In this document: one piece after another, positions 1 through 64,000 of the stretch
How the letters are laid out: each line of letters begins with the position of its first letter
Position numbering within the stretch: position 1 is the first letter of the stretch
IMG/VR virus record: IMGVR_UViG_2718218054_000003
Source of the DNA: a virus
DNA length: 64,000 nt
Reading direction: 5' to 3' (one strand)
Made by a program: the position numbers and the translations under genes
Notes under the pieces: model-generated
Seen by the model: the letters and a program-made list of their open reading frames with translations, nothing else
Told to the model about the DNA's origin: nothing
Databases searched by the model: none

Positions 1-423
1 CACGGCCAGACTCTCGCCGAGCTCGACGTTCACCTGCGAGGCCGGCTCCGGCAAGCCACTCGCAACGCGGCCAGCTACCTTGCCCGCGCCATCGCGCCCG
101 ACGAGCTGCCGATTCCCTCACCAGCACCAACCCCGCCGGGCACGAGCACGCCGCAACGACCGAGGGCGGTCATCAACGAGGCCAGCCCACGTGACCCACG
201 GGCCGTGCCGCCGCCAGCAACCGAGCAGGCACGCGCAGTCGCCGTCGAGGGGTTCCGCCGAAGGCGTCCTGCGGCCACCACCTCGGCGCAGTTGCGCGCC
301 CAGTCGGAGGGGCGCGAACTGCTCACCCCCGAGCAGGAACAGCAGCGGCGGAACCAGCTGCTGGCCTCCCTGCAAGCCGCTCATCCAGAGATCAGCACCG
401 AGGTGATCCCCAGTGCTTCCTGA
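1..423 (+). CDS. Partial CDS (5' end outside window), possibly C-terminus of a phage replication protein
   Basis: Frame 1 open from base 1 to TGA at 421-423; overlaps the start of the next gene; function inferred from position only. Confidence 0.4.
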   Translation, partial: HGQTLAELDVHLRGRLRQATRNAASYLARAIAPDELPIPSPAPTPPGTSTPQRPRAVINEASPRDPRAVPPPATEQARAVAVEGFRRRRPAATTSAQLRAQSEGRELLTPEQEQQRRNQLLASLQAAHPEISTEVIPSAS

Positions 424-739
424 CCGCCGCACCGCACCTCGCCGCCGACGCCACCTTCGCCTCGTGGAGCCGATCGCCATGCCAGACCGCTTCGGTGAAC
501 CGACCGAGCCAGAGCAGGCCGATGACCTGCCGGTCGAGCCCGCATGCAACAGCACCAAGCAGGAGGCACTGCTCCCCCTGCCAGCTACGACAGCAGACGA
601 CGGCGCATGCATGGACCCCAGGTGCAAGAAGGGCTGGATCGACCGAGACGCCGACAACCCCAGGCCGTGCCTGCGGTGCAAACCGCACCTCGGCCGCAGG
701 GAACGCCTTCGAAAGATGGGGCTTGGCGACAAGAAGTAA
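413..739 (+). CDS. Hypothetical protein with C-terminal Cys pairs (Zn-binding?)
   Basis: CMDPRC...PCLRC; coupled to upstream stop. Confidence 0.55.
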   Translation: MLPDRRTAPRRRRHLRLVEPIAMPDRFGEPTEPEQADDLPVEPACNSTKQEALLPLPATTADDGACMDPRCKKGWIDRDADNPRPCLRCKPHLGRRERLRKMGLGDKK

Positions 740-807
740 CCCGGAGCCCACCAAGACCGCCGTCCTGGCGACCAACGCCGCCAGGACGGCACGAAAGGAC
801 CAACCTG

Positions 808-1602
808 ATGACCACCACGCCCTCCACGGTCGACGAGGCGCACAGCGCCGCTGAGCCCGCCATGGAGATCAAGACCGCCGAGGACTACATCCGGCACGCG
901 CTGGTCGAAGCCGCACGGCTGCTCGACCGGATCCACGACCCGAAGACCGACAAGCTCAACCACGTCGCCATCGCGCACTACATCAGCAAGTTCCCCGCGA
1001 TCGTCTTTCTTGAGGCGCTGCGCCGCCGAGACCCGCAGGAGGCCGACCACCTGGCCGCGTGGGTGCACCAGGCGCAGGAAGACGGCGACACCGCCGGCGA
1101 GTTCAACTGGTTCTGGAGCCAGCAGATCCAGAACAACCACGCGATGACCCGCGTTGGGGGAAACCCCGTCGACCAGCCGCCGCTGCCAGGCGGCCTGGCC
1201 ACGGTCAACATCACCGTGTCCGGGAGCGGCATCGCGAACACGATCGCGACCCCGTACGTGCCGACCAGGACCCCTGGCTTGATCATCACCCAGGACCACG
1301 GCCTTCACGACGGTCGGTGGAGCTTGCGCCCAGGCCGCTGGTCCGTCACCCACGAGCCCACTTTGCTCAAGGTCGCCGCGCCTGGCGTCCCGCTGGACGT
1401 CGCGCAGTCCATCGCGGCCCGCCTCGGCCAGGTAGGCGGGGTCGACTGGACTCAGCCGTCACGGGAGCTGTTCGCCGCGCTCGACAACACCGTGCAGCAG
1501 GCGATCCACAAGGCGTTCACCGACCACAACGCCTGCTGGGACTGCTCGGACGCTGACCACCTGCTCGTGCTGCCGTTCCGTACGGAGGTCGACCGTGGCT
1601 AG
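808..1602 (+). CDS. Hypothetical phage protein
   Basis: RBS GAAAGGA before ATG 808; protein-like composition. Confidence 0.7.
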   Translation: MTTTPSTVDEAHSAAEPAMEIKTAEDYIRHALVEAARLLDRIHDPKTDKLNHVAIAHYISKFPAIVFLEALRRRDPQEADHLAAWVHQAQEDGDTAGEFNWFWSQQIQNNHAMTRVGGNPVDQPPLPGGLATVNITVSGSGIANTIATPYVPTRTPGLIITQDHGLHDGRWSLRPGRWSVTHEPTLLKVAAPGVPLDVAQSIAARLGQVGGVDWTQPSRELFAALDNTVQQAIHKAFTDHNACWDCSDADHLLVLPFRTEVDRG

Positions 1603-2722
1603 CGGAACCAACATCGAATGGACCGACCTCACCCAGAACATCGTCTGGGGCTGCAGGCGCAAGTCCGAGGGCTGCCTGAACTGCTACATCCCCCGTCAGC
1701 CTCCGCTGCGCATGGGAGGACAGAAGTTCAACCACGACGGCCTCGGCGCGACCACTGGGCTCGTGTTCCGGCCGGAGAAGCTGGCTATGCCGCTGAAGAT
1801 CCGGGCACCGAAGAAGATCTTCGTCAACTCGCTCAGCGACCTCTTCCTCAAGGAGGTGCCCGCGGAACTGGTCGCCCGCCAGTGGATCGTCATGGCCCTG
1901 ACACCCCGGCACACCTTTCAGATCCTCACCAAGCGCCCCGAGCGGGCGAAGCTGCTGCTCAACGACCAGCCGCGTTGGCAGGCGCTCCTCAACGAGGCGC
2001 TGCGCTGGGTGATCGAGAACGTCGACGCGAAGATGCCCTACGCCGACGTTGACCGCGTGCAGGCGTGGCTGGACGAGCCGAAGACCGTCGACGACGAACT
2101 GCGGCCTCTGCCGAACGTATGGCTGGGCACGAGCACAGAGACCCAGCGGTGGGCGAACGTACGCATCCCGCATCTGCTCATGACCCCGGCCGCGGTTCGC
2201 TTCATCTCCGCTGAGCCGCTCTTGGGTGCCATCGACTTGACCCGCCTGCCGTGGACGGACGGCGGCGGAACCCGCCTCGACGTGGTGAATGGTCGGCACG
2301 GCACCACCGGCCTCTGGGTTCAGAAGGCGAAGCGGCTCGACTGGGTCATCGTCGGTGGCGAGTCAGGGCCCGGCGCTCGGCCGATGCACCCGGACTGGGC
2401 CCGCTCGCCGCGTACCCAGTGCCAGCAGGCTGGGGTGCCGTTCTTCTTCAAGCAGCACGGCGAGTGGGCTCCTGTCGGCCCGCTCTACTGCGAGGACGAC
2501 GGCCCCGGCTCGATCGCTGACGACGCCCGCACGGAGGCGGTGCACCTGGAGGTCGTTGAGCGTCGGACGGTGATCCAGCTCGAACGTGACGGCTACATCG
2601 TCGGCGACGACCACCAGCCCGGTGACCCACGCACGTGGCTCATGGCGAAGGTGGGCAAGAAGGCAGCTGGCCGTGAGCTCGACGGCGTGCAGCACAACCA
2701 GTTCCCGGCAGGTGTCGCATGA
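1595..2722 (+). CDS. Phage Gp37/Gp68 (DUF5131) family protein
   Basis: IEWTD, GCxxxSxGCxNCY, IFVNSLSDLF, FQILTKRP, VWLGTS, FISAEPLLG, WVIVGGESGPGARPM, PFFFKQ motifs. Confidence 0.9.
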   Translation: MASGTNIEWTDLTQNIVWGCRRKSEGCLNCYIPRQPPLRMGGQKFNHDGLGATTGLVFRPEKLAMPLKIRAPKKIFVNSLSDLFLKEVPAELVARQWIVMALTPRHTFQILTKRPERAKLLLNDQPRWQALLNEALRWVIENVDAKMPYADVDRVQAWLDEPKTVDDELRPLPNVWLGTSTETQRWANVRIPHLLMTPAAVRFISAEPLLGAIDLTRLPWTDGGGTRLDVVNGRHGTTGLWVQKAKRLDWVIVGGESGPGARPMHPDWARSPRTQCQQAGVPFFFKQHGEWAPVGPLYCEDDGPGSIADDARTEAVHLEVVERRTVIQLERDGYIVGDDHQPGDPRTWLMAKVGKKAAGRELDGVQHNQFPAGVA

Positions 2723-3009
2723 CGACGCCGAAGGAGCTCGCGATCGCTCGCTGCGGCGAACGGAGACCTGACGTGACCACGACCGTGCGCCGTGAGCGCT
2801 GCGAGAAGAGCGACCTGTGGCCCGAGGAGTGCGCGCACTGCCGGGGGCTCCAGCTCGACGTCGGCGACATGGCTGAGATCGAGGTCGTCCGGCGGTGGCG
2901 TGCGCCCAGGACCGGCGTCTGTCCGACGTGCGAGCACCAGTACGAGGAGGGCGACGTCCTCATGCGCACCGTCGATGACGAGACGGTATGCGAGAGGTGC
3001 CGAGCGTGA
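2719..3009 (+). CDS. Hypothetical Cys-rich protein
   Basis: ATGA coupling; CAHC, CPTC, CERC. Confidence 0.65.
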   Translation: MTTPKELAIARCGERRPDVTTTVRRERCEKSDLWPEECAHCRGLQLDVGDMAEIEVVRRWRAPRTGVCPTCEHQYEEGDVLMRTVDDETVCERCRA

Positions 3010-3587
3010 CGGTGCCGGTGCCTGCCCGACTGGAGGGCCGCCCGCGTCAGGGCGGCCTGGTGGTGCCGTGGGTGTCGGTGCAGCTCGGGGACGGCACCTT
3101 CGACTTCGGCAACATGCACAACACGCGCGCCAGCCTGTGCTTCGTCGAGAGCCGCTGCCAGATCGACGGCCAGCAGATCGCGCCGCAACCGCTGGTGTTC
3201 TTCGTGTCGGAGCGTTCCCTTGAGGACCTCACCACGACGGAACCACCGGTCCATCCGGAGTGCGCGGCGTACTCACGCCGCGCGTGCCCGATGGTCGCCG
3301 GCCAGATGAAGCGCTACCGGCGCACACCCTCCCGCGCGCACGGACCGGCGGGCGAAGTTTGCTTCGATCCGGGCTGTGAGTGCGGCGGCTGGGTACGGAC
3401 ACCTGGCCAGGGCGAAACCAACGCTGGCCAGCCCGCCCAGCGCTGGTACATGGTGTGGTGCCGCAACTTCGCGATCACCGTCCCCGACGAGGAAACCCGA
3501 CGCCACCTGGCAACCGGAGCTATCCCGACCGGCGTGTCGATCGGCGCGAAGATCCTGGATCCGCTGAAGATTCGGCCGGTGGCGTGA
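3006..3587 (+). CDS. Hypothetical phage protein (Cys/His motifs)
   Basis: GTGA coupling; RCQIDG, EPPVHPEC, ACPM. Confidence 0.7.
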   Translation: MTVPVPARLEGRPRQGGLVVPWVSVQLGDGTFDFGNMHNTRASLCFVESRCQIDGQQIAPQPLVFFVSERSLEDLTTTEPPVHPECAAYSRRACPMVAGQMKRYRRTPSRAHGPAGEVCFDPGCECGGWVRTPGQGETNAGQPAQRWYMVWCRNFAITVPDEETRRHLATGAIPTGVSIGAKILDPLKIRPVA

Positions 3588-3768
3588 TGTCTACGACCCC
3601 CGGCTTCTCCGGCACCTTCATGGTCTTGGCGCCTGGCTTAAGGCGCACATACGCGCGCGCGAGCTCCTGCAGCACTCTGCGGGGGTCGGGGCCGAGGGCA
3701 TCCCACGTGGACTCTTCAAGGCGGAACGAGCGCGACTTCAAGGGGTCTTCGCTCGGTGGCCGGGCCAT
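3520..3768 (-). CDS. Small ribbon-helix-helix-like regulator
   Basis: RBS AAGGAG; MARP..RSFRL strand followed by two helices; divergent from 3913. Confidence 0.55.
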   Translation of the reverse strand: MARPPSEDPLKSRSFRLEESTWDALGPDPRRVLQELARAYVRLKPGAKTMKVPEKPGVVDITPPAESSADPGSSRRSTRRSG

Positions 3769-3800
3769 GGTGCTCCTTCGCGTGCGTCGGGGGCGCGAAC

Positions 3801-3875
3801 AGAATACCGCGTTTTCGTGTCACGAAAACCCTTGCACCCGTCGCGGACGGATGCTAGTTTTCGTACCACAGAAAC
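3801..3875. promoter_or_regulatory. Divergent promoter with two operator-like sites
   Basis: Palindrome GTTTTCGTG-T-CACGAAAAC 3811-3829; degenerate copy 3857-3875; + strand TTGCAC(3832)-N17-TAGTTT(3855); - strand -10 TATTCT 3801-3806. Confidence 0.7.
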
Positions 3876-3912
3876 CCGCCCCCGCTGCCTCGGTCGACTC
3901 TCGGAGGACGAC

Positions 3913-4308
3913 GTGACGCCTTTGTTGTGTCCACACCGTCTCGCGTCTCGCGATTCTGAACGAGACGGGCGGCTTGTGGCGGTCGACAACACCGCCTACG
4001 CCTGGCGCAACGCGGCCGACGAGTGGCGCTGCTACCAGCAGCTCCCCGCCGACTTCGTCCACGACCACCGCGCTGCTCTGGACGAGGCCGCGACCTCGTT
4101 GTTCGCCCCCGTCCTGGTCGAGGCCTGGGCCGAGCGCGGCTACGCGGTCGAGTTCATCTCGGACGGCGACGCGATGCAGCACCGCCCCCACGACCCCAGC
4201 GACGAGACGTACGGCCAGGTCTGGGACGAGGCCGCCTACCGCCTCGACCCCTACGCCGTCGTCCGCGCCGCCCGGCTCGACGACGTCCTGCCCACCTACG
4301 CCGACTGA
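3913..4308 (+). CDS. Hypothetical protein
   Basis: GGAGG RBS, GTG start, strong GC3 bias. Confidence 0.7.
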   Translation: MTPLLCPHRLASRDSERDGRLVAVDNTAYAWRNAADEWRCYQQLPADFVHDHRAALDEAATSLFAPVLVEAWAERGYAVEFISDGDAMQHRPHDPSDETYGQVWDEAAYRLDPYAVVRAARLDDVLPTYAD

Positions 4309-4321
4309 TCAGGAGAGATCG

Positions 4322-4762
4322 ATGAACACCGCGAAGCGCATCCGGATCATCGGCCGCGAGGCCGCCGACATCGCCCACCACGTCACCGTCTACGTGCGCC
4401 CGACCTCCACCTGGTCCGAGGTGCAGGGCATGCGCGAGTGCGCCCACGGCTGCAAGCTCTACGTCCGCCGCAAGGGCTGCGTCACCCAGTACGCGCTGAT
4501 CCACAGCGAGGTCTACGGCTGCGTCCTCGGCCGGAACCTGGAGACCAAGACGGTGCCCGTCACCGTCGCCTCGGCCGGGAAGCCGACCGTGGCCGACGAC
4601 GACCAGCTCCTCGACCGGCTCGGCTCGGCCACGCCCGCCAGCGGCCCGATCGACACGGTGTCGGCCGGGCTGCTCGCCGAGCGGTACTTCGCCGAGCGCG
4701 CCCCGATGCCCGAGTTCATCGACGAGGTCCTCAACTCGCCGGAACTGCAGCTCGCGGGCTGA
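4322..4762 (+). CDS. Hypothetical protein
   Basis: AGGAG RBS, ATG 4322. Confidence 0.7.
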   Translation: MNTAKRIRIIGREAADIAHHVTVYVRPTSTWSEVQGMRECAHGCKLYVRRKGCVTQYALIHSEVYGCVLGRNLETKTVPVTVASAGKPTVADDDQLLDRLGSATPASGPIDTVSAGLLAERYFAERAPMPEFIDEVLNSPELQLAG

Positions 4763-4813
4763 CCCCACCCGGCCTTCGGCTTCCCCAGGGCCGGGCGGCG
4801 TCCTCCAACAACC

Positions 4814-4829
4814 GTCCACGGAGGACACC
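4814..4829 (+). repeat. Start-associated 16-mer GTCCACGGAGGACACC, copy 1 (others 11870-11885, 12496-12511)
   Basis: Three identical copies, each just before a start codon. Confidence 0.75.
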
Positions 4830-4832
4830 AGC

Positions 4833-5108
4833 ATGACGAGCACCATCGCGCGTGCCGACTTCTACCGGCACCCGGACCCGATCATGTCGAACCAGCAGGA
4901 AAGGGCGCGCATCACCGCCGAGAACGCCGTGCGCGCCGGAGCCGTTGCCTGGAACCGGAACATCGGCGTCGAGGGCGGCTTCGCCACCGGGAAACAGGGT
5001 GCGTCGGTGCCGCTCGGCCAGGCGATCGCCCTGCACGAGCTGCTCCGCGCGGGTCGCATCACCGTAAACAAGCAGACCGGCCGCGTGTCCATCGCGACGG
5101 CGAGCTGA
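4833..5108 (+). CDS. Hypothetical protein
   Basis: GGAGG RBS. Confidence 0.7.
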   Translation: MTSTIARADFYRHPDPIMSNQQERARITAENAVRAGAVAWNRNIGVEGGFATGKQGASVPLGQAIALHELLRAGRITVNKQTGRVSIATAS

Positions 5109-5110
5109 CC

Positions 5111-5224
5111 GTGAACCACCGGCCCGAGCCCGCGCCGCTCGTCGATGCCGTGGAAACGGTCCTCGTCACGCTGCAGATCGCGATCCTGCTCTGGGCCGCG
5201 ATCGCCGGGGTGGTGCCGGCATGA
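5111..5224 (+). CDS. Small membrane peptide (37 aa)
   Basis: GTG...TGA, hydrophobic stretch, ATGA coupling to next gene; below ORF-track cutoff. Confidence 0.5.
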   Translation: MNHRPEPAPLVDAVETVLVTLQIAILLWAAIAGVVPA

Positions 5225-5415
5225 CCCGCAGGCTCACTGCCGTCGTCCTCGCCGCGGTCCTCCTCATCGGAGTGCTCGCCCAGAACTACGGGCTCCGCGC
5301 CGCCGTTGTCTCCGTGGCGATCGTCCTCGGCGGCGTCATCCTCGCCGGCCTCGTCGCCCGAGCGCTGACCCGCGCCAGCAAGCGAATCAAACAGATCTTC
5401 GACGACCTCGACTAG
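5221..5415 (+). CDS. Small membrane protein (2 TM)
   Basis: Two hydrophobic segments. Confidence 0.65.
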   Translation: MTRRLTAVVLAAVLLIGVLAQNYGLRAAVVSVAIVLGGVILAGLVARALTRASKRIKQIFDDLD

Positions 5416-5469
5416 CCGCCTTCGCATTGAGCGCCGCGACTCGCCCATCGACACCACCGGAGAAACCCG

Positions 5470-5895
5470 ATGACCGCCGCAACCGACCTCGCCGCCCTGT
5501 TCGCCGCTCTCGCCGAGCACCTCAACGCCCACCCGGACCTCCCGGGCGTCAACGTCAGCCGCAGCGCGCCTGGCTACCTGCTCCAGATCTCAAGCAGCGC
5601 GCTCCGCTGCGAGCCGATCAATGCATCCGCCCTTCTGCTGTGGCACGACACCCTGACCGACCCGGTCCTGACAGCGTTCCACTGGGGACGAAGCAAGGAC
5701 TGCCCTCGCGGCGCAAAGGTCGAGGTGGTCGGCAAGACGCTCAACGGCACCGAGGTCCGCGTGTGGGAGGTGGTGCCCGAACTGGGCAGGATTCTCGGCT
5801 TCACCAAGAAGGGCGCCGACCGGTGGGCGGAGGCCGAGTTCAGCGTCGACATCCTGCGGGAGCTGGCCGCCGCCGAGAACGGCGAGCAGTCATGA
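5470..5895 (+). CDS. Hypothetical protein
   Basis: GGAG RBS; operon coupling. Confidence 0.7.
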   Translation: MTAATDLAALFAALAEHLNAHPDLPGVNVSRSAPGYLLQISSSALRCEPINASALLLWHDTLTDPVLTAFHWGRSKDCPRGAKVEVVGKTLNGTEVRVWEVVPELGRILGFTKKGADRWAEAEFSVDILRELAAAENGEQS

Positions 5896-6302
5896 CCGCC
5901 CCGGACCCGTTGGAGTGCATGGACCTCCTCGCTGCCGGCCAAGGGCCCGGCTGCGGAGAAGGCACCGTCTCCCACTGCTCCAGCTGCAAGGGCTGCCCCG
6001 GCGCCTGCGCCTGCCCGCCGCTGCCCGCGGTCGGCACCCAGATCCTCCCCAAGCCCGGCGCACGCCACGCTGGCCGCCTGCTCGTCCGCGCCCCGCACAC
6101 CGTCGTCGCGACCCAGGACGACCGCCGCGACGGAGAGCCCGACGACCACGTCATCGTCTGCCAGCTCACGGCCCTCGTCCGCTACGCCATCGACCACGGC
6201 GAACCGGTCGACACCGACTACGGAGCCTGCCTTGGCCTCGACGACATCGAGATCCAGGACCACCTGCCCCGCATCACCTTCACCACCAAGGAGACCGCGT
6301 GA
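5892..6302 (+). CDS. Hypothetical Cys-rich protein
   Basis: ATGA coupling. Confidence 0.6.
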   Translation: MTAPDPLECMDLLAAGQGPGCGEGTVSHCSSCKGCPGACACPPLPAVGTQILPKPGARHAGRLLVRAPHTVVATQDDRRDGEPDDHVIVCQLTALVRYAIDHGEPVDTDYGACLGLDDIEIQDHLPRITFTTKETA

Positions 6303-6970
6303 CGGACACGACCATGGAGCACCCCCGCTTCGGGAAGAATCCCACCAGGTCCACCTTGATACAGATCGACCAGATCACCGCCTGGATCAGGGAGCAGACG
6401 AAGCCGTTCAGCGTCATGGACGCCTTTAACGCCAAGAGGTCCTGGTCCTACAACACGACCTACAAGCTGGTCCGCGAACTCCGCGACAAGAACCTGCTGC
6501 GGCAGACGAACGACGTCGACGCCCGACCCGCATTGTGGATCTACAACGCACCGACCGAATCTCTGGTCACGATCACGACGAAGTCCGAGAACCACCTGAC
6601 TCAGCAGGAACTCTGCGACGAGGCACGCCGCCGGTTCGGCGACGACACCAAGCAGTGGGCGTTCATCTGTCCGAAATGCTCCGATATCGCCTGCGCCGCC
6701 GACTTCATCGCGATCGGTGCCGACCCGTACCTCGTCGGCCAGGAGTGCATCGGCCGATCCTGCGGCGCACTGGCCAAGGCAGCCACCGGAACCGACGGCC
6801 GCCAGCACGCCAAGCGCGGATGCGACTGGGCCGCATACGGGCTATTCGCCGGGCCCTGGTTCATCACCGTGCCGACCAAGGACGGCGGTACCAAGGAACT
6901 TCCCAGCTTCAAACTCGCACCGCACCGCGCGCCGCAGCACGTGCGTGAGCCCGCCGAGGTGATCGCGTGA
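6299..6970 (+). CDS. N-terminal wHTH-like domain plus VVA0879-family-like domain
   Basis: RRFGDD..WAFICPKC, GQECIGR, GCDWAAYGL motifs. Confidence 0.65.
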   Translation: MTDTTMEHPRFGKNPTRSTLIQIDQITAWIREQTKPFSVMDAFNAKRSWSYNTTYKLVRELRDKNLLRQTNDVDARPALWIYNAPTESLVTITTKSENHLTQQELCDEARRRFGDDTKQWAFICPKCSDIACAADFIAIGADPYLVGQECIGRSCGALAKAATGTDGRQHAKRGCDWAAYGLFAGPWFITVPTKDGGTKELPSFKLAPHRAPQHVREPAEVIA

Positions 6971-7254
6971 ACGTCCGAGCCTGGCTCGCATTGATCATCG
7001 TCGTCGCGGTGGTGCTCGCCGCCAACGACTCACCCGACGAAACCGCGCCGACGGTCACGGACCAGTCCCGTTGGCTGTTCACCGAAGCCAGCTGCGACGA
7101 GAACGACACCGCGTTCAACGTCAAGCCCGACACCCCCGAGGCGTGGAGCAGCGCCCAGGACTGGTGCATCCGCTCCGGCGAAGCGATCAACAACCTCCCG
7201 TGGCCCTCGGGCTTCAAGCCCACCACCATCCCCGAAGGCGTCGTGATCCCGTGA
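6967..7254 (+). CDS. Hypothetical secreted or membrane protein
   Basis: N-terminal hydrophobic segment. Confidence 0.6.
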   Translation: MNVRAWLALIIVVAVVLAANDSPDETAPTVTDQSRWLFTEASCDENDTAFNVKPDTPEAWSSAQDWCIRSGEAINNLPWPSGFKPTTIPEGVVIP

Positions 7255-7790
7255 GCTACGTTCCGCTCCGCAAGGGGCACCCCGACAACCCGGACCTCGT
7301 CGGCCTCCCCGACGACGCCTACGACCGCCTGGTCCCGCTCGGCGACCTGATCGAGGCCTCCCACAATGAGGGCTACCACCAGTCCGAGTGCAACTGCCGC
7401 GAGACCAACTGCAACACCCGCAAGCATCACTGGGCCACACCCTCCGTCGAGGAAGTCCTCGGCTGGCTCATCGCCAAAGGCGCGCTCACCTTCGACGCCG
7501 TCGACCACCTGGTTCGCGTCGGCAAGGGCTGGAGCGTCGACAAGGCGCCGGGCGACCTCGGCGCCGACGTCGCCAACGTCGCCCGGCTCGTCCTCACCGA
7601 ACGCCACTCCGGCACCTCGTTCGTCCAGCGCAAGCTCCGCCTCGGCTTCAAGCGCGCCGAGGATTGCCTGGACGTGCTGACGGCCTGGAACATCCTCGGC
7701 CCCGCACAGGGCACCCTCGCCCGCGCCATCCACGTCCCCGCAGACCAGACCGCCGCCGTGCTGGCCGCCATCGAGGCGGTGCGCGCATGA
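7251..7790 (+). CDS. Protein with C-terminal FtsK gamma (winged-helix) domain
   Basis: SFVQRKLRLGFKRAEDCLDVLTAWNILGPAQG resembles FtsK-gamma consensus SxLQRxLRIGYxRAxxxxDxLExxGIVGP. Confidence 0.7.
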   Translation: MSYVPLRKGHPDNPDLVGLPDDAYDRLVPLGDLIEASHNEGYHQSECNCRETNCNTRKHHWATPSVEEVLGWLIAKGALTFDAVDHLVRVGKGWSVDKAPGDLGADVANVARLVLTERHSGTSFVQRKLRLGFKRAEDCLDVLTAWNILGPAQGTLARAIHVPADQTAAVLAAIEAVRA

Positions 7791-8116
7791 GCTTCTTCAC
7801 TCCGCTCATCACCCGCGACTCCGACGGCACCATCTTCGAGGTCCTCGGCGAGGGCAAGGACTACGAGGGGAAGCCGAAGGTCTTCATCAGCCAGCAGGGA
7901 TCGGTCGGCTGGCACCGCGTCACGCAGGACCAACTGTGGGTGAACTTCACCGCCTACCCCACGCCACCGCACGTCCACAACGAGGACTGCATGTGCGTCA
8001 TGGTCCCGATGGAGGTCGAGGGCGCCCACGAGTGCCACCACTGCGGCGGCCACACCGGCGGCCCGTGCGGCGACCGCTGCGACATCGCACGCGCCGAGGT
8101 GATCGCCCGTGGCTGA
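7787..8116 (+). CDS. Hypothetical protein
   Basis: ATGA coupling. Confidence 0.6.
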   Translation: MSFFTPLITRDSDGTIFEVLGEGKDYEGKPKVFISQQGSVGWHRVTQDQLWVNFTAYPTPPHVHNEDCMCVMVPMEVEGAHECHHCGGHTGGPCGDRCDIARAEVIARG

Positions 8117-8375
8117 CCTCGATGACACCAGCCGCTGCCCGCAGGCCAACCGCTGTGACGCGTGTGGCACCAGCGAACAGCTTCAGCCCGCGACGCTCGA
8201 CACGATCGTGGGCGTCTTCTGCGCCACCCTCTGCCTCCCGTGCGCCGAATCCGGCGAGTCGCCCCGCCTGAGCTTGCACGCCGCCGCGATGCGAGTGCTC
8301 GCCCACTGCGAGCACCTCGGCATCGACCTCGACGAAGCCGCCGAGTTGCGTAGGAGGGAGAACGACCGTGGCTGA
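8109..8375 (+). CDS. Hypothetical Cys-rich protein
   Basis: CDAC, CLPC; operon coupling. Confidence 0.65.
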   Translation: MADLDDTSRCPQANRCDACGTSEQLQPATLDTIVGVFCATLCLPCAESGESPRLSLHAAAMRVLAHCEHLGIDLDEAAELRRRENDRG

Positions 8376-8691
8376 CATCCAGATTCCGCGCGAAGCCGTC
8401 GAGGCTGCCGCCCGCGCGATCCAGTTCCTCGACAGCGGGGACGTCGACAAGTGGGACGACCTGCTGGTGACGGAGAAGCGCTTCTTCTTGCGCAGCGCAG
8501 AGCACGCGCTCTATGCCGCCGCGCCGTTTATCAAGGCCGCGTACGCCGAACGCAAGGGCAAGGAGCTCAACGCGACCGCTGACGCCTTCCTCCGCTCCGG
8601 CAAGAGAACCAAGGGCAGCTGGTTCGGCCACATCGCCGGCCAGCTGCTCGCCGAGGCCTCGACCCTCCGCAACGGAAGGCCACGGTCATGA
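8368..8691 (+). CDS. Hypothetical protein
   Basis: GGAG RBS; operon coupling. Confidence 0.65.
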   Translation: MADIQIPREAVEAAARAIQFLDSGDVDKWDDLLVTEKRFFLRSAEHALYAAAPFIKAAYAERKGKELNATADAFLRSGKRTKGSWFGHIAGQLLAEASTLRNGRPRS

Positions 8692-8897
8692 ACCGCCGAG
8701 ACGCCCGACGCGAGGCTTGCGCTGTCGCTGCACGCCTGCTCTGGCAGGCGCTGGAGGAAGCGGAGTCCAACGTCTTCGACCCTGCCTGGTCCGACAAGGA
8801 CATCGAGCGGTTCGAGGACGAGGCCAAGGGCCTGGTGTACGAGCTGCGCCGCCGCGCGGGCACTCCGCGCGGCGAGCGACCTGAGGGAGACCGGTGA
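8688..8897 (+). CDS. Hypothetical protein
   Basis: ATGA coupling. Confidence 0.6.
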   Translation: MNRRDARREACAVAARLLWQALEEAESNVFDPAWSDKDIERFEDEAKGLVYELRRRAGTPRGERPEGDR

Positions 8898-9727
8898 GCG
8901 CACCCCCGTTCGCGTACTTCGGAGGGAAGTCCCGGCTCGCCGGGGATATCGCCGCGACGTTCCCCGAGCACACGCACTACGTCGAGCCGTACGCCGGTTC
9001 CCTCGCGGTGCTGCTGGCGAAGCAGCCCTCGGTGATGGAGACCGTCAACGACCTCGACGGCGACATCGTCCACTTCTGGAAGGTCCTGCGCGAGCAGCCG
9101 ACCGCGCTGGCCCGCGCGTGCGCGTTGACGCCGCACTCCCGTGCCGAGCACGCCGCCGCCCGCGACCGCCCCGCCGAGCTCGACGACATCGAGCGCGCCC
9201 GCCGCGTCTGGACCTACCTGACACAGGGCCGCGCCGGCATCCTCCGCAACACCGGCTGGCGCCACTACGTCGCCCCCAGCGGTTCGTCCACCTCGATGCC
9301 GAAGTACCTCCGCGGCTACGTCGACCGCATGGCCGCCGCAGCCGAACGCCTCGCGCACGTCAGCCTGGAGTGCCGTCCCGCGCTCGACCTGATCGAGCGC
9401 TACGGCCGCTCACCCGAGGTCCTGCTGTACGTCGACCCTCCGTACCTCGGCAGCGCCCGCGTGTGGGGCAACAACTACCGCCACGAGATGCGCACCGACG
9501 ACGAACACCGCGAGCTCGCCACCGCGCTCAACAACTGCGCGGCAGCGGTCGTGCTGTCCGGCTACCCGTCCCCGCTCTACGACGAGCTGTACGCCGGCTG
9601 GCACCGCACCACATTCGAGGCCACCACCGGCCAGGGCGGCACCCGCGGCGAGCGCACGGAAGTCCTGTGGGCCAACCGGCTTCCCCAGCCCACCTTGTTC
9701 TGCAGCACCGAGGAGATCCACGCATGA
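8894..9727 (+). CDS. DNA adenine methyltransferase (Dam-like, D12 class)
   Basis: YFGGKSRLA, YVEPYAG, VNDLDG, YVDPPY. Confidence 0.93.
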   Translation: MSAPPFAYFGGKSRLAGDIAATFPEHTHYVEPYAGSLAVLLAKQPSVMETVNDLDGDIVHFWKVLREQPTALARACALTPHSRAEHAAARDRPAELDDIERARRVWTYLTQGRAGILRNTGWRHYVAPSGSSTSMPKYLRGYVDRMAAAAERLAHVSLECRPALDLIERYGRSPEVLLYVDPPYLGSARVWGNNYRHEMRTDDEHRELATALNNCAAAVVLSGYPSPLYDELYAGWHRTTFEATTGQGGTRGERTEVLWANRLPQPTLFCSTEEIHA

Positions 9728-11856
9728 GCCGTGCCGCACAGCGCCTGCAGCGCGTCGCCACCCATCGCCCCGCCGTGCGCCGCCGCCGCTTCCGCCACGA
9801 CGAGCTCGTCGCCGTCGACCTGTTCAGCGGCTTCGGCGGCCTCACCGAGGGAATCCGTCGCGCCGGATTCACCACGATCATGGCCGCCAACCACAACGAG
9901 TACAAAGTCCAGGTCCACGAAGCGAACCACCCGTACGCCGAGCACTGGATCGCGAACCTCGTCGACAAGGAGTCCTCGGACTACCACGACGTCCGACAGC
10001 TCCCTGCCGCCGACCTCCTCGTTGCCGGCGTGTCCTGCACCAACCATTCCCAGGCCAACACGAAGAAGGCCTACGCCGAGGGCCTGTCGCTGTTCGACCT
10101 CGACGACCCCGAGTACAACGAGCGCGTCACCCGGTCCGAACGGGACCGTGCGACCGCCTCGTGCGTGCTGCACTACGCAGCCCAGCACCGACCCCGCATG
10201 ATCCTGGTCGAGTGCACCACCGAGATCGTCTCGTGGGGACCAGCCCTGCCCGGAAAGAAGATCGGTGACGGGACCACCTACAAGTGGTGGCTCAAGCAGT
10301 TCGACCTGCTCGGCTACCGGCACAAGGTCATGTACCTCAACACCCAGTTCTTCGGCGTCTCCCAGAGCCGCGACCGGTGGTTCTGCGCGATGTGGCTCAA
10401 AGAGATGCCCCCACCGGACCTCGACCACCGGCCGCACTCGTGGTGCGACCGGTGCCACACGATCGTCGAAGCCGTGTGGACCTGGAAAACGGGCATCCCG
10501 CCGACCGGAAGCGTGAGGTACGGCAAGCAGTACAACTACACCTGCCCCAGCTGCCGCCGCGAAGTCATTCCGCCGATGGCCCCCTCGATCAACTCCCTGG
10601 ACCTCACCGACCTCGGCACCCGCATCGGCGACCGCGAGATCAAGAGGTTCGTGGACAAGAAGACCGGTGAGGTCACCTGGTCGCAGATGGCGCCCGCCAC
10701 GATGGCCCGCGCCGAGCGCTGCCTCCAGCGGTTCGGGGACTTCCCTGCGGTGCTGATGCCTGCCAAGGCGGTGCACGGTACCGAGCGGCACCCGTGGCAG
10801 CCCATGTCCACCCAGACGAGCCAGCAGGAAACCTCCGTGCTGTCGACTGGCGCGGTCATGGCGGCGGCTGGAAACACCTACGAGAGGCCGGGCTCGGACT
10901 GCCGCAGCCGCGACCTGTCGCAGCCGTTGTGGGCGCAGCCGGCGACGAACACGACCGGCCTCGTGACGCCGCCAGTCGCGCTCACGGGCATGGTGACCGT
11001 CGGCCACCGGCACAACGGCGACGGCCAGCACTTCCTCAGGCCAATGGACACCGTCACCAGCACGCACGAGAAGGCCGTCGTGTACGCCGCGGTCGACAAC
11101 TTCCAGGGAGCGCCTCGCGGAGTCGGGGAACCGCTGGCCACTCAGGGCGGGTCAGAGACGATGGGCCTGCTCTCGGCGCGAGTGATGCCGAACCGGACAC
11201 ACGCGACCAGCCGCAACCTCGGCGAGCCGATGGAGACGGTTGTCGGAGGCGCCGGATCCGGCGGCATCGGCATGCTCTCCAGCGGAGTCGTGCCGTTCCG
11301 GAAGAACACCATCCCCACAGTGCACGGCGAGCCGATGCCCGCCGTCACCTCCGACCAGATCCCGGGCCTGCTGACCGCCGCCGGCGTCATCAAGAACAAC
11401 GGCTCGATCGACGAGGCGCAGTACCGGTCTCACCCCGTGAGCGACCCGCTGGGCACCGTGGTCGGCTCCGGCGCGCACCAGTCGCTCCTCTTCTCGGTCT
11501 GGTACAAGCAGAACGGCTCTGAGGCCAACGCAACCGCACCGCACCCGCTGAGCGACCCGTTCGGCACCCTCACCTCCCGCGACACCACTGCGGTGCTGGG
11601 CGCCGAGTGGCGCGCAATGCTCGCCGACATCAGCTTGTTGGACTGCTTCTTCAAGATGCTCGGCCCGCACGAGATCGGCCGCGGATGTGGGTTCGACGTC
11701 AGCTTCCCCGGCTATGGCTACGAAGGCACGTTCCAGGTATGGGGCTCCGCCCGGGACCAGGTCGACGGCTTCGGCAACGCCGTCACGCCGGCTGTCGGCG
11801 AGTGGATCGGCCACCGGCTGCGCGAAGCCCTGCACCGCACCGAGTCCGTCGCATGA
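9724..11856 (+). CDS. DNA cytosine-C5 methyltransferase with long repeated variable region
   Basis: DLFSGFGG motif I, catalytic Cys in GVSC, QSRDRWF, C-terminal GNAVTP. Confidence 0.88.
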   Translation: MSRAAQRLQRVATHRPAVRRRRFRHDELVAVDLFSGFGGLTEGIRRAGFTTIMAANHNEYKVQVHEANHPYAEHWIANLVDKESSDYHDVRQLPAADLLVAGVSCTNHSQANTKKAYAEGLSLFDLDDPEYNERVTRSERDRATASCVLHYAAQHRPRMILVECTTEIVSWGPALPGKKIGDGTTYKWWLKQFDLLGYRHKVMYLNTQFFGVSQSRDRWFCAMWLKEMPPPDLDHRPHSWCDRCHTIVEAVWTWKTGIPPTGSVRYGKQYNYTCPSCRREVIPPMAPSINSLDLTDLGTRIGDREIKRFVDKKTGEVTWSQMAPATMARAERCLQRFGDFPAVLMPAKAVHGTERHPWQPMSTQTSQQETSVLSTGAVMAAAGNTYERPGSDCRSRDLSQPLWAQPATNTTGLVTPPVALTGMVTVGHRHNGDGQHFLRPMDTVTSTHEKAVVYAAVDNFQGAPRGVGEPLATQGGSETMGLLSARVMPNRTHATSRNLGEPMETVVGGAGSGGIGMLSSGVVPFRKNTIPTVHGEPMPAVTSDQIPGLLTAAGVIKNNGSIDEAQYRSHPVSDPLGTVVGSGAHQSLLFSVWYKQNGSEANATAPHPLSDPFGTLTSRDTTAVLGAEWRAMLADISLLDCFFKMLGPHEIGRGCGFDVSFPGYGYEGTFQVWGSARDQVDGFGNAVTPAVGEWIGHRLREALHRTESVA

Positions 11857-11888
11857 CGATCCCGCACCAGTCCACGGAGGACACCACC

Positions 11889-12211
11889 ATGACGGCTAGC
11901 CCCGAACCGGCAGTGCGCGTCACGGAGTACACCGTGTCGTGCCTGCCACAAGGCCACCCGCAGGAGCACAACTTCAGCCTCACTGTCGCGGAACGCTCGC
12001 CCGGCAGGTGGGCAGTGCAGCGGTACAGCTCCTGCTACGACGCCGACGGCAACCGCGGCTACGAATTCGTGTCGACCGGCCGCGGTGACGACTTCGTGGC
12101 GCGGTTCCGGCACAGCCTTGACGACGCGCTCGCGCTGGCAAGCGGGTCGCTCCGACCCTGACCGTCAACGGCTACACGCTCGCCGACGTCGTCGGGCGGA
12201 CGGACGCATGA
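11889..12211 (+). pseudogene. Hypothetical protein with apparent 1-nt frameshift near 12140
   Basis: In-frame stop at 12161, but a one-base shift continues KRVAPTLTVNGYTLADVVGRTDA to a TGA overlapping the next ATG (ATGA). Confidence 0.5.
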
Positions 12212-12444
12212 GCGACCAGGTCGACGAGGACTTCGACTTCTACTGGGACGACGACCTGGGTTCGGCGAAGGAGGAGCCTGACTGCTTTTCCTGCAACGAC
12301 AGCGGATGCCGCGCCTGTGCCCGGCATCCGGAGAACTGCGACTGCGAGCAGTGCTTCGAGGCGATCGTCGCGGAGCACGAGTACGAGAGCGATGTCGACG
12401 CCGGCCTGATCTCCGCCACCTTCGCCGACACACCCCCGTTCTGA
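12208..12444 (+). CDS. Small acidic Cys-rich protein
   Basis: CFSC, CRAC, CEQC. Confidence 0.55.
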   Translation: MSDQVDEDFDFYWDDDLGSAKEEPDCFSCNDSGCRACARHPENCDCEQCFEAIVAEHEYESDVDAGLISATFADTPPF

Positions 12445-12511
12445 CCTGCTGGCGCCGCCGCGGCCACCGCACGCGGCGGCACCATTCAACCGACTGTCCA
12501 CGGAGGACACC

Positions 12512-13267
12512 GTGTCCAACTCCGAACCTGCGAAGACCTTCCGGATCGGCGTCACTCTGGAAGGCGGCTCCCTTCACGCGGTGGCGCCCATACCTCCGGA
12601 GATGGTGCTGGCGTGGCTCAGCTACGTGCCGGCCGAGTGCGGCGCCGCAGTGCAGATCGCCCACGACTGGGGTCTCTTCGAACGCGGCAACGAGCGGATC
12701 GACCGGCTCGGCGCGTGCGCGCACTGCGCCTGGTCCGTCGCGCTCGCTACCAGCACCACGCAACGCGAACTCGTCGCGCTCAACCCGGCATCCGCCGCAG
12801 AGCACGATGCGCTCGTCCGGCTGCACCCACGACCGTTCCTGTACCTGGACATCTGCCGATTCCTGCTGAAGGACATCGAGGAACACGGCCCCGACAGCGG
12901 CCGCTTCATCCAGGCGTTGACCATCGCGACCCGGCATCGGCCGGTCGTGCTGCTCGACACGCTGTGCACCGAGGACTCGTGCGACCACGACGAGAAGCCA
13001 CAGGGCTGCTACGCCGACGCGGACACGGTGGCGTGCAGGGAATGCACGATCAGCGCGGGCCCGTGGGCCGGCGCGTACGAGGGCTACGTCGAAGTGCTCG
13101 TACTCGCTGAGGACTGCCCGATGCTGCCCGCGATGGCCAAGGCCTACGGCGTCAAGTCGCCTTGCGCGGTGTGCGGGGAGTCGAGCCGCGGCGACACGGA
13201 GCTGTGCAACCTGCACACGCCTCTCCAGGGCAACATCGAGGTGCGGCGCGGGGGTGGTGCGTCGTGA
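12512..13267 (+). CDS. Hypothetical Cys-rich protein
   Basis: GGAGG RBS. Confidence 0.7.
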   Translation: MSNSEPAKTFRIGVTLEGGSLHAVAPIPPEMVLAWLSYVPAECGAAVQIAHDWGLFERGNERIDRLGACAHCAWSVALATSTTQRELVALNPASAAEHDALVRLHPRPFLYLDICRFLLKDIEEHGPDSGRFIQALTIATRHRPVVLLDTLCTEDSCDHDEKPQGCYADADTVACRECTISAGPWAGAYEGYVEVLVLAEDCPMLPAMAKAYGVKSPCAVCGESSRGDTELCNLHTPLQGNIEVRRGGGAS

Positions 13268-13863
13268 GCCTCGCCGAGAATCTCCGCGTCGCCCGCGCCG
13301 CGAGCGGCCTCAGCCAGCAGGCGGTCGCCGACAGCACCGGCATCCCGCGTACCGCAGTCTCCGACATCGAGCACGGTAAGCGCGAGGTCGGGGCGCTGGA
13401 ACTCAAGGCACTCGCGAACCTGTTCGGAACGTCCGCAGACGCGCTGCTCGGCGGGGAACCGCCCCAACTGTCGGCGACTGACCCTGCCACCTTGCTGCGC
13501 GACACGCTCGCCAAGCTGGAGATCACCCAGGCCGAGCTGGCACGCCGCACAGGTCTGTCGGTCAAACACATCAACCAGATCGCACAGGACCTCAAGCCGA
13601 TCAGCTCCATGGTCGCCCTGCGATTCGAACGCGCGACTGGGGTTTCGTCAGCTGAGTGGCATCGCGCGGCAGCCGAGCGACAGGACCGGTTGCTACGGCG
13701 TCGTCCGCGTGTCTGGTGGTCGCCGCGGCTCGGTGTGCTGGAGGAACTGGCGGGAAGCGTCCCGCTGGAAGTGATCCGCGTCGTGACCAACACCGTGCTG
13801 GCCGCGCTGCCCGACGACGCGACGGAGCTGCTCCCCGTAAACCAGAAGGGACTCGCGTCGTGA
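13264..13863 (+). CDS. Tandem XRE-HTH protein (second HTH HigA/VapI-like)
   Basis: LSQQAVADSTGIPRTAVSDIEHGKR; ITQAELARRTGLSVKHINQI. Confidence 0.85.
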   Translation: MSLAENLRVARAASGLSQQAVADSTGIPRTAVSDIEHGKREVGALELKALANLFGTSADALLGGEPPQLSATDPATLLRDTLAKLEITQAELARRTGLSVKHINQIAQDLKPISSMVALRFERATGVSSAEWHRAAAERQDRLLRRRPRVWWSPRLGVLEELAGSVPLEVIRVVTNTVLAALPDDATELLPVNQKGLAS

Positions 13864-14099
13864 GCACGATCCACCGCCAGGAGCGCACCGTTCACTTCGT
13901 CGAGCAGGTTGTGCCCGTGGATCCGGCGTGGGGTGCCTGCTGGGTCGAGGTCTACAAGGCCGTGTCCGCGCTCGTCGCGGAGATGCGCGCGACGGGCCGG
14001 CTGGGCGAGACGCAGGAGCCAGCCGACGACGCGATCCGGTTCCGCATCACCGACGACGAGATCGTCGCCTACTACGAGACCATCAAGGTGACCCGGTGA
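13860..14099 (+). CDS. Hypothetical protein
   Basis: GTGA coupling. Confidence 0.65.
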   Translation: MSTIHRQERTVHFVEQVVPVDPAWGACWVEVYKAVSALVAEMRATGRLGETQEPADDAIRFRITDDEIVAYYETIKVTR

Positions 14100-14620
14100 G
14101 CGCGCCTGAGGAGATCGCCGAGCAGCAGCGTGAGGACGAACTGCGCGGCCAGGTCGAGGCTCGCCCGGAGAGAGCTGCGGACGCGGTCTCGGAGACGATC
14201 GGCCTCGCCGTGGCTGAAGCGTTGGCGCGCGGGGAGTTCGTCGAGCAGCTCGCCGAACGCGGATGGGTGCTCGTGCATGTCGGCGTCGGGTCGTGCCCGG
14301 AACCGCCGAAGGAGTGGCTGCACGACGGCATCGACATCACCGCGCAGGGCTGGCTCGACCCGATTGGGCGGCTGCACGAGCTGTGGCAGACCGCATGGGA
14401 AGCCGGCCGTCGGGCGGGCAGCGACGCGCGTGAACTGGTTGAGCGGGTTCGTGAGGTTGAAACGTTCTTGGAACAGCGAGACGACCTCGTGGCGGAGCTG
14501 CGCCGGCAACTCAAGGCCGCTTGGCGGGGGCAGGCACGCGCCCAACACGCCGCCGGATTGCGGCACGACAAGGACTACTGCGAGTACTGCAAAACCGAGA
14601 CGGTGGTGACACTCCGATGA
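14096..14620 (+). CDS. Hypothetical protein
   Basis: GTGA coupling. Confidence 0.65.
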   Translation: MSAPEEIAEQQREDELRGQVEARPERAADAVSETIGLAVAEALARGEFVEQLAERGWVLVHVGVGSCPEPPKEWLHDGIDITAQGWLDPIGRLHELWQTAWEAGRRAGSDARELVERVREVETFLEQRDDLVAELRRQLKAAWRGQARAQHAAGLRHDKDYCEYCKTETVVTLR

Positions 14621-15240
14621 GGATGTTGACGGTTCGGCAGCCCTGGGCCTGGGCCATCGCCGCAGGCTACAAGACGATCGAGAACCGCACCTGGACGACA
14701 TCGCACTGCGGTGAGCTCGGCATCCACGCCGGCATCCGCTGGGACGACGACCGCGAAGACGCCGTCCGATTCGTGCGCGACACCGCCCGCGCGCTCGGGC
14801 ACACCTTGCCGCACACGATGAAGGACGCGTGGCCGCTCACCTCCAGCGGCTACGTGCTCGCGGTCGTCGACCTGGTCGGCATCTGTGACGTCTCGCTGCA
14901 CCGGCCCGACATCAGCTGCGGCTGCGGACCATGGGCGATCCCCGGCCAGGCCCACTGGCGACTCGAGTCCCCCCGCGTGCTGGACAAGCCGCTGGCGGCC
15001 AAGGGCCAGCTGCAGTTGTGGGAGCTGGACTTCACGTTGGAGGGCCAGCAGTTCACGGCCGCCGAGATCATCGACACCATCCACCACGCCCTGCAGAACA
15101 AGGAAATCCACGCGATCGAGGGGCTGCTCAAGCTGCTCGCGGTCCGGGACCCGGCGGCAGCACAGGACGTGATGGACACGCTGCACCTCGGCATCGTGCT
15201 GGGGCGCCTCAACGACACCGCGAAAGGGATCACGTCGTGA
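14617..15240 (+). CDS. ASCH-domain protein
   Basis: LTVRQPWAWAI..GYKTIENRTW..GELGIHAG; KGQLQLW. Confidence 0.85.
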   Translation: MRMLTVRQPWAWAIAAGYKTIENRTWTTSHCGELGIHAGIRWDDDREDAVRFVRDTARALGHTLPHTMKDAWPLTSSGYVLAVVDLVGICDVSLHRPDISCGCGPWAIPGQAHWRLESPRVLDKPLAAKGQLQLWELDFTLEGQQFTAAEIIDTIHHALQNKEIHAIEGLLKLLAVRDPAAAQDVMDTLHLGIVLGRLNDTAKGITS

Positions 15241-15629
15241 CGGAGCCGAACACCGACCTGCCGCGGCTGGCGCCCGGCACGTACCTGCTCACCAAGCGCC
15301 TCGTGGTCGGCGAGAACGGGTGCAGCGAGTTCGTCGACGAGCCGGTTGGCGAGTACATCAAGGGCTTCTGGCCGCGCACCCGCACGCGGGTCACGCCCGT
15401 CCTGGGCGAGCCGACCGACGAGCTGCCGTTGCGACAGCGCATCGCACGGGCACTGCTCGACTTGTCGCACAACGGCGGCCATGGCGACGACGTGATGGTG
15501 TCCCTGAACGCAGCTGCTGACGCTGTGCTGGCGGTGGTGCAGTCGCAGATCGACCGGTTGGAAGTGGCGCTGGAGACCCAGCAGTCCCTGCCTTCCGCGC
15601 TCGCAGAACAGGAGCGCGACCGTGGATGA
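15237..15629 (+). CDS. Hypothetical protein
   Basis: GTGA coupling. Confidence 0.6.
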   Translation: MTEPNTDLPRLAPGTYLLTKRLVVGENGCSEFVDEPVGEYIKGFWPRTRTRVTPVLGEPTDELPLRQRIARALLDLSHNGGHGDDVMVSLNAAADAVLAVVQSQIDRLEVALETQQSLPSALAEQERDRG

Positions 15630-16038
15630 GAACTTCCCCACCGCGAAGATCGCCGATGCCCTTGGAGGGAAGACCCAAACACTGGCTAATCAGAATTCCG
15701 TGCAGCGGGAAGTCGGCGAGTTGCGCCAAGCCGTCGAGGACCTTGCACATCGCGTCAACGCAGACCCCGCAGGCCGCAAGCCGGACCGCTCCTGGTGCGA
15801 GCCGGTCAGCAACCTCGTGTACGGCGAGTGGGACGTTGCCCGAGACCGGGCGAACATCCGAGTCCGCGCGGGACATACCGACGGCGTGCCGGGCCTGTTC
15901 ATCGTGGACCGCGCGAGCTGGGACATGACACACCTGTCGGTCGCGGACGCATACGACCTGATCGCGGCTCTGGTCGGCGGGATCGCTTACCTGCGGGATG
16001 ACCTGACCGAGCTTCGCGCTAGGAAGGAGCGCCGTTGA
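15622..16038 (+). CDS. Hypothetical protein
   Basis: GGAG RBS. Confidence 0.6.
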   Translation: MDENFPTAKIADALGGKTQTLANQNSVQREVGELRQAVEDLAHRVNADPAGRKPDRSWCEPVSNLVYGEWDVARDRANIRVRAGHTDGVPGLFIVDRASWDMTHLSVADAYDLIAALVGGIAYLRDDLTELRARKERR

Positions 16039-16244
16039 AGACGATCAACTGGGACGCTGTGCGTGCGGCGACACCGGGCTCGGTCACCTGCAACCACTGC
16101 CAGCGTCCGAACATCGTCGTCGTGAACAAGCTGACCGGGCTGCGCGCGCCGCACCGGAACAAGCCGAAGACCCAGCCCGGTCAGAAGCACCCGTGGTGCG
16201 ACGGCGGCAACCGGATGTACGACAGCCTGCCGGAGACGACGTGA
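16035..16244 (+). CDS. Small Zn-ribbon-like protein
   Basis: CNHC..H..WC; AGGAG RBS. Confidence 0.55.
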   Translation: MKTINWDAVRAATPGSVTCNHCQRPNIVVVNKLTGLRAPHRNKPKTQPGQKHPWCDGGNRMYDSLPETT

Positions 16245-16597
16245 CGAGCAACGAAGCCTCGTATCTTGCGGCCTTCGGAGCCCGACTCAAAGAAGCACGG
16301 GAGGCAGCTGGCTGGACCCAGACCGAACTCGCAGACCGGCTCAGCATGACGCGGTCGTCGGTCGCGAACTTCGAAGCTGGCCGACAGCACGCGCCAGTGG
16401 CGATCGCCGCGTTGTGCGCGGACGTCCTGCTGTGCGATCCCGGCTGGCTGCTCTCCGGTCGCACCCTGACGCCCTACCCGGTGCGACCCGCCCTCCGCCC
16501 ATCCGAGCTCGCCGAGGCTGTGCAGGAGGCCGAGCAGTTACACCGCCGCCTGCACGACCTGGCCAACCGACTGAACTCGCCGACCGCGTCGACCTGA
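16241..16597 (+). CDS. XRE-family HTH regulator
   Basis: FGARLKEAREAAGWTQTELADRLSMTRSSVANFEAGRQ. Confidence 0.85.
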   Translation: MTSNEASYLAAFGARLKEAREAAGWTQTELADRLSMTRSSVANFEAGRQHAPVAIAALCADVLLCDPGWLLSGRTLTPYPVRPALRPSELAEAVQEAEQLHRRLHDLANRLNSPTAST

Positions 16598-16672
16598 TCC
16601 CCGCCGACTTCCGCCGCGACATCAACTCCTGATCGACCTCTCCGGCTCGACCACCAGCTGAGGAGCTTCCAC

Positions 16673-16990
16673 ATGTTCAACCAACCGACCGACCGTGACT
16701 GGCGCGCCAAGGGCTACTGCAAGTACGAGGACCCCGAACTCTTCTTCGCCACCGGGAACAGCGGCCCCGCCCTGCTCCAGATCGCCGAGGCGAAGGCCGT
16801 CTGCCGCCGCTGCCCCGTCACCTCCGAGTGCCTCGCGTGGGCGCTGGAGAGCGGCCAGGACGCCGGCGTCTGGGGCGGCATGACCGAGGACGAGCGACGC
16901 AATCTGAAGCGGCGGAACAACCGCCGGATCCAGCGTGAGCAGAGCAGTGCTGACCCACTGCCGATCGCCGTTGTCGAGGGTGCGGCGTGA
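16673..16990 (+). CDS. whiB: WhiB-family Fe-S transcription regulator (WhiB1/WblE-like)
   Basis: Four Cys, DPELFF, GVWGGMTEDERR. Confidence 0.95.
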   Translation: MFNQPTDRDWRAKGYCKYEDPELFFATGNSGPALLQIAEAKAVCRRCPVTSECLAWALESGQDAGVWGGMTEDERRNLKRRNNRRIQREQSSADPLPIAVVEGAA

Positions 16991-17541
16991 CCAGGTTGAT
17001 CGCGATGCGCGGACTTCCCGGTTCGGGCAAGTCCACCCGCGCGCATCAGCTCCTCGACGAGGCCGCGGTCGGCACCATGGTGCGCTGCGGTCGGGACGAC
17101 TACCGGCGCATGTTGCACGGCCGGCCACGCCACGGCGACCGCGTCTGCGAGGACCAGGTGACGATCGCCCAGCACGCCGCGATCGAGCAGCTCCTCCTCG
17201 CGGGCGTGGACGTGCTCGTCGACGACACCAACCTGTCGCTGCGCAACCTGGAGACCCTCGCCGCGATCGCCTGGCGGTGCGGGGCCGACTTCACGGTGGA
17301 GGACTTCACCCAGGTGCCGCTCGAGGACTGCATCGCCCGCGACGCGCTGCGTGCCGGAGACGAGCGCCTGGGCGCGGACCTGATCCGGGCGATGCACAGC
17401 CGGCACCTCGCGGGCAAGCGGCTGCCGCTCCCGGTCCCGGCGCCGAACGCGACCGCGGACCTGCTGCTGTGCGCGGACGGTCAGTCTTGCGGGCGGCGCT
17501 CGATCACGTACCCGGCCTCGGCGAAACGCTGGGCGAGCTGA
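16987..17541 (+). CDS. Polynucleotide-kinase-like P-loop kinase (AAA_33), no phosphatase domain
   Basis: GLPGSGKST, RDDYR, VDDTNL, CIARD..R. Confidence 0.85.
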   Translation: MTRLIAMRGLPGSGKSTRAHQLLDEAAVGTMVRCGRDDYRRMLHGRPRHGDRVCEDQVTIAQHAAIEQLLLAGVDVLVDDTNLSLRNLETLAAIAWRCGADFTVEDFTQVPLEDCIARDALRAGDERLGADLIRAMHSRHLAGKRLPLPVPAPNATADLLLCADGQSCGRRSITYPASAKRWAS

Positions 17542-17747
17542 TCGACGTCGGCGCTGGTCATCTTCTCGATGAGGCACTTCAGGTGCAGGTCAGATACGCA
17601 CGAGCCGTCGCAGTCGTCGGCGTCGACCTCCACGTAGATCCGGCCGCTGGATGTCTGGAAGGCGCCGGGGATCTCGCCCCTGTGGAAACGGCGGTGGGCC
17701 GTGCGCCAGCTGACGCCCTGCTGCTCGGCCCATTCACGCAGTTTCAC
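17481..17747 (-). CDS. Small HTH regulator resembling the IS607 TnpA/MerR-type N-terminal HTH
   Basis: MKLREWAEQQGVSWRTAHRRFHRGEIPGAFQTSSGRIYV; no resolvase domain. Confidence 0.7.
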   Translation of the reverse strand: MKLREWAEQQGVSWRTAHRRFHRGEIPGAFQTSSGRIYVEVDADDCDGSCVSDLHLKCLIEKMTSADVDQLAQRFAEAGYVIERRPQD

Positions 17748-17753
17748 GGCGCG

Positions 17754-17793
17754 ATCATAACCGCACTTGAGTTGTCATAGAAACTATGACAAC
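17754..17793. promoter_or_regulatory. Operator palindrome and leaderless promoter
   Basis: GTTGTCATAG-AAA-CTATGACAAC 17771-17793; - strand -10 TATGAT 17754-17759 ends 7 nt from GTG 17747. Confidence 0.7.
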
Positions 17794-17840
17794 GTGTACA
17801 CCGATGGCCCCGAACGAGGCCGAGCAGGAAGGACCGAGCA

Positions 17841-19292
17841 GTGAGCAACCGAGCAGGCCGACGCGCACCGAGCTGGTGGGCACGTCGGCGCGCGGAAAAG
17901 CTCCGGCTGCGTAAGCAGGCCGAACTCGACAAGCGCGAGCTCCAGCTCAAGGACATCGAGCTCGCCAAGGCGCATGACGCCTACGAGGAAGAGAAGGTCG
18001 CCCGCGCCGACGCCGCCAAGGAGTCGAAGGCCGCTGCCGCCCGTGCCGCTGTTCGAGCACGCTGGCGCGCATTCCGCAACCGAATCGCCGACGATCGACC
18101 GCTGCTCGCCGCCGTGGTTATGGCTGGCGTCTGCTTGGTCGTCGAATTTGTCGGGCAGCTCATGTTCTACGGCGACCTGAACTGGCCGACGGTGCTTCTT
18201 TTCATGCCGGTGCTGCTTTCGATGATCGTCACTGGCGCCACATGGACATTCGCGATCAACGCCGACTACCTGACCGGTAAGGGTCTTTCTGCGGCGGCTG
18301 ACATCCGCAAGATGTGGTACTGGTCCACCGCTGCGGCAATCATGAACGGCTACCACGGCGTCGTCCGTCTCCATGAGCTTTCCGTCGGCATCGTTCTCGG
18401 ATCCGCCTCTCTCGTCGGCCCGTACATCTGGCACCGCTACGTCACCCTGCAGAAAGTCGCGAAATCCGGGCGCACCGCCGACCAGATCCGCGCCGCACTC
18501 CTCCGGCGTCTTTTCCACCCATTCCTCTGGCGCCGGGCCGTCGACCTGTGGGCTGCAGCCGACGGGGCCATGACGGCATCGACGGCATGGCGCATCACCT
18601 GGGCTCAGGTGATGGGCGCCGCTCCTGGCACCCCGAGAGCGGGCGCGGTCACGCCGGCGCGCAACCAGTGGCTGTTCCGACTGGTGTTCGGGCGCGTCGT
18701 CAGCCCGCCGTCAGCTGCCGTGGTGAGCGCTCCTCCCGCGCGCTCACCACGGCACTCGGAGGCGCTCCAGAAGCGCGCCGAGGAGCGCTCCATCACGGGA
18801 GCGGCGGTGAGCGAGAGCGCTCAGGGAACGCTCGCGGACGCCACGATCACGGCGGGGATCGACTGCCTCATGCTCGATGTTGAGCAGTGGCTCAAGGGCG
18901 CATCCGACGCTCCTGCAACGGACGAAAAAGCCGCTCCTGAAGCGCTCACCGAAGTGCATCAGGCCAGTTCAGGTGCTGTGAGCGGTGCGGATGAGCGGCA
19001 TTTGGAGAGCGCGTCCGACGTCCGCGACGAGGAGCGCTCTTCGGTGAGCGCCGCTCACCCGGAGGCGAGCGCTCCCCGCTCGTCGAGGAGCGCTCGCCAT
19101 GTGCGGCGGAGCGCGCGCCACGCTCGCCAGGACTTCACTGCGTTGGTGACCGCGTACTTCGAGAAGCGGTTGGCTGCGGGTGCTCGCGCAGACGAGATCA
19201 CCGGGCCGGAAGCAGCGCAGGCGACGGGGGCGTCGGAGCAGCATGCGCGCAAGGTGCTCGCCAAGCTCCGGAAGAAGCAGGACGAGCGATGA
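17841..19292 (+). CDS. Spd/DUF2637-like membrane protein with C-terminal HTH
   Basis: About 4 TM helices, low-complexity linker, C-terminal ITGPEAAQATGASEQHARKVL; upstream of TraB. Confidence 0.6.
   Translation: MSNRAGRRAPSWWARRRAEKLRLRKQAELDKRELQLKDIELAKAHDAYEEEKVARADAAKESKAAAARAAVRARWRAFRNRIADDRPLLAAVVMAGVCLVVEFVGQLMFYGDLNWPTVLLFMPVLLSMIVTGATWTFAINADYLTGKGLSAAADIRKMWYWSTAAAIMNGYHGVVRLHELSVGIVLGSASLVGPYIWHRYVTLQKVAKSGRTADQIRAALLRRLFHPFLWRRAVDLWAAADGAMTASTAWRITWAQVMGAAPGTPRAGAVTPARNQWLFRLVFGRVVSPPSAAVVSAPPARSPRHSEALQKRAEERSITGAAVSESAQGTLADATITAGIDCLMLDVEQWLKGASDAPATDEKAAPEALTEVHQASSGAVSGADERHLESASDVRDEERSSVSAAHPEASAPRSSRSARHVRRSARHARQDFTALVTAYFEKRLAAGARADEITGPEAAQATGASEQHARKVLAKLRKKQDER
18725..19095. 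repeat. Intragenic cluster of the palindromic octamer GAGCGCTC
   Basis: Perfect copies at 18725, 18783, 18815, 19032, 19067, 19088 plus many half-sites. Confidence 0.8.
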
Positions 19293-19522
19293 AAACGGAA
19301 CGGACAGGTTCCGCAAAGCCGGACAGGACCGCCCAGCACTGGGCTGGCCGATACGCGTCCGCCACCACGCCCGCGGCACAAGCGGCCGTCGAGTGGGACC
19401 GAGCGCGGGCCGCGGTGAGGGACCTGCCGGAGCAACAGCAGAAGCAGGCGTGGCGCGAGCTGGCAGCCAAGCTGCGGGACATCGCGCTCGGTATCGAGGC
19501 GGGACCCCGTGACTCGCGGTGA
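19289..19522 (+). CDS. Small helical hypothetical protein (transfer module)
   Basis: ATGA coupling. Confidence 0.6.
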   Translation: MKTERTGSAKPDRTAQHWAGRYASATTPAAQAAVEWDRARAAVRDLPEQQQKQAWRELAAKLRDIALGIEAGPRDSR

Positions 19523-19651
19523 TGTTCACGGTGAATTTCACGCCCGGCGGACGGGGCGGGGGAGGGCACACCGCGCGCGAGCGCGCCCGCGCGCACGAGA
19601 CCGCAGGGTAACGACCAACACGGAACGTAGTCAAGGAAGGAGAGCGACAAC

Positions 19652-20158
19652 ATGACCGGCACGTGGACCTGGATGAGCGGCGTCACCGGAGCCGTCGGCG
19701 CGATCGCCCTGCTCGTGGCCCTGCTGATGTGGACGGTCGGCGGCCAGATGTGGAGGACGGTCGTACTCGGCCTCACCATCACCGGAGTCGCCGGCATCAT
19801 GGCCACGCCCATCGGACGCTGGCTGCGTTCCCTCGTTGAGTGGCTCGTCAGGCTGTCGACGCCGGTCGGGAAGTACACCGGCGTCGCCTTGATCATCCTG
19901 ATCGCCGTGGCTCTGGCGCTCGTGGTGATCCTCAACGTGTTCGGACAGTTCAGCGGTAAGAACCCCCTCGCCACAGTCCTGTCGAAGCTGGGCGTGAACT
20001 CGGGTAATGGCATCACCGGCCGCACCTTGATCTGCGGCGGAGCTCTCTCGATCACCGCAGGTGTCGTGCCCGGAACAGTGGGAATGGTGCTGACGTGGGT
20101 GCTCGGTGGCGTCGTCCAACTCTTCGCCTGGCTGATCATGGCCGGTTTCGGCCTGTAA
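19652..20158 (+). CDS. Multi-pass membrane protein (transfer module)
   Basis: AAGGAG RBS; 4-5 hydrophobic segments. Confidence 0.75.
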   Translation: MTGTWTWMSGVTGAVGAIALLVALLMWTVGGQMWRTVVLGLTITGVAGIMATPIGRWLRSLVEWLVRLSTPVGKYTGVALIILIAVALALVVILNVFGQFSGKNPLATVLSKLGVNSGNGITGRTLICGGALSITAGVVPGTVGMVLTWVLGGVVQLFAWLIMAGFGL

Positions 20159-20170
20159 TCGGGAGCAACA

Positions 20171-21157
20171 ATGGGATGGCTACTGATCATCTTCGTGATA
20201 GCGCTTTGGTACGCGGTCACGAAGTCCCCGGCGCGTGCTTGGAGCGCGTGGCAGAAGCGCCGTGTGGAGAAAGCCGAGTACAAGGCGCACAAGTCACAGC
20301 TTGTCACCGAAGCGCTCGACAGCGGCCAGGCGCCGGGCCTTGCGCGTGCTGCGGCAAAGGCGGGTGCCAAAGCGGCTGTCACCGTCACGTCGTGGGAAGC
20401 GGTGTGGATCGCTTTCAGAGACGGCTGGCGCGAGAACTGGGCACGTGGAAAGCATCGCGGCGAGACCCTGCGGATGGGTACCGCCGAGCGCCACGTTGAG
20501 GAAGAAGCGCAGATGTGGCCAAACCAGGCGGCCTTCTGCGAGGTGCATCTCGCGCGCACCGCAGCCGATTTCAACAACCTCTGGGAAGCCGGAATGTGCG
20601 CGGAGGAGGTTGATTACGAGGAGTGCCCGGCCGGGCATCTCATTCCGGTCTTCTGCAAGAAAAACCCGTGCCCGGAGCACCTGAGGATTGCTCACAGCGA
20701 GATCGTGCGGGAAGCAAAGGAGCGTGAAGCGAAGGAGCTTGAAGCCCAAGCTGATGACAGTGCTGAACAAGGCAACTCACACCAACACCAGAACAGCAAG
20801 GAGAACCCGGACATGATCGACACCCGCACCGGCGGCGAGGTGCTCACCAAGGAGCAGTACAAGACCGAGATCGAGGCGGTGATTCGCGAGGCCACCGCTG
20901 AGTTGGAGGACGCCCAGGGCGACATCAAGCGCGCGCAGGAGGACGTGGCGCGTGTGGAGACCATGGCGGCCTCGCTGGTCAGCGCCCAGATCGACACGGA
21001 GACCGTCGCCGCCACCCGCAAGCTCGTGGACACGAACCCCGACCGGATGCGGCTCGCGCGCGATCGAATCGCCGCGGCCGAGGGGCGGAAGGCTGCGGCG
21101 GAGGAGTGCCTCAACAAGCTGAACGCCTCCGCGCAGAACAACTTCTACGCAGCCTGA
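20171..21157 (+). CDS. Membrane-anchored coiled-coil protein (transfer module)
   Basis: N-terminal TM; helical C-terminus. Confidence 0.7.
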   Translation: MGWLLIIFVIALWYAVTKSPARAWSAWQKRRVEKAEYKAHKSQLVTEALDSGQAPGLARAAAKAGAKAAVTVTSWEAVWIAFRDGWRENWARGKHRGETLRMGTAERHVEEEAQMWPNQAAFCEVHLARTAADFNNLWEAGMCAEEVDYEECPAGHLIPVFCKKNPCPEHLRIAHSEIVREAKEREAKELEAQADDSAEQGNSHQHQNSKENPDMIDTRTGGEVLTKEQYKTEIEAVIREATAELEDAQGDIKRAQEDVARVETMAASLVSAQIDTETVAATRKLVDTNPDRMRLARDRIAAAEGRKAAAEECLNKLNASAQNNFYAA

Positions 21158-21241
21158 GGCACTGAGCGTGCTGGCAGCCCATCGGCCTTCTTCAGGTCGG
21201 TGGGCTGCCAGGACACCTCAGCACCTAGGACGGAGCCGACC

Positions 21242-21463
21242 ATGTTGCGACACCGCCTCAGCACCGACGAGCGCGTCAACGCTGCCCTCGACGTCATCGA
21301 GAGCGACCTCAAGACGGCCCTCGCGACGACCGCTGCGCAGCTCAACGACCTCCTGCTGACCAAGCCGGACGACACCGAACACGTGCACATGCAGCTGCAG
21401 CGGGTGCACGCGGCGATGGAGCAGATCGACAGCAATCACCGGCGCTACCTGACTCGCGCCTGA
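21242..21463 (+). CDS. Small coiled-coil protein (transfer module)
   Basis: GGAG RBS before ATG 21242. Confidence 0.55.
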   Translation: MLRHRLSTDERVNAALDVIESDLKTALATTAAQLNDLLLTKPDDTEHVHMQLQRVHAAMEQIDSNHRRYLTRA

Positions 21464-21496
21464 TCACCAGCACGAACCCGTTCAGAAAGGACCGCT

Positions 21497-23584
21497 GTGA
21501 ACCCGGATCGCGTGCCACCGACTGCCGCGACCCACTACGTGCGGCCCAACTACTCCCAGCTCCGCAAGGAGATGAAGCGCGCCGGGTGGAGCCGCAAGCG
21601 GCGCGCAGCGGCATGGGTGGGCCGCAACGCTGTACGCGGTGCGCGGGCTGGCATCCGCACCGGCTACCGGCACCGATCCCGACTCTGGCCCATCATCGCC
21701 GCCAGCGGCATGTTCGCCGCCTCCGCAGGCCTCAGCTTCGCCGAGGACGGCTGGAAGACCGCGCTCGTGCTCAGCGTGATCGCCGGCGTGGTCCTCGGCT
21801 GGAACCAGTACTGGGCATGGCGCGCGTTCGAGGAGTGGATGCTGCGCTCGCTGGTGGTCTCGTGGATCGTCTGGGCAGCGGCGACGACCTGGACCGTGAC
21901 CGCCTCCGCCATCAGCCCGTTCACGACCCCGATGCCCGGTCTGCTGCTCACCGCGGCACTCGGCCTCGAGGCATGGTGGGTGATCCACCGGCACATCCGC
22001 GACACCCAGCACGCGGTAGAGACCGTCGAGGAGGAGCTGCCCAACCGGATCCTCGACCAGCGCGTCGAGGCCTGGATGACGAACATCGCGTGCGAGGGCG
22101 GTGCGCTGCCCGGCTCGATGTTGGTCGGCGTCGACGACCTGCGGGACGACGAGGGCATGCCCACCGGCCGCGGCTGGGAGGCGCTCATCCAGCTGCCGCT
22201 CACCGACGCCCAGAACAGCGAGTCCGCAGTGGCCGCCGCGCGCCGCATCGCGAAGGTCTACCGGGTGCCAGCGTCCCAGGTCGTCGTCGAGCCGCCCCTT
22301 GACGGCATGGAGGACGTCGCACGGCTGCTCGTGCTCACCGACAACCCGCTGATGAAGCCGCGCACGTTCGAGGGCCCGACGCTCAACGACACGACCGGCG
22401 AGTTCGAGATCGGTGTCCACGCTGACCGCACCTCGGCGCTGTGGCGGCTCTGGACACCAGGCTCCGGCGTCAACCACGGCATGGTCGCCGGCACCACCGG
22501 CGCAGGCAAGTCCGGCCTGCTCATGAACCTGTGCGCGGAGATCCGCCACAGCGGACGCGCGCTGCTCCTTCTCGCCGACCCGGAAGGCGGCGAGTCCGTC
22601 CGGGACTGGCAGCTCGGCGCGCACTGCTTCGCCGGCACGCTACCCAGGATCCGGCGGATGCTGCAGGGCGCCGAACGGATCATGAACGCGCGGAAGCGCC
22701 GTCGCTCGAAGGAGACGTGGGTCGACGAGCACGGCCGCACCCGTCGCGGGCGGGGGTACTTCACGCCGACACCCGAGGACCCCGCGGTGTACTGCGTGAT
22801 CGACGAGGCGCCCGACGTGCTCGCCGACCCCGAGTGCCGGCGGATCATCGCCGCGATCGGCAAGAAGGGCCGCAAGCACGGCGTCGCCGTGATCATCTTC
22901 GTGCAGATCCCGTCGCTCAGCGAGCTCGGCGGCGACCTCGCCGTCCGCTCGATGCTGTCCTCGACCAACATCGTCATCTTCCGTACCTCCGACTCGCTGT
23001 CCGCGCAGATGGGCGTGCCGATGCAGCTGCCCATCGACCCCGCCAGCTTGCCCGCGGTCTTCCCCGACGGCTCCAGCACCGCAGGCCTCGGCTACCGGGC
23101 GAGCGCTGGCGGCCGGGTCTCGCCGATGCGGGCCGCGTGGCAGGAGGACCCGTACGTGTGGGCCACGACCGGCGACCCGGCCCCGATCCCGGCCGCCGAC
23201 CACGCGGCGATGGCCGACGAGCAGGGCAACCTGTTCGACAACTGGCGCGAGCTGCTCGACGTCGACGAGGACGACGAGGCAGAAGCCCGCGAGACGATCG
23301 CCGCGAACCTCGCGGACTCCGGGGTGCAGGTGCCGCCGAAGACCAACGAGCGGATCCTGGCGTTCCTGGTGGCTCGCCGGAGCCTGGGCCAGCAGGCTGT
23401 GCGGCTCGGCGTCATCGCGGACAAGCTCGACCTCTCCAAGCCTGCAGTGTCGATGGCGGTCAAGCGGATGTGCGCGAAGACGCCGCCGCTGGTCAAGGAC
23501 ATGGGGCACGGGCTGTGGGGACTCAGCGAACATGTTGACGTAGTCGACGGCGAGCTGGTCGGCACGGCGGCGGGCGTCGCCTAG
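21497..23584 (+). CDS. traB: FtsK/SpoIIIE-family conjugative DNA translocase (TraB-like)
   Basis: N-terminal TMs, Walker A GTTGAGKS, Walker B CVIDEA, GRKHGV arginine finger, C-terminal wHTH. Confidence 0.85.
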   Translation: MNPDRVPPTAATHYVRPNYSQLRKEMKRAGWSRKRRAAAWVGRNAVRGARAGIRTGYRHRSRLWPIIAASGMFAASAGLSFAEDGWKTALVLSVIAGVVLGWNQYWAWRAFEEWMLRSLVVSWIVWAAATTWTVTASAISPFTTPMPGLLLTAALGLEAWWVIHRHIRDTQHAVETVEEELPNRILDQRVEAWMTNIACEGGALPGSMLVGVDDLRDDEGMPTGRGWEALIQLPLTDAQNSESAVAAARRIAKVYRVPASQVVVEPPLDGMEDVARLLVLTDNPLMKPRTFEGPTLNDTTGEFEIGVHADRTSALWRLWTPGSGVNHGMVAGTTGAGKSGLLMNLCAEIRHSGRALLLLADPEGGESVRDWQLGAHCFAGTLPRIRRMLQGAERIMNARKRRRSKETWVDEHGRTRRGRGYFTPTPEDPAVYCVIDEAPDVLADPECRRIIAAIGKKGRKHGVAVIIFVQIPSLSELGGDLAVRSMLSSTNIVIFRTSDSLSAQMGVPMQLPIDPASLPAVFPDGSSTAGLGYRASAGGRVSPMRAAWQEDPYVWATTGDPAPIPAADHAAMADEQGNLFDNWRELLDVDEDDEAEARETIAANLADSGVQVPPKTNERILAFLVARRSLGQQAVRLGVIADKLDLSKPAVSMAVKRMCAKTPPLVKDMGHGLWGLSEHVDVVDGELVGTAAGVA

Positions 23585-23607
23585 CAGCGCCTGCGACGCT
23601 TCACGGG

Positions 23608-23638
23608 CCTGCCCCTGCCGGTAACGGTCAGGGGCAGG
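23608..23638 (+). terminator. Hairpin after traB
   Basis: CCTGCCCCTG/CAGGGGCAGG stem, GTAA tetraloop. Confidence 0.55.
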
Positions 23639-23683
23639 TCAACGACTACTTGGGGTGCACCGCCGACCACAGTAGGAGACCAC

Positions 23684-24145
23684 GTGAAGCCCATCGTGCT
23701 CGCTGCCGCAGCCATACTCGCTCTCGCCGGCTGCTCCAGCAGCTCGACCAGCACGCTCACTGCCGAGCAGGTCACGCAGAAGCTCACCGAGCGGATCCCA
23801 ACCGTCTCGCTCACCAAGGCGTACACCGCGGAGGACGACCCGAACAAGCTCCTCGGCCGGCCCAACATGTACACGTCGAAGGTCGCGTTCGCGGACTCGC
23901 GCGTGCCAGCCGAGGGACTGCCGGACGACAAGACCCAGGTTGAGCACGGCGGTGGCGTCGAGGTCTTCCCGGACGAGGCTGGCGCGACCGCGCGCATGAA
24001 GCAGATCCAGGAGATTTCGAAGAACCTGGGCGGCATGATCTCCGAGTACGACTACGTCCGGGGCGGCGTGCTGGTGCGGGTCTCGAGCAAGCTGACGCCG
24101 GACCAGGCCAAGGAGTACGAAAGCGCGCTAGCCGCGATCCAGTAG
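23684..24145 (+). CDS. Lipoprotein
   Basis: Signal peptide with LAGC lipobox. Confidence 0.85.
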   Translation: MKPIVLAAAAILALAGCSSSSTSTLTAEQVTQKLTERIPTVSLTKAYTAEDDPNKLLGRPNMYTSKVAFADSRVPAEGLPDDKTQVEHGGGVEVFPDEAGATARMKQIQEISKNLGGMISEYDYVRGGVLVRVSSKLTPDQAKEYESALAAIQ

Positions 24146-24170
24146 CTGCGCTGCTGGCAAGATTCGCGCC

Positions 24171-24389
24171 GTGACGAACAAGTGGGAGCTGGTGGACGCG
24201 CTGCCCGGCGAGCTCGACGAGACGAAGGCCGTCGTGTGGCGCCAAGTCGAGCAGGAGAACGTGCTGCAGCTCGGCGGCAGGCACCTGGTGTTCGGCGACG
24301 AGGTCTGGCAGCAGCGAGACGATGGCCGGTGGCAGCGCAGCGCCATGACGCTGGCCGACCTGGTGCCCCCGGGATGGGAGCGCGTGTAG
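24171..24389 (+). CDS. Small Trp-rich protein, paralog of 27679-27951
   Basis: Shared W..V..LP..LD, LGG..LV..D.VW.Q, W.RS pattern. Confidence 0.6.
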   Translation: MTNKWELVDALPGELDETKAVVWRQVEQENVLQLGGRHLVFGDEVWQQRDDGRWQRSAMTLADLVPPGWERV

Positions 24390-24402
24390 CAGCGGGACAG
24401 CA

Positions 24403-24435
24403 AGCGGCCCCGGACCACATCGGTCCGGGGCCGCT
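24403..24435. terminator. Hairpin between convergent genes
   Basis: Perfect 14-bp stem AGCGGCCCCGGACC/GGTCCGGGGCCGCT. Confidence 0.75.
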
Positions 24436-24450
24436 GTAGCGCCGGCGGTT

Positions 24451-25062
24451 CTACTTGCCCAGCGAGTCGTACGAGGACAGTGGCGGCACACCGACCGGCG
24501 TGAACACGAACGCGAGCGACGACGAGTCGCGCGAGACGACCGTGAGGTCGTAGTAGGGCCGGACCGGGATGGTGGTCCGCGTCTGGGTGATCGCCGACAG
24601 CTTGGGCAGCGCGTCACGGCGGAACGCTTCGAGCGTGTCCGATTCCAGCTGGTGCAGCGAGGTCCCGACGCCGCCGAGCAGGCGAGCCGGGGTTTGGAAC
24701 GATCCTCCGGACCCGGTCACGTGAACGGTGACGGCGCGGACCTTGCTGAGCTTGTTGCTCTCGGGGAGGACGTAGACCTCGATGGTCGGGGTGGTCCGGC
24801 CGCCGAAGACGCCGTTGCGCATGCCGTCTGGCAGTGGTTCGGCGCCGTCCTGAAGCATCGGCAGCTGCAGGTTCAGCGCGGTCAGCACGTCGTTGGCGGA
24901 CGCGTTGAACGTGGCGGTGGCCGCCGTGGTGGTGGTTGTCGGCGCGGTCGTCGTCGTGGTGGTGACCGCGCTGGACGAGGTGGGTGTGGCTTGCTGGCCT
25001 TGGGCTCCGCACGCGGTGACGCCCAGCAGGACGCAGGCGGCGAGGAACGATCTGTGTGGCAC
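24451..25062 (-). CDS. Lipoprotein with Thr-rich linker
   Basis: VTAC lipobox; poly-Thr linker. Confidence 0.8.
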   Translation of the reverse strand: MPHRSFLAACVLLGVTACGAQGQQATPTSSSAVTTTTTTAPTTTTTAATATFNASANDVLTALNLQLPMLQDGAEPLPDGMRNGVFGGRTTPTIEVYVLPESNKLSKVRAVTVHVTGSGGSFQTPARLLGGVGTSLHQLESDTLEAFRRDALPKLSAITQTRTTIPVRPYYDLTVVSRDSSSLAFVFTPVGVPPLSSYDSLGK

Positions 25063-25118
25063 GGGCGGCTCCGCTTGGTCGATGGCTACCGGCCCTGTCG
25101 CATCGTCGTGGACGGGCG

Positions 25119-25352
25119 TTACTGCGGTCGCCAGTCGTCGCGGTAGCCGGGCTGGTCGGCGTAGACCGAGCCGAGCGCCAGCAGGACGCGACGGGTGAGC
25201 TGGCCGGCCGACGAGGTGGCGTGCAGGTGCGGGGCGAGCACGTCGAGGATCGCGGCGTGACCGCGGCCGAGCCGGGTGTCGTCGAGTTGGTCGCGCAGCC
25301 AGGCAGCGAGGGCGTCGAGATCGTCGCTGTCCAGCCGGACCACGACCGGCAT
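25119..25352 (-). CDS. Short DUF6221-like protein
   Basis: C-terminal LGSVYADQPGYRDDWRP. Confidence 0.55.
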   Translation of the reverse strand: MPVVVRLDSDDLDALAAWLRDQLDDTRLGRGHAAILDVLAPHLHATSSAGQLTRRVLLALGSVYADQPGYRDDWRPQ

Positions 25353-25675
25353 CAGCGGGTCTCCGCGTCGGCGGGCTCGTGCGGGTGGGCGTCGAGCACG
25401 GGGTGCCCGCACGCTGGTGGCGGGGGCTGGACACCGAGGGCTGCAGGCTCGCCGGGCAGCAGAGGGATCGGCGCAGGGCCGACGCACCAGCTGGCGTACT
25501 GCGGGGTTTCGCGGTCGCAGGCCAGACAGACGTAGCCGCGGAGCTGGTGGCACACGTTCCAGGTGATCAGCATCCGGCCTAGTCGGTTGCCGCGCAGGTC
25601 GTGCGGCTTGTACGGGCGGACGCACCGATCTGGTGGGATCTCGCGCAGGCGCTGTCCGGGGCGTTCGTACCGCAT
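25352..25675 (-). CDS. Hypothetical Cys-containing protein
   Basis: Coupled to next gene; start uncertain. Confidence 0.45.
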   Translation of the reverse strand: MRYERPGQRLREIPPDRCVRPYKPHDLRGNRLGRMLITWNVCHQLRGYVCLACDRETPQYASWCVGPAPIPLLPGEPAALGVQPPPPACGHPVLDAHPHEPADAETR

Positions 25676-25850
25676 GGTGCCGATGATGGGGACCTGGGCG
25701 GCGACCATGCTGCTGCTGGCGTCGTTCCCGATGTCCACCTCGGCCTCCAAGACGGCGGTGCTGGGGGATGCGGGAATCGTAAGCGCGGGCCGGCCGGACC
25801 GCAGGCGGTCCCCGAACCGGGCTGGTTCGGGGACCGCAGTGGCGGAGACG

Positions 25851-26051
25851 TCAGCGGGTCTGGATCTTGTAGGCCAGGTCGACGACGTCCTGCGCGGAGT
25901 GGTCGGACAGTCGACCCGGAAGGGCCTTGAGCAGCTCGGGGAGGATCTCCTCAGCCTCTTCCTCGTCGTAGGTGGCCACGAGGTTGGCGCGGAGCTCGTG
26001 CTCGTCCTCGAAGAACGGCTCCTCGTCCTCGAAGGTGTGCGCGTCGGTCAT
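25851..26051 (-). CDS. Small acidic protein
   Basis: GGAGG RBS. Confidence 0.65.
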   Translation of the reverse strand: MTDAHTFEDEEPFFEDEHELRANLVATYDEEEAEEILPELLKALPGRLSDHSAQDVVDLAYKIQTR

Positions 26052-26133
26052 CTTGTCCTCCGGTGGTGGTTGGTCGTTCCCGTGGCACTGGCTCTGGCGT
26101 GGCCCGGAGCCAGTGCCGTTCTGGGGGCTTGAG

Positions 26134-26538
26134 CTACGCGTGGGCGCGGACCACGCGGGGCAGGTCCTTGTGCAGGTGCTGCACCTCGGTCGTGATGCCC
26201 AGCTGCTCCAACGCCAGGCCGAGGCCTTCGCCGATCGCGACCGCCCGGTGCTTGCCACCGGCGCAGCCCACGTGCACCACCACCTGCGGCACCAGTGCGG
26301 TCAGCTCCAGCACCAACTGGGCGGTCGTGGCGGTGAGGGTGGGCGCGCCGGCGGTGGCGTAGACGAAGCGGCGGACCAGGTCGTCCTGGCCAGTGAGGTC
26401 GCGCAGTTCCTGCGGCAGGACGCGCGCGGGGTCCTTCAGCAGGCGCTGCAGGTCGAGTTCGACGTCGGCGGGTGGGGTGTCGGCGGGTCGGGTGTGGAGG
26501 TAGCCATGGGTGACGATGAGTACCTGGCGCGTGGGCAT
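26134..26538 (-). CDS. Stand-alone RapZ C-terminal-domain-like protein
   Basis: THGYLH..PP.AD..LD...DP, LTGQD, HVGCAGGKHRAVA, V.H motifs. Confidence 0.75.
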   Translation of the reverse strand: MPTRQVLIVTHGYLHTRPADTPPADVELDLQRLLKDPARVLPQELRDLTGQDDLVRRFVYATAGAPTLTATTAQLVLELTALVPQVVVHVGCAGGKHRAVAIGEGLGLALEQLGITTEVQHLHKDLPRVVRAHA

Positions 26539-26689
26539 CGGTCGGCCTTCCGGTCGGGGTTCAGCTGGCGGTTGCATCGATCGGAGATGAAAGGGTTCGT
26601 CGTGTGGTGTGGGGCCCTGCTGTCGGGTGTGTTGGCCGTCGTGGCCCACGACGACGGAGGGCGGCCCCTCGTGGGGGCCGCCGCGGCGG

Positions 26690-26968
26690 TCACTCGCCGA
26701 AAAACTCGCCCTCGAAGACCAGGAAGTCCTTGCGCTCGCCGCCGACCGGGATCGCGGCCTCCATGACCTCGGAGTCGTTGCGGCTGCGGTCCGAGCTGGG
26801 CAGCAGGTGCACGAACCCGGTCTTGGTCATCTCCAGGATCGTCGCGTCGACGACCTCGCGGGGGAGGTCGAGCTGCTCGCGCAGGTCGAGCAGAGCGACG
26901 GGGAGCTGCATGACGTCCTTGGCGAGGTCGAGGTAAGTGGCGGCGATGAGGGCGGCGGTCGAGTTCAT
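26690..26968 (-). CDS. Small winged-helix-like protein
   Basis: GGAGG RBS; V.L..LR..L.LPR..VD..I pattern. Confidence 0.6.
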   Translation of the reverse strand: MNSTAALIAATYLDLAKDVMQLPVALLDLREQLDLPREVVDATILEMTKTGFVHLLPSSDRSRNDSEVMEAAIPVGGERKDFLVFEGEFFGE

Positions 26969-26995
26969 GGTGTCCTCCGGGGCTCGTGGTAAGAC

Positions 26996-27103
26996 CATCA
27001 TGCTCGACGGTCGAGCGTTATACAAGCCTCAGGGAGGAGCGCCACTCGAACGGCGCAACCTTGAGTCGAAGCCTTGTCGCTTGCTCGACCGTCGAGCATG
27101 ATG
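26996..27103. promoter_or_regulatory. Mirror-image divergent promoters with palindromic operators
   Basis: 21-bp inverted repeat CATCATGCTCGACGGTCGAGC (26996-27016) / GCTCGACCGTCGAGCATGATG (27083-27103); TTGTCG-N17-CATGAT (+), TTGTAT-N17-CATGAT (-). Confidence 0.75.
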
Positions 27104-27108
27104 ACTGC

Positions 27109-27447
27109 ATGACCGACGCCGCACACGCCAACCCAGTCGCCACGATCAGAGCCGACGCCCGCATCGTGGCCGACATGACCGCAGCCGAGTTCGACCACTC
27201 CCTCGCAACGGGAGACGGCCAAGCACTTGCGGCCATGAACGAAGCCAGCTACCGCCTCGCCAACGCCACCTACCCCGCGGTGCAGCCGGGCGACGGGGAA
27301 GAGGTCCTGCGACAGCGCACCGAGCGGGCGCAAGCCCTGTGGCAGCAGGTCTGGCCGGAGATCGAGGCGATGGTCACGCGCGCCAAGGCGATGGAGTTCA
27401 GCGGCTGGTCGTCTGCCAGCTCCGGTCCGATCCGGTACGCCCGGTGA
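27109..27447 (+). CDS. Hypothetical protein (likely leaderless)
   Basis: ATG 7 nt after -10 box. Confidence 0.65.
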   Translation: MTDAAHANPVATIRADARIVADMTAAEFDHSLATGDGQALAAMNEASYRLANATYPAVQPGDGEEVLRQRTERAQALWQQVWPEIEAMVTRAKAMEFSGWSSASSGPIRYAR

Positions 27448-27668
27448 CCGACCCCGAGGTGTGGACCACACCGGAGGTCGCGAAGTTCTGCGGTATCAAA
27501 GACACCGTGGTGTCCAACCGCATGATCCGACTTGGTGTGCCCGTCTACGACCGCGAACCCGGCCGCGCCGGCCGCAACCGCTACCTCGCGAACCTCGTTC
27601 GTGACGCTGTCGCCAAGGCGCCCGGCAAGGGCAACCGCACCCCGAGGAAGCCGGCGCCACCGACGTAG
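27444..27668 (+). CDS. Small HTH (excisionase/MerR-like) protein
   Basis: WTTPEVAKFCGIKDTVV..R. Confidence 0.65.
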   Translation: MTDPEVWTTPEVAKFCGIKDTVVSNRMIRLGVPVYDREPGRAGRNRYLANLVRDAVAKAPGKGNRTPRKPAPPT

Positions 27669-27678
27669 GATTCGATCC

Positions 27679-27951
27679 GTGGCGGATGTTTCGTGGGCGC
27701 CGGTCGAGACCCTGCCGAAGACGCTCGACGTGCGACAGGCCACGGTCTACCGCCAGGCCGCCGAGCCCGAACCGGGAAAGGTCGTGCTCGGCGGCCAGTG
27801 GCTGGTGTGGCCCGACCAGGTGTGGTGGCAGATGCCGGTCAACGCCGAGGAAGGCGGGGAGGCCGCCGCGCCCGCGCCGCGCTGGAAGCGCTCGCACCTC
27901 ACGCCGGAGGAGTTCGACGGCCCGATGTGGACGCGCGTAGAGCAGGCCTAG
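27679..27951 (+). CDS. Small Trp-rich protein, paralog of 24171-24389
   Basis: Shared residue pattern. Confidence 0.6.
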   Translation: MADVSWAPVETLPKTLDVRQATVYRQAAEPEPGKVVLGGQWLVWPDQVWWQMPVNAEEGGEAAAPAPRWKRSHLTPEEFDGPMWTRVEQA

Positions 27952-27991
27952 CCACGCGCCCGCGCGTCACCCTGATCGGCCGACCTCGAGG

Positions 27992-28495
27992 TCAGTGCGT
28001 GGCGATCCGTTCCCGGCGCAGGCGTTCGCGATACCGCTGCTGCGCAAGGGCCTGGCATCTGCGGAACGTACGCGTGCCGCTCTTGGTGATGTAGGTGTTC
28101 TTTTCGGTGAACTCGTGACGGTTCACGCAATGAGTCTCCAAGCGCCGCTGGAGGCTCACATGCGTGCTGTCCTTGATGGCGTCTTCGACGTTGGCCTTCT
28201 GCGTTCCGACGTAGAGGTGCTCAGGTCTTACGCACAGCCTGTTCCCGCATCGGTGGTTCGCGGTCTCCCGCATCTCGCTGTTCCAGGTCAAGGGTGCGCC
28301 GCGTAGATGACCCAGCAGCCAGCGGTGTGCTTGGTTGGTTGTCTGCCCGACCTTGAAGCGTCCGTAGCCGTACTGGTCTACGTTCCCCTTCCATAGCCAG
28401 CAACGCCCGAGCTTCGACTTGCTCGGAACGGTGCCGCGTTTGTCGACATAGGTCTCGAACCGGACCATGGGCGGCGCACCCCGAAGCCTTGGCAT
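27992..28495 (-). CDS. HNH homing-endonuclease-like protein
   Basis: CWLWKG..YGRF, AHR, HRCGNRLCVRPEHL..GTQKAN; start may be 28468. Confidence 0.85.
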   Translation of the reverse strand: MPRLRGAPPMVRFETYVDKRGTVPSKSKLGRCWLWKGNVDQYGYGRFKVGQTTNQAHRWLLGHLRGAPLTWNSEMRETANHRCGNRLCVRPEHLYVGTQKANVEDAIKDSTHVSLQRRLETHCVNRHEFTEKNTYITKSGTRTFRRCQALAQQRYRERLRRERIATH

Positions 28496-28512
28496 AACCC
28501 ATTTTATCTCAC

Positions 28513-29121
28513 CTACGGCTGCCGTGCGTCCCCTTGGGTCGGCAGCCCGCTTGTGTTAAAGCCATGATGGGACCACCACCAAGTCCGTTGCGGCACATGA
28601 ACAATCTTGGCGCCAAGTCGCACGCAGTCGAGGGTGAAGAACCAGTCCTCGCCGCCACGCTGCCCGTGGATCATTTCTCCCGCAGACGGCTCGTGGAACC
28701 CGACCTTCTGCGCGAGCTCGGTGCGCACGAGCGTCGTGATCGTCGTCTGAATAGGGTCAGCCGGGTCGAACACCTTCCCGAAGTGCCCCAACGGGTCGCA
28801 GTCGATGTCGTGCCCGTAGGCGTTGCGGACCTGGTAGTACGAGTACACGTAGTCCGCGCCGGTTTCCTCGGCCGCGCGGGCGAGCGTCTCCAGGTGGTGC
28901 GGCATGAACTCGTCGTCGCTGTCGAGGAACGCAACCCACGGTGCGCGAACGGCTTGCAGGCCGCGGTCTCTCGTTCCCCAGGCGCCCTCGCGATGAAGGT
29001 CGATCGGGATGTGCAGCTCGGCCGGCCGAAGGGTCTGAGTCATCACCGACGCGGTGGCGCGGGCGACCATGCCGTTGTCGACGCGGGCCGGGTGGGTGGG
29101 GATGACAACGCCGATGTCCAT
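28513..29121 (-). CDS. Glycosyltransferase family 2 (GT-A)
   Basis: VVIPTH, WVAFLDSDD (DxD), GEDW. Confidence 0.88.
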   Translation of the reverse strand: MDIGVVIPTHPARVDNGMVARATASVMTQTLRPAELHIPIDLHREGAWGTRDRGLQAVRAPWVAFLDSDDEFMPHHLETLARAAEETGADYVYSYYQVRNAYGHDIDCDPLGHFGKVFDPADPIQTTITTLVRTELAQKVGFHEPSAGEMIHGQRGGEDWFFTLDCVRLGAKIVHVPQRTWWWSHHGFNTSGLPTQGDARQP

Positions 29122-29226
29122 GTGAGGTCCCGGATTCTCTAGAGTGATGCGTGATCCCGTGCCGGGAGTCGGGGACCGGCACGGGATCACGCTGTTCTGC
29201 CGACGCCACGGCAGGTTCTGGGTTGG

Positions 29227-29601
29227 TTACTTCGGCAACGACGTGATCGTGTGCGAGCCGTCAGCGGCACGTGACGCCGGACGCAGGCCGGCCCCGACGC
29301 CGTGGGTGGTGGCCCAGGTGGACACGCCGAGCGGCGCCCAGATCTTCGCCTCGACCGCGAGGGCGGTCAGCAGGGTCAGCAGCCAGCCGGTCGCGGCCTG
29401 CACCGCGTTGTAGGCCGTGCCGGTGTTCGCGGCGTCCAGCCACTCGGCGGCGAATCCCGCCGCAGCCGAGAGGACGAGCTGCCCGAACACCCGGACCTTC
29501 GCCGCGGCCGGCTTCGTCAGCAGTCCGTTGAGGACCGGGAACACGAAGCCCAGCAGCATCGACAGCAGCTGAGCGGTGCCCAGCAGGTTTCCCATCTCCA
29601 T
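29227..29601 (-). CDS. Holin-like membrane protein
   Basis: TM segments, directly after endolysin. Confidence 0.7.
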   Translation of the reverse strand: MEMGNLLGTAQLLSMLLGFVFPVLNGLLTKPAAAKVRVFGQLVLSAAAGFAAEWLDAANTGTAYNAVQAATGWLLTLLTALAVEAKIWAPLGVSTWATTHGVGAGLRPASRAADGSHTITSLPK

Positions 29602-30788
29602 CAGAACTTCTCCTCGGTGTCGTCGCCCACAGCGTCGTCTGCGGTCGGGCCGCCCACACCGTCCGGTGCGGCGGCACCACCGCGCAGGCCGTCCTCGTTC
29701 ACGTCCGCCACGGACGGCGGCGCGCCGGTGAGCGTGCTGATCCGGCTGAGCAGCTCGTCGACGGTCTTCTTGGCCTCGTCGAGGTTGTCGGCGTCCTGGA
29801 CTCGCCGCAGCGCCTCCTCGGTCATGGCCGCGAGGTCGCCGCGCAGGGTGTCGGACACCAGCGACGCCTGCTTGCCCGCGGCCTCCAGCGCGGCTGCGAG
29901 GGTTGCCTCCCGCAGCTCCTCCGGCGTGATGTCCGCGTTCTGTGCGATCCCGGCCACCGCTGCCAGCACGCCGGCGAAGTGCGGCTCGACCGCGCCGGAC
30001 ACCATCTGCTGGAACGACGCGGCCGCCGCGCTGTTGCCTGCTGCCATGTCGAAGAACAGGTTCCGGACCGCGGCGTACGCCCGGTTCTCGATCTCCCAGT
30101 ACTCGCCTTGCGTGAGTGCCACGTCGACACCTCCACCCATCAGGGCAGCGAGCTCCTGCACGCTGCCGCGGTAGTAGTTCTGATCAACAGCGCCGTCGTA
30201 GCCGGAGACCCGGCCAGACGAGGTGTACTGCGCCACCGCGACCCACAGGCCGCCGTAGCCGGTCCACACGGACGCGGGCAGCGCGTCCTTACCTCGTTCC
30301 TTGGTCCTGGTCAGGTAGTCCGGGTACCAGGACACCCAGAGCGGCGGCAGGCCGGAGAGGTCGGCGTAGCCGAGTCCGCCCTTCGGGGCGTCGGCTGGGG
30401 CCGACCAGTACCAGCGCGGGATGTACACCAGCGGCACCAGGTAGCCGCGGGCGCGCAAGCCGTCGACGATCGCCCGGCACAGGTCGACGCCGGCCTTGCC
30501 GCGCCCGGAGTGGTGCTCGACGTCGATAACGACCGGGACGTCCTTCGGTACCTGAGACGCGATGATCTCGACTTGCCGTGCCGCAGATACGTGCTCCCGC
30601 TGGTAGTGGTATGCCGCCACCAGCAGACCTCGAGTCCGGCAGCCGTCCAGCTGCTGCCGGAAGAAGGGCTGCCGCCACTCGCCGTCCGACGCGAGGATGA
30701 ACACGAACTCGAAGCCGTCGCGGACGATCCCGCCGTAGTCCGTGAGCCGCGACTGGTAGTTGCTGATGTCGAGCCCGTACACGCCCAT
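29601..30788 (-). CDS. Endolysin, GH25 muramidase
   Basis: GLDISNYQ, AYHY, VIDVE, QYTS, VDQN. Confidence 0.9.
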   Translation of the reverse strand: MGVYGLDISNYQSRLTDYGGIVRDGFEFVFILASDGEWRQPFFRQQLDGCRTRGLLVAAYHYQREHVSAARQVEIIASQVPKDVPVVIDVEHHSGRGKAGVDLCRAIVDGLRARGYLVPLVYIPRWYWSAPADAPKGGLGYADLSGLPPLWVSWYPDYLTRTKERGKDALPASVWTGYGGLWVAVAQYTSSGRVSGYDGAVDQNYYRGSVQELAALMGGGVDVALTQGEYWEIENRAYAAVRNLFFDMAAGNSAAAASFQQMVSGAVEPHFAGVLAAVAGIAQNADITPEELREATLAAALEAAGKQASLVSDTLRGDLAAMTEEALRRVQDADNLDEAKKTVDELLSRISTLTGAPPSVADVNEDGLRGGAAAPDGVGGPTADDAVGDDTEEKF

Positions 30789-30800
30789 GGATCCACCTCC

Positions 30801-31613
30801 TCAAAACGTTGGGACCACAGGGGTTCGTGTGGTCGATGAGCTGGGCGGCGTCACAGCGACGACGCACTGCCACGTGTCGGCCGTGCCACCGTCAGCGAGC
30901 TGGACGCGCAGCTGCGCGAACGAACCGCCGCGGGGACACAGGGCGTCCGGGTTGTCGCGCAGGTAGGCGACCCACACGGCCTCGATCTCTGCGGCGGTAG
31001 GCGGATCGCCCTTCTCGCCCTTGTCGCCCTTCTCGCCGTCGCGTCCTGGCTGGCCATCCACTCCGGGTGGTCCAGACGGCGGCGGATTCGCCTGGAAATA
31101 TGCGGCGACCTCGGTCCTGATCTGCTGTGGCGACGGCCCGAACAGCGACATGTTCGCTGCCACATAGGCCGCGACCGCCGCAACGACCTGGTCCGCCGTC
31201 GGCCGGCTATCGGGCAGCGACGCCAGAACCCGCGCGGTGGCCGCCGCGACGAGCACATCGGAGTCCTGTGCTTCGCCCGGTTGCGGGATCGGCACCGGCT
31301 GCTGGCCGCGGCGCTCCAGCTGGGCGTTCGCGACGTCGCCGGCAGTCTTGGCGTCTTCGGCGAGCTGCCGGATCTCCGACACCGCCGCGGCCACCTGCGT
31401 CTGCTTCGAGTACAGGTCGACCACGGCGAGGGCCACCGCGGCGGAGATCAGCAGCGAGACCACCAAGACCCCGCCCATGATGACCGGCAGCCAGCGCCGG
31501 TTGGACCGCGCGACGGTCGCTTCGGCGGCCTGCTCTGCGGCAGCAGCGGTCTCTTCCTGGACGGCGCCCTTGAGGATGTCGATCGGGTCGTCGTCTTCCT
31601 GGTGCCGCGTCAT
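30801..31613 (-). CDS. Membrane protein with collagen-like Gly-X-Y repeat (lysis cassette)
   Basis: TM then GPPGVDGQPGRDGEKGDKGEKGD. Confidence 0.75.
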   Translation of the reverse strand: MTRHQEDDDPIDILKGAVQEETAAAAEQAAEATVARSNRRWLPVIMGGVLVVSLLISAAVALAVVDLYSKQTQVAAAVSEIRQLAEDAKTAGDVANAQLERRGQQPVPIPQPGEAQDSDVLVAAATARVLASLPDSRPTADQVVAAVAAYVAANMSLFGPSPQQIRTEVAAYFQANPPPSGPPGVDGQPGRDGEKGDKGEKGDPPTAAEIEAVWVAYLRDNPDALCPRGGSFAQLRVQLADGGTADTWQCVVAVTPPSSSTTRTPVVPTF

Positions 31614-32023
31614 GCCGAGCCACCTCCGAGCCGGTTGATCAGCGCCTCGATCTGTGCGTCTCGCCGGGCGATGACGACGTCGCGTTCCGCGATCTCGCGG
31701 TGCGCGTTGGTCAGCTCTCGTGAAAGGTCCTTGGCCTCCTGCTGCGCTTCGTCCCGTTCCCGCCGGGCGTCGGCGAGGGCTTCGCGCACCAGGTCGACCG
31801 AGCCCTCGACGGCAGGCGCTGGTGGTGTGGCGGTGGACGCGGCCGAGGTGTGACCGCGCTTGACCCGCTCGACGAGCGCTGGGGCCAGCGCGACGCCGAT
31901 GGCGCTGAGGGTGGCAATGGCGGCCAGCGCGATGGCGAGCCACGGCGGCCCGGTCGCCGAGGCTTGCGCCAGGTAGACGATCGCGTCGCGGTGTGTGGCC
32001 GGCGCGAGAAGCAGCCGGATCAT
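31610..32023 (-). CDS. Membrane plus coiled-coil protein (lysis cassette)
   Basis: One TM followed by heptads. Confidence 0.65.
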   Translation of the reverse strand: MIRLLLAPATHRDAIVYLAQASATGPPWLAIALAAIATLSAIGVALAPALVERVKRGHTSAASTATPPAPAVEGSVDLVREALADARRERDEAQQEAKDLSRELTNAHREIAERDVVIARRDAQIEALINRLGGGSA

Positions 32024-32400
32024 TCGTGGTCCGTTCTCGCGTCCACTCGGGACTGCGCGCGTCGCCAGAGCCCCAGGGCGTGCAGCGGGGCCGCCAGCAG
32101 AAGGTTGTGGATTGGTGAGCCCCAGCCCGACAACTGACCGGACTTCAGCGACGCTGCCAGCCCGAGGCCCCAGAACACGAAGACGAGCACCCCCATCGCG
32201 TGGCCCGCGGTGTGTTTGCGTGCCAGAAGCAGTAGGCCGACGATGAGGAACGCCACGCCCCACACGGAGATCGGCACACCCAGGCTCCGCACGACAGAGA
32301 AGGTGCCGCCGCTGTACCACTGGGGTGGCCCGAGCAGGTAGCCCAGGCCGAGCACCAGGGCGTGCACGGCGAGGATGTAGCGGGCGACCGGTGAAAGCAT
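32020..32400 (-). CDS. Multi-pass membrane protein
   Basis: About 4 TM helices. Confidence 0.7.
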   Translation of the reverse strand: MLSPVARYILAVHALVLGLGYLLGPPQWYSGGTFSVVRSLGVPISVWGVAFLIVGLLLLARKHTAGHAMGVLVFVFWGLGLAASLKSGQLSGWGSPIHNLLLAAPLHALGLWRRAQSRVDARTDHE

Positions 32401-32460
32401 CGAATCGACCTCCCAGGTTGTGCTGGTGCTGCGTGCGGCAGCGGCGGAAGGTGGCGGCCA

Positions 32461-33459
32461 TCAGACGGAGACCCCCGTGTTCGTGACGGCCAGGCCGACG
32501 TCTTCGACGACCAGTTCGGTGGAGGCGGTCGCGTCCGCGTACGCCTCGACCGTGCCCGTGCCGGCACCGCGGGAGATCGTCAACAGCAGCCGCAGGTTGT
32601 GTGAGGTCGCCGGCTCATACACGGTCTCGAACGGGTCAGAGTCCGCAGAGGACACCGCAAAGGCGGTGGAGTACTTCTGCGCCAGCACGGTGCTGGACGT
32701 CGACGGTGCGGAGCCATCCGTGGTGTAGCGGATCTCGGTCAGGATCCGGTCACCCGCAATCGTCGAGCGGGGATGCACGACTGCGCTGATCCGATAGGCG
32801 CGCCCGCTGACCACGGGGATCGTGTTGGGACTGTCGCCCAGTCGCAGCACCCCGACGATCGAGGTGGTTCCCGTGCTCGATGTGGAGCGGCGCCCGCGGC
32901 GAACCAGGCCGCGGGCGACCGGTCCCGAGACGGCGCCGGTCAGCGTCACCGCACCGACGACCGTGAGTGCGCCGCCAACGTAGAAGGAGTCGTCGGTGCG
33001 CAGCAGGTCGGTGGTCGAGCGGTACAGGTTGGTGTCCGGCGCGGTGACACCACCTGGCCCCCACTGGTGCTTGCCGTCGAAGTCGATGGTGAAGCCGGGG
33101 TTGGCCTCGCCGTACTTGCGTGCGTCGAGCAGTCGGGTGCCGGTGAGGAAGCCGGTGGTCTGGCCGCGCAGCGGTGCGGACGCGCCGACCGCACCGACGA
33201 TGACTGGGCCGTCAGCGGACCACAGGTACTTCCAGCTGCCCGACGCCGGCACGGTTCCGTTGGACAGCAGCACGGACCCGGTGTCGGACTCGCGGATGCC
33301 CTTGCCGTTGTAGGGGCTGCTCGGCCGGGTGCTGGACGTGCACTCCTCGAATCCGACGGCAGCGTCGATCTTGTCGCTGTTGTTGTTGACGGTTCCGACG
33401 GAGTAGTTCTCGGCGTTGGTCTCCTTGACGAGCTGGAGACGCGTGGTGAGGGTCGACAT
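32461..33459 (-). CDS. Tail fibre / receptor-binding minor tail protein
   Basis: N-terminal LQLVKE..E.Y...N.N.DKID anchor; position after tail-tip genes. Confidence 0.65.
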   Translation of the reverse strand: MSTLTTRLQLVKETNAENYSVGTVNNNSDKIDAAVGFEECTSSTRPSSPYNGKGIRESDTGSVLLSNGTVPASGSWKYLWSADGPVIVGAVGASAPLRGQTTGFLTGTRLLDARKYGEANPGFTIDFDGKHQWGPGGVTAPDTNLYRSTTDLLRTDDSFYVGGALTVVGAVTLTGAVSGPVARGLVRRGRRSTSSTGTTSIVGVLRLGDSPNTIPVVSGRAYRISAVVHPRSTIAGDRILTEIRYTTDGSAPSTSSTVLAQKYSTAFAVSSADSDPFETVYEPATSHNLRLLLTISRGAGTGTVEAYADATASTELVVEDVGLAVTNTGVSV

Positions 33460-33989
33460 CAGGCCCCCTGCTTCTGCTCGAAGGCGTCGACCGCGACCTG
33501 CATGTACTGGAAGGCCTTCGCGACGTCAGGGTCGAGCTTCTGCACACCGGTGGTATGCCTGTGCAAGATCACGCCCATGGTCTTCAGTGCGAGGTCAGCG
33601 GGATGGACGGTCGTCTCCTGTCGGATCTTGTTCATCTCCGCGTTGCGGGTCGACATCCTGTACTTGAGCTTCGTCGCGACGATGTGGCCGAGGAACTCTT
33701 CACGGGCCTCGGCGATCGTCGGCTTGTTGAACAGCGCGATGTTTTCCGGCTGCATCACGCTCGGGTCGACGTAGCGCTCGCAGAGCATGATGTCGACGAG
33801 GGTGTTGAGGTCACCTGGGTCGATGCCGTACTCGGCGGCCCGCCAGATCGGCATCTCGTACGGCAGCACGTTGACGACGACCGCGGGCTTGGGCTGGTCG
33901 TCGTGGTGCTCGTGCACGACAACTTCCCAGCACGCCACCGGCTTCTGCCTCAACGTCACACTTTGGACGACCACTCGTGTCAGGGCCAT
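33459..33989 (-). CDS. Hypothetical tail-region protein
   Basis: Operon coupling. Confidence 0.6.
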   Translation of the reverse strand: MALTRVVVQSVTLRQKPVACWEVVVHEHHDDQPKPAVVVNVLPYEMPIWRAAEYGIDPGDLNTLVDIMLCERYVDPSVMQPENIALFNKPTIAEAREEFLGHIVATKLKYRMSTRNAEMNKIRQETTVHPADLALKTMGVILHRHTTGVQKLDPDVAKAFQYMQVAVDAFEQKQGA

Positions 33990-34002
33990 CGCTCTGTCCT
34001 CC

Positions 34003-36879
34003 TTAGACGAACCTCATGGCCTGCACGCCGTAGTGGCCGTTGCGTGCGCCGACGGAGTTCCCGACGCTGAACCCGGTGGACGCGTTGTTGTAGACGTTGC
34101 ACACGGTGTCTTTGAGGTAGCTGGTGTGGTCGGTCCAAGACGCAAGGACGATCATGGTCCCGGTCATCGTTGCGCCGTAGGCGAAGTTGGCTGCGCCACC
34201 GCCAGCCACCGTGTAGTTCCACCACAGGGCGGCCTGTCCGCTGTACGAGTTCCCCTGCTCCAGTGCGCCCTTGAAACCGTGCCGGCCGTTCGAACCGTCG
34301 ACGTGGTGGAAGGCGTCGACCCCGCCGGGGTAGTGCACGCCGAAGTAGGCTTCGCTGCTCAGCGCCCACAGGAAGCCGCCGTTGCGTTGACCTGTCGCGA
34401 GAGAAAGGTTCTCGACGTGCGCGCCACCGCTGTTGACGCTGCACGAACCGCCCGCGGCGGTGCCTGTGCCGACCTGTGAGTAGGAGAGCCGACCGTCGCC
34501 TGGGAACAACCACACCGTCGTCTGGAACCCACCAGACGCGCCAGAGTTCATGCCGAGGGTCGCCGTCGATCCCGCGGCCGGCGAGTTGATGTAGCCGTAG
34601 GACGAACCGGCGTCTGGGAAGAACCTGATCTCCGGCACGCGGCCGCTGTCGACCGGGTTGAGCACGATGCGCTTGCCGGTCAGGCCGGTGGTGATGGTGC
34701 CGACGGCTTCGATCGTGCCGTCTGAGGCGTTGATCGCGACCGTCTTCGTGTTGCTGGCGTTGTAGGCCTCGAGTCCAGCCGCAACGAGCTGCATGCGGGC
34801 GCCGCCGTCGGTGCCGGACCAGATGCGGCCGGCGTTCACCACCTGCGCGGTCATGGTGCCTGCGGTGATCTTGCTGACGGTGAGGTCGGAGATGTGCGCG
34901 TCGTCGATCAGCAGCACGCTCGACTGCGCCGCCACGCTCGGCGAGGACTTGTTGCCGGCGTCGTCTACGGCAATGATCTTGATGTAGACGTCGTCGACAA
35001 ATTCCACGGGGAACGTGCCGACGGCGGGGATCTCGCCGAGCATCATGCCGTTGTTGGCCAACAACTTCCCGATGCGTGTGGTGTCGTCAGGGAAGAAGCT
35101 GGGCGTGTACTGGGCGTGGATCTCCAGGTGGTTGAGGTCGGCTTCCAGGTTCCACTCGCCGCCGTCGGAGCGGCCGAGGGTGTGGGTGATCTGCACGGCG
35201 ATCCGCGACGCCGCGACCTCCGGTGCTGCCGGTGTGGACGGCGCGATGGTGTCGCCGTTGGTCTGGATCGTCGTCGTGGCGGACCAGGCCGACACGTTCG
35301 GCGGGGTTGCGTTGTCGAAAGCCCGGATCCGCAGGTCGTACGGCACTCCTGGCGTCAGCTCCTGCAGCAGCTGCGCGGTGTCGTCGAAGCTCGCGTACGC
35401 GGACTGCCAGGGACCCGGCTCGTACGTGATCGGCTGTGCGTGCGTGCCCGCGGCGAGCTGGCCGTGGGTGTACGCGGACATCTGCCCGTGCGTGGCGGGG
35501 AAGATCGGCGTCGAGCCGGTGCGGTACTGGATCTCGTAGTGGTCGCCGTCGAGCACCAGGCTGCCGTCGGTGTTGTTGGGCTTGACCCACTGCACCTGCA
35601 CCTGGGCCTTCGTGATGCCCGAGATTGCCGACTGGTACACGGCCTGCACGAACGGAGTGACGAACACCGGTGCCGCGGGCACGCTGGTGTCCGGCACCGG
35701 GCGGGAGCCGACAGGCTCGCCGCCGCTGTTGGTCAGGGACCGGTCGTAGCCGCCGACGACCAGCGAGGTGGAGCCGTTCTCGAACCGGACGTAGTCGGTG
35801 AGGTCCCACCAGCGGCCGGTCTTGTCCCGGTAGGCGACCGACATACCGGAGCTGATCGGCCAGGTCATCTCGATCAGGCGCAGCTTCACTGGGTGCAGGC
35901 GCAGACCGCGGTGGATGATCTGGTTGTTTTGGTCCTCCAGGCCGACGTCGGGGGACCAGACCCACACAGCGTCGCCGACCGCGACGTCGCCGCGGACGTC
36001 GTACTCGTTGGTCGACAGCGTCAGCTGGGTGCGGGGCTTCGTGAACTGGTTGAGGGCGAGCTGTGCGCGGGCGGCCGCGTTCCCTCCGCTGGTGGCGGAC
36101 TCGGACACGAGCCGGGTCATGACGAGCGGGTTGCCGTGCAGGTCCAGGTACCCGTTGAGGCCGGGTGCGATGTCGGCGTCACCGGTCGCGACCGACCCGC
36201 CGGTACCGGACGCGAGGAGAACCACCCGCGTGGTGAAGTCGTCGACGTCGCGCGCGGTGGACGCCTTGCCGGCGAGCGCCCGCAGCGCCATGTCGACGCC
36301 CTCGGAACGCCGGACGATCGCGCACCGCGGCGTCGACTCGTACAGGTCCGAGACGTGGCCAGCGTCGAGCGTGCCGTCGCCGTTGACCCGCCACTCCACC
36401 GGGTCGGACGTGTCCGCGGTGAAGTAGCCGCACACGTAGTCGATCGCCGTGCGCGGGTCTTGGTAGACGTGCGTGTTGGTGTAGGCGCCAGTGACCGAGT
36501 GAAGCGTGCCTTCGGTGACGGCACCGGAGTACGGCAGCAGCGCCCGCACGGTGGACGTGAAGGACCCGGACGCGAACGGCGTGGCGTTCTCGAGGACGGA
36601 TCCCTTCTTGTCCTCGTCGCCGAGCCACATCGCCATGCCAGGGCCGCCGAGGGTGCTCTCGGCGCCGCTGTCGACCTCGGCGAGCTGGCGGACGCGGACG
36701 ACGCCGACGTACCGGGCGGACCGGAGCAGGCTGTCGCCGGCCACGCGGGGGTCGACGCGACCGGTGCTGATCGCGACGTGGCCGAAGTAGTCGATCGCGT
36801 CGAGAACCTCGCGCGGGGTCTCGGCGGTGAGCTTGAACCCCCACCGGCCGAGCTTCATCAGCGCCTCGTTGACGGTCAC
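34003..36879 (-). CDS. Large minor tail (tip/host-specificity) protein with Fn3-like repeats
   Basis: 958 aa; PGVPYDLRIRA..N.SAWS; position. Confidence 0.75.
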   Translation of the reverse strand: MTVNEALMKLGRWGFKLTAETPREVLDAIDYFGHVAISTGRVDPRVAGDSLLRSARYVGVVRVRQLAEVDSGAESTLGGPGMAMWLGDEDKKGSVLENATPFASGSFTSTVRALLPYSGAVTEGTLHSVTGAYTNTHVYQDPRTAIDYVCGYFTADTSDPVEWRVNGDGTLDAGHVSDLYESTPRCAIVRRSEGVDMALRALAGKASTARDVDDFTTRVVLLASGTGGSVATGDADIAPGLNGYLDLHGNPLVMTRLVSESATSGGNAAARAQLALNQFTKPRTQLTLSTNEYDVRGDVAVGDAVWVWSPDVGLEDQNNQIIHRGLRLHPVKLRLIEMTWPISSGMSVAYRDKTGRWWDLTDYVRFENGSTSLVVGGYDRSLTNSGGEPVGSRPVPDTSVPAAPVFVTPFVQAVYQSAISGITKAQVQVQWVKPNNTDGSLVLDGDHYEIQYRTGSTPIFPATHGQMSAYTHGQLAAGTHAQPITYEPGPWQSAYASFDDTAQLLQELTPGVPYDLRIRAFDNATPPNVSAWSATTTIQTNGDTIAPSTPAAPEVAASRIAVQITHTLGRSDGGEWNLEADLNHLEIHAQYTPSFFPDDTTRIGKLLANNGMMLGEIPAVGTFPVEFVDDVYIKIIAVDDAGNKSSPSVAAQSSVLLIDDAHISDLTVSKITAGTMTAQVVNAGRIWSGTDGGARMQLVAAGLEAYNASNTKTVAINASDGTIEAVGTITTGLTGKRIVLNPVDSGRVPEIRFFPDAGSSYGYINSPAAGSTATLGMNSGASGGFQTTVWLFPGDGRLSYSQVGTGTAAGGSCSVNSGGAHVENLSLATGQRNGGFLWALSSEAYFGVHYPGGVDAFHHVDGSNGRHGFKGALEQGNSYSGQAALWWNYTVAGGGAANFAYGATMTGTMIVLASWTDHTSYLKDTVCNVYNNASTGFSVGNSVGARNGHYGVQAMRFV

Positions 36880-38081
36880 CGTCTCACCGCCTGCACGAGC
36901 TCGGCCGGGGCCCCGAGGTACTGCGCGTAGAGGTCGCCCGCCTGGTCACCGGCCACCGCTCCGGAGCCGCTCACGATGACGCCGATGAACGCGTCGAGCG
37001 TCGTCGTGGTGGCGAGGGAGAGGCCTCCGTTGACGGTGTCCGCAGTGTGCGTGAGGGCGGAGCCGACTATGTACCGGTTCCCGGCCCCGTCGTTGGCCGT
37101 GGCGCGCACGTAGCCGGTTCCGGCGGTCCCAGCCTCAGCGGAGGCGCGGACGACCTTCAGCGTCGAGCTGAACGCCGCCTGCACGTACAGCTCGACGAGG
37201 CGGGAGCCGCGACGCAGCGTCACGTCCACGGTGAACCGACCCGGTGACTGCGACCGCAGAAGCCGGAGGACGACCAGCTCGGGCTCGTTGTGCAGCACGG
37301 ACACCGTGTCGAACGCGCCGATGCTCACGCCGCCCGAGAGGATGTCCCAGCTCTTCGCCTGCCAGCCGCCCCCGGTGTACGCGGAGATCTCCAGAACCCC
37401 GGACGAGGCCAGCGGCCGGACGCGGACGAGTGCGTTGTTGAGCTCCCAGCTGGACGCCGGGGTGCTGAAGCCGGTGCCGACGCGCTCCAGGTTGTTCGCG
37501 TCGAGGACCCGCACGCGGCCGGCCAGGTACGAGCCCACCGGGCAGCCCCACCGCGGGTTCACCGTCAGCGGCAGCCCGCGGTACACGGTCATCGCGCCGT
37601 CGGCCCCGCTGCGGGTGACCGACGAGGGTTGGGTGCTGGATGTCCAGTACCCGTAGTGGCCGATGGGCGGCGCGTGCCACCGCTCGCCGCTGGCGGCGAA
37701 GCTGTTGTTGCGCGCGGAGGCACCAGTGAGCCGGGACTCCAGGTCGACCTCGGTGTCGGTGCCGAGCCTGGTGAGGGTGAGGTTCCAGTCGCAGGTGATG
37801 ACCTCGCCGGTCCAGCTGAAGAGCTTCGCCCCGGTGTCGCGCACCTGGTAGTAGCCGTTGCGGTCATCCTTGTCGGTGAACGTCACCGGAACGATCGCGC
37901 CCAGCAGGCCAGGAACGTCGTCCTGGATACGCGCGATCTGCACGGCCGTGAGCGGTGGCAGCGACTCCTGGCCGGTGATCGTCACCGTGCGCACGTCGGT
38001 CGTCGCGTTGACCTTGTCGTCGAACGCCGACAGCGCCTCGGTCAACCCGAGGCGTCCCACCTGAACGGTGCCGTAGCTCAT
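36876..38081 (-). CDS. Minor tail (distal-tail-like) protein
   Basis: Immediately after tape measure. Confidence 0.7.
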   Translation of the reverse strand: MSYGTVQVGRLGLTEALSAFDDKVNATTDVRTVTITGQESLPPLTAVQIARIQDDVPGLLGAIVPVTFTDKDDRNGYYQVRDTGAKLFSWTGEVITCDWNLTLTRLGTDTEVDLESRLTGASARNNSFAASGERWHAPPIGHYGYWTSSTQPSSVTRSGADGAMTVYRGLPLTVNPRWGCPVGSYLAGRVRVLDANNLERVGTGFSTPASSWELNNALVRVRPLASSGVLEISAYTGGGWQAKSWDILSGGVSIGAFDTVSVLHNEPELVVLRLLRSQSPGRFTVDVTLRRGSRLVELYVQAAFSSTLKVVRASAEAGTAGTGYVRATANDGAGNRYIVGSALTHTADTVNGGLSLATTTTLDAFIGVIVSGSGAVAGDQAGDLYAQYLGAPAELVQAVRR

Positions 38082-41000
38082 GCCTGGCTCGCCTCCACCT
38101 GCCGCAGGGCCTCACGGAGACGCACGACGAACTCGCGTGCGGCAGTGGTCATGGCGTACGGATCGGTGAGGTCGACAACGCCCTGCACCTGCACGATCAG
38201 CTGCTGGATGGTGATCGTGGAGCCGCCGCCAGAGGAAAGGCCGGCCGCACCAAGGTCGAGTGGCACCGGACCGGAGGTCGGTGCCGCGGCACCGTCACCG
38301 CCGACCGTGATTCCGCTTTGGATGGTGCTCGCGAGCCGCAGGGACGCGCGCTCAAGATCCTTGCTGCCAGCATCGAGGCCGATGACCATGCCGGCGGGCA
38401 CCTCGCGCGCGATCTCCTCGGCGACCTTGGAGGGCGAGTGGATGCCGAGGGCGTCCTTGACGGGTGCGGGAATCTGCGCCTTCACCCAATTCCAAATCTT
38501 GTCGCGCAGCCACGAGCCCATGGAGCTGATGCCGTTCCACAGGCCCCGCACGAAGTCCTGTCCCTTGCCCCACAACAGGTCTCCGAAGTTGCCCGCAGCT
38601 TCAAGTAGCCGCCCTGGCAGGCCGCGGACCCAGTCGACCAGCGCCCAGAAGCGGTCGATCGCGGCGTCCTTCGCGCGGTTGATCCACTCGTAGAACCGGA
38701 TGTGCAGACTGCCGAACCACTCCAGCCCTTCGCGGATCAGGTCGATGTTCTCCCGCGTCTTGTTCTTGATCCACTCCCAGGCGGCGGGGATGTTGGTCAG
38801 GGCCCAGGCGATGGCGTCAGCGAGCGGCCCGAACACGGTGTTGTTGACCTGGATGAAGGACGTCACGAGCCACGCGACGGCCGGGATGACGACCCCAGCG
38901 ATGACCGCCGCCAGCTCGATCAGCTGGGGGATGTGAGGTGCTACGGCCTCGACCAGCTTGACGAAGCTCTCGATCAAGAACGGCAGGTGAGGCGCCAGAT
39001 CGATGATCGCCTTGCTCAGCTCGTCGGCGATCACCGACGCCAGGTTCTGCACCTCAGGCCAGATCGGCTCCAGGGCTTCGAGCCACCGCATGGCCAGGTC
39101 CAGAAGCAACGGCAGGAGCTGGACGACGAGGTTGGACAGCGGCTCAGACAGCTTCGCGAGCACCATCCACCACTCGCCGAAGGCCTCGCCGGCGGCCGTC
39201 ATCAGCTCTTGGAACTGGTCGCCGCCGAGCAGGTCCGTGAGTGGCCGAAGGCCGTGCTCGATGATGTGGGTCAGCGCGGGCGACAGGGCGTCGATCAGCG
39301 GCTCCGCGACCGAGAGGAAGCCCCTCGCCAGCGACCGCACTACCGGAACCAGGGCGTCTAGGATCGGCGCGAGTCCGTCCGCGAACATGCCCGTCAGCTC
39401 GCCGATCGGCCCCAGCAGCTCGCCCGCGATCTGGAACACGGACCGCAGCACACTGCCGATCGAACCCATGTGCGGCGCCAGCGCATCGAACATCGCGCTC
39501 ACGCCGTCACCGAGGAAGTGCAGCCCGTCCGCTAGCGCGTCCGTGACCGGCTTCGCCTGCGCGCCAAGCTCAACCCAGTCCCGGAACAGCTGCAACCCGA
39601 CGTCACCGGCTGCCTTGAACATGGTCATGCCGTTGGCGAAGTTCTGTGCGAGTTCCCCTTGGAACACCGGGTCCCGGAACAGGTCTCCGGCCCGTGCGGC
39701 GAGGTCACCGATGATGCCGCTGGCGTCGCCGATGGCCTGCTTGAAGATCGGGAACAGCGTCTCGCTGTCCTTGAGCATCTTCGTGAAGCCGGGCAGCATT
39801 TCCTGCTGCGCCGTCTTGGACAGGTCGTCCAGCAGCGGCTTCATCGAGATCAGCTGCTCGACGAACGCACGCCCCTCCGGGGTGAGCTTGGCCATCGCCT
39901 CGGCGAACTTCGACGTCGCCCCACCAGCAGCGCCCGCCGAAGCAGCCTGCTGAGCCTGCACATCGGCGAGGTGCTCGATCGCGCGCGCGACCCGCTCGTC
40001 GGCCTGGCGACGTCGCTCGGCGGCATCCTCGTGCGCGTCCGCCAGCGCCTTCTGCGCATCCGCGACGTCCCGGTTCGCGTCGGCGAGCCGCTCCCGCGCG
40101 TCGATCACCTGCTCGTCGCCCTCGATGCCGGCGGCGGTTGCCTCCTCGAGGTCGCGGCGGGTGCGGGCGTTCTCCTCCTGCAGGCGCTTCAGCCGGTTCT
40201 CGGCCTGCTTCACGTCGTACTCGGCGCGCCGCTTCTCCAGGTCGGTCGACAGCGGGCTGCCCATCACCTCCTTGAGCCGCTCCTTCGCCGTCTCCAGCGA
40301 GAGCGTCGCGCCCTCTTCGGACAGCGACGCGTCCTCCACCCGGCGCTGCAGGTCCTCCAACTGCTCGGTGGCGCGCCGGCGCGCGTCGGTGAGCGCGTCC
40401 TGTGCGTCCGCCGCAGACCGGTTCGCGTCCTCCACGCGGCGCTCCGCCGCGGCGATCTGGTCAGCGGCGTCCTCGTAGGCCTCGACCTGGTCCCGCTTCG
40501 CGTCGGTGATCGCACGGTTCGCGTCCCGGATCGCCATCGCGTCCGCCAACTGGCTCGCCGCCGAAGAACCCGAGGCGGCACCAGCGGCCTTCTGGTCGGC
40601 CGCGTAGCCCTTGAGCGCGCCGATGACCGGGCCGAACGCCAGCCCGATCGAGGCGATGCCCGCGGCGGCAGCGAACGCGGCGGGAGCGATGGCGGCGATC
40701 GCGCCCGCGCCGGCGATCGCGAGCGGCGGCACGACGCCGAGACCGATCGCGGCGTAGCGGCCGAGCGATCCAAGGTGCACGCCAGAACGGGTTGCTGCGC
40801 CGCCCATCCGGGTCTCGACGTCGTTCGCCGCGGCGCCCGTGGACTGGCGGATCGAGTTCGACGCGGAGCGCATGTCGCGTTCCATGTCGCGCGCGCCGTC
40901 GCGCACCTTGTCCTTGGCGCGGTCCAGCTTGGACTCGTCGACCTCGACGGGGATCTTGGCCTTGACGGTCATGGCGACGAGGTCGACCTCGCTGCGGATC

Positions 41001-41425
41001 TTGCGCCGCCACTCCGCGGCTTCGGCGACGTCCAGCGGGATGTCGGCCTTCATCGTCTGCTGGATCTCTTGGATCTGCGCGGCGATGTGCTGCCGGATTC
41101 GCTCCGTGTCGGCGTCGACCGGGAGTTGGGCGAGGTCCTTGGCTGCGGCGCGGATGTCCGCGTCGACCTTTGCTTTCCACGCGTCGTTGACCGGGTCCTT
41201 CAGTTTCGTCGGGACCTCGACCGGGTCCTTCGACGTCTGCTTCTCGGTCTGCTCCTTGTTCTTCTTCTGCTCGGAGGGTGACGGCGGCTTGAGGGTTGTG
41301 GTGGTAGGCAGCTCGAACGGCTTCGAGTTCTTGATGCGGTCCCGCATCCGCTGCATCTCGTCGTCGGTGTGATCCCGCAAGACGACGTCGACGAACGCCT
41401 CGGCGATCTTGAAGCCTTCGGCCAC
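38078..41425 (-). CDS. Tape measure protein
   Basis: 1115 aa Ala/Leu-rich helical; ALGIHSPSKV motif; after tail chaperones. Confidence 0.9.
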   Translation of the reverse strand: MAEGFKIAEAFVDVVLRDHTDDEMQRMRDRIKNSKPFELPTTTTLKPPSPSEQKKNKEQTEKQTSKDPVEVPTKLKDPVNDAWKAKVDADIRAAAKDLAQLPVDADTERIRQHIAAQIQEIQQTMKADIPLDVAEAAEWRRKIRSEVDLVAMTVKAKIPVEVDESKLDRAKDKVRDGARDMERDMRSASNSIRQSTGAAANDVETRMGGAATRSGVHLGSLGRYAAIGLGVVPPLAIAGAGAIAAIAPAAFAAAAGIASIGLAFGPVIGALKGYAADQKAAGAASGSSAASQLADAMAIRDANRAITDAKRDQVEAYEDAADQIAAAERRVEDANRSAADAQDALTDARRRATEQLEDLQRRVEDASLSEEGATLSLETAKERLKEVMGSPLSTDLEKRRAEYDVKQAENRLKRLQEENARTRRDLEEATAAGIEGDEQVIDARERLADANRDVADAQKALADAHEDAAERRRQADERVARAIEHLADVQAQQAASAGAAGGATSKFAEAMAKLTPEGRAFVEQLISMKPLLDDLSKTAQQEMLPGFTKMLKDSETLFPIFKQAIGDASGIIGDLAARAGDLFRDPVFQGELAQNFANGMTMFKAAGDVGLQLFRDWVELGAQAKPVTDALADGLHFLGDGVSAMFDALAPHMGSIGSVLRSVFQIAGELLGPIGELTGMFADGLAPILDALVPVVRSLARGFLSVAEPLIDALSPALTHIIEHGLRPLTDLLGGDQFQELMTAAGEAFGEWWMVLAKLSEPLSNLVVQLLPLLLDLAMRWLEALEPIWPEVQNLASVIADELSKAIIDLAPHLPFLIESFVKLVEAVAPHIPQLIELAAVIAGVVIPAVAWLVTSFIQVNNTVFGPLADAIAWALTNIPAAWEWIKNKTRENIDLIREGLEWFGSLHIRFYEWINRAKDAAIDRFWALVDWVRGLPGRLLEAAGNFGDLLWGKGQDFVRGLWNGISSMGSWLRDKIWNWVKAQIPAPVKDALGIHSPSKVAEEIAREVPAGMVIGLDAGSKDLERASLRLASTIQSGITVGGDGAAAPTSGPVPLDLGAAGLSSGGGSTITIQQLIVQVQGVVDLTDPYAMTTAAREFVVRLREALRQVEASQA

Positions 41426-41447
41426 TGCTGCCCACCTCCTTCCGCGT

Positions 41448-41800
41448 TCAGTCCTGCTTGTCGCTGCTCATCTCGACGACGCCGGGGTACATCGCCCGGA
41501 ACGCCGAGAGCTCCACCACCTGCGCTGGTCCCTGCTGCGCTGCCGGTCGCGCCGCGGGCTGCGCTGCGGCAGGCGTTGCTGGCGCCTGGATCGGTTGCTG
41601 GGCCTTGTCTTCCGCGCGAGCCCTCGCTGTCATGACCCCGTCGAACGCGAACGTCCGCATCGCCAGCGCGAAGAACTCCGGGCCGGTCAGCGTGGTGTCC
41701 CGGTGGATGTCGATGCCCCAGATCGCCAAAAAGTCGGCGTGGAGATCATCGAGGTAGCCGAGCACCCAACTGATTTCCTTCAGGCGCTCTTCGAACGCTC
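41448..41800 (-). CDS. Tail assembly chaperone, frameshifted extension (GT-like)
   Basis: Frame reached by -1 slip at CCCAAAA (41801-41807). Confidence 0.7.
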
Positions 41801-42190
41801 TTTTGGGGCTTCCACGGCGCCCATCGCTTGCCGCCGCAACAGGTCCATCACGTCGGCAAACTGCTCCTTCGTGAGGTGTGGGTAGTTGGCGAGTGCGTCG
41901 TAGGCCTCCGTTCCGAGCATCTCCTCCAGCAGACCCGCCATCGCGATCTCCATGCCCTCCTGGCGAGCGAGCCGCATGAAACGGAGGGAGACCGACGGGC
42001 TGACGTCCTTCGGCACGCAGTACGACTTGTCGTCGATTGAGAAAATCTCGACCATCTCGACCGGCGCTGGCTCGGCCGGAGTAACCATCCGAATCGGCTC
42101 GAACCCGTCGAGCGGCACGGCGACCGCGCGTGGCTTCGGTGCTGTGGCCTTGCGCGGCGCGCGCTTGCGGGTCGGGGAGGTTGCACCCAT
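41780..42190 (-). CDS. Tail assembly chaperone (G-like)
   Basis: Between major tail and TMP; slippery site near its end. Confidence 0.8.
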   Translation of the reverse strand: MGATSPTRKRAPRKATAPKPRAVAVPLDGFEPIRMVTPAEPAPVEMVEIFSIDDKSYCVPKDVSPSVSLRFMRLARQEGMEIAMAGLLEEMLGTEAYDALANYPHLTKEQFADVMDLLRRQAMGAVEAPKERSKSA

Positions 42191-42230
42191 GGCATGTCCT
42201 TTGGTGGTCCGGAGAACAACGGGAGAGGGC

Positions 42231-42260
42231 GCCGGGCGCGAGGGAGAGCTCGCGCCCGGC
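42231..42260 (-). terminator. Hairpin after major tail gene
   Basis: Perfect 12-bp stem GCCGGGCGCGAG/CTCGCGCCCGGC. Confidence 0.65.
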
Positions 42261-42266
42261 AGAAGG

Positions 42267-42830
42267 TCAGGCGGCGACCTCGTCCTGGATGTAGAAGGGC
42301 GCGACGCTCTCGCTGACGTAGTGCGCGGCGAAGTCGACCGGGATGAACGTCTGCGCGTCCTTCTGGTATGCCGACTCGACGTTGCTGATGTTCAGCACCT
42401 TGCGGGCGATCACCCGGCGCCGCTTCTGGTTCGGCCCCCACGCGTCGAGCAGGCTGGCGATGTAGTTCGGCTGAGTTGCCGAGCTCGCCGTCTGAGGCGT
42501 GAGGGTCTTGAACCCGGAGCCGCTCGCTGCGGTGCCGCCATTCATGGCCAACGCGAGGTTCTCCAGCGTCACCTCGGCGAGGTTGGTCTGGATGTTGAAG
42601 TCGCGCTTCACCAGCCGTCGGCCGGGGCTGTCGACGATCTGGTCGACCTTCAACTCGGAGAACGTCTGCGTCATCACGAGCTTGATGCCGCCGTCCGTGC
42701 CGCCGCGGTCCGTCCACCCGGATGCGGCAGGCGTGGTGTTCACCGCAGAGTCGGCGGGCTCCGCCGTGCCGAACACGCCCGTGTAGAGCGTGCCGGGGCC
42801 CTGGGCCAGGTTGGTCACGGTGACCGACAT
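42267..42830 (-). CDS. Major tail (tube) protein
   Basis: GPGTLY.G, GGTDGG, VDQ, LAE.TLENL motifs. Confidence 0.85.
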   Translation of the reverse strand: MSVTVTNLAQGPGTLYTGVFGTAEPADSAVNTTPAASGWTDRGGTDGGIKLVMTQTFSELKVDQIVDSPGRRLVKRDFNIQTNLAEVTLENLALAMNGGTAASGSGFKTLTPQTASSATQPNYIASLLDAWGPNQKRRRVIARKVLNISNVESAYQKDAQTFIPVDFAAHYVSESVAPFYIQDEVAA

Positions 42831-42842
42831 GTCCTGTCTCCC

Positions 42843-43013
42843 TTACTTCTCGGTCCCGGCGTCGCCGCCGTCCTTGTTGTCGTCCGGAGTGGACTTCTTC
42901 TTCGTGGCCTTGCCGTCCTCGACGAGCAGGCCCTGGCGCTGCAGGTCCTCGTACTCGGCGTCGCCGATTTCGATCGGCTTGTCCGGCTGGAAGGTCGTCC
43001 TCACGTTGTGCAT
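42843..43013 (-). CDS. Small hypothetical virion-region protein
   Basis: AAGGAG RBS. Confidence 0.55.
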   Translation of the reverse strand: MHNVRTTFQPDKPIEIGDAEYEDLQRQGLLVEDGKATKKKSTPDDNKDGGDAGTEK

Positions 43014-43252
43014 CGGAACTGCTCCTTCCCGGCGACGTCTCCGTCGGCGGTGAACTGCACCCCGCACATCTCGGGGTGGAACCGGATCGGCAACGTCTGG
43101 TCCTCGGGGATGTCCGGCGGCAGCTCGCGCACCGGCACGCCGACGACGAGGAACTCCAGCTGTGCGCGGTCGTGGTGGACGAGGATCCGGCCGCCGTAGG
43201 TGAGAAAGTCCCTGCTGTTCGGGCCGTAGAGGCCGAAGCGCTTTCGGCTCAT
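43001..43252 (-). CDS. Hypothetical protein
   Basis: ATGA coupling. Confidence 0.6.
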   Translation of the reverse strand: MSRKRFGLYGPNSRDFLTYGGRILVHHDRAQLEFLVVGVPVRELPPDIPEDQTLPIRFHPEMCGVQFTADGDVAGKEQFRCTT

Positions 43253-43716
43253 GGCAGCTCCACCCAGTCGAACTCGACGTCCAGCAGCACGTGTGCGTAG
43301 CCGCCGGCGTCGCCGTAGGCCTCGCGCGGCTCGCTGCGTGCGGTCGCGCCCATGACGCGGGCCTGCGGGTAGTTGCCGGGCAGCGCGAGGTCGCGGTACA
43401 CCGCACGGCGCGCGGCGTCGTCCGCTGGATTGGTAGCGGCGTGGATGGTCTCGGCGAGGTGCCACGCCTTGCCCCACGGCGGCTTGCTGCTGTTGAGCGT
43501 GCAGGCCCAGCAGTCGACCGTGACGACGGGCTGCCGCAGCGCGTAGTCGACTGCCGACGAGCCGCCCGTCGTGCGCACCGTGACGAACCCGGATGCCGCC
43601 CAGGTCGTGTTGTCGCTGGGAAGCCGTGACGCCACCATCGCCGGGTTCAACCCGGTTACGCCGCCGAGCCAGGCAGCGGCGACGAGCCCCGTGTTCGCGC
43701 GCAGGATCGTGGCCAT
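43249..43716 (-). CDS. Tail terminator / completion protein
   Basis: Position; PVVTVDCWA. Confidence 0.7.
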   Translation of the reverse strand: MATILRANTGLVAAAWLGGVTGLNPAMVASRLPSDNTTWAASGFVTVRTTGGSSAVDYALRQPVVTVDCWACTLNSSKPPWGKAWHLAETIHAATNPADDAARRAVYRDLALPGNYPQARVMGATARSEPREAYGDAGGYAHVLLDVEFDWVELP

Positions 43717-44048
43717 CAGCCGCCCCGCTTCCGGTACAGAGCGGGCTTCATGTACGGCTGGGCGGGAACCATGCGTCCGGTGTGGACCTTCGCGCCGTTC
43801 GCGTCGCGGTAGACGATCTCGTGGCCCTCCTCGACGGGGCCCGAGTGCTTCGCGTCGCGGGAGCCGATGCGGCCGACGTCGTCGCCGATGACCTCGAAGT
43901 CCAGCGAGTCACGGAGCTCGCCGGAGTCGACGGGGACGCCACCGACCATGTCAGCGAGGATGGCGGGACAGAGCTTGGCCTCCAGCAGTTCGCGCTTGCT
44001 GACGGCGACGTGCGCCTGCCAGCCCGCGACTTCGCGGAACTCGCCCAT
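43716..44048 (-). CDS. HK97 gp10-like neck protein
   Basis: PVDSGELRDS, VEEG, MVPAQPYMKPAL. Confidence 0.8.
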   Translation of the reverse strand: MGEFREVAGWQAHVAVSKRELLEAKLCPAILADMVGGVPVDSGELRDSLDFEVIGDDVGRIGSRDAKHSGPVEEGHEIVYRDANGAKVHTGRMVPAQPYMKPALYRKRGG

Positions 44049-44103
44049 GGTTCACCGCCTTCCTCGCCTCTACGGCTCGGCTGGCTCAGGGAGATCGGCC
44101 GAT

Positions 44104-44454
44104 CTACTCGGCCGGCTTGAGCTTCCTGAGTTCGATCACTAGGTCTGACTGGCGTCCTTGCTGGTCGGGCTGGTCCACGTCGATCACGGCGTAGATCACG
44201 CCGCCGTGGGTGTCGTCGCGGAACCGGTCACCGGCCTTGATGTCCGTGTCGGACTGCACGCGCGCCATCGGCACGCGCACCGTCCGCGCGGTCTGCGTCG
44301 CGGAGTCGAAGACCCGGCGGCGCTCGCTCTTGATCCGGGCCAGCACGCCGGACGCGGCGACGGTCTCGTTGTCCTCCTCGTCGCCGAACTCGGACTCCGT
44401 GCTGCCACGGAGGATCGAGCCCCGGCACGTGGCGACCGCGTACACATCAGCCAC
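44104..44454 (-). CDS. Head closure protein
   Basis: Position; DIKAGDR..D motif. Confidence 0.65.
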   Translation of the reverse strand: MADVYAVATCRGSILRGSTESEFGDEEDNETVAASGVLARIKSERRRVFDSATQTARTVRVPMARVQSDTDIKAGDRFRDDTHGGVIYAVIDVDQPDQQGRQSDLVIELRKLKPAE

Positions 44455-44899
44455 CCCCCAGCGGGGTCCACGACTCGTACGCGTCGTTGACCTCGGCGAG
44501 CGGGTTACTCGACACAGGGCCCGGACCGTCCTGAAACGTCGACCGCACGTGCAGCGACCTGGTTCGGCGCCACGACAGCCTGTTCAGCACGAGCCGCGTC
44601 ATCGGCGCGAGGATGAGCGCGAGTTCCTTGAGCTCCAACCCTTCGAGCGTCGCGAGGTCGAGACGCTCGAAGAAGTCCGGCTGGGCCCGCATCCACGGCA
44701 CCTGGTAGGCGACCGCGCGGCGCAGCCACTCGGTGTCCTTCCGGCCGGTCCGGTCCGCCGAGGTCGTGTACAGGCGACCGCCGATGATCTCGATGATCGC
44801 GTTCGCCTGAACGACCTCGGCGTCCGTCGCGTCGGCGATGCCGGTGAGGGAGAGGACGTCAACCGGCATGGCCCACGTCGTCCGCGTCGGCTGCGTCAT
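44447..44899 (-). CDS. Head-to-tail connector
   Basis: Position; LRRAVAYQ. Confidence 0.7.
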   Translation of the reverse strand: MTQPTRTTWAMPVDVLSLTGIADATDAEVVQANAIIEIIGGRLYTTSADRTGRKDTEWLRRAVAYQVPWMRAQPDFFERLDLATLEGLELKELALILAPMTRLVLNRLSWRRTRSLHVRSTFQDGPGPVSSNPLAEVNDAYESWTPLGGG

Positions 44900-44903
44900 C
44901 ACC

Positions 44904-45560
44904 TCACTCCTTCTTCGTCGTGGCCGGCTTCGCCGCGGCCGTGGACTTGGTGCTGGTCTTCGAGGTGCTCGACTTCGCCGTGGCCGAGCTGGTGCGGGAG
45001 CTGGTCTTCGCCGTGGCGGACTTCTCCGCCTTCGCGGCCTCGGCGCGCCGCGTGGCACCGGCCGCCGGCTTGTCCGTCGGCGTGCTGGTGCTGCCGTCGT
45101 CCGACTCGATCTGGTCGCGCGGCGTCGTGGTCTCAGCTGGCTGCGTGTCGACTGCGGCCGGGATGGTCTCCACCGAGTAGGTCAGCTCGACCAGCGGGAA
45201 GAACCGGCGACCGGGCTCGGCCGGCTCCCTCGTGATGTCCTCGGCGCCGTCGAACCGCACCTCGCCGCGCGGGTGCAGGCCGCGCTGGATCGCGTCCTCC
45301 AGCACGTTGGCGCGGTTCGCCTCGTGCTGCGGCTCGCTGTTCTCCGCGCCCTTGTCGACGATGAACTTCTTCTCGAAGCGCGTGCCGTCGGAGCCGTCGG
45401 CCGAACGCTGCTCGACCTCCTGCTCACGGCCCTCCTCGGTGCCCTTCAGGGACGGGAACTGCTCGGTGCGCTTCGGCTGCGCCTGGGACTCGTCGGGGCC
45501 GTCGTTCTGCAGCTCGACCTCGTCCGCGTTGTCCTTCGCGGTGTCGTCGTTGTTCGCCAC
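44904..45560 (-). CDS. Capsid-adjacent protein with Ser/Thr/Lys/Ala-rich tail
   Basis: GAGGAG RBS; low-complexity C-terminus. Confidence 0.7.
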   Translation of the reverse strand: MANNDDTAKDNADEVELQNDGPDESQAQPKRTEQFPSLKGTEEGREQEVEQRSADGSDGTRFEKKFIVDKGAENSEPQHEANRANVLEDAIQRGLHPRGEVRFDGAEDITREPAEPGRRFFPLVELTYSVETIPAAVDTQPAETTTPRDQIESDDGSTSTPTDKPAAGATRRAEAAKAEKSATAKTSSRTSSATAKSSTSKTSTKSTAAAKPATTKKE

Positions 45561-45590
45561 GGGATGTGCTCCTCACAGTTCGTCTGGGGA

Positions 45591-45630
45591 GCGGTAGGGC
45601 ACCGGACCACCACGCTGGGCGCCCTACCGC
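45591..45630 (-). terminator. Hairpin after major capsid gene
   Basis: GCGGTAGGGC/GCCCTACCGC stem. Confidence 0.55.
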
Positions 45631-45645
45631 GGTCCAGGGGGTGGG

Positions 45646-46722
45646 TCAGGAGTTGTCCTCGTGGATGGCGAACGCGTGCTCGATGCCGACGGCGAAGCCG
45701 CGGCGTGCGCGGAGCTTCAGGATCGACTCGTCGGTAAGCGCGGCGAGGCCGTTTCGGCCGTCGATGTAGATCGACTCCGGGCCGGAGCGGATGCCCAGCA
45801 GCATGAACTGGGGGATGGCGAACACCGCGAGCGGGTTGCCGGTCGGCCGCGCGGTCGGCGTGGCGCTCGTGCGCGCACCGAGCGACCAGCGCACCGGGTA
45901 GCCCATGATGCGGTCCGGAACCGACGCGGCACCGGCGGAGTCACCGCTGGACGACTCGGCGAAGATCGGCCGGTCGTTCGCGTCGACGATGTCGCGCAGG
46001 ATCTGCTTGTACGCCGGGTGCACGATCCACACGCCGGCGCCGTCGACCCAGTAGTCGGAGGTCTCGACCTTGCCGAGCGTGGCCGACAGGCTGGCGTAGC
46101 TGGTGCCGCCCGAACCGGTCTTCGTGATGTTGCTGTTCGCGGTGTAGTTGGTGTCCGCGTTGGTCTGCGTCAGCGTGTAGTACAGGCTGTCGAACTTGCA
46201 GCCCGTGCTCGACTTGGACGCGGTGACCGCCAAGCAGGCGTTGTCGAGGCCCTTCGCGTACGCGGTGGCCCAGTCGCTCAGCTTGGTCTCGACGACGTCG
46301 GCGAGGGAGTCGTCGATGTCCTCCTCGGCGATCCGGACCGCGCGACCGAACTTCTGCGCGCTCAGGATCACCTCGTCGTTGACGTTGGTGTCCTCGCCGT
46401 AGGCACCGCCCTTGGCGACGATGTCCATGTCGATGCCGCCCGACCGCGGGGTGGACCGGGTCTGCGACTTCATGGGGACGCGGTGTGCGACCGCCTCCAC
46501 CGCGGAGTTCTGGCGGATCTTCTGGATGACGTCGGCGCCGAACTCCTCCCAGAGCCACGGCTCGTACGTGTTCCGCGCGCCGCCGCCGAGGGCGCGAATC
46601 GGGGAACCGTCCGGGGCGAAGCCGAGGATGTCGCCGACGTCGTGAGCCGGGACGCGGGAGTCGAAGAGCTCGCGGTCGCGGTCGGTGAACAGGTCGCTGT
46701 TGCGCAGCAGAGTGCCGCCCAT
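45646..46722 (-). CDS. Major capsid protein (HK97 fold) with N-terminal leader
   Basis: GAAGGG RBS; V.LSAQKF..AVRI.EE..DD; DRIMGYPV; ILKLRARRGFAV. Confidence 0.9.
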   Translation of the reverse strand: MGGTLLRNSDLFTDRDRELFDSRVPAHDVGDILGFAPDGSPIRALGGGARNTYEPWLWEEFGADVIQKIRQNSAVEAVAHRVPMKSQTRSTPRSGGIDMDIVAKGGAYGEDTNVNDEVILSAQKFGRAVRIAEEDIDDSLADVVETKLSDWATAYAKGLDNACLAVTASKSSTGCKFDSLYYTLTQTNADTNYTANSNITKTGSGGTSYASLSATLGKVETSDYWVDGAGVWIVHPAYKQILRDIVDANDRPIFAESSSGDSAGAASVPDRIMGYPVRWSLGARTSATPTARPTGNPLAVFAIPQFMLLGIRSGPESIYIDGRNGLAALTDESILKLRARRGFAVGIEHAFAIHEDNS

Positions 46723-46764
46723 GGTCGTGCCCTTCAGGCGATGGGGAGGTGGCTGGCACCTGCG

Positions 46765-46836
46765 CCCCATCACGGGCACGCGGGTCGGAGGTCTTGCTGG
46801 GTCCGATCACCGGATGCGGTGGACGCCCATCACGGG
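46765..46836 (-). repeat. Two CCCGTGATGGG mini-hairpins in capsid 5' leader
   Basis: Direct repeat at about 46766 and 46826. Confidence 0.65.
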
Positions 46837-46909
46837 CCGTACACCTGGCCGAAGAATACACGCTTAGTCAGGCAAAGCTACGACGAAACGGCGGAAGATA
46901 GATCGCGCT

Positions 46910-46931
46910 ACCGAAGATTCGTCGGTACGAT
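46910..46931. promoter_or_regulatory. Operator-like site ACCGAAGATTCGTCGGT adjoining -10 TACGAT of the RNA operon
   Basis: Motif recurs at 46849, 57571, 59765, 59802, 63467, 63499. Confidence 0.6.
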
Positions 46932-46939
46932 GCGCCCAT

Positions 46940-47087
46940 GTCCTGCTAGTAGTTCAGCGGCCTAAGACGCCGCGATCGTGGAGATCGAGTCTCCTGCGGG
47001 GACCCGTTGATCCAGCACCCCGCGAACCCCGGCAAGGGGAGTGACACCGATCGCGGAAGCGCCGGTTCAAATCCGGTCGGCGGGACA
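46940..47087 (+). ncRNA. tRNA-bodied RNA with a 77-nt structured insert replacing the anticodon loop
   Basis: Acceptor stem, D arm GTTCAGCGGCCTAAGAC, anticodon stem CCGCG/CGCGG, T arm GCCGG-TTCAAAT-CCGGT; insert 46975-47051 folds into three hairpins. Confidence 0.8.
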
Positions 47088-47088
47088 T

Positions 47089-47172
47089 GGAAGGCGGCGC
47101 CGAGGTCGGCAAACCGGTCTTGAAAACCGGGCCGGGCCTAACAGCCTGGGGGTTCGATACCTCCGCCTTCTG
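47089..47172 (+). tRNA. tRNA-Ser(UGA), short D-loop
   Basis: GGAAGGC/GCCTTCT; CCGGT-CT-TGA-AA-ACCGG; long variable arm; G73. Confidence 0.8.
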
Positions 47173-47185
47173 CTGATGCTCGACT

Positions 47186-47269
47186 GGAAGACGGCGGCGC
47201 TGGTGCGCCAGATCGGTTGCTAACCGGTCGCCGGGCGAGAGCCCGAGGGTTCGATCCCTTCGTCTTCCG
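47186..47269 (+). tRNA. tRNA-Ser(GCU)
   Basis: GGAAGAC/GTCTTCC; ATCGG-TT-GCT-AA-CCGGT; variable arm with GAGA loop; G73. Confidence 0.85.
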
Positions 47270-47277
47270 CGCAGCAA

Positions 47278-47349
47278 GGCCGGTGAGCCATACGGTTGAG
47301 GCACCGCCCTTTCAAGGCGGGGAACCGGGTTCGATTCCCGGATCGGCTA
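47278..47349 (+). tRNA. tRNA-Glu(UUC)
   Basis: GGCCGGT/ATCGGCT; CCGCC-CT-TTC-AA-GGCGG; CCGGG-TTCGATT-CCCGG. Confidence 0.88.
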
Positions 47350-47351
47350 CA

Positions 47352-47441
47352 GCTCGGCGAAGTCGAAAGAGGCGTGGCGCCCCACGTCGAGTCGAGAGGC
47401 AGCAGGGTCCCGTCAGAGATGCGGGACAGCCCGTGGCAGCC
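47352..47441 (+). ncRNA. Unassigned structured RNA between tRNA-Glu and tRNA-fMet
   Basis: GCTCGGCG/CGTCGAGT stem; GTCCCG/CGGGAC stem; GNRA loops; no T-loop. Confidence 0.5.
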
Positions 47442-47445
47442 GCGG

Positions 47446-47518
47446 TGCGCCGTGGAGCAGTCGGTAGCTCGCTGGGCTCATAACCCAGAGGTCGCGGGTT
47501 CAAGTCCCGCCGGCGCTA
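47446..47518 (+). tRNA. Initiator tRNA-fMet(CAU)
   Basis: 1:72 mismatch, three G-C pairs in anticodon stem CTGGG-CT-CAT-AA-CCCAG. Confidence 0.92.
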
Positions 47519-47525
47519 CAACGAG

Positions 47526-47560
47526 AAGGGCCCGCCCGGATGTCACCGGGCGGGCCCTTT
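47526..47560. terminator. Bidirectional terminator between RNA operon and Ro60 gene
   Basis: AAGGGCCCGCCCGG/CCGGGCGGGCCCTT stem followed by T run. Confidence 0.8.
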
Positions 47561-47572
47561 GTCACATGCCGT

Positions 47573-49216
47573 TCAGAACGGCCAGGTGGCGTCTCGGCCG
47601 GACTCGAGCCACGGGATCATCTTGAAGGCCGCGTCGGTCAGGCCGCCGAAGGTGTGCCGGTTCCGCGCTCCGGAGCGGGTGTTGCCGTGCTGGTAGCCAC
47701 CCAGGTTCCACACGTACACCGGCGTGCTGCCCGGCACCGAGGCGGCAGCGTCAGCCGAGGCCGACTGCTCGTCGGTCACGATGATCACGCGGTCGTGGCC
47801 GGCGAAGTGCTCGCGCACCGCAGCTGCCGTGTCCGTGTAGCTGATCGGGTCGCCGAGGCCGTCGACGAACTTCAGCAACGACCCGCCGCGGGGCGGGTCG
47901 ACCTTGCGGCTCGTGCCACCGAACAGCACGGTCGTGGCGTTGGCCGCGCGCATCGCAACCGCGCAACCGAACACCGCCGCCTGGTCCGCGCACGTGATGT
48001 CCGACTTGGACGGCGTCGAGAAGTGGTAGCCGGGGAACATCGACGGCGACCGGTCGATCAGCACGAGCGTCCGCCCCGGCAGCGCGGGCACGTTCCGCAG
48101 GGACGCCTGCAGCGCCTTCTCCAGTGTGTGCCCCCACCGCAGCGACGGCGCGGCCCGGTACGCGGCCAGGAACCGGAACGGGAACTGCTGCGACCGCTCC
48201 ACCTGCGCGGGGTCCGCCAGCTTCGCCGCGACCTCTGCTGCGACCTCGTCCGAGACGCCGGCCTCGTCGAAGTTCCTGAGCTGACGGAGCAACGCCATGT
48301 AGCCCATGGTCGGGACGAGCGCCTCCCACACCTGCGCGGTCATCGGGCCCTGCAGCCACCCGGCGACCGACTCCCACGTCATGCCTGCCTGCCGCAGCAC
48401 CGAGGAGACGGCGTCGCGGTCACGGTCGAACAGGGCACGGCGCTTCTCGACCGGCCACTTCATCAGCTCGGCGCGCGCAGCCATCATCTCGAGCCGGGCG
48501 GGGATGGCGGCTTCGTTGTCGCGTCGCCGGTCGAGCATGTGCTGGAACAGGTCGCCCTGCCAGTCCGCCTTCGGTGACGGGTGCGCGAGGTTCAGCACGT
48601 CGGCCATGCGGAAGCCGCGGGCGGTGCTGTCCCACTTCAGCACCGCGCGCTCGTCCCACAGGCGCTGGATGGCGTCGGCGATGCCGCGCTTCACGGGCTT
48701 GGGCACCTTGCGTCCGTGCACCGCGGTCCAGTAGGCGAGGAGTTCGCCGGGCTCGTCGGCGCGCTGCAGCACGGACTCGATGACGTTGCGGTTGGCGGCC
48801 AGCACGTAGTTGAGGTGGTCGCCGTCGAACGTGCCGTCGAGCGCCTGCGTCTCGTGCTGGTCGGCCGGGCGCGTGCCGGCGGCGGCGAGGCGGGCGTGCA
48901 CGTACTCGGCCGCGCCGACGAGCGATGCCGTGCGCATGTTCGCCTCGGTGCGCAGCCAGAGCAGGAACCGGGCCGTCCACGCCGGATCCTCCAGCGCGAC
49001 GGTGCGCACGAGGTCGGCGTAGCGGACGTCGCGCTTCTCGGCGGACTCGTAGAAGGTGTCGGTGCCGACCATGTTGGACACGGCGTGCAGGAACAGCTCG
49101 GACTTGGTGTCGCGCGCGAAGGCCTCGCCGCCCTGGTGATTGCGGGCGATCGTGGGCGTGCTGACGACCGGGCTGGAGACAGCCGGTCGGACCCCTTGGG
49201 TGTTGAATCGTGCCAC
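47573..49216 (-). CDS. rsr: Ro60/TROVE-domain RNA-binding protein with vWA domain
   Basis: MARFN start, YLR..ANMRT-like WLRTEANMRTASL, QRADEPGE, KWD, MGYMALLRQLRNF, QFPFRFLAAY, MIDAS DRSPS, IVTDEQ. Confidence 0.93.
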   Translation of the reverse strand: MARFNTQGVRPAVSSPVVSTPTIARNHQGGEAFARDTKSELFLHAVSNMVGTDTFYESAEKRDVRYADLVRTVALEDPAWTARFLLWLRTEANMRTASLVGAAEYVHARLAAAGTRPADQHETQALDGTFDGDHLNYVLAANRNVIESVLQRADEPGELLAYWTAVHGRKVPKPVKRGIADAIQRLWDERAVLKWDSTARGFRMADVLNLAHPSPKADWQGDLFQHMLDRRRDNEAAIPARLEMMAARAELMKWPVEKRRALFDRDRDAVSSVLRQAGMTWESVAGWLQGPMTAQVWEALVPTMGYMALLRQLRNFDEAGVSDEVAAEVAAKLADPAQVERSQQFPFRFLAAYRAAPSLRWGHTLEKALQASLRNVPALPGRTLVLIDRSPSMFPGYHFSTPSKSDITCADQAAVFGCAVAMRAANATTVLFGGTSRKVDPPRGGSLLKFVDGLGDPISYTDTAAAVREHFAGHDRVIIVTDEQSASADAAASVPGSTPVYVWNLGGYQHGNTRSGARNRHTFGGLTDAAFKMIPWLESGRDATWPF

Positions 49217-49248
49217 AGGCTCAACCTCTCTGCGAGAGGGAGCTACAG

Positions 49249-49399
49249 CCTCACACGGGCCCGAGGTCAAGTCGGTGAAGGTGACAATGCGTCCTGGGCC
49301 GCTAGACCACGTCGACATGAAGCCGACGGCAGGATTCGAACCTGCGCCTCACCTTTTGCAGAGGAAGTAACCCTCGCCTGCGCACCGGGCCGTGTGAAG
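49249..49399 (-). ncRNA. yrlA: YrlA-type Y RNA with circularly permuted tRNA-like domain
   Basis: Order T arm (GCAGG-TTCGAAT-CCTGC), acceptor closed by loop (CGTCGGC-TTCAT-GTCGACG), D arm (GTCTAGCGGCCCAGGAC); terminal stem with TTGACC; directly upstream of Ro60. Confidence 0.85.
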
Positions 49400-49406
49400 T
49401 TGTTGG

Positions 49407-49475
49407 CTCCCGAGATCAGGGCGCCGACGGTGGGTTTCTTTACGAGAGAAGTAACCGTCGGCTTCGCACCGGGAG
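49407..49475 (-). ncRNA. Second, short Y-like RNA lacking the tRNA-like domain
   Basis: 5' 26 nt match the YrlA-like RNA at 23/26; terminal stem CTCCCG/CGGGAG; inner stem GCCGACGG/CCGTCGGC. Confidence 0.7.
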
Positions 49476-49484
49476 TGCACGTCC

Positions 49485-49514
49485 ACTGTAACCCAGCTGT
49501 GCCACTGCTTTGAA
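49485..49514 (-). promoter_or_regulatory. SigA-like promoter for Y RNA-Ro60 operon
   Basis: TTCAAA-N18-TACAGT. Confidence 0.55.
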
Positions 49515-49518
49515 CCAT

Positions 49519-49935
49519 TCACACGACGGTGACGGTCTCCTCCGCCACCTCGCCGCTCACGATGCGAAACGACTTCACATCCGGCGGCATCCGGACGTTG
49601 CCGCGGTCGCGCGTCGCCACGATCACCCAGTGCGCCTCGGGAATCGTGGCGTGCTGGATGTCCAGCCTGGACGGGTACGCGTGCGTCGCCGTGTGCGAGT
49701 GGTAGATGACGACCGGCCGTTCCCGCTTCTCGGCCATCTCCTGCCACACCTCGATCTGTTCGTCCGGGTTAAACCGGTACGCCACGGTCGAGCGCTCGGC
49801 GTTGCGCATCGGCACGATCCGGTCCGGCACGTCGCCAGCGCGCGGGCCGGGCATAACACCGCAGGCCTCGATCGGGTGCTCGGCGCGGCAGTGCGCGAGC
49901 ATCGCGTCGAACAGGTGGCGGGGCATGGTCAGCAC
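49519..49935 (-). CDS. JAB/MPN+ metalloprotease, Mec (CysO-cysteine peptidase)-like
   Basis: EACG...YHSHTATHAYPSRLD (E, HxH-x7-S-xx-D). Confidence 0.9.
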   Translation of the reverse strand: MLTMPRHLFDAMLAHCRAEHPIEACGVMPGPRAGDVPDRIVPMRNAERSTVAYRFNPDEQIEVWQEMAEKRERPVVIYHSHTATHAYPSRLDIQHATIPEAHWVIVATRDRGNVRMPPDVKSFRIVSGEVAEETVTVV

Positions 49936-50600
49936 GGCGGCTCGGTCCCTTCGATCGCGGCGAGGACCTTCGTGACTCGATACGGCTGCTGGCACGACTC
50001 GCACCTCGGAAGCCCCCGGCGCATGCCGGACCTCTCGAACTCGGTGCCGTGGTACTGGCAGGACTTGGGCGCGTGCTTCAGCACGGACGCCGCGCGCAGC
50101 AGCTTCGCCTCAGCGCCGCCGGCGCGACGGGCCATCGCGACGAGCTCCTCCTGCAACGTCGCGTGCCCCGCTTGCTCGCACGCGGCACCGGCGGCCGCCG
50201 CGGCGAACAACATGCCGATCTGTTCCAGGCGCTGATCGACGGGCGTCTGGTTCCAGCGCGCCAGCCACTGGCCAGGCGTCGGACGCACGCCCTCGACCGG
50301 CTCCGTCGACGGGTCCTCGCCGGCGCGGAGCCACGCCACCTCCGCGCGCAGCCGCTCCAGCTCGGCGGCGTGCTCGTCGTCGTCCAGGTCGAGGAACACG
50401 AGGCGGGTCGCGCCGTCGTGGCCGTGCACGGTCTCGGCGCTCGCGAGGTCGTCCCAGTTCACTGTGGACTGGTGCTCGCCGCGCCACCGAATCGTGACCG
50501 TTCCGTCCGGCCACAGGACGCCGTCCGCGACCCGGCCGGTGCCGGACGCGCCGGTGACGTCAGTGCGGCGGTCGAGGTAGAACCTGTGAGGTTCAGCCAC
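49929..50600 (-). CDS. Conserved-looking phage hypothetical protein
   Basis: DVTGASGTG.VADGV.WPDG.V..RW, HGHDG.T. Confidence 0.7.
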   Translation of the reverse strand: MAEPHRFYLDRRTDVTGASGTGRVADGVLWPDGTVTIRWRGEHQSTVNWDDLASAETVHGHDGATRLVFLDLDDDEHAAELERLRAEVAWLRAGEDPSTEPVEGVRPTPGQWLARWNQTPVDQRLEQIGMLFAAAAAGAACEQAGHATLQEELVAMARRAGGAEAKLLRAASVLKHAPKSCQYHGTEFERSGMRRGLPRCESCQQPYRVTKVLAAIEGTEPPC

Positions 50601-50808
50601 CGTTGTTCTCCTTGCCCTGTTCGGCGTGGACCTGGCTTGATGTGAGGAGCTCGGCCGAGGACAGGATGATCGCCAGCCAGCTCAGGCCGAGGACGAACTG
50701 CGGTTCGTCGTTTGCGACGGTGAGCGCGGTGATGGGCCAGCCGATGGCCGAACCGACGAGCAGTACCCACGCGATGACGATCCGGGCCTTACGGGCGCGT
50801 TGGCTCAC
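50593..50808 (-). CDS. Small membrane protein
   Basis: 2 TM. Confidence 0.65.
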   Translation of the reverse strand: MSQRARKARIVIAWVLLVGSAIGWPITALTVANDEPQFVLGLSWLAIILSSAELLTSSQVHAEQGKENNGG

Positions 50809-51071
50809 GGCTGTTCCTGGTGGCAGGAGCAGCCGCAGCGGCGGCCAGTCTCGGTTGCGAGGATGGCCTGGGCGGCTTCCCAGACGTACATGACGGGCCT
50901 GCTCAGGAGAACCCGCCAGTTCTCGCGGCGGGCTTGCTCTTCGACGCTGCGCAGCCAGAGACCGATCGGCTTCCGGAGCGCCGGCGGTTGGATAACGTCG
51001 ACGTGCTCGACGGCATCAAGAAGCACGGCACGGAACTGCTCGACGGTCACGTCACTCAAGGACCTGGTCAT
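50805..51071 (-). CDS. Hypothetical protein
   Basis: ATGA coupling. Confidence 0.6.
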   Translation of the reverse strand: MTRSLSDVTVEQFRAVLLDAVEHVDVIQPPALRKPIGLWLRSVEEQARRENWRVLLSRPVMYVWEAAQAILATETGRRCGCSCHQEQP

Positions 51072-51532
51072 GGCAGCTCCACGTGGCAGTCGCAGATGCA
51101 GCGGCCGTTGACGTCCATGCGGCCCTGGGGCTCGCCGTGGTGGAGCGGCAACGTGCAGCAGCGGGGGATGATGGCGTCGAGCTGGTCGTGCAGGACGGGG
51201 ATGTGCGGTCCGAGGCCGGGCATGCCGGGGTAGGGCGGCGGGAACTCGTCGGCGCGGCGCTCGGCCACCACATTGGTCCGGTACACCACCCGCAGCGCGC
51301 CGGCTGACGGCTGACCCGGTTCCCACGGTTCCCGGACGATCTGGTCGTCCTCACCGCGGCGTTCCAGCGTCCAGGTCTCGTGGAGCGGTGTGGTGATGCG
51401 CCTGCCGTCCCGTGCCACGGCCTGCTTGAGGGCTCGCCGCGCCTCGTGCTTGAGGGCGTCCACGACGAGCGGTTGTTCTGCGTCGTCTGCGTGCAGCGCG
51501 AACGTGCCGCCGAATTGCTGAGGATCGGTCAC
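51068..51532 (-). CDS. Hypothetical protein
   Basis: GGAGG RBS; coupling. Confidence 0.55.
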   Translation of the reverse strand: MTDPQQFGGTFALHADDAEQPLVVDALKHEARRALKQAVARDGRRITTPLHETWTLERRGEDDQIVREPWEPGQPSAGALRVVYRTNVVAERRADEFPPPYPGMPGLGPHIPVLHDQLDAIIPRCCTLPLHHGEPQGRMDVNGRCICDCHVELP

Positions 51533-51795
51533 GAGGGGTCCTCCGACGATGCGTTGGTGCGGAGCCAGTGCAGGTCCGCGTGGCAGAGGTCCACCCAGCG
51601 GGGCCCGAGCTTGGTGTGCGCGATGCACGCGACCTGGGCGCGCTCGCCGCAGCGCAGGCAGCCGTGCACCTCGTCCTGGACACGGCGCGTGGTCGCGGCA
51701 CCCTGGTCGTCGGCTGGCGCTTCTTCGAGCAGACGCGGTTCCGCGCGCACGAGGTGGAGCAGGCCGTCGGCGAGTGCCCTTTCGGATGCGGTCAT
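51529..51795 (-). CDS. Small Zn-finger-like protein
   Basis: CLRC..DLC..D. Confidence 0.6.
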   Translation of the reverse strand: MTASERALADGLLHLVRAEPRLLEEAPADDQGAATTRRVQDEVHGCLRCGERAQVACIAHTKLGPRWVDLCHADLHWLRTNASSEDPS

Positions 51796-51942
51796 GGGCG
51801 CCATCCCTCGCGGTACCCGTCGTTGTGCTGGTAGGCGAGCGCGATGTCGCGCCACGTCCCGCAGGGGAAGTACTTGGTGTCCTCGAAGCCGATCGCTTGC
51901 TCTCGGCTGCACGCGTTGCACCACGCGGTATCGCAGCTTCAC
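51792..51942 (-). pseudogene. DUF6221-like C-terminal fragment with disrupted start
   Basis: Frame reads SCDTAWCNAC...FPCGTWRDIALAYQHNDGYREGWRP-stop; GTG is one base out of frame. Confidence 0.5.
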
Positions 51943-52376
51943 GTCGTGTCCTCCTCGACTGCGGTCCAGTTTTCGAGCACGACTACGCGACGGCGGTACA
52001 CCTTGCTGCCGTTCTGCAGCTCGTCCCGGATCCACTCCGCCAGCGGGTAGACGCGCTCGATGTCCGGATGCGGGTTGCGGACCTGCATCCCGCCGCTGGC
52101 CAAGCGGAGCGCGTGCTCGGTGAGCGTCGCCTCCGTGACCTTCGTGAGTTCCGCGTTCAGGCGCTGAATCGTGCGCAGGTACTCCAGCGGGGTGTGGGTG
52201 TCCACATGCGCCTGGAGGACGGCCTCCGCGTCCTGTGCCTCCTGAATCGCCACAGCCGCCACGAACTCGTCGAGCGTGAGGAACGAGCCCTGAGGTGGCC
52301 CTCCGAGGGGTGACGGGCGGTCGAGGTAGAAGTCGCACTCGTCGACCGGGCACAGGTGCCGAAGCGTTGGGCCCAT
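51939..52376 (-). CDS. Hypothetical protein
   Basis: Coupling. Confidence 0.6.
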   Translation of the reverse strand: MGPTLRHLCPVDECDFYLDRPSPLGGPPQGSFLTLDEFVAAVAIQEAQDAEAVLQAHVDTHTPLEYLRTIQRLNAELTKVTEATLTEHALRLASGGMQVRNPHPDIERVYPLAEWIRDELQNGSKVYRRRVVVLENWTAVEEDTT

Positions 52377-52819
52377 CACGGCCGCCACTCCTCGCGGTAT
52401 CCGGGGCGGTGCTGGTAGGCGAGCGCGACGATCCTGATGGTCTTGCAGGGGTATCGCTGTGGTGAGCTGCCGCCGTGCGTCGGGTAGCCCCACTTGCCGG
52501 TGACGCAGGTGGCGCAGTCGCCCTCGTTGACGTCCCAGTGCTCATCGAGGAGCGCTTCGTGTGCGGCGCACTGGGCGAGCACGACGCGCGGGTCGTGACG
52601 GACAATGTGCAGCGCGTCCTCGGTGGAGTCGAAGACGGGCGCCTCACCACCCCAACGGCCGCCGCCGATCACGCACGTTCCGTCGGCGCCGTAGATCGCC
52701 TCGGCGTACCCCGCGTCGTTCACATGCCACGGACCGTCGCAGGACTCCTCCGCGATCCGTCGATCCTCGGCGATCTGCTCGCGCAGCCACACCACGAGCT
52801 CGTCGAGCGCCGCCGTCAC
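52376..52819 (-). CDS. DUF6221-family protein
   Basis: WLREQIAED, HDPRVVLAQC, PC.TIRIVALAYQHRPGYREEWRP. Confidence 0.75.
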   Translation of the reverse strand: MTAALDELVVWLREQIAEDRRIAEESCDGPWHVNDAGYAEAIYGADGTCVIGGGRWGGEAPVFDSTEDALHIVRHDPRVVLAQCAAHEALLDEHWDVNEGDCATCVTGKWGYPTHGGSSPQRYPCKTIRIVALAYQHRPGYREEWRP

Positions 52820-53205
52820 CGCGGTTCCTCCAGGAGTTGGGGGATGCAGTCGCCTGCGATCGAGCAGATCGTCCTGTCCCGCAGACGGATCGTGCCTGCT
52901 TCGGCGAGCGGGATCTCGTCAGCGCCGCCCTCTTTGCGAGGCCGGAGAACGGTCCACCGGATACCGGTTGTGGTGATCATGACGAGGTTCTTGTCGAAGG
53001 TTTCCCTTCTCGCCCGCGCGATCACCTCGGCCTCGGTGTAGCGGCGTGCGTAGTCGTCGGTGAAGTATTCAGCGATCAGCTCGCACTTCGCTTCGACTCG
53101 CTTGCGGGTGGCCCAGCAGCCGACGACGTGGAAGCCGGCCGTCATGTGGTCGATCATCGCCACCACCTCCACCTGCGCAGCCGCGCCCGGAAGCGCTGCC
53201 ACCAC
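52816..53205 (-). CDS. Hypothetical protein
   Basis: Coupling. Confidence 0.55.
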   Translation of the reverse strand: MVAALPGAAAQVEVVAMIDHMTAGFHVVGCWATRKRVEAKCELIAEYFTDDYARRYTEAEVIARARRETFDKNLVMITTTGIRWTVLRPRKEGGADEIPLAEAGTIRLRDRTICSIAGDCIPQLLEEPR

Positions 53206-53435
53206 GTGCGCTCTGGCAGCAGCACGACCTGCACGCCAGCAAGAGGGGCCACCACGCCGAGGTCGTCAGGGCGCTGGAGAAACGGCGGCGCAGCCGCGGT
53301 GTACCGCTTCAGCACGTCGAATTGGCGATGCGTCATGAAGACGTGCGTTGGCCACGGCTCGGCCGCCAGCGGCGGCATGTTGGCGAGCAGCGTCCTCATG
53401 TACTCGTCCATCTTGCTGCTGATCTGCTCGTGCAC
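53154..53435 (-). CDS. Hypothetical protein
   Basis: Start uncertain. Confidence 0.5.
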   Translation of the reverse strand: MHEQISSKMDEYMRTLLANMPPLAAEPWPTHVFMTHRQFDVLKRYTAAAPPFLQRPDDLGVVAPLAGVQVVLLPERTWWQRFRARLRRWRWWR

Positions 53436-53620
53436 GGCTCGGTGCCGGTGTCGGTGCTGCCCCAGCGCAACCGGGCGAGCAGCCCGACGACGTGGTCCCG
53501 CGCACCGGCCCAGCTGGCGAAGGACGTGACCTCCGGGTCGCCGAACCCGAGGCGTGGCCAGGTGACCGTCCACTCCTGCGGCGCGGTCTTCCTGATGCTG
53601 ACGCGGTCACGCACGATCAC
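53396..53620 (-). CDS. Hypothetical protein
   Basis: GTGA coupling at start. Confidence 0.45.
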   Translation of the reverse strand: MIVRDRVSIRKTAPQEWTVTWPRLGFGDPEVTSFASWAGARDHVVGLLARLRWGSTDTGTEPCTSRSAARWTST

Positions 53621-54017
53621 CGCCGCGGTGCATGCAGGGCGGGCGGTCGTTCCAGTTCATGTCGTAGTCGACCCAGACGAGCGTCCCGTTGAGCCAGCCC
53701 AGGTTCGCCGGCTTCTTGTCCATGGGACCGTTGAAGCCGATGGCGGCGTACACGTCGTCGGTCAGGTCCTCCGACGCGGGCTCGCACCGCGGGTAGACGT
53801 TGACGAGCCCGGCCGCCGACCAGAGGACAGGGCAGAGGCCTTCCTGCCCGGACCACTCGGCTTCGGACAGGTTCGCGGACAGCCCGCGGGCGAGACTCCA
53901 CATCACGCCGCGAAGCCTCTTGCCGTGCGAGCGCAGCGACGGAAACTTGAACGCCCACCGGCCGGCGAGCAGCACCGTGCGGGTGACTCCGCGGCGTACC
54001 GCGAACCGCGGCTCCAT
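53607..54017 (-). CDS. Minimal protein-kinase-like fold protein
   Basis: G.TR.V, AFKFP (Lys), NLSE (alphaC Glu), DKKPAN catalytic loop, VDYD. Confidence 0.55.
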   Translation of the reverse strand: MEPRFAVRRGVTRTVLLAGRWAFKFPSLRSHGKRLRGVMWSLARGLSANLSEAEWSGQEGLCPVLWSAAGLVNVYPRCEPASEDLTDDVYAAIGFNGPMDKKPANLGWLNGTLVWVDYDMNWNDRPPCMHRGGDRA

Positions 54018-54020
54018 GGT

Positions 54021-54818
54021 TCAGCGCTGCCCGGAGGCGTGGATCTTGGCCACGATCCGGTCGGCCGTGCGCGTGGGCTCCTGCTTCACGGGCGGCTTGT
54101 TCGCCGCCGTGACCTTCGTCGGGCGCGTCGGCTTCGTCGGCTCGGACGCCCGGACCGGTGCGGTGAACAACTCCGGGAAGTCGTCGACCAGCTGGTCGAT
54201 CTGGTCCTGGAGGCCGGTGATGTCGCCGTCCTCGTCCACGTCGATTTCATCGAGGTCGAGCCGGCGGATGAGCTTCTTGACGCGCTCCTCAGTCGGGTTC
54301 TGGAAGTTGGCCTCCAGCAACGCCGCCTTCGCCGCCGCCCGGACCGCGACCGGCTTGTACCGGGACGCCGCCGCCTCCTCGGCCTTCCTGATCCGCTCCG
54401 CCTCGTCGGTGTCGCCCGACGTCTCCGCGGCCTTGCGCTCCTTGCGCATCTCCGCGATCTGGCCCTCGCGCTTCTTGCGGAGCTCGCGCTCCTTCTGCAT
54501 CGCGGTCTCGAGGCGCTGCCAGTCCTCTGCGGTGCGCTCCGGCTTGTCCGTCTCCTTGACGGGCTTCGACTTGTCCCCGGGCTTCGCGTCCTGCGGTGCC
54601 TCGTCGGGCTCGTCATCGTCGTCCGGCTCGTCGTCGAGGAAGTCCCGCTGACCGCCGCCCGCGGGCGCACCCGATCCTGGGTTCTCCAGGTCGATCTCGG
54701 GGCCGTCGTCATCGTCGTCCGGGGCGCCGCCGAGCTGCGGCCACACCGGTTCGCCCTCGAACACCGCGAGGGCCGTACCCCACACGGGGTGCACCGGGTA
54801 GATCGTGTTGTCCTGCAT
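54021..54818 (-). CDS. Capsid scaffolding protein with N-terminal leader
   Basis: Acidic linker, coiled coil, LDLDEIDVDEDG, FPELF. Confidence 0.8.
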   Translation of the reverse strand: MQDNTIYPVHPVWGTALAVFEGEPVWPQLGGAPDDDDDGPEIDLENPGSGAPAGGGQRDFLDDEPDDDDEPDEAPQDAKPGDKSKPVKETDKPERTAEDWQRLETAMQKERELRKKREGQIAEMRKERKAAETSGDTDEAERIRKAEEAAASRYKPVAVRAAAKAALLEANFQNPTEERVKKLIRRLDLDEIDVDEDGDITGLQDQIDQLVDDFPELFTAPVRASEPTKPTRPTKVTAANKPPVKQEPTRTADRIVAKIHASGQR

Positions 54819-54826
54819 GGTGGTCC

Positions 54827-55849
54827 TCATCTCGTGCGGGCCCCGCTCTTGATGCGCGGGAAGGTCTCGAAGGAGCCGCGGCGCACGGCTGCGCGGGCGC
54901 GGGCCTGGACGGTGCTGAGCAGGGTGGTGCCGGACAGCAGAAGCCGTTCGGCGGCGTCGAGGCGGACCCGCTCGCTCTCGGACGGGAGCCGCCAGCCCGT
55001 CAAGATCGAGCGGGCCGCCTCGCGCTGCAGCGCCGCACGGAAGTCCGTGTCACCGGCGCTATCCCTGGTGCCCAGCCAGGGCTGTGTGCGGCACCGGCAA
55101 CGCGGGTGCCGCGGAGGAGACACGAGATCCGGGCCCGGCCAGACCGCGAGCGGCCGGATCCCGAAGGTCTTGGTGGCGTCGAAGACCCCGTCCACCGAGG
55201 TTTCGCCGGCGAGGCCGAGACAGTGCACGCACGCGTCGCGTTCGGCGATCCAGATGCGCTCCACGCCGAGCTCGTCCGCCACGGCGGCGGTGCCGGCGTT
55301 CGCGGCGCGGTTGGTTACCCACGCGGCGGCGGTGTCCGCTGCGATCGCGGCCTGCTGGGCGGGCGCGAACGCGTTCATCAGGCCGGTGAACCGGTCGTCG
55401 TCGAGGCGGGCCAGCGCCCGGTCGGCGTCCGCCAGGTGTCTGCCGATGGTGTCGTCGAGCTCGTCAACCGCGCGCAGCACGTCGTCGGGAAGCTCGTCGG
55501 CCTCGGCCGCGTCCAGGTCAACGTCGACCAGCACCTCGTCGGCGGCCTGCTCGACGCCGAGCCGGTAAGCCCGCACGGCGTACGCGGCCAGCGGGCGAGA
55601 CGCGTCGGGGCGCAACTCGCCGAGGTCCCCGCGCACCGCGTCGACAATCACCCGCAGCTGACGCTGGTCCGCGCGGTTCTTCGTCGTGCCGAACCGCGTG
55701 ATCCACCCGCGGGTGATTGCCCTCACGATGCGGGCGAGCGCGGTTCGCAGCGGCCCGGCGGTCGCGAGCCGTGCGGCCTCCTCCAGCGCGTACAGCTGCG
55801 CCGCATGCTCGACAACCCGGTCGGTGCCAGCAGGCTGAGGCCCGGTCAC
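54827..55849 (-). CDS. Minor capsid / Mu gpF-like head morphogenesis protein
   Basis: WIAERDACVHC, PPRHPRCRC; follows portal. Confidence 0.8.
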   Translation of the reverse strand: MTGPQPAGTDRVVEHAAQLYALEEAARLATAGPLRTALARIVRAITRGWITRFGTTKNRADQRQLRVIVDAVRGDLGELRPDASRPLAAYAVRAYRLGVEQAADEVLVDVDLDAAEADELPDDVLRAVDELDDTIGRHLADADRALARLDDDRFTGLMNAFAPAQQAAIAADTAAAWVTNRAANAGTAAVADELGVERIWIAERDACVHCLGLAGETSVDGVFDATKTFGIRPLAVWPGPDLVSPPRHPRCRCRTQPWLGTRDSAGDTDFRAALQREAARSILTGWRLPSESERVRLDAAERLLLSGTTLLSTVQARARAAVRRGSFETFPRIKSGARTR

Positions 55850-57495
55850 GACTCGTCCCGATCAGCGCTGCCGGCGGCGAGCTGTGGCACGACCTCCAGC
55901 ACGGCGCTGATCAGCTCGCGTACCTGCTCGGCCGGGATCAGCTCGAACGCTGTGACGCCAGCGAAAGCCTGCAGCACGCCACCGATCTGCTCCAGCAGCG
56001 CGAGCCGGGCCGGCAGGTCGTTGTCCTCCTCGCCGAGCCACGCCGTGATCTGCTCGTTGGTGTAGCCGGCCTCCGCGAATGCCTGCCGAACGGGGACACC
56101 AGCCTCGATCTGCAGCTTGATGGTCTGCCAGGCCTCCAGCCCGGACACGCGCTGCACGGGGGCCCAGTTGACGACCACCGGCACGCGCCCGAACCCAGCG
56201 ACCTTGAGAGCGAACTGCCACAGCTCCCGCCACGTCGCCTTGAACGACAGCACGCGGTTCTCGCACTTCTGGTCGAACGGGCGGTCGTGCTGCGAGTAGC
56301 TCGCACCGGACGGCTGCTGGCCGGTGACCGCGTCGAACAAGCGGACCGGGGTCTCGCAGGCCTGCGCGCCGAATCGCAGGTAGAACATCGCAGGCTTGAT
56401 GAAGACGTCAGGGTCGGCCTCGTCGAACTGGCCGACCGCCTTGACGCCACGCATGAACCACAGGTCGCCAGGGTCTGCGGTGAGCTGGGACGGCGCGCTT
56501 CCACCGCGGGTGCGGGTGGCGCCGGTGTCGTCGTCGGCGAAGGAGAACTCGTCTTCGTCGGCCGCCGCGGTCTCGCTGGTGTCGCTGCCTTCGGCGGTGA
56601 GCGCGTACCGCTGCTGGAAACCCTGGTAGTCGACCGTGCCCATGTGGGTGACGATCAACTTCCGCAAGATCTGCTGGGTGCCGTAGAAGCCCTTGTGGTC
56701 AGGGGTGCCGTATGGGCCGACGTCGGTGCGGAAGTGGAACACCGGGATCTCGTCGTACGGGTTGTCGTACGGCCACTCGTCGTCCTCGTCGTCGCGGAAG
56801 ACGTAGAAGTCTGCGGCGGTGGGGTTCCGGACCTTGCCCCTGGTGACGTACTTCTCCAGCCGGTCCCGATAGAACAGGTCGACCCTGGACCGGCCGTCGG
56901 TCAAGCGCCACATCTTGATCGCGAACGCCTTGACGCGTTCGTTTTCCGGGTCGTAGATGATCCGTGTGCACAACGGGGAGTTGTAGGTGATGTCGATCTT
57001 CTCGCGACTCGCCGATCCTTCCGAGACACGAGACTCTTCGGGCACGTCGATGTCGCCGGTGTCGGCGTCGTTGTCCTCCGCAGCGGGCCAGACGATGACG
57101 AGCGCATCGCCGTACTCTCCGGCGCGTAGGTGGATGTTCGGGGCGGCCAGATCGAGCTGGTTGCGTTCCCACTCGCGCTCGATCCATGCGGTGGCCTCGT
57201 CGTTGCCGGGGCACAGGGTCGACGTGATCTTCAGGCGGTTGACGACCGCGGTGACCGGGATGCGCGAGAAGTTGACTTTGTAGTCCACGCCGGTGCGCTC
57301 GATCGCCCGCCGCAGCCTGATGGACGCGAAGACCTCAGGTACATCGTCCTCGAAGTAGTCCTCGGCCTTCTGGTACTCCGCTGCCGCCTTGCGCAGTTCG
57401 TCGAGGCCGTATTCGAGGTCCGGGTTGGTTGCGCGCTCTTCCAGGATGGTGGCGACGACCGCGCCGGCGGACTCGGACAGCATCGGTGTGCTCAC
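55846..57495 (-). CDS. Portal protein (SPP1 gp6-like)
   Basis: After terL; NFSRIPV, YDNPY..IPVFHF, SGAS. Confidence 0.85.
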   Translation of the reverse strand: MSTPMLSESAGAVVATILEERATNPDLEYGLDELRKAAAEYQKAEDYFEDDVPEVFASIRLRRAIERTGVDYKVNFSRIPVTAVVNRLKITSTLCPGNDEATAWIEREWERNQLDLAAPNIHLRAGEYGDALVIVWPAAEDNDADTGDIDVPEESRVSEGSASREKIDITYNSPLCTRIIYDPENERVKAFAIKMWRLTDGRSRVDLFYRDRLEKYVTRGKVRNPTAADFYVFRDDEDDEWPYDNPYDEIPVFHFRTDVGPYGTPDHKGFYGTQQILRKLIVTHMGTVDYQGFQQRYALTAEGSDTSETAAADEDEFSFADDDTGATRTRGGSAPSQLTADPGDLWFMRGVKAVGQFDEADPDVFIKPAMFYLRFGAQACETPVRLFDAVTGQQPSGASYSQHDRPFDQKCENRVLSFKATWRELWQFALKVAGFGRVPVVVNWAPVQRVSGLEAWQTIKLQIEAGVPVRQAFAEAGYTNEQITAWLGEEDNDLPARLALLEQIGGVLQAFAGVTAFELIPAEQVRELISAVLEVVPQLAAGSADRDES

Positions 57496-57595
57496 GCGGC
57501 GACCTCCCCTGGGTGGGCTGCGTCAAGAGTAACCGCTGACCGGAGTATCTCCGGCCATAACGACGTTTCGCTGAAGAATCGTTGGTGACTGCCGG

Positions 57596-59179
57596 TCATG
57601 ACGCCAGGTCTTCGTCATCCATGCCTGGCCGGTAGACGTCCACTCCGGCCTGTCGGCGGCGCCTGAGGAACTGGTCCACCCCAGTGCCGATGGCGTCGAC
57701 CACGTCGTCGTGCGGCGCCTTCGGGAAGCCGATCAGTTGCTCCTCGGCCACCGGGATGCGCCGCTCGTGCACCACGAACGGCAGGGCGTCGATCGGCCCA
57801 ACCGGCTTGGCCGGGTTCCGCTGCGGCCGCGTCTGGTACCAGCCCAGCAGCCGGGCCGCCCGGACCTCCTTCGCCTCGTCCTGGTGCACGGTCTTCACCT
57901 TCACCGGCATGTTGTGCAGGACGCTGTTCTCCCATACCTCGCCGCCCTGGTTGACCTCCACCACGATGCCCCGGATCCGCGGGTACTCCTTGAGGATTGC
58001 CAGCACCCTGCGCCGCAGCGGCGTGCCGGGCGGGACGCGGATCGCCCAAGCGGCGAGCACGACGCACCGCCGGTGGTAGGACGAGTAGGCGATCACCGCG
58101 AGCCCGGTGAAGTCCGACGTCTTCTTCGACGTCGTGGCGGGGTCGATCGACAACAGCATCGCCGTCTGCGCGGGCAGCTCGTGGACGATGATGTCGCCCT
58201 CGTTCCAGTAGTCCCCGTCGCGGGCCATGGGGTTGTTGTCGTAGTTCAGCCTGTACGACCGGGTGTGCTCGATGCTCACCAGGAACTCGAGCGGCCACTT
58301 CTCCGGCCACAGCGAGCGCCGCTCACCGGTCTCGTCGTCGGTGATGATCGCCCGGTAGTAGTGCACGCGGATCTTCTCGTCCGCGACCCACTCGGCCTGC
58401 TCCTCGCCCGGCATGTTCACCGTCTTGACGAGGTCGTGGATGATCGATCCGGGCATGGTCACGGTGCCGGCGATGACGACTCGGGCCCTGATGTTCAGCG
58501 GTAGGATCGCGTTCTGCAGCGTGCTGAGCCGCTGCGCCTTCTGGTAGTCGGAGTAGTTGCTCTCGTTCGGCTCGATGTCGTCCAGGATCAGCAGGTCCGG
58601 CCGGCGGGCGCCGACCTTCATGCCGAGCGACTGCGAGTCGATGCCCTTCGCCGCGAACACGAACCCGGACGCGGCGATCAACATCGACTTGGTGTCGGCC
58701 TCGGTCACGCCCGACGGGCGCCGGCCCGGGCTGCACAGGTCGGGGAAGTCCGCGCGGAGCAGTTGGTTGCGGTCGAGTTCGTGTTTGAAGCTGCCGAGGT
58801 GCATCTCGGCCTGCGGGCCTGCGTGCGCGAACGCGCCGATGAATTTCCGGTGCCCGTGAGCGGCGGCCCACAGCGGCAGGATCAGGAACAGCCACGTGCT
58901 CTTGCCGGCCTCGCGCGGGCACACGTAGGCGTCCCGGTCCGACCGTGGTTCGCGCGTCGGGAGCGCCCACCGCTTCGCAGCCTCGGCGAGCTGGACGTGG
59001 AACTCGGACAGGGTGATCCGCGCGTCCTCGCCTTCTCCGCGCAGGTGGTGCGGCAGGTACAGCAGCGCGAACAACAGCGGCTCGTACCGGGTGAGCTGCC
59101 GACGGCACTCTGGGTCCGAGAGCATCTCGGGGTCGAACTGCAGCAGGTACTGGTCGAGGCTGAAGCCCTCGGTCGCCAT
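57596..59179 (-). CDS. Terminase large subunit
   Basis: PREAGKST, LLILDDIE, SIDPA, HDDVVDA. Confidence 0.93.
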   Translation of the reverse strand: MATEGFSLDQYLLQFDPEMLSDPECRRQLTRYEPLLFALLYLPHHLRGEGEDARITLSEFHVQLAEAAKRWALPTREPRSDRDAYVCPREAGKSTWLFLILPLWAAAHGHRKFIGAFAHAGPQAEMHLGSFKHELDRNQLLRADFPDLCSPGRRPSGVTEADTKSMLIAASGFVFAAKGIDSQSLGMKVGARRPDLLILDDIEPNESNYSDYQKAQRLSTLQNAILPLNIRARVVIAGTVTMPGSIIHDLVKTVNMPGEEQAEWVADEKIRVHYYRAIITDDETGERRSLWPEKWPLEFLVSIEHTRSYRLNYDNNPMARDGDYWNEGDIIVHELPAQTAMLLSIDPATTSKKTSDFTGLAVIAYSSYHRRCVVLAAWAIRVPPGTPLRRRVLAILKEYPRIRGIVVEVNQGGEVWENSVLHNMPVKVKTVHQDEAKEVRAARLLGWYQTRPQRNPAKPVGPIDALPFVVHERRIPVAEEQLIGFPKAPHDDVVDAIGTGVDQFLRRRRQAGVDVYRPGMDDEDLAS

Positions 59180-59213
59180 GGTGGTCCTTCCGCAGGCGAG
59201 GGCCCCGGCGCGG

Positions 59214-59432
59214 CTACGCCTCCGGGGTGCCGGGTCTCGCCGCGGTCAGGACGTCGACGACCTCCCGGTAGAACTCGCGCCGCTGCCGCACCTCGGCGAT
59301 GACGGCGTGGCCGATACCGACGAGCGCGAGCACCTCGGCCCCGGTCGTCGCTGACCGGGCGCGGGCGAGGTACTGCGCGGCGTCAGCCAGGTCGTCATCC
59401 GCCGTGCGTGAAACCTCGTCATGGGTGGTCAC
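59214..59432 (-). CDS. Hypothetical protein
   Basis: Short helical ORF, start uncertain. Confidence 0.5.
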   Translation of the reverse strand: MTTHDEVSRTADDDLADAAQYLARARSATTGAEVLALVGIGHAVIAEVRQRREFYREVVDVLTAARPGTPEA

Positions 59433-59437
59433 GTCGT

Positions 59438-59713
59438 TTACTGCCGCGTCCAGTGGCCGGGCCCGTCGCCCTCGGACACCGACGTCACCCACAGCTCGGC
59501 GCCGGGGCCTCCGTCGAGGTGCACCCGCAGGTTCACGCACGCGCCGAAGTCGCGGAGGACCATCGCCGGGTAGACGTCGCCCACACGCGGGGTGTTGAGG
59601 TTCTGCTGTGCGGCGGTGTTGAGCCGCTGCACGGTTCGCTCGGCGTTGCGGATGTCGTGCTCGCTGAGCGTGTACTGGACGATCGAGCCGAGCGGGGGCA
59701 TCTGGGCTGTCAT
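59438..59713 (-). CDS. Hypothetical protein
   Basis: GGAGG RBS; G.IV.Y.L, PAMV, VNL.V.LDG. Confidence 0.65.
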   Translation of the reverse strand: MTAQMPPLGSIVQYTLSEHDIRNAERTVQRLNTAAQQNLNTPRVGDVYPAMVLRDFGACVNLRVHLDGGPGAELWVTSVSEGDGPGHWTRQ

Positions 59714-59821
59714 CGTGCACCTCCGGTCGCGGTGAAGATTGTCCGGCTCAACCCCGCGAGGCCGCCGAAGAATCATCGGTTCAACGACCATTCTGCGTCA
59801 TAATCTTCGGTCAGACGACCA

Positions 59822-60388
59822 TCAAGCGCCCTCGGCCTGCTTCCGCAGCTTCTGCTCCGCGTCCTCGGCCACCTTCCGAGCCTTCTCGATCATCGACAAC
59901 GCCTCATCCGGAAGCGGCGCCTCAACCTGCCCCACATCCACCTTCACCGGCGCGTCCAAGCCCTCCAGCCGCGCACGCCGCTCCTGGATCTTCAGCAGCT
60001 TGTCGACGCACGCCAGCGTCAGCGCGATGTCCTCGACCGGCTCCTCGTCGATCGTCACCACCTGGCCGTCATGCATCAGGTACCGCGGCTTCGCCATCAG
60101 CTGCAGCACCCGCCGCGACAGCCCGTCCAACCGCTCGCGCTCGAGCACGCGGTACTTCTCCACGAACGGAGAAATGTTCCGGTCGATCGCGTCCGTGATC
60201 CGCTTGTGCACGGTGCCGACCGACAAGCCAGTGATCGCGGAGATCTCGCGGATCGTGTGGTGCTGGAGCCGCAGGTCGAGGCAGAGCTGTTCCTGCTGGG
60301 CGAGGTCGACGTTCGTGAGCCTGGCCTTGTGTACGTACCGCTCGACCGCAGCGGGCGTTGACGGCTCTGGGGTGTCGGGTGCCGTCAT
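59822..60388 (-). CDS. Terminase small subunit (HTH)
   Basis: HTIREISAITGLSVGTVH; ERERLD.L; RRARLEGLDAP. Confidence 0.8.
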   Translation of the reverse strand: MTAPDTPEPSTPAAVERYVHKARLTNVDLAQQEQLCLDLRLQHHTIREISAITGLSVGTVHKRITDAIDRNISPFVEKYRVLERERLDGLSRRVLQLMAKPRYLMHDGQVVTIDEEPVEDIALTLACVDKLLKIQERRARLEGLDAPVKVDVGQVEAPLPDEALSMIEKARKVAEDAEQKLRKQAEGA

Positions 60389-60455
60389 GTTCAGCTCCTA
60401 CCGTTCGCATCGACCAGCCGCGTTCCTCCTGATCGAGTATGCGGCGTTCAGCGCG

Positions 60456-60863
60456 TCAGCCGAGCCACTGTGGGTCGTCTGGGGCGATCGGCATCTCGAC
60501 CTCACCGACGTAGCGGAACATCCAGCCGGGGTCGTCGCGGTCGACGTCGTACCTGCTGCACGGCGGGCCCGGCTGGGTCACCAGGTGTCCGGACCGGGTG
60601 CGCCACCAGAAGTTGCTGTGCCCGTCGGGATCCACCAGCACCCGCTCAGCGGGCAGGGGCATCGCACCCGGTGCGGGAGCGAGCCAGAACCGGTCGAGCG
60701 GGAACTCGACGCCGTCGTGGGGGCCGCCAAGCAGACGGCCGGTCTCGGTGCTCAACGCAGGCTCTCCTTGTCGGGTGTGGCGCGCCCGCTGCGCGGCGCT
60801 GTCCCGTCTACCCTGCCTCGGTGCTGACCAACGCCGCCATCGAGCTCGCCTTCCAGCAGCCAC
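60456..60863 (-). CDS. Possible small hypothetical protein (start uncertain)
   Basis: Only the C-terminal half looks protein-like. Confidence 0.3.
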   Translation of the reverse strand: MAAGRRARWRRWSAPRQGRRDSAAQRARHTRQGEPALSTETGRLLGGPHDGVEFPLDRFWLAPAPGAMPLPAERVLVDPDGHSNFWWRTRSGHLVTQPGPPCSRYDVDRDDPGWMFRYVGEVEMPIAPDDPQWLG

Positions 60864-61483
60864 CGTCCACCGTGGACTTCCTGTGGTGGTCGTGGCCCAC
60901 CGACGAGTTCGCTGCCTGGGGGCAGTGGGCGGGCGGCGTCGGAAGCATCGCGGCCGTGATTGTCGCGCTCGCGGTGTTGGTTCGGGATCGTCGTCGAGCC
61001 GAGACCGAACGCATTGAGCGCGAGCGGGAGACGGCGCGTGCGGAGCTAGAGCACCGGTTCGATCAAGCGCGGACGGTCGTCGGCGGACTTGCGATGCTGC
61101 TAGGTGACATTCCCGGCTCGACCACGAGGTTCCCTGGCATCAAGATCGTCAACCATGGCGCGCGGCCGATCCTTGAGGTGGACCTGGAAGCCGTGACGTT
61201 CACACATCGCGACGGCACTGTCTTCGACGACTTTGCGGTCGGGACCCCTGAGTACTTCAGGCAACGCCAGGTTCGGGGAGCTCGTCGCTTCGCGGATGTC
61301 CTCGGCCCGCAGGGTGAGGCCGTACAGCATCACCTCAACTTCGCAGGCACGCCAGAGCGGATGCGCCTCGAAGAAGGGGTGGTCGAGGTGACGTTCACGT
61401 TCCTTGACATCGACGGCTACCGCTGGCGACGAGTAGGCGGCAGGGCACCTGCACTGGTCGAGGGCGCGGGCCCCGCCGCCTGA
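60821..61483 (+). CDS. Membrane-anchored moron protein, antisense to late operon
   Basis: TM WAGGVGSIAAVIVALAVLV plus coiled coil; -10 TACCCT 7 nt before GTG. Confidence 0.65.
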   Translation: MLTNAAIELAFQQPPSTVDFLWWSWPTDEFAAWGQWAGGVGSIAAVIVALAVLVRDRRRAETERIERERETARAELEHRFDQARTVVGGLAMLLGDIPGSTTRFPGIKIVNHGARPILEVDLEAVTFTHRDGTVFDDFAVGTPEYFRQRQVRGARRFADVLGPQGEAVQHHLNFAGTPERMRLEEGVVEVTFTFLDIDGYRWRRVGGRAPALVEGAGPAA

Positions 61484-61487
61484 TCTG

Positions 61488-63377
61488 TCATTTCATGGCG
61501 AGCCAGTACAACGCGTTGTTCGTGGACATCGAGCTGATCGTGAGCGTGCTGGGGAACCCAGTCTGGCCGGACAGGAAGACGGATCGGCGGACACCGTGAT
61601 TGAGCAGCGCGTCCGAGATCGTGGCGGCGCAGCCCGCGATCTTGCCGGCGCCGGAGCCGACGAACAGGATGGCCGCCCGATAGTAGTTGCCGGGCGTCAC
61701 GTTGACCGGGGCGGTGAGGGCGATCGACTTCACGCCTGGGCTGGTCCACGAGGCGCCCGCGTCTGCGGACTGGCCGAGGCGGTTCACCACCCCGGTGCCG
61801 TCCTCGTAGAGGGCGACGCCGGAGTAGGCGCCGGGGCCGCTGGCCGCGCTCGTGACGGCGAACCCGATCTCGGAGATCGACGCCGCAGAGCCGCGGTAGC
61901 GGAACCTGACCATCAGCAGGTTGCCGGACGCGTGGTTGAAGTCGGTCTCCACGTCCTTCGGGTCGGCGGTCCACTCCAACAGGCCGACCGTGGACGGCTG
62001 GTACAGCTCGCGGTCGCCGCTCGATGCAGCTCCCCACGTGACCGCGCCGGCTGAGACCGTGAGGACCTGGCCGTCGGTTCCCTTGGCGAGGCGGGCGAGC
62101 GTGTCCACGCCGCTGCCGACCAGCAGGTCACCGGCGGCGTCGACCAGCGTGAGCGGCACCTTACCGTCGAGGGCAGTCTGGGTGGCGTTGCTGATCGGCA
62201 GGTCGGCGGGCGCGAGGTTGGCGACCTGGTCGAGCGTGAGGTCCGACTTCAGGCCGGCGAGGGTGCGGGCTGCCCAGGCACCGCCGATGCGCTGCAGCAG
62301 CGCGCCATCCGCCGGGGCCAGCCCGGCGATCGCGGCCAGGTCCGTGTCGGCGGCCTGCTTGCCGTCCAGCGCGGTCTGCGTCGCCGTCGAGATGCCGAGG
62401 TCTGCGGGGGCCAGGTTGGCGACGTTGCCGAGGCCGACGTCGGCCTTGCCCAGGGTGACGGCGCCGGTCTGCCCGGCGACGGAGATGACCGGCGCGGTCG
62501 GGTAGGACAGGGCGGTCCACGAGGCGAGCTGTGTTGGAGTGTCGCCGGTGATGATCCAGGTGGTGCCGAGGTCGGTGCGGGTGCACCAGTCGCCCCGCTG
62601 GCCGGCCAGCGTCAGCATCTCGGCCTGGCTGGCGACCGCGCCGAGGTACTCGGTGATGGCGATCGCGGGTAGAGCGGAGGTCGGGACCGTGCCGGTGAGG
62701 TCGTCATAGGAGTCCGGAATGGACGGCCGGCCGGCGAGGTCGCCGTACGCGCCGCTGGTGGCGACGGCGGCCAGCGCGCCGGGCTGGACGGCGGTGCCCG
62801 CGAGCGCGAGCAGCGCCTGGATGGCTGCGGCGAGGTCGATCTGGGGGATGCCGCCGACCGGCTTGACGTACTTGTCGGCCAAGGCCGGCACGGTCGGGGC
62901 GTTCGCGGTGCCGCCGAAGTCGCCCGCGAGGCGGATGATGCCCTTCGTCGAGGTGGTCGCGTCGGGCACGTCGCCGCCTCCGCCGCCGGAGTGGGTGTGG
63001 CCGGCGAGGGCGTAGGAGACCAGCGTGGGCGGGGCTTCGGCCGGGGCGAGGTCCGCGAGTTGGATCGTCGTGTCCCCTGAGCCCTCGGGGATGACCACGT
63101 CGAACTCCGCGGCCCACACGTCGGTCAGGACCTTGATGTGTGGGGCCCAGCCCTGTGGGGAGATCTGCGGGTCGTTCGGGTCAGGGATGACGACCTGGCC
63201 GACGCCGGCGGTGACGGTGCCGCGGATGACGCCGGGCGCGATGATCACGTTGTCGGTGCTGTCCCGCAGGGCGAAGGGGATGGTGACCTCGACGGTGCCG
63301 GTGCCGGGAGCGCCGCCGGCGGGGTGGCGGATGTCGTAGGCGATCGTGACCGTGCCGACGGCAGCGGGGAGTGGCAT
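61488..63377 (-). CDS. Fibre-like virion structural protein
   Basis: GAGG RBS; Gly linker, ATTSTKGIIRLAGD, repeated NVANLAPADL...TQTALDGK. Confidence 0.7.
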   Translation of the reverse strand: MPLPAAVGTVTIAYDIRHPAGGAPGTGTVEVTIPFALRDSTDNVIIAPGVIRGTVTAGVGQVVIPDPNDPQISPQGWAPHIKVLTDVWAAEFDVVIPEGSGDTTIQLADLAPAEAPPTLVSYALAGHTHSGGGGGDVPDATTSTKGIIRLAGDFGGTANAPTVPALADKYVKPVGGIPQIDLAAAIQALLALAGTAVQPGALAAVATSGAYGDLAGRPSIPDSYDDLTGTVPTSALPAIAITEYLGAVASQAEMLTLAGQRGDWCTRTDLGTTWIITGDTPTQLASWTALSYPTAPVISVAGQTGAVTLGKADVGLGNVANLAPADLGISTATQTALDGKQAADTDLAAIAGLAPADGALLQRIGGAWAARTLAGLKSDLTLDQVANLAPADLPISNATQTALDGKVPLTLVDAAGDLLVGSGVDTLARLAKGTDGQVLTVSAGAVTWGAASSGDRELYQPSTVGLLEWTADPKDVETDFNHASGNLLMVRFRYRGSAASISEIGFAVTSAASGPGAYSGVALYEDGTGVVNRLGQSADAGASWTSPGVKSIALTAPVNVTPGNYYRAAILFVGSGAGKIAGCAATISDALLNHGVRRSVFLSGQTGFPSTLTISSMSTNNALYWLAMK

Positions 63378-63560
63378 CGCAGGACCTCGTCTCACGCGAG
63401 CGGAGCGGTGGTCCTGCCGTGGCGTCGGCAGCAAGGATTCTAGCGCCGCGCGGCATGGTCCTCGGTGATTCGTCGGTGCCTTACGCTGATCGCAGGAAAA
63501 TCTTCGGTCAGGAGGGGCTGTGAACCACCACCTCTCGCCGCGGTCGGCTAGGTGCTCGAC

Positions 63561-64000
63561 GTGAAGATCTTCGGCTGGGCGGCCGACAACATGGGCTGCG
63601 GCTGGTACCGCGTGCGCATGCCGCTCAACGAGCTGGCGCGCCGTGGCCATGAGACCATGGCCAACACGATCATGCCGGACGAGTGGCTCGACACGTGCGA
63701 CGTGCTGCTCGGGCAGCGGATCTGCGAACCGGGGCCGTCCACAGCGTGGCAGCGGATCGCGGTGCACCCGAAGCGGCCGCTCATGGTGTTCGACATCGAC
63801 GACGACCTCTGGGAGGTCGACCCGCGGTCGCCGGTCTCCTACGCCTGGTTCAGCCGACCGGACGTGCAGGAGCGGCTACGGCGCAACATCACGGTCGCCG
63901 ACCTCGTCACGGTCACGACCGAGACGCTCGCCGACAAGGTCCGCGCGCTCAACCCGAACGTCGTGGTGATCCCGAACTTCGTGCCGCAGGCGATGCTCGA
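63561..64000 (+). CDS. Glycosyltransferase (GT-B/GT4-like), truncated by window end
   Basis: GCGWYRV.MP, DVLLGQR, VFDIDDDLW, ADLVTVTT..LA, V.VIPNF; absent from ORF track because it has no stop. Confidence 0.8.
   Translation, partial: MKIFGWAADNMGCGWYRVRMPLNELARRGHETMANTIMPDEWLDTCDVLLGQRICEPGPSTAWQRIAVHPKRPLMVFDIDDDLWEVDPRSPVSYAWFSRPDVQERLRRNITVADLVTVTTETLADKVRALNPNVVVIPNFVPQAML

Follow-up and report, generated by a model that had tools for sequence, protein, structure and literature searches.

A plasmid-type tra-spd operon in an apparently temperate siphophage of Lentzea and its possible part in virion-free transfer

A dual lifestyle has reportedly been shown experimentally for pZL12/phage ZL12. 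Where two papers refer to this Streptomyces plasmid-phage, they call it well-characterised (PMC4487206, PMC5431353). PhiNon1 of Nonomuraea gerenzanensis (record NZ_LT559120, 59,257 bp) exists both as circular DNA and in a form integrated at a tRNA gene (PMC5431353). Among plasmids, the tra-spd loci of Streptomyces pSVH1 and pIJ101 comprise TraB/Tra-KilA, a clt site, SpdB2 and TraR/KorA; TraB alone is enough for plasmid transfer, and Spd proteins drive spreading (PMC4447253). The pIJ101 protein SpdA2, small, soluble and 135 aa long, binds a 12-bp palindrome that recurs two to three times in the coding region for SpdA2 itself and is strongly conserved across plasmids (Thoma et al. 2014, PMC4170104). 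AICEs such as pSAM2, SLP1 and pMEA300 are small, the best-characterised spanning 11-17 kb, and carry a Rep module without virion genes (PMC2440964, PMC3218068).

We analysed a 64,000-nucleotide stretch of viral DNA (the window) from a tailed-virus genome that forms an 87-kb insertion at a tRNA-Asn gene in the chromosome of Lentzea, a mycelial actinomycete. The insertion is bounded by a 41-bp att repeat pair that occurs only twice in the whole genome, and the flanks are contiguous, leaving an empty site, in some 20 out of 30 other Lentzea genomes. A preliminary description of the window had placed a conjugation module within an intact siphophage and proposed that the flanks be inspected for integrase, Rep or Par genes. 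A tyrosine integrase does adjoin the tRNA-Asn, alongside the 41-bp repeats and with YqaJ/RecT in the island flanks. Among the genes scanned in the island, a set that did not include every small ORF, we found neither Rep nor Par; the genes scanned likewise held no GntR-type Kor repressor, and some relatives carry a GntR gene upstream. Elsewhere, the island also encodes a NUDIX protein and a second tyrosine recombinase. The Streptomyces framing of that description stands as an analogy, but the host is Lentzea, a member of the Pseudonocardiaceae, and we know of no studies of TraB-type transfer in Lentzea.

The module sits between phage early genes and a complete lysis/tail/head/terminase set, as the preliminary description had it. 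The early genes 5' of the module encode DUF5131, Dam and Dcm methylases, the WhiB-like regulator and the polynucleotide kinase; the last two lie immediately upstream of the module and are its neighbours in the relatives L006, L102, L104 and L105 as well. The features of this phage context are as follows.

16673-16990, plus strand: WhiB-like regulator (Pfam Whib, E 2e-26)
16987-17541, plus strand: polynucleotide kinase AAA_33 (AAA_33, E 3e-17; phrog_505, polynucleotide kinase)
24403-24435, between the two convergent arms: perfect 14-bp inverted repeat with a 5-nt loop (repeat search)
28513-60388, minus strand: convergent late arm (PHROG and Pfam matches)
28513-29121, minus strand: glycosyltransferase
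29601-30788, minus strand: GH25 endolysin
32461-38081, minus strand: minor tail proteins
38078-41425, minus strand: tape measure
45646-46779, minus strand: major capsid
47089-49216, within the late arm: Ro60/tRNA island
54021-54830, minus strand: scaffold
54827-55849, minus strand: minor head
55846-57495, minus strand: portal
57596-59179, minus strand: TerL
59822-60388, minus strand: HTH protein, TerS candidate

The inverted repeat is likely a bidirectional terminator. TerL is about 50% identical to its counterparts in the Streptomyces phages Yara, Dryad and Wentworth. The reading frames for TerL, portal, scaffold, major capsid, tape measure, minor tails, endolysin and integrase are open and att sites are present; judged from its sequence, the siphophage integrated in Lentzea is apparently intact and temperate.

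Between these arms, positions 17481-24389 hold a small divergent HTH gene followed by eight co-directional genes, all open. Our GC3-based gene calls recover the gene list first drawn up for the module and extend the unit by two co-directional genes, at 23684-24145 and 24171-24389.

17481-17747, minus strand: 88-aa HTH protein, MerR/excisionase-like (weak phrog_66 match, E 0.003)
17841-19292, plus strand: membrane protein of predicted SpdB2/DUF2637 fold, 483 aa (AlphaFold model, Foldseek, ESM-atlas)
18725-19116, strandless: array of the palindrome GAGCGCTC, six exact and four one-mismatch copies
19289-19522, plus strand: 77-aa soluble protein, conserved operon member
19652-20158, plus strand: 168-aa polytopic membrane protein, 4-5 hydrophobic segments (hydropathy)
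20171-21157, plus strand: 328-aa protein with N-terminal membrane anchor, Cys-rich middle and C-terminal coiled coil (sequence, hydropathy)
21200-21463, plus strand: 87-aa helical protein, just 5' of the translocase gene
21497-23584, plus strand: TraB-like dsDNA translocase, 695 aa (Walker motifs, NCBIfam plasmid_TraB, model)
23684-24145, plus strand: 153-aa lipoprotein with lipobox LAGC (sequence)
24171-24389, plus strand: 72-aa protein, last gene of the rightward arm

In the translocase, an FtsK-type motor (about 190-560) is followed by an acidic linker and then a wHTH (616-676), with Walker A GTTGAGKS at 332-339 and the Walker B stretch VIDEA at 431-437; G332, G337, K338 and E437 do not vary among 31 homologues, and neither do further residues of the motor domain. 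The model (pLDDT 81) places four long hydrophobic helices at 60-171, a candidate membrane-association region whose mean hydropathy is only 0.3-1.2, and resolves the wHTH helices (616-660) and beta wing (666-676) at pLDDT of about 90; a profile search matched wHTH chains at 592-659. Foldseek aligns the model with FtsK-dsDNA 6t8b (E 2e-13), the structural alignment with pIJ101 Tra spans the full length, the sequence identity to it being 25% around the Walker motifs, and pSAM2 TraSA gives a TM-score of 0.59 (by hit). The best named family for the protein and for all 31 homologues is NCBIfam plasmid_TraB (NF041214), although the score here is 51 bits against an equivalog cut-off of 800 bits, PF01580 falls below its gathering score, and even the best of the 31 relatives (E 2.4e-36 on plasmid_TraB) remains under the cut-off. 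Motifs, fold and top named family thus agree with the TraB-like FtsK ATPase with intact Walker motifs and wHTH originally described, which on sequence grounds is a distant branch of the plasmid_TraB family. Among actinomycete plasmids, 175 hold a homologue, as do just 20 of 400 genomes of the host family; we found none in isolated actinophages or in 24 other Lentzea genomes.

None of the other module proteins reaches a curated family threshold by sequence. For the 483-aa protein there was no match in Pfam, NCBIfam or PHROG and no BLASTP match to pIJ101 SpdB or to a plasmid DUF2637 protein, and hhalign gave a probability of 3% against SpdB2/DUF2637 (PF10935). Its predicted structure consists of a coiled-coil helix (12-84), four hydrophobic helices (86-209), a disordered linker (about 284-429) and a C-terminal three-helix HTH (432-482). 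Foldseek against AFDB clusters returned DUF2637 (E 2e-10) and "SpdB2 protein" (E 5e-6), and about half of the 21 best cluster matches carry one of these two names, at TM-scores of just 0.2-0.3 because of the flexible linker. In the ESM-atlas the protein scores 0.93 to DUF2637-bearing clusters (215 shared features) and 0.82 to SpdB_N/HTH_SpdB_C clusters. The membrane/HTH protein earlier proposed to be Spd-like therefore gains support from its fold, and its predicted fold and architecture, a polytopic membrane domain with a C-terminal HTH, are those of an Spd-like protein.

The 88-aa HTH protein, whose phrog_66 match bears the label "excisionase and transcriptional regulator", has an orthologue with 62% identity in the corresponding position of L102, and an unrelated gene of 62-64 aa takes that position in L006 and L104; by position only, the 88-aa protein is a candidate regulator of the transfer operon. 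The 77-aa gene recurs at the same position in L006, L010-L013, L015 and L016 (38-54% identity, tblastn). The 168-aa membrane protein, kept in the phage-type relatives examined and in the plasmid-type contig L011, is by position a candidate Spd-like protein. Searches of Pfam, PHROG and NCBIfam gave no family match for the 328-aa protein, homologues of which (27-39% identical) precede traB in L006 and L010-L013, including L011; plasmid L005 shows a weak match to its N-terminus. The 87-aa protein is 68% identical in L006, and closer relatives have a 71-95-aa gene in its position. The lipoprotein is 75% identical in L006, with a 153-157-aa gene directly 3' of traB in L102-L105.

The GAGCGCTC array lies inside the gene for the Spd-like protein, over the coding DNA for its disordered linker. 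Six of the seven copies in the 64-kb window fall within it, in all three codon phases, and a cluster of six was reached in none of 60 Markov simulations. L006 and L104 carry the same motif at the same place, and motifs differ where the Spd-like HTH differs. When the arrays of eight loci were compared with the two candidate DNA-binding domains, the Spd-like HTH and the TraB wHTH, the motif class followed the Spd-like HTH and fitted neither TraB helix 3 nor the TraB tree (L006 versus L102/L105); L006 and L102 have nearly identical wHTH helices 3 but different arrays. These sequence comparisons make the array a candidate cis site for the C-terminal HTH of the Spd-like protein, and it resembles SpdA2/sps more than a TraB clt. 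The motif GACCCGGA, which we take to be the clt motif of pSVH1, occurs here at chance level. Since the sole repeat array tracks the Spd-like HTH, no TraB-specific clt is assignable, which leaves it uncertain whether the module is complete, as it had been called.

In nine divergent metagenomic relatives, with TraB identities of 54-70% where measured, the module recurs in the same gene order, and the genes after it are again convergent and encode lysin, holin or tail proteins. A tenth, L010 (TraB 50%), shows only phage-like early genes in the part of it that was read. The TraBs labelled as phage by their context, seven in all, group together in a single clade (SH-aLRT 99), and the plasmid-type one belongs to a neighbouring clade. 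The 77-, 168- and 328-aa genes accompany TraB even in the plasmid-type, ParAB-bearing contig L011, and plasmid NZ_CP106800 has the same order (DUF2637, a 428-aa gene, then a TraB-like gene), its 428-aa gene weakly matching the N-terminus of the 328-aa protein. We consider it very probable that 17481-24389 is a plasmid-type tra-spd operon that is an integral and vertically inherited part of a temperate siphophage at the Lentzea tRNA-Asn.

The operon could mediate transfer as follows. Once the prophage has excised, or while the early genes are being expressed, the Spd-like protein, anchored in the membrane, would bind the array in its own gene via its C-terminal HTH and so tether the phage DNA there; a TraB hexamer would then pump the double-stranded genome via hyphal contacts or septal cross-walls, through a passage formed by the small Spd-like proteins. 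Neighbouring compartments or mycelia would in this way receive the phage genome without virions, and integration or lysis could follow there, while the convergent late arm would yield virions as the second route. We put the probability that this mechanism and the operon's place in the phage both hold at roughly 0.5. Against it, mating may bring little benefit to an 87-kb element whose induction kills the host, homologues are scarce among the Lentzea and host-family genomes searched, the TraB and PF01580 scores are low, no array could be tied to the TraB wHTH, and the genes scanned held no GntR-type Kor repressor, Rep or Par.

A bolder version is possible but doubtful. It holds that an entire lineage of temperate actinophages spreads from hypha to hypha as naked dsDNA, and that recognition of the DNA, which in plasmids falls to the TraB wHTH, is here the task of the membrane-anchored SpdB2-like protein. 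The C-terminal HTH of that protein would read a lineage-specific array in the part of its own gene that encodes the disordered linker, before the genome passes to the TraB motor.

It is rather unlikely that the module acts within one mycelium only, as a spreading or stability device that would carry phage DNA, excised or replicating, past the septal cross-walls and on into spores or fragments, much as SpdA2/sps and SpdB2 stabilise plasmids, with no passage to other individuals. An array inside an spd-type gene that tracks its own HTH is the SpdA2/sps arrangement, loss of SpdA2/sps hit stability and not transfer (PMC4170104), Spd proteins are spreading functions (PMC4447253) and no Par genes were found in the phage, all of which would fit such a role; against this, TraB of plasmids is an intermycelial transfer protein too (PMC4447253), and an integrated prophage is inherited with the chromosome, so that a stability function would matter for the excised form only.

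We regard it as improbable that the TraB-like pump and the proteins encoded with it now serve another, phage-specific purpose, such as superinfection or entry exclusion, host-DNA handling, or defence or counter-defence, without moving the phage's own genome. Entry-exclusion lipoproteins follow transfer genes in other conjugative systems, and a conserved lipoprotein directly follows traB here. Large Bacillus phages unrelated to this one encode FtsK/SpoIIIE-like proteins without an assigned role (phrog_1358, filed under "moron/host takeover"), and HerA/FtsK-type ATPases work in defence systems (PDB matches). The closest sequence relatives, however, are transfer proteins of plasmids rather than proteins from defence systems or Bacillus phages, the ParAB plasmid-type contig has the entire multi-gene operon in common with the phage, and the phage DNA itself carries a candidate cognate cis array.

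That the module is inert cargo or the decaying remnant of a captured AICE or plasmid, as the lack of a Rep or GntR repressor among the genes scanned and the low family scores might suggest, with the NUDIX gene and second tyrosine recombinase as AICE debris, is very unlikely given eight co-directional open genes collinear in relatives down to 50% identity, invariant catalytic residues, and arrays that have been kept up and renewed, the motif varying by lineage. The module does start at a divergent promoter region and end at a strong hairpin, but a small separate element nested in the prophage, which would have undone the original description, has almost no claim on the data, because we found no flanking repeats, own att ends or own recombinase, many divergent phages have the module in exactly this place, between PNK/WhiB and the lysis arm, and the sole att pair spans the entire 87 kb, with the site empty in related genomes.

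If the module works in virion-free transfer, temperate phages of mycelial actinomycetes gain a second, virion-independent transmission route that receptor-based resistance and adsorption barriers would not stop, and the boundary between prophage and AICE is blurred. The eight-locus comparison predicts that the sequence-specific reader in these elements is the SpdB2-type protein and not TraB. Because PF01580 is below threshold here, AICE surveys that use PF01580 or a Rep gene would miss this TraB clade.

Like AICEs, the Lentzea element integrates at a tRNA 3' end by a tyrosine integrase and has a single FtsK-like Tra with Spd genes, as well as a NUDIX gene elsewhere; unlike them, it is an 87-kb island whose virion and lysis genes form a complete set and in which no Rep was recognised among the genes scanned. 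On these grounds we rejected its identity as an AICE, taken as an element of roughly 10-20 kb that combines Int, Rep (RepSA/RepAM/Prim-Pol) and an FtsK-like Tra and is free of virion genes, although Int and Tra are present. Its features in common with pSVH1 and pIJ101 are an FtsK-like TraB whose C-terminus forms a wHTH, an operon of varied small membrane Spd proteins and an SpdB2-type polytopic membrane protein; it differs in that no GntR Kil-Kor partner was found, no 8-bp direct-repeat clt is assignable to TraB and the module is phage-borne. The array recalls SpdA2/sps as a short palindrome repeated within an spd gene, a DNA-imposed motif that surfaces as a short peptide motif, its reader here being a candidate only. 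That candidate is a 483-aa membrane protein, unlike SpdA2, and the motif is 8 bp in 6-10 copies (up to 21 in relatives) and differs between lineages.

PhiNon1 has a similar layout, with a DUF2637 protein, small genes, a 396-aa gene and a 654-aa TraB-like gene, then convergent lysis/tail genes, and portal and terminase elsewhere. Its TraB-like protein is 29% identical to that of the Lentzea phage and lies outside the Lentzea-phage clade; PhiNon1 is smaller, its host family is Streptosporangiaceae, and beyond TraB only part of the tape measure matches (tblastn). The term TraB does not occur in the PhiNon1 paper (PMC5431353). Compared with pZL12 by description, the Lentzea element likewise joins a siphophage virion gene set and an actinomycete conjugal-transfer locus on one replicon, but pZL12 exists as a circular plasmid, free of the chromosome, that carries repA and parAB, whereas the Lentzea element is integrated at tRNA-Asn and no Rep or Par was found among its scanned genes. 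The idea of combining phage and conjugation thus already has its precedent in pZL12, and the gain here is in breadth and mechanism.

An apparently intact, tRNA-integrated Lentzea siphophage carries a TraB/Spd-type transfer operon as one of its conserved parts. Because the G+C content of the window is 68-70%, third-position G+C was used for gene calling, which gave two converging arms, one rightward (808-24389) and one leftward (24451 to ~60755), with a perfect 14-bp hairpin (24403-24435) between them. The module consists of a divergent HTH gene and an operon of eight co-directional genes:

Gene block of the transfer module (window coordinates)
17481-17747, minus strand: HTH gene, 88 aa, divergent from the operon
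17841-19292, plus strand: operon gene 1, Spd-like protein P0002, 483 aa
following, co-directional: operon genes 2-5, encoding 77, 168, 328 and 87 aa, in that order
21497-23584, plus strand: operon gene 6, TraB-like translocase P0001, 695 aa
following, co-directional: operon genes 7-8, a 153-aa lipoprotein, then a 72-aa protein

The early phage region upstream of the module contains genes for DUF5131, Dam and Dcm methylases, FtsK-gamma, WhiB and polynucleotide kinase. Lysis and virion genes occupy the convergent arm: GH25 endolysin, minor tail proteins, tape measure (1115 aa), major capsid, scaffold, minor head protein, portal and large terminase. The gene map of the preliminary description is borne out by these gene calls and family matches. 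A scan for consensus promoters and terminators across the module returned nothing informative, and isolated phages had no megablast match to 15-26 kb.

The early FtsK-gamma protein (7251-7790, 179 aa) carries a C-terminal FtsK gamma domain (Pfam E 7e-11) without a motor domain and is a second FtsK-derived DNA-reading module of the same phage. Four tRNA genes and a TROVE/Ro60 protein gene are found between the capsid and scaffold genes (47089-49216). Four GTCGAGCA/GCTCGACC copies are clustered at 26866-27091, at the divergent promoter region between 26690-27025 (minus strand) and 27109-27668 (plus strand); this cluster is also kept in the metagenomic relative L006 (13763-13855) and is probably the operator set of a switch distinct from the transfer operon.

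The window lies on the minus strand of a single 10.0-Mb contig, at bases 650352-714351; a flanking primase-like gene is 95-96% identical to those of Lentzea jiangxiensis and L. indica. The left flank of the window reads tRNA-Asn gene (-7746..-7672), directly adjoining 406-aa tyrosine integrase, YqaJ and RecT, and the last 41 bp of the tRNA have one further exact copy genome-wide, 87.1 kb away. Given this att pair, and given that the outer flanks are contiguous, just ~45-60 bp apart, in ~20 of 30 other Lentzea genomes (the empty site), the 87 kb constitute one insertion. In Lentzea the tRNA-Asn site serves as a hot spot for integration, and several genomes hold other inserts between the same flanks (about 0.9, 1.2, 1.8, 2, 3.2 and 11.8 kb). 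Of the integrase, Rep and Par genes sought at the flanks, the tyrosine integrase beside tRNA-Asn was found, while no Rep, Par or GntR gene was recognised among the scanned genes of the window and flanks.

Ends and right part of the island (window coordinates)
-7713..-7673: 41-bp att repeat, genome C1:722025-722065
61488-64000 and beyond to 79426 (stretch 61-79 kb): DUF5907/minor-tail-like (tail-fibre-like) gene and NAD epimerase
71032-72033: second tyrosine recombinase
74228-74686: NUDIX hydrolase
77918-78772: XRE/DUF5753 regulator
79427..79467: 41-bp att repeat, genome C1:634885-634925

The right ~18 kb (61-79 kb) could be phage cargo, or an older co-resident or what is left of a different integrative element; a search of the 87-kb island for an att copy inside it, or for a further repeat pair that would split it, found none.

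The refuting alternative named in the preliminary description, a separate element bounded by att ends of its own, is not what was seen: no repeats flanking the module were found, and synteny in relatives argues that it is embedded in the phage, as first described. In L006 (84 kb), the genes run WhiB-PNK-[small minus-strand gene]-504-80-175-299-73-692-153, and behind them come the glycosyltransferase and tail genes known from the window; identities to the window are 33-75% for module proteins and 84-85% for tail proteins. The module is followed by convergent lysin/holin/tail genes in eight more relatives (the P0018 and P0007 contigs, L012, L013, L102, L103, L104 and L105); L010 has phage-like early genes and L011 is plasmid-type. 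In a quick IQ-TREE maximum-likelihood run, all seven context-labelled phage TraBs fell in one clade of 17 (SH-aLRT 99), with the plasmid-type sequence in an adjoining clade and the TraBs of Streptomyces plasmid NZ_CP106800, PhiNon1 and pIJ101 farther out. This TraB clade is rare in cultured Pseudonocardiaceae, with a match in 20 of 400 genomes (best 41% identity) and in 0 of 24 other Lentzea genomes. In IMG/VR, relatives occur on 7 contigs, and Pfam virion hallmarks were present in 2 of the 5 checked.

After its TraB-like gene, L010 (108 kb) carries SsgA, Thg1, two RNA ligases, RlaP and PNKP, a large RNA-repair block (12483-19112); PhiNon1 also has an SsgA gene near its module. Streptomonospora litoralis plasmid phiM2 (NZ_CP036456.1, 90 kb) is a circular 'plasmid' that combines ParB genes with the complete virion set of a siphophage; its large terminase is 46% identical to that of the window; the 41 kb compared gave no match to other module or virion proteins of the window.

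The description of P0001 as a TraB-like FtsK ATPase with intact Walker motifs and a wHTH holds on motifs, NCBIfam and fold, with P0001 placed as a distant branch of the family. Its Walker A GTTGAGKS and Walker B VIDEA stretch are invariant across 31 aligned homologues. All Pfam P-loop matches are sub-threshold, FtsK_SpoIIIE (PF01580) scoring 18 bits against a gathering cut-off of 24, so that AICE and conjugation surveys reliant on PF01580 would miss the entire TraB clade. In NCBIfam, P0001 and each of the 31 homologues have plasmid_TraB as their top named family, with E 8.5e-14 for P0001 and E 2.4e-36 for the best homologue, at scores far under the 800-bit equivalog cut-off in every case. In the AlphaFold model (pLDDT 81), four hydrophobic helices at the N-terminus precede an FtsK-type motor, and a wHTH lies at the C-terminus; Foldseek matched the model to the FtsK motor on dsDNA (6t8b, E 2e-13), TcpA and EccC. 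Among reviewed proteins, pIJ101 Tra is structurally alignable almost end to end (25% identity near the Walker motifs by BLASTP), and pSAM2 TraSA reaches a TM of 0.59 by hit. By tblastn, homologues at ~30% identity occur on 175 actinomycete plasmids, 152 of them from Streptomyces, whereas ~50,000 phage records gave no isolated actinophage and only weak Walker-region matches to Bacillus and Staphylococcus phages.

P0002 is tied to the SpdB2/DUF2637 family solely by fold and embedding searches. It had zero matches in Pfam, NCBIfam and PHROGs, and no similarity to pIJ101 SpdB or a plasmid DUF2637 protein (BLASTP) or to a two-sequence DUF2637 profile (hhalign). Its model comprises a long coiled-coil helix, four hydrophobic helices, disorder over ~284-429 and a confident C-terminal three-helix HTH; its AFDB cluster matches include DUF2637 proteins, starting at E 2e-10, and an 'SpdB2 protein' at E 5e-6, with low TM-scores because of the flexible linker. 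In the ESM atlas it scores 0.93 to clusters with DUF2637 in 13-16% of members and 0.82 to SpdB_N/HTH_SpdB_C clusters. P0002 is therefore Spd-like, as initially proposed, by fold and architecture and not by sequence. Of its partners, the 168-aa protein is polytopic and the 328-aa protein combines a coiled coil with an anchor at its N-terminus; Pfam, PHROG and NCBIfam searches found no named family for either. Gene order on NZ_CP106800 (DUF2637 ... 428-aa ... TraB-like) matches the module, its TraB being 30% identical to P0001 across the full length and its 428-aa gene giving a weak match to the 328-aa gene at the N-terminus. The 77/168/328-aa genes are found alongside TraB in all relatives examined, including the ParAB/GntR plasmid-type contig, and this gene content supports the module genes as a putative functional unit.

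The Spd-like gene itself contains a repeat array. GAGCGCTC occurs seven times in the 64-kb window, six of them within 18725-19095, with four more one-mismatch copies up to 19116, and a cluster of six was reached in 0 of 60 Markov simulations. Since the array encodes the disordered linker (P0002 residues 295-426) and its copies occupy all three codon phases, the constraint acts on DNA. An array is found at the equivalent part of the orthologous gene in every relative with DNA available, and its motif varies:

Array motif and C-terminal helix of the Spd-like protein, by locus
Window, L006, L104: motif GAGCGCTC; helix SEQHARKVLAKLRK
L102, L105: motif (G/C)CGCAACC, 14-21 copies; helix SRQNAAK..(K/R)LRG
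L012, L013: motif GCGGCCGA; helix GGRRK(K/R)A(V/I)YDAV
L010: motif CGTGGCG; helix SESLGRKWFRIW

The 88-aa HTH protein was rejected as array reader, given that the window and L102 regulators are 62% identical and their arrays unlike, and that L006 and L104 share the window's motif without having the regulator. TraB helix 3 is not partitioned by motif: L006 (PAVSNALRRM) and L102 (PATSNALRRM) differ by one residue and have unlike arrays, while L102 and L105 have a common array and separate TraB branches. No clt for TraB was assignable from the module repeats; the pSVH1-type motif GACCCGGA occurs at chance frequency with no cluster. GACGACGA-type clusters within traB of relatives coincide with the position of the Asp/Glu-rich linker of the window TraB and are probably peptide-driven.

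In these alignments the cis array is lineage-specific and tracks the Spd-like HTH, with motif class and HTH concordant without exception across the eight loci. The array lies at most ~500 bp from the HTH-coding segment, so joint inheritance is possible; a TraB reader would still be mismatched in L102. For an array inside an Spd-like gene, the nearest precedent is pIJ101 SpdA2: it binds to repeats of a palindrome within its own gene and affects stability, not transfer (PMC4170104). Because of this precedent and the tracking of motif with HTH, we read the array as a candidate site of the Spd-like protein, a prediction that is the most original testable point of the analysis.

In Streptomyces plasmids, TraB alone is sufficient for dsDNA transfer; its binding sites are the 8-bp direct repeats of clt, its partner is a GntR repressor, and a diverse set of three to seven spd genes drives intramycelial spreading (PMC4447253). 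In AICEs, Int and Rep occur together with an FtsK-like Tra (PMC3218068, PMC2440964). For the Lentzea phage, we infer virion-independent movement of the phage genome between hyphae. The chance that the module has some DNA-moving role for its own phage genome is roughly even, and true intermycelial conjugation has lower odds than that. Conjugative phages are absent from one recent plasmid-mobility review. Papers citing pZL12 present it as a described plasmid-phage with a transfer locus (PMC4487206, PMC5431353). PhiNon1 of Nonomuraea, published as 'reminiscent of pZL12' in a paper that makes no mention of TraB, was shown to be circular and tRNA-integrated (PMC5431353). Like the Lentzea phage, PhiNon1 has a DUF2637 ... 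TraB-like layout adjoining lysis and tail genes, and the Lentzea element belongs with the pZL12/PhiNon1 kind.

Follow-up and report, generated by a model that had tools for sequence, protein, structure and literature searches.

N-terminal trimming of capsid and scaffolding proteins is the task of the canonical prohead proteases, among them HK97 gp4 (S78), T4 gp21, lambda C (S49) and ClpP-like enzymes, and it is the same role that we propose here for a different class of enzyme. The canonical proteases are serine proteases of herpesvirus-assemblin or ClpP fold, encoded by capsid-adjacent genes and packaged into proheads. In phages with a separate scaffolding protein, the lack of an HK97-type protease is not in itself unusual. 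Stand-alone phage JAB genes are usually taken as anti-defence or tail genes, and the literature that we searched did not describe any JAB/JAMM enzyme as a protease of head maturation. The natural substrate of the host JAMM enzyme Mec is a full beta-grasp protein with a single Cys after the Gly-Gly, not a hairpin leader joined to a large protein.

The closest precedent for a leader shared by capsid and scaffold is staphylococcal phage 80α, in which the leaders of both proteins are cut by the host protease Prp and capsid cleavage is dispensable (PMC5744158). As at the locus described here, 80α combines a common capsid–scaffold N-terminal leader with a separate scaffold and no phage prohead protease; its leader imitates a host protease substrate, and leader presence is likewise independent of the other head genes (PMC5744158). 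The two systems differ in that Prp is a cysteine protease cutting at F/A behind a 13–14-aa leader that copies the N-terminus of ribosomal protein L27, whereas here the candidate enzyme is a JAMM protease, the predicted cleavage site is G-G/A, and the leader spans 31–48 aa with a hairpin. Furthermore, only the leader tail resembles host proteins, at their C-termini (CysO, ThiS and MoaD), and the candidate protease is encoded by some of the phages themselves. A second parallel is offered by tail proteins K and I of lambda, for which JAB processing of a ubiquitin-like protein (Ubl) at its last Gly was proposed (PMC1779556). In lambda and T1, as here, a phage JAB is proposed to process a phage morphogenetic protein, in that case at the last Gly of a ubiquitin-like segment (PMC1779556). 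However, that system concerns tail assembly; its JAB is a fusion with NlpC/P60 and its protein I contains a true beta-grasp, whereas the JAB considered here is stand-alone and tied to head genes.

Results

Head module of the prophage

The window spans 64,000 nucleotides, and the head module in it, summarized in Table 1, belongs to a prophage in a 10-Mb Streptomyces-like genome. Phage genomes gave no megablast match to the region, and the scaffold as tblastn query likewise matched nothing.

Table 1. Features of the head module, with coordinates in the window
Feature	Coordinates	Strand	Basis
Major capsid protein, HK97 fold, 358 aa, 48-aa N-terminal leader	45646..46722	-	PF05065 2.1e-14; AF2; Foldseek; RBS and ATG
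Capsid leader, residues 1–48, hairpin core HDVGDILGFAPDGSPIRALGGG, proposed cleavage G48/A49	46579..46722	-	Gapless alignment; AF2
tRNA array (Ser, Ser, Glu, Met) between the capsid gene and the genes upstream	47089..47519	+	ARAGORN; Rfam
TROVE/Ro60-like protein, accessory gene, scaffold–capsid insertion	47573..49318	-	PF05731 6.9e-17
Predicted stand-alone Mec-like JAB/MPN+ (JAMM) metalloprotease, 135 aa, candidate leader peptidase	49519..49926	-	PF14464 1.7e-25
223-aa protein directly upstream of JAB	49929..50600	-	phrog_7499 (unknown function); no Pfam match
Scaffolding protein, start ATG 54830 (coupled) or 54818	54021..54830	-	PF06810 7.7e-15; phrog_4708; ATGA overlap
Scaffold leader, end ...GEPVWPQLGG/APDDDDD	54726..54830	-	Alignment with 42 distinct scaffold leaders
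MuF-like minor head protein, without protease domain	54827..55849	-	PHROG MuF-type families, residues 165–270; no Pfam match
Portal protein	55846..57495	-	Weak PF05133 (SPP1 portal) match; position; tblastn identity to relatives
Terminase large subunit	57596..59179	-	Position and synteny with annotated phages; no Pfam match

The portal match to PF05133 (E 1.7e-05) scores 24.4 bits, marginally under the curated cut-off of 25.5 bits. The gene lies between those of terminase and MuF and is 30–63% identical (tblastn) to portal genes of related phages, which bear that annotation in the GenBank phages. Among the ORFs from terminase to capsid, Pfam and PHROGs returned no S78, S49, ClpP or T4 gp21-type prohead protease, in agreement with an earlier note on this DNA that had seen no HK97/Clp-type protease in the head module; the phrog_595 match is confined to the MuF domain. 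The head modules yielded no other protease gene; what their inserts encode includes proteins with ADP-ribosyltransferase domains, an intein and Ro60. The long MuF of lineage L048 contains the intein, and a 176-aa gene without Pfam match adjoins the JAB of L053.

A leader conserved on capsid and scaffold

The capsid gene starts at ATG 46722, with GAAGGG 8 nt upstream on the minus strand, and its product is an HK97-fold major capsid protein: in addition to the PF05065 match, its AF2 model (pTM 0.72) is matched by Foldseek with probability 1.00 to the capsids of Muddy, Bxb1, HK97 and SaPI1, so that the SaPI1/80α capsid is among its structural matches. The minus-strand translation carries GSPIRALGG at residues 39–47, and GEPVWPQLGG occupies scaffold residues 22–31 when counted from ATG 54818, both as described in the earlier note. 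ATG 54830 overlaps the upstream stop (ATGA) and is the likelier scaffold start; the leader would then be 35 aa long.

The note's proposal that the two proteins share an N-terminal motif is borne out by conservation across homologues. The leader is present in 66 distinct sequences (24 capsids and 42 scaffolds), with a consensus of about 20 residues, [LI]-G-[YFH]-x3-G-x-P-[IV]-x-x-Φ-A-G-G/A; in the 42 scaffolds an acidic tract then follows. The alignment is gapless over P(-8)-[IV](-7)-x-x-Φ-[AG]-G(-2)-[GAS](-1)/A(+1), with G(-2) in 66/66, P(-8) in 64/66, I/V(-7) in 65/66 and A(+1) in 54/66. The shared motif is real, although across the family it is AGG and not strictly the LGG that had been named as the leader end. 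Because this gapless alignment sets +1 there, the capsid boundary is placed at G48/A49 (GGG/ARNT). Position -1 is G in 54 of the 66 sequences, whereas ten have A there and two have S. These 12 include sequences of JAB-encoding phages such as L048, whose capsid and scaffold both read AGA; in the L029 scaffold the leader ends in CGA. JAMM enzymes normally require Gly-Gly, and a site with Ala or Ser at -1 would be unusual for them.

In the AF2 model, the capsid leader consists of one short helix and one beta-hairpin (strands 32–35 and 41–43, pLDDT ~79), and residues 46–61 have pLDDT below 50. The model thus predicts a hairpin joined to the capsid by a flexible junction at residues 46–61. Among phage proteins the leader is confined to capsid and scaffold. 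It is gained or lost between close relatives whose other head genes are unchanged, and one large clade has it on the scaffold only, with JAB never present.

Leaderless capsids

All leaderless capsid homologues begin with M/V-[ATS]-R-N-T, exactly at +1, with a ribosome-binding site and upstream stops present. They occur in at least four separate clades, and the capsid tree has at least four changes between leader and leaderless labels, of which well-supported branches make three unavoidable.

An alternative account of this boundary coincidence is a leader fused upstream of an old start codon.

Comparison with ubiquitin-like proteins

The host Ubl tails of CysO, ThiS and MoaD read ILPAVAGG, ILPSVAGG, VLPPFAGG and VLTAVQGG, with CysO itself ending in ...ILPAVAGG; the leader consensus is P-I-x-x-I-A-G-G, and its ΦAGG tail matches the host tails over four residues. 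The earlier note took the leaders for ubiquitin-tail mimics; the resemblance is limited to these last four residues and does not extend to a ubiquitin-like fold. A search of four leaders gave no Pfam match to the ThiS family (PF02597) or a Ubl profile at E up to 10, whereas host CysO matched at 1e-18. The beta-grasp fold is absent from the AF2 leader model, and the scaffold leader lacks it because 31–35 aa are too short for the fold. A truncated beta-grasp as the nature of the leader was dropped on the profile result. A leader HMM built from homologues matched capsid and scaffold alone in the 10-Mb genome; it found no host protein with a leader and missed CysO.

The Mec-like JAB

A Mec-like JAB had been reported between the scaffold and capsid genes, and the protein there matches PF14464 (Prok-JAB) at 89.6 bits (cut-off 25). 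Its catalytic motif, E...H-x-H-x7-S-x2-D, is intact (E20, H76, H78, S86 and D89), and none of these residues varies among 14 sequences from phages and hosts. Profile and motif together mark it as a predicted JAMM/MPN+ metalloprotease. Its single domain is JAB, without NlpC/P60, and it lies in the head region, so it does not belong to the lambda gpK type; JAB+NlpC/P60 proteins of that type occur in other phages and make up a separate, less similar group.

The phage JAB shares the JAMM motif of the Mec/CysO/CysM pathway, the CysO end of which is like the leader tail, and is 52–53% identical to host Mec. Identity between phage JABs and host Mec does not exceed 53%, whereas Mec–Mec identity is at least 57% across the class. 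In a tree with a class-wide sample of 35 host Mecs, these form one tight clade, and all phage JABs fall outside it on long branches. Host Mec sits in a mec-cysO-cysM operon; beside phage JABs we found no Ubl, E1 or cysteine-synthase gene and no cysO or cysM neighbour. By operon and by tree, the phage JABs are thus probably not Mec orthologues. A recent capture from the host was rejected: a small early tree had placed the JAB of phage Dryad inside host Mec, and the tree with 35 host sequences placed it outside.

Distribution of JAB genes and leaders

Viral contigs were scanned by an alignment-based JAB search, as a single-sequence JAB pattern scan gave no matches. Stand-alone Mec-like JABs were found on 19 IMG/VR contigs, of which 17 have a leader-bearing capsid of this family and two are fragments (20–31% complete), counts that overstate independence because of kinship between the phage lineages. 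Among 50,697 phage records, the single Mec-like JAB is that of Dryad, one of 19 phage records with this capsid family, and the Dryad capsid bears the leader. Within ±10 kb of leaderless capsids JAB was absent (0/58 distinct capsids), and a search of leaderless phages, in whole or partial records, found none.

JAB lies between scaffold and capsid in four lineages (that of the window, L048, L049/50/53 and L124), and in L048 it starts 2 nt past the scaffold stop. In the window, JAB and capsid are in different transcription units because the TROVE/Ro60 gene and the plus-strand tRNA array intervene. At other genome positions JAB occurs in L026, L038, Dryad and G016–G020, standing among non-structural genes in the first three. 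Because its position varies between lineages, the link between JAB and leader is not mere inherited synteny. Co-occurrence, which the earlier note had proposed as a check, therefore holds in one direction: Mec-like JABs were found only in leader-bearing phages, but many leader-bearing phages lack JAB, some with complete genomes. The latter include Rooney, Yara and a 77-kb contig with direct terminal repeats, and two further leader-bearing contigs without JAB are 90–97% complete. Among cultured SEA-PHAGES phages, which infect tractable Streptomyces hosts, Dryad has JAB, Rooney and Yara have the leader without JAB, and Zuko and KimJongPhill have neither. In the complete leader-bearing phages without JAB, host Mec would have to serve.

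Discussion

From the conserved motif, the coincident boundary, the distribution of JAB genes and their intact catalytic residues, we infer that cleavage occurs, with a JAMM protease as the candidate enzyme and host Mec as a possible substitute. In the proposed mechanism, capsid and scaffold would share a removable N-terminal module, a short beta-hairpin followed by a flexible Φ-A-G-G tail that would copy the C-terminal tail of host sulfur-carrier ubiquitin-like proteins. A Mec-type JAMM metalloprotease would cut after Gly-Gly. Phages with a JAB gene, such as that of the window, would use their own enzyme, and the others the near-universal Mec of the host. The cut would expose an N-terminal Ala, the same residue that leaderless relatives would reach by initiator Met removal. 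We put the removal of the leader by a JAMM protease, phage or host, at about an even chance. The broader proposition, that a widespread actinophage group matures its heads by JAMM/MPN+ proteolysis, the leaders of both proteins being removed by phage JAB or, where the phage has none, by host Mec, falls slightly short of even. A JAB-dependent head-maturation step is thus plausible but unproven.

Alternatively, the leader could be an uncleaved assembly element, permanent or transient, whose hairpin lets scaffold and capsid bind each other, the portal or a chaperone; the Gly-Gly would then be a mere hinge, and JAB would have another function and owe its association with the leader to shared ancestry. 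We regard this as unlikely, although the 80α scaffold leader is needed for assembly whether cut or uncut (PMC5744158), the AF2 model has a structured hairpin with a flexible linker, many leader-bearing phages lack JAB, and the leader comes and goes between close relatives while the other head genes stay constant. Such an element leaves unexplained why every independent leaderless lineage starts exactly at +1, why conservation is so strict for G(-2), for a small residue at -1 and for A(+1), and why stand-alone Mec-like JABs, at varied genome positions, are found only in leader-bearing phages.

Comparably improbable is cleavage by another protease, of host or phage, with a different role for JAB, such as removing Ubl or CD-NTase conjugates of host defence or targeting CysO and sulfur metabolism in the host. 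Bacterial Ubl-conjugation defences with JAB deconjugases are known, JAB stands among non-structural genes in Dryad, L038 and L026, and leader-bearing phages without JAB exist; Ala or Ser at -1 would also suit a protease preferring small residues better than a JAMM enzyme. However, JAB-less head modules were searched for another protease and had none, the portal–MuF inserts encoding ADP-ribosyltransferase-domain proteins, and no Ubl, E1 or cysteine-synthase gene adjoins any phage JAB. Moreover, an anti-defence or metabolic gene is not expected to track one capsid feature so closely. Chance resemblance of the two N-termini in a Gly/Pro/Ala-rich proteome has next to no probability left and is refuted by conservation: GC-rich actinobacterial proteins do abound in G, A and P, and GC3-rich ORFs of the genome contain the tetrapeptide [ILV]AGG 665 times, yet the full motif of the earlier note occurs five times in the 3.6 million residues of those ORFs in the 10-Mb genome, keeps its position across dozens of divergent homologues of capsid and scaffold, and yields an HMM that matches nothing else there.

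If JAMM-dependent removal of the leader is correct, it would be the first case of JAMM-dependent capsid maturation, and metalloproteases of deubiquitinase type would join the head-maturing enzymes of tailed phages. Substrate mimicry of a host protease by phage head proteins would also gain a second, independent example, and the 80α/Prp principle would then take in Actinobacteria as well as the ubiquitin-like sulfur-carrier system. Stand-alone phage JAB genes would thereby gain a testable function.

Results

The window corresponds to C1:650352-714351 on the minus strand of a 10-Mb single-contig actinobacterial genome and has a G+C content of 66-72%. Gene calls from GC3 frame analysis, Pfam and PHROGs delineated a minus-strand head module (table). 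For the scaffold, the ATG at 54830, which shares an ATGA with the upstream stop, is the likelier start and lengthens by four residues the leader, an N-terminal module of about 20 residues found on capsid and scaffold and ending in Gly-Gly. As the earlier note had remarked, a prohead protease of the HK97/Clp type is absent from the head module, where Pfam and PHROGs identify no canonical one. Systems of the SPP1 or P22 kind, in which the scaffold is a separate protein, normally lack such a protease, so its absence alone is not evidence that one is missing. Immediately downstream of the scaffold gene, a 136-aa ORF (53607-54017) matches only phrog_4301, of unknown function. A TROVE/Ro60-like gene, which recurs in the related locus L008 (66% identity), and a plus-strand tRNA array lie within 46780-49514; they separate the capsid gene from that of a stand-alone Mec-like JAB/MPN+ (JAMM) metalloprotease, hereafter JAB, which implies that the capsid gene needs its own promoter.

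Genes of the head module and its surroundings in the window
Feature	Position (nt)	Strand	Remarks
Terminase large subunit	57596-59179	minus	
Portal	55846-57495	minus	
MuF-like minor head protein	54827-55849	minus	
Scaffold	54021-54830	minus	PF06810
Accessory genes			~7 kb after scaffold: 136-aa ORF, DUF6221, several unknowns, 223-aa ORF, JAB, TROVE/Ro60
JAB	49519-49926	minus	
TROVE/Ro60-like gene	47573-49318	minus	
tRNA array	47089-47519	plus	Ser-TGA, Ser-GCT, Glu-TTC, Met-CAT
Capsid	45646-46722	minus	HK97 fold; PF05065; AF2 and Foldseek

Translation of the window places both leader peptides where the earlier note had located them. The shared motif it described is real, while the variable spacing it allowed gives way to a gapless alignment with fixed spacing. 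Related capsids were collected from 50,697 phage genomes by tblastn (19 capsids) and from prokaryote genomes and IMG/VR by pattern scans (97 more loci), and leaders were obtained by translating upstream of each capsid or scaffold match. Counted from the proposed cut, the consensus is [LI]-G-[YFH]-x3-G(-10)-x-P(-8)-[IV](-7)-x-x-Φ(-4)-A(-3)-G(-2)-G(-1), followed by A(+1). Among 66 distinct leaders (24 capsid and 42 scaffold), position -2 is invariably Gly (66/66), position -8 is Pro in 64, position -7 is Ile or Val in 65 and position +1 is Ala in 54; position -1 is Gly in 54, Ala in 10 and Ser in two. The sequence that follows is A-R-[ND]-T-x-E-x-W in capsids and an acidic tract in scaffolds. 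In the window capsid, the alignment sets the boundary between G48 and A49, that is, between GGG and ARNT. In the AF2 capsid model (pTM 0.72; 30-sequence alignment), residues 32-43 form a hairpin (pLDDT ~79), and residues 46-61, across the junction, fall below pLDDT 50.

The phages fall into three classes according to the presence of the leader. Class A, with leaders on capsid and scaffold, includes the window and its near kin among the prophages of Actinosynnema and Saccharothrix, along with many soil viral contigs and three Streptomyces phages (Rooney, Yara and Dryad). In class B, which is a large clade of Streptomyces prophages, the scaffold alone carries it; in class C, which includes Zuko, KimJongPhill, Microbacterium phages and several contigs, neither protein does. 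All leaderless capsids begin M/V-[ATS]-R-N-T, exactly at +1, and their starts are preceded by AGGAGG-type ribosome-binding sites and upstream stops. On a tree built from the mature part of the capsid, no fewer than four changes are needed to account for leaderlessness, and well-supported branches force three of these; one leaderless clade is nested within a leader-bearing, JAB-rich clade. Two satellites of Streptomyces phages, OQ784832 (Mulchroom) and OQ357865 (MiniFlayer), also encode capsids of this family; their matches begin at residues 49 and 56, and these capsids appear leaderless. Scaffolds of L071, L082, L087-L092, L100 and L103 read MGIQTDTATDEPD..., and close relatives read MGIHT...LGYRADGRPIHVIAGGAETDDEPD. 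Here an internal deletion, perhaps bounded by short DEPD-like repeats, seems to have removed the leader; the genes beside the scaffold are unchanged.

Within ±10 kb of the capsid gene, JAB homologues occur in class A only. In the window, L008, L009 and L029, the JAB gene is located in the scaffold-capsid interval; in L048 its start is 2 nt past the scaffold stop, and no other gene precedes the capsid. L049, L050 and L053 also have it in that interval, next to a 176-aa unknown, whereas L026 and L066 carry it upstream of the terminase. Searches of whole records added a JAB on L038, a terminally repeated contig of 77 kb, some 15 kb away from its head genes, and found none in leader-bearing Rooney and Yara, another complete 77-kb contig or two contigs 90-97% complete. 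Leaderless Zuko, KimJongPhill, Wyvern and ten viral records 25-94% complete also yielded none. In the reverse direction, when the JAB was searched by tblastn against the full set of 50,697 phage genomes, it returned a single Mec-like protein, gp95 of Dryad, annotated as a metalloprotease (50% identity) and encoded among the early genes; Dryad is one of the 19 phages with the window capsid family. Three further matches were tail proteins of the lambda gpK type. Among 2.9 million viral contigs, an alignment-based scan (JABs retained at 34% identity or more) recovered stand-alone JABs on 19. On 17 of these the window capsid family is present with its leader, either close to the JAB or farther away; the remaining two, 20-31% complete, are fragments. 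Weaker matches were JAB+NlpC/P60 tail proteins of unrelated phages. The anticipated co-occurrence thus holds in one direction: JAB presence implies a leader-bearing capsid, with no exception in this sample, but leader presence does not imply JAB.

All phage JABs retain E..HxHx7Sx2D. The host carries a canonical mec-cysO-cysM operon. Mec-like genes were found in 106 of the 121 sampled genomes of the class, a tally that includes four unpublished genomes (G059, G061, G065 and G072), all left out of the tree. Host Mecs share 57-80% identity with one another, and the phage JAB does not exceed 53% identity to any of them. The tree unites 35 host Mecs in one well-supported clade and places all phage JABs outside it on long branches, which indicates old, diverged, phage-borne Mec relatives rather than recent host captures. 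A grouping in a smaller tree that had suggested recent capture for Dryad was a sampling artefact; the 35-Mec tree places it outside. The L026 JAB ORF (L026:2538-3176; 212 aa) continues for about 80 aa past its JAB domain, a stretch with no assigned function.

Other inserts were observed in related head modules. In one leader-bearing clade, two large genes between portal and MuF (L047:4051-7651 and L038:3533-7572) bear C-terminal ADP-ribosyltransferase domains (PF03496), and their products may be packaged effectors. The MuF-like gene of L048 (L048:6575-8485; 636 aa) may hold an intein, its Pfam splicing-domain score of 26.3 bits lying below the 35.8 cut-off. The 176-aa ORF between scaffold and JAB in L053 (L053:8938-9468; HVAVVVGPGGQIVEAEPGG) has no Pfam match; its sequence suggests a hydrolase of the papain-like or NlpC type. 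Paired with JAB, such an enzyme would recall lambda gpK, in which JAB and NlpC/P60 are fused.

Discussion

The best-supported reading of these comparisons, with the case for and against it evenly poised, is that the leader is removed after Gly-Gly by a Mec-type JAMM protease of phage or host. The phage JAB would cut where it is encoded and host Mec elsewhere, leaving an N-terminal Ala. Leader processing would be the only role of JAB, which would be lost once the leader is lost, and JAB would be backed up by host Mec or not be strictly essential. The occurrence of JAB only with a capsid leader, and of the leader sometimes without JAB, fits a single-role JAB with either of these provisions.

The tail of the leader (P-I-x-x-I-A-G-G) resembles the ends of four host ThiS-family proteins: ILPAVAGG (CysO), ILPSVAGG, VLPPFAGG and VLTAVQGG. 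The earlier proposal of a ubiquitin-tail mimic is therefore retained, but a ubiquitin-like domain is not supported: the ThiS profile does not match the leader, the leader HMM does not find CysO, and AF2 models a helix and hairpin rather than a beta-grasp fold. JAMM enzymes usually need Gly-Gly, so the main biochemical objection is that 12 of 66 leaders have Ala or Ser in position -1, including those of JAB-encoding L048 and L029.

It is unlikely that the leader is an assembly hairpin left uncleaved, its link to JAB reflecting ancestry. The recurrence of leaderless N-termini on the same residue suggests that a free N-terminus at +1 matters, and is suggestive of a cut there in leader-bearing proteins; fusion of a leader ahead of an old start codon could also yield this coincidence. 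A different protease might instead cut the leader, with JAB acting in anti-defence or sulfur metabolism, but this is similarly improbable: no Ubl, E1 or cysteine-synthase neighbours lie beside any phage JAB. Chance resemblance can be set aside as vanishingly improbable; the GC3-rich ORFs of the 10-Mb genome, 3.6 million residues in all, contain the motif as first written five times, and an HMM of the 18-residue core matches the capsid (E 5e-4), the scaffold weakly and no other protein in that genome, and only capsid and scaffold ORFs over all loci.

The closest precedent for JAMM removal of the leader is the staphylococcal phage 80α, whose leaders are cut by host Prp and in which an uncleavable capsid protein is viable (PMC5744158). 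A JAB-Ubl processing step has been proposed for tail assembly with lambda K/I (PMC1779556). The literature searched contained no report of a JAMM protease in head maturation, and the evidence offered here for one is wholly comparative. Proteolytic head maturation by substrate mimicry is already known; in these phages, both the protease class and the signal would be new.

Follow-up and report, generated by a model that had tools for sequence, protein, structure and literature searches.

A tRNA-like RNA with a three-hairpin domain in place of the anticodon loop at the head of a prophage tRNA operon

The DNA analysed here, a stretch of 64,000 nucleotides that we refer to as the window, corresponds to G000:C1:650352-714351 (minus strand) of a complete actinobacterial chromosome of ~10 Mb, and the region is a prophage. 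Between the capsid gene and a convergently oriented rsr gene encoding a Ro60 protein lies an operon with four real tRNA genes. The first unit of this operon is an RNA at 46940-47087 that is on the same strand as these tRNAs and abuts tRNA-Ser(uga). The features of the locus are as follows.

45646-46779 (-): open reading frame for a phage capsid protein (Pfam)
46926-46931 (+): TACGAT, a possible -10 box read from the sequence, 8 nt upstream of the first base of the RNA
46940-47087 (+): the RNA described here
47089-47173 (+): tRNA-Ser(uga) (ARAGORN)
47186-47270 (+): tRNA-Ser(gcu) (ARAGORN)
47278-47350 (+): tRNA-Glu(uuc) (ARAGORN)
47446-47519 (+): tRNA-Met(cau) (ARAGORN)
47526-47559 (no strand): perfect 14-bp inverted repeat separating the operon from the convergent rsr
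47573-49222 (-): rsr (Ro60/TROVE-vWA), convergent on the operon, 46% identical to a Streptomyces phage "Ro-like RNA binding protein"
49260-49391 (-): YrlA-type Y RNA with a permuted tRNA-like domain (T arm, closed acceptor hairpin, D arm)
49409-49473 (-): short Y RNA lacking a tRNA-like domain, upstream of rsr

Scans for a sigma-70 consensus and for intrinsic terminators found nothing. The TACGAT hexamer is a possible -10 box, and in that function it would put the transcript start at the first base of the RNA; the inverted repeat is likely a two-way terminator. The tRNA-Glu and tRNA-Met genes are separated by a 95-nt structured spacer (47352-47441, +), while the other spacers of the operon measure 1-13 nt. 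This spacer matches no Rfam family, and the region 47278-47435 is identical in a soil-metagenome contig of run X2 and present as a variant in run X1.

The original prediction had described the RNA as a tRNA body whose acceptor stem contains a bulged A, with a D arm of the Glu/Gln type, a variable loop of 4 nt, a T arm and a 77-nt insert of three hairpins, and each of these elements was recovered at the following positions.

46940-46949 (+): acceptor stem, 5' strand, pairing with 47078-47086 over 9 bp, with A46948 bulged
46950-46951 (+): equivalents of U8 and A9
46952-46968 (+): Glu-type D arm, of the same type as in the aligned phage tRNA-Glu
46970-46978 (+): helix P0, 5' strand; anticodon stem CCGCG/CGCGG plus a 4-bp extension AUCG/CGAU, 9 bp altogether
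46980-46994 (+): hairpin 1, GGAGA/UCUCC, in which the loop region AUCGAGU is invariant
46995-47024 (+): hairpin 2, with a 7-bp basal stem and a variable apical part that has indels in one variant
47027-47039 (+): hairpin 3, CCCC-GGCAA-GGGG
47040-47047 (+): single-stranded joiner of 8 nt, AGUGACAC here and AGUGGCCC in all three variants
47048-47056 (+): helix P0, 3' strand, from the fold, a scripted pair check and the mapping of variants
47057-47060 (+): variable loop AAGC (4 nt)
47061-47077 (+): canonical T arm, GCCGG-UUCAAAU-CCGGU
47078-47087 (+): acceptor stem, 3' strand, and discriminator A47087; CCA is not encoded, and the next tRNA begins 2 nt on

The first four pairs of the acceptor stem (G-C, U-A, C-G and C-G) match those of tRNA-Glu. 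In the D arm, a stem of 3 bp (GUU/GAC) carries a loop of 11 nt with the equivalents of A14, R15, G18-G19 and A21, and the GG of this loop contacts the T loop. More generally, the core of a decoding tRNA (U8, A14, R15, G18-G19, A21, C48 and the T-loop UUCRANY) is present in full and where expected. The domain that replaces the 7-nt anticodon loop comprises 77 nt between the strands of the anticodon stem, and its first four and last four nucleotides are also paired, so that helix P0 opens into a junction of three hairpins, i.e. a four-way junction. By script, all 47 of the 47 proposed pairs are canonical. With the exception of the D stem, all elements are recovered by the unconstrained minimum-energy fold, which has an energy of -65.6 kcal/mol and a z-score of -2.1 (7 of 200 shuffles are equally good). 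The acceptor/T stack consists of 9 bp (plus the bulged A) and 5 bp, giving 14 bp compared to the usual 12.

A 9-bp helix that opens into a four-way junction takes the place of the anticodon loop, so the RNA cannot read codons. As had been proposed, it is tRNA-shaped and unable to decode: there is no 7-nt anticodon loop with a U33, and positions 46975 and 46976 covary with 47051 and 47050, respectively. The earlier statement that the RNA is not a tmRNA also holds, as ARAGORN reports no tmRNA, the RNA has a D stem and there is no match in Rfam. ARAGORN with default settings does not call the RNA at all, and the Rfam tRNA model RF00005 does not match it at E <= 10.

The body of the RNA is nearest to tRNA-Glu(CUC), and the host tRNA-Glu(ctc) is its best match among the 92 tRNA calls of the host. 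Over the T arm and the 3' acceptor strand, identity to actinobacterial tRNA-Glu(CUC) is 93%. The anticodon stem is identical to that of the host tRNA-Gln(CUG). A covariance model built from the RNA (R1) has tRNA-Glu(ctc) genes as its top matches in other genomes (46-48 bits), with the insert scored as a deletion. In alignments with these tRNA-Glu relatives, the acceptor stem of the RNA is longer by three bases on the 5' side and by two on the 3' side. Among the host tRNAs, ARAGORN also reports one with a 4-base anticodon (acag) in an 8-nt anticodon loop and an otherwise regular body (G000:C1:3654979-3655053, +).

An index of public sequencing runs was used to find soil metagenomes sharing exact words with the locus, and their contigs were aligned to the window. 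The RNA is present in contigs of three soil metagenomes from three separate studies (runs X1, X25 and X26), and the insert is full-length in all three. The X25 contig aligns to 46738-46862 joined to 46939-47080, the X1 contig to 46700-46847 joined to 46939-47166, reaching into tRNA-Ser, and the X26 contig to 46941-47084. In X1 and X25, the spans show that the 5' end of the capsid gene precedes the RNA in the same arrangement as in the window; a promoter stretch of ~80 nt is swapped for unrelated DNA, and homology restarts at 46939, one base before the RNA. No run in the index contains the locus as RNA. The contigs have a depth of 2-5x, and most of the differences were seen again in independent runs.

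The four known copies are ~90-97% identical, and their differences are unevenly distributed, with 2 variable sites among the 71 of the tRNA body and 17 among the 77 of the insert; in X1, the neighbouring tRNA-Ser has 2 among 78. The connector and D arm (46950-46968) are unchanged across all metagenome variants, and the core nucleotides are invariant with A57 to G in the T loop as the sole exception. When changes in paired positions were mapped onto the structure, nine of ten retained pairing, and two pairs are fully compensatory. Pair 46982:46992 of hairpin 1 is A-U in the window and G-C in X1 and X26; pair 46976:47050 of P0 is U-A in the window, U.G in X1 and X25, and C-G in X26. Pairs 46975:47051 and 46941:47085 become G.U and U.G in variants. 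The only broken pair is in the indel-rich tip of hairpin 2 in X26, the most divergent copy, which has eight gap letters there. The remaining changes are in loops and in the joiner; the excess of changes at unpaired sites is not significant (Fisher p = 0.13), and minimum-energy folds of the variants show rival GC-rich pairings. Pairs were counted by script on variants that had been reconstructed from tables of differences, with indels left out. Because it comes from four close copies, low-depth contigs and such rebuilt variants, the evidence for covariation is thin. Homologs with a covarying insert, on which the original prediction had hinged, nevertheless exist in that three metagenomic variants retain the insert and carry compensatory changes. 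Judged by its sequences, the RNA is real and conserved, and its evolution preserves structure. Kissing-loop or alternative pairings through four GATC words were also considered and were dropped because the variants do not retain them.

We suggest a model, which we consider to have about an even chance of being correct, in which the RNA is a phage-borne, non-decoding mimic that derives from tRNA-Glu, is stable and acts in trans on a tRNA-binding factor. In this model, the RNA would be produced as the first unit of the prophage tRNA operon and excised by the tRNA-processing enzymes of the host, by way of its intact D/T elbow, its Glu-type acceptor end and its abutment on tRNA-Ser. If RNase P cuts at the 5' end of tRNA-Ser, the RNA would retain a 3' trailer of 1 nt, and the elbow and acceptor features would fold it into a stable L shape. 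Because of its 14-bp acceptor/T stack, the RNA probably does not serve EF-Tu or the ribosome. Its target would rather be a protein recognising the tRNA-Glu/Gln body, which it would either occupy or recruit; candidates are the phage Ro60 particle and host factors for tRNA modification or for tRNA-targeting defence. The faster-evolving insert could provide a second binding surface or a block on catalysis. A role as decoy for an anticodon nuclease is a weak candidate because there is no anticodon loop to recognise. In the phage-tRNA literature, phage tRNAs are described as offsetting host tRNA-targeting defences (PMC10264068), and against this background a decoy would be a sensible strategy.

The neighbourhood of the RNA raises an alternative, in which it is an accessory Y-like RNA that serves as partner or tether of the phage Rsr (Ro60) protein and represents an unpermuted new layout of the YrlA idea. 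The convergent rsr is the gene nearest to the RNA, with its stop codon 490 nt from the 3' end of the RNA, and two bona fide Y RNAs lie upstream of rsr. The 581-aa rsr open reading frame as listed extends to an ATG at 49318; this codon is located within the YrlA-type Y RNA, which places the actual start near 49222. The Y RNAs of bacteria and phages are tRNA mimics, a known kind beside Ro60 genes that includes YrlA and Yrn1 of D. radiodurans, the latter being opposite in orientation to YrlA (PMC4201824). Moreover, three Ro60-encoding Streptomyces phages, Kela, Satis and GiJojo, have RNAs with tRNA bodies and altered anticodon arms in the tRNA arrays next to their Ro-like genes. These unannotated RNAs are as follows.

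L027:2039-2156 (Kela): class-II tRNA-like RNA with an extra 5-bp hairpin in the anticodon loop (a 20-nt "loop")
L196:7330-7447 (Satis): class-II tRNA-like RNA, the counterpart of that in Kela; the long variable arm covaries between the two phages
L025:1222-1378 (GiJojo): RNA with a 7-bp acceptor stem, canonical D and T arms and ~95 nt replacing the anticodon arm

In Kela and Satis, the RNA sits between the tRNAs and the YrlA and Ro-like genes, where Kela also has an RNA ligase gene; in GiJojo, it lies between tRNA-Asp and tRNA-Glu, and the fold of its insert is no better than that of shuffles (z = 0.1). All three resemble the prophage RNA in that acceptor, D and T arms are retained, the anticodon arm is altered and the RNA is part of a tRNA array by a Ro-like gene. 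However, they share no sequence similarity with it and have other bodies (class II in Kela and Satis), other inserts and a normal 7-bp acceptor stem. As separate observations on these phage arrays, ARAGORN reports in Kela an 86-nt "tRNA-Pyl(cta)" (L027:1852-1937) that is amber-suppressor-like, has a Glu-type D arm and is absent from the annotation of the record, and the matching place in Satis holds a tRNA-His annotated in its record (L196:7175-7244). In phage BRock, a sub-threshold match to the manA RNA (49.7 bits; cut-off 55.2) lies between two tRNA-Lys genes (L026:6091-6254).

The features by which Y RNAs are recognised are not found in the RNA at 46940-47087. The 5' and 3' stem motifs of the two prophage Y RNAs recur in the tandem Y RNAs at related rsr loci, and exact matches to the 5' motif CCGGUGCG(A/C)AG and the 3' motif UGAYCUCGGG occur only at these two Y RNAs. 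In the RNA itself, there is no match to the 3' motif at up to two mismatches and a single 3-mismatch match to the 5' motif, located in the T arm. The YrlA model (RF02553) does not match it even at E <= 10, and the order of its elements is acceptor, D arm, insert, T arm, acceptor, which bears out the earlier claim that it is neither YrlA nor permuted. A canonical Y RNA was rejected on these grounds, i.e. the unpermuted order, the lacking YrlA match and the lacking Ro60-binding motifs of the two Y RNAs upstream of rsr.

The distribution of the RNA also argues against a Ro60 function. Related prophages were sought through the capsid protein, and the closest one found, in genome G415, has a capsid protein that is 90% identical and retains a JAB protease gene, a YrlA-type Y RNA and rsr at 74% DNA identity. 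Yet, between rsr and the capsid gene, where the window has the whole tRNA cassette, this prophage has the following.

L063:12748-13971 (-): 407-aa open reading frame with no Pfam match, within L063:12704-14662 (G415:C12)

Since this open reading frame takes the exact place of the tRNA cassette, the interval from the capsid gene to rsr is a site for exchangeable cargo and, judging by gene content, the cassette is dispensable for this closest related prophage. A counterpart of the RNA is likewise absent from 15 other rsr loci (in Umezawaea, Lentzea, Saccharothrix, Amycolatopsis, Streptomyces and viral contigs), from four phage Ro loci and from the host's second rsr locus. At the latter, a TROVE match near 3929531-3929719 is preceded by four tandem Y RNAs (G000:C1:3930577-3931111, -), which share stem motifs with the Y RNAs of the prophage. 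Its absence from G415, the 15 rsr loci and this second host locus shows that the RNA moves with the tRNA cassette rather than with rsr. What would suggest a role as Ro60 ligand is thus its position, and we regard this alternative as unlikely.

In a second alternative, the RNA is a decaying tRNA-Glu/Gln pseudogene with an insertion in the anticodon loop, carried as a passive passenger of the cassette. Being a passenger would fit a cassette that is dispensable and an insert that evolves several-fold faster than the body, and it would also fit the restriction of the RNA to one narrow lineage. Searches with BLAST and R1 found no copy in ~750 related genomes. They gave just ordinary tRNA-Glu or tRNA-Met in 50 genomes of the same genus and 61 relatives, in family genomes (150 with R1 and 400 with BLAST) and in 150 genomes of the same order. 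One R1 match at another locus (L031; 22.6 bits) was rejected since it spans two adjacent YrlA units. No copy was found in phage or plasmid collections or in three exact-word scans of viral contigs, and one metagenome scan gave no match. A second metagenome scan, with a word from hairpin 3 as query, gave matches dominated by 23S rRNA and no genuine homolog; it was swamped because the chosen word is also conserved in rRNA. By contrast, decay does not readily account for a body that is as conserved as the neighbouring working tRNA, for stem changes in the insert that preserve pairs, including the two double compensatory ones, or for the full-length insert in four of four copies. In addition, the acceptor stem has its own matched 2-bp extension, unlike what decay would produce. 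The insert is not a genomic repeat: it has no second copy in the 10-Mb genome, which rules out a repeat element or the insertion of a mobile element as its origin, and the repeats inside the tRNA operon amount to T-arm resemblance only. We consider the pseudogene alternative quite improbable.

A third alternative is a decoding tRNA whose intervening sequence is removed. When introns are allowed, ARAGORN calls the RNA as a 75-nt tRNA-Thr(cgt) with a 70-nt intron, in which positions 32 and 33 correspond to 46975 and 46976, and the host encodes an RtcB ligase. However, the supposed loop bases vary, with U33 changing to C, and they covary with 47051 and 47050 as parts of a helix. This finding, together with the lack of the tRNA-splicing endonuclease domain PF01974 in the complete genome, where archaeal controls were positive, argues that the RNA is not an intron-bearing tRNA. 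Moreover, 77 nt is much below the size of group I and group II introns, the intron and ribozyme families of Rfam give no match at E <= 10, and the 9-bp helix at the junction is continuous and without the 3-nt bulges of a bulge-helix-bulge motif, in line with the original prediction that none of these introns is present. Finally, the 14-bp acceptor/T stack would still be abnormal after splicing. We therefore regard this alternative as highly unlikely. Just as unlikely is a cis-acting operon leader, a processing or folding element that promotes maturation of the downstream tRNAs and has no function in trans. The RNA is indeed first in the operon, abuts tRNA-Ser and has a possible -10 box from which transcription would begin at its first base. 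However, a full tRNA core including conserved tertiary nucleotides, or a Glu-type acceptor end, would be superfluous in a leader, and variants swap the upstream promoter region yet preserve the 5' boundary of the RNA exactly.

Several known systems resemble the RNA. Among non-coding RNAs, mimicry of tRNA is established for YrlA, tmRNA and viral 3' ends. In engineered tRNA scaffolds, an RNA of interest is grafted into the anticodon stem of a tRNA with acceptor, D and T arms left intact; the RNA described here similarly continues its anticodon stem into a foreign structured domain but is natural rather than man-made, and it also has an acceptor stem that is longer by 2 bp. The tRNA cluster of phage T4 contains the stable RNAs C and D (species 1 and 2), non-tRNA small RNAs that are co-transcribed and processed with the phage tRNAs; phage and host are unrelated to those considered here. 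Lengthened acceptor stems occur in tRNA-Sec (8/5 and 9/4) and allo-tRNA (8/4 and 9/3), but these have an acceptor/T stack of 12-13 bp and a 7-nt anticodon loop and decode, as opposed to the 9+5 bp of our RNA (PMC7609411).

The likeness to YrlA and other Y RNAs (RF02553; Chen et al. 2014, PMC4201824; preprint 10.1101/312249) lies in being non-coding, in the tRNA-like D/T elbow and in the location at less than 0.5 kb from rsr, and both YrlA and our RNA are probably handled by tRNA enzymes. However, YrlA is circularly permuted, with its ends forming the Ro60-binding stem and its acceptor stem closed by a loop, whereas our RNA has the normal tRNA order, an open acceptor end and an insert at the anticodon loop, and is without Ro60-binding motifs. 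Yrn1 of D. radiodurans shares with our RNA an unpermuted tRNA-like order, opposite to YrlA in orientation, and a stem-loop at the position of the anticodon arm; by contrast, its terminal stem binds Ro60, its D arm is incomplete, it has no multi-hairpin domain and its sequence is unrelated (PMC4201824). In the literature searched, there was no natural RNA with a complete tRNA chassis and a cargo in the anticodon stem. Thus, the original remark that no described family resembles the RNA stands for the sequence family but not for the kind, for which YrlA, Yrn1 (PMC4201824) and the RNAs of Kela, Satis and GiJojo are examples. In other words, the RNA is a new layout within a known kind, the tRNA-like non-coding RNAs of phage and Ro60 loci.

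Hairpin 3 has a look-alike in the ribosome. The 20-nt word GAACCCCNGNAAGGGGAGUG (47024-47043), which covers this hairpin and its flanks, is unchanged in the four copies of the RNA and identical to a conserved word in domain I of bacterial 23S rRNA of the pentaloop type, which we take to lie around E. coli nucleotide 460-480. Of 80 metagenome loci that were retrieved, 79 have the word directly after GGGAAAGGYGAAAA and directly before AAAUAGAACCUGAAACC, and two of these loci were confirmed as LSU rRNA by Rfam. The two free positions of the word vary among copies of the RNA as they do among rRNAs. The host's own 23S rRNA carries a tetraloop version of the hairpin, and the similarity between the insert and the host rRNA operon is no better than that of shuffles. 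As a rough estimate that allows for the self-complementarity of the hairpin, the chance of such a match is near 1 in 100, which is suggestive and leaves mimicry or coincidence as its explanation.

A broader reading, which we put forward tentatively and consider rather doubtful, is that phages deploy natural "tRNA scaffolds" from their tRNA cassettes, in which a tRNA chassis is combined with an exchangeable, fast-evolving domain on the anticodon stem to trap or redirect host RNA-binding factors. In this reading, the RNA described here and those of Kela, Satis and GiJojo would belong to one general, undescribed class. The chassis would secure processing, stability and recognition, the domain of the RNA described here includes the look-alike of a universally conserved 23S rRNA hairpin, and the targets would be tRNA-targeting defences, factors for ribosome assembly or surveillance, or Ro60.

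Genes of this type have consequences for annotation, as they are missed by default tRNA finders and mis-called as intron-bearing tRNAs if introns are allowed. The RNA is located in a cassette of replacement tRNAs and beside a phage Ro60/Y-RNA module. If expressed, it would be a compact and testable case of a phage reusing the tRNA body for a task other than decoding.
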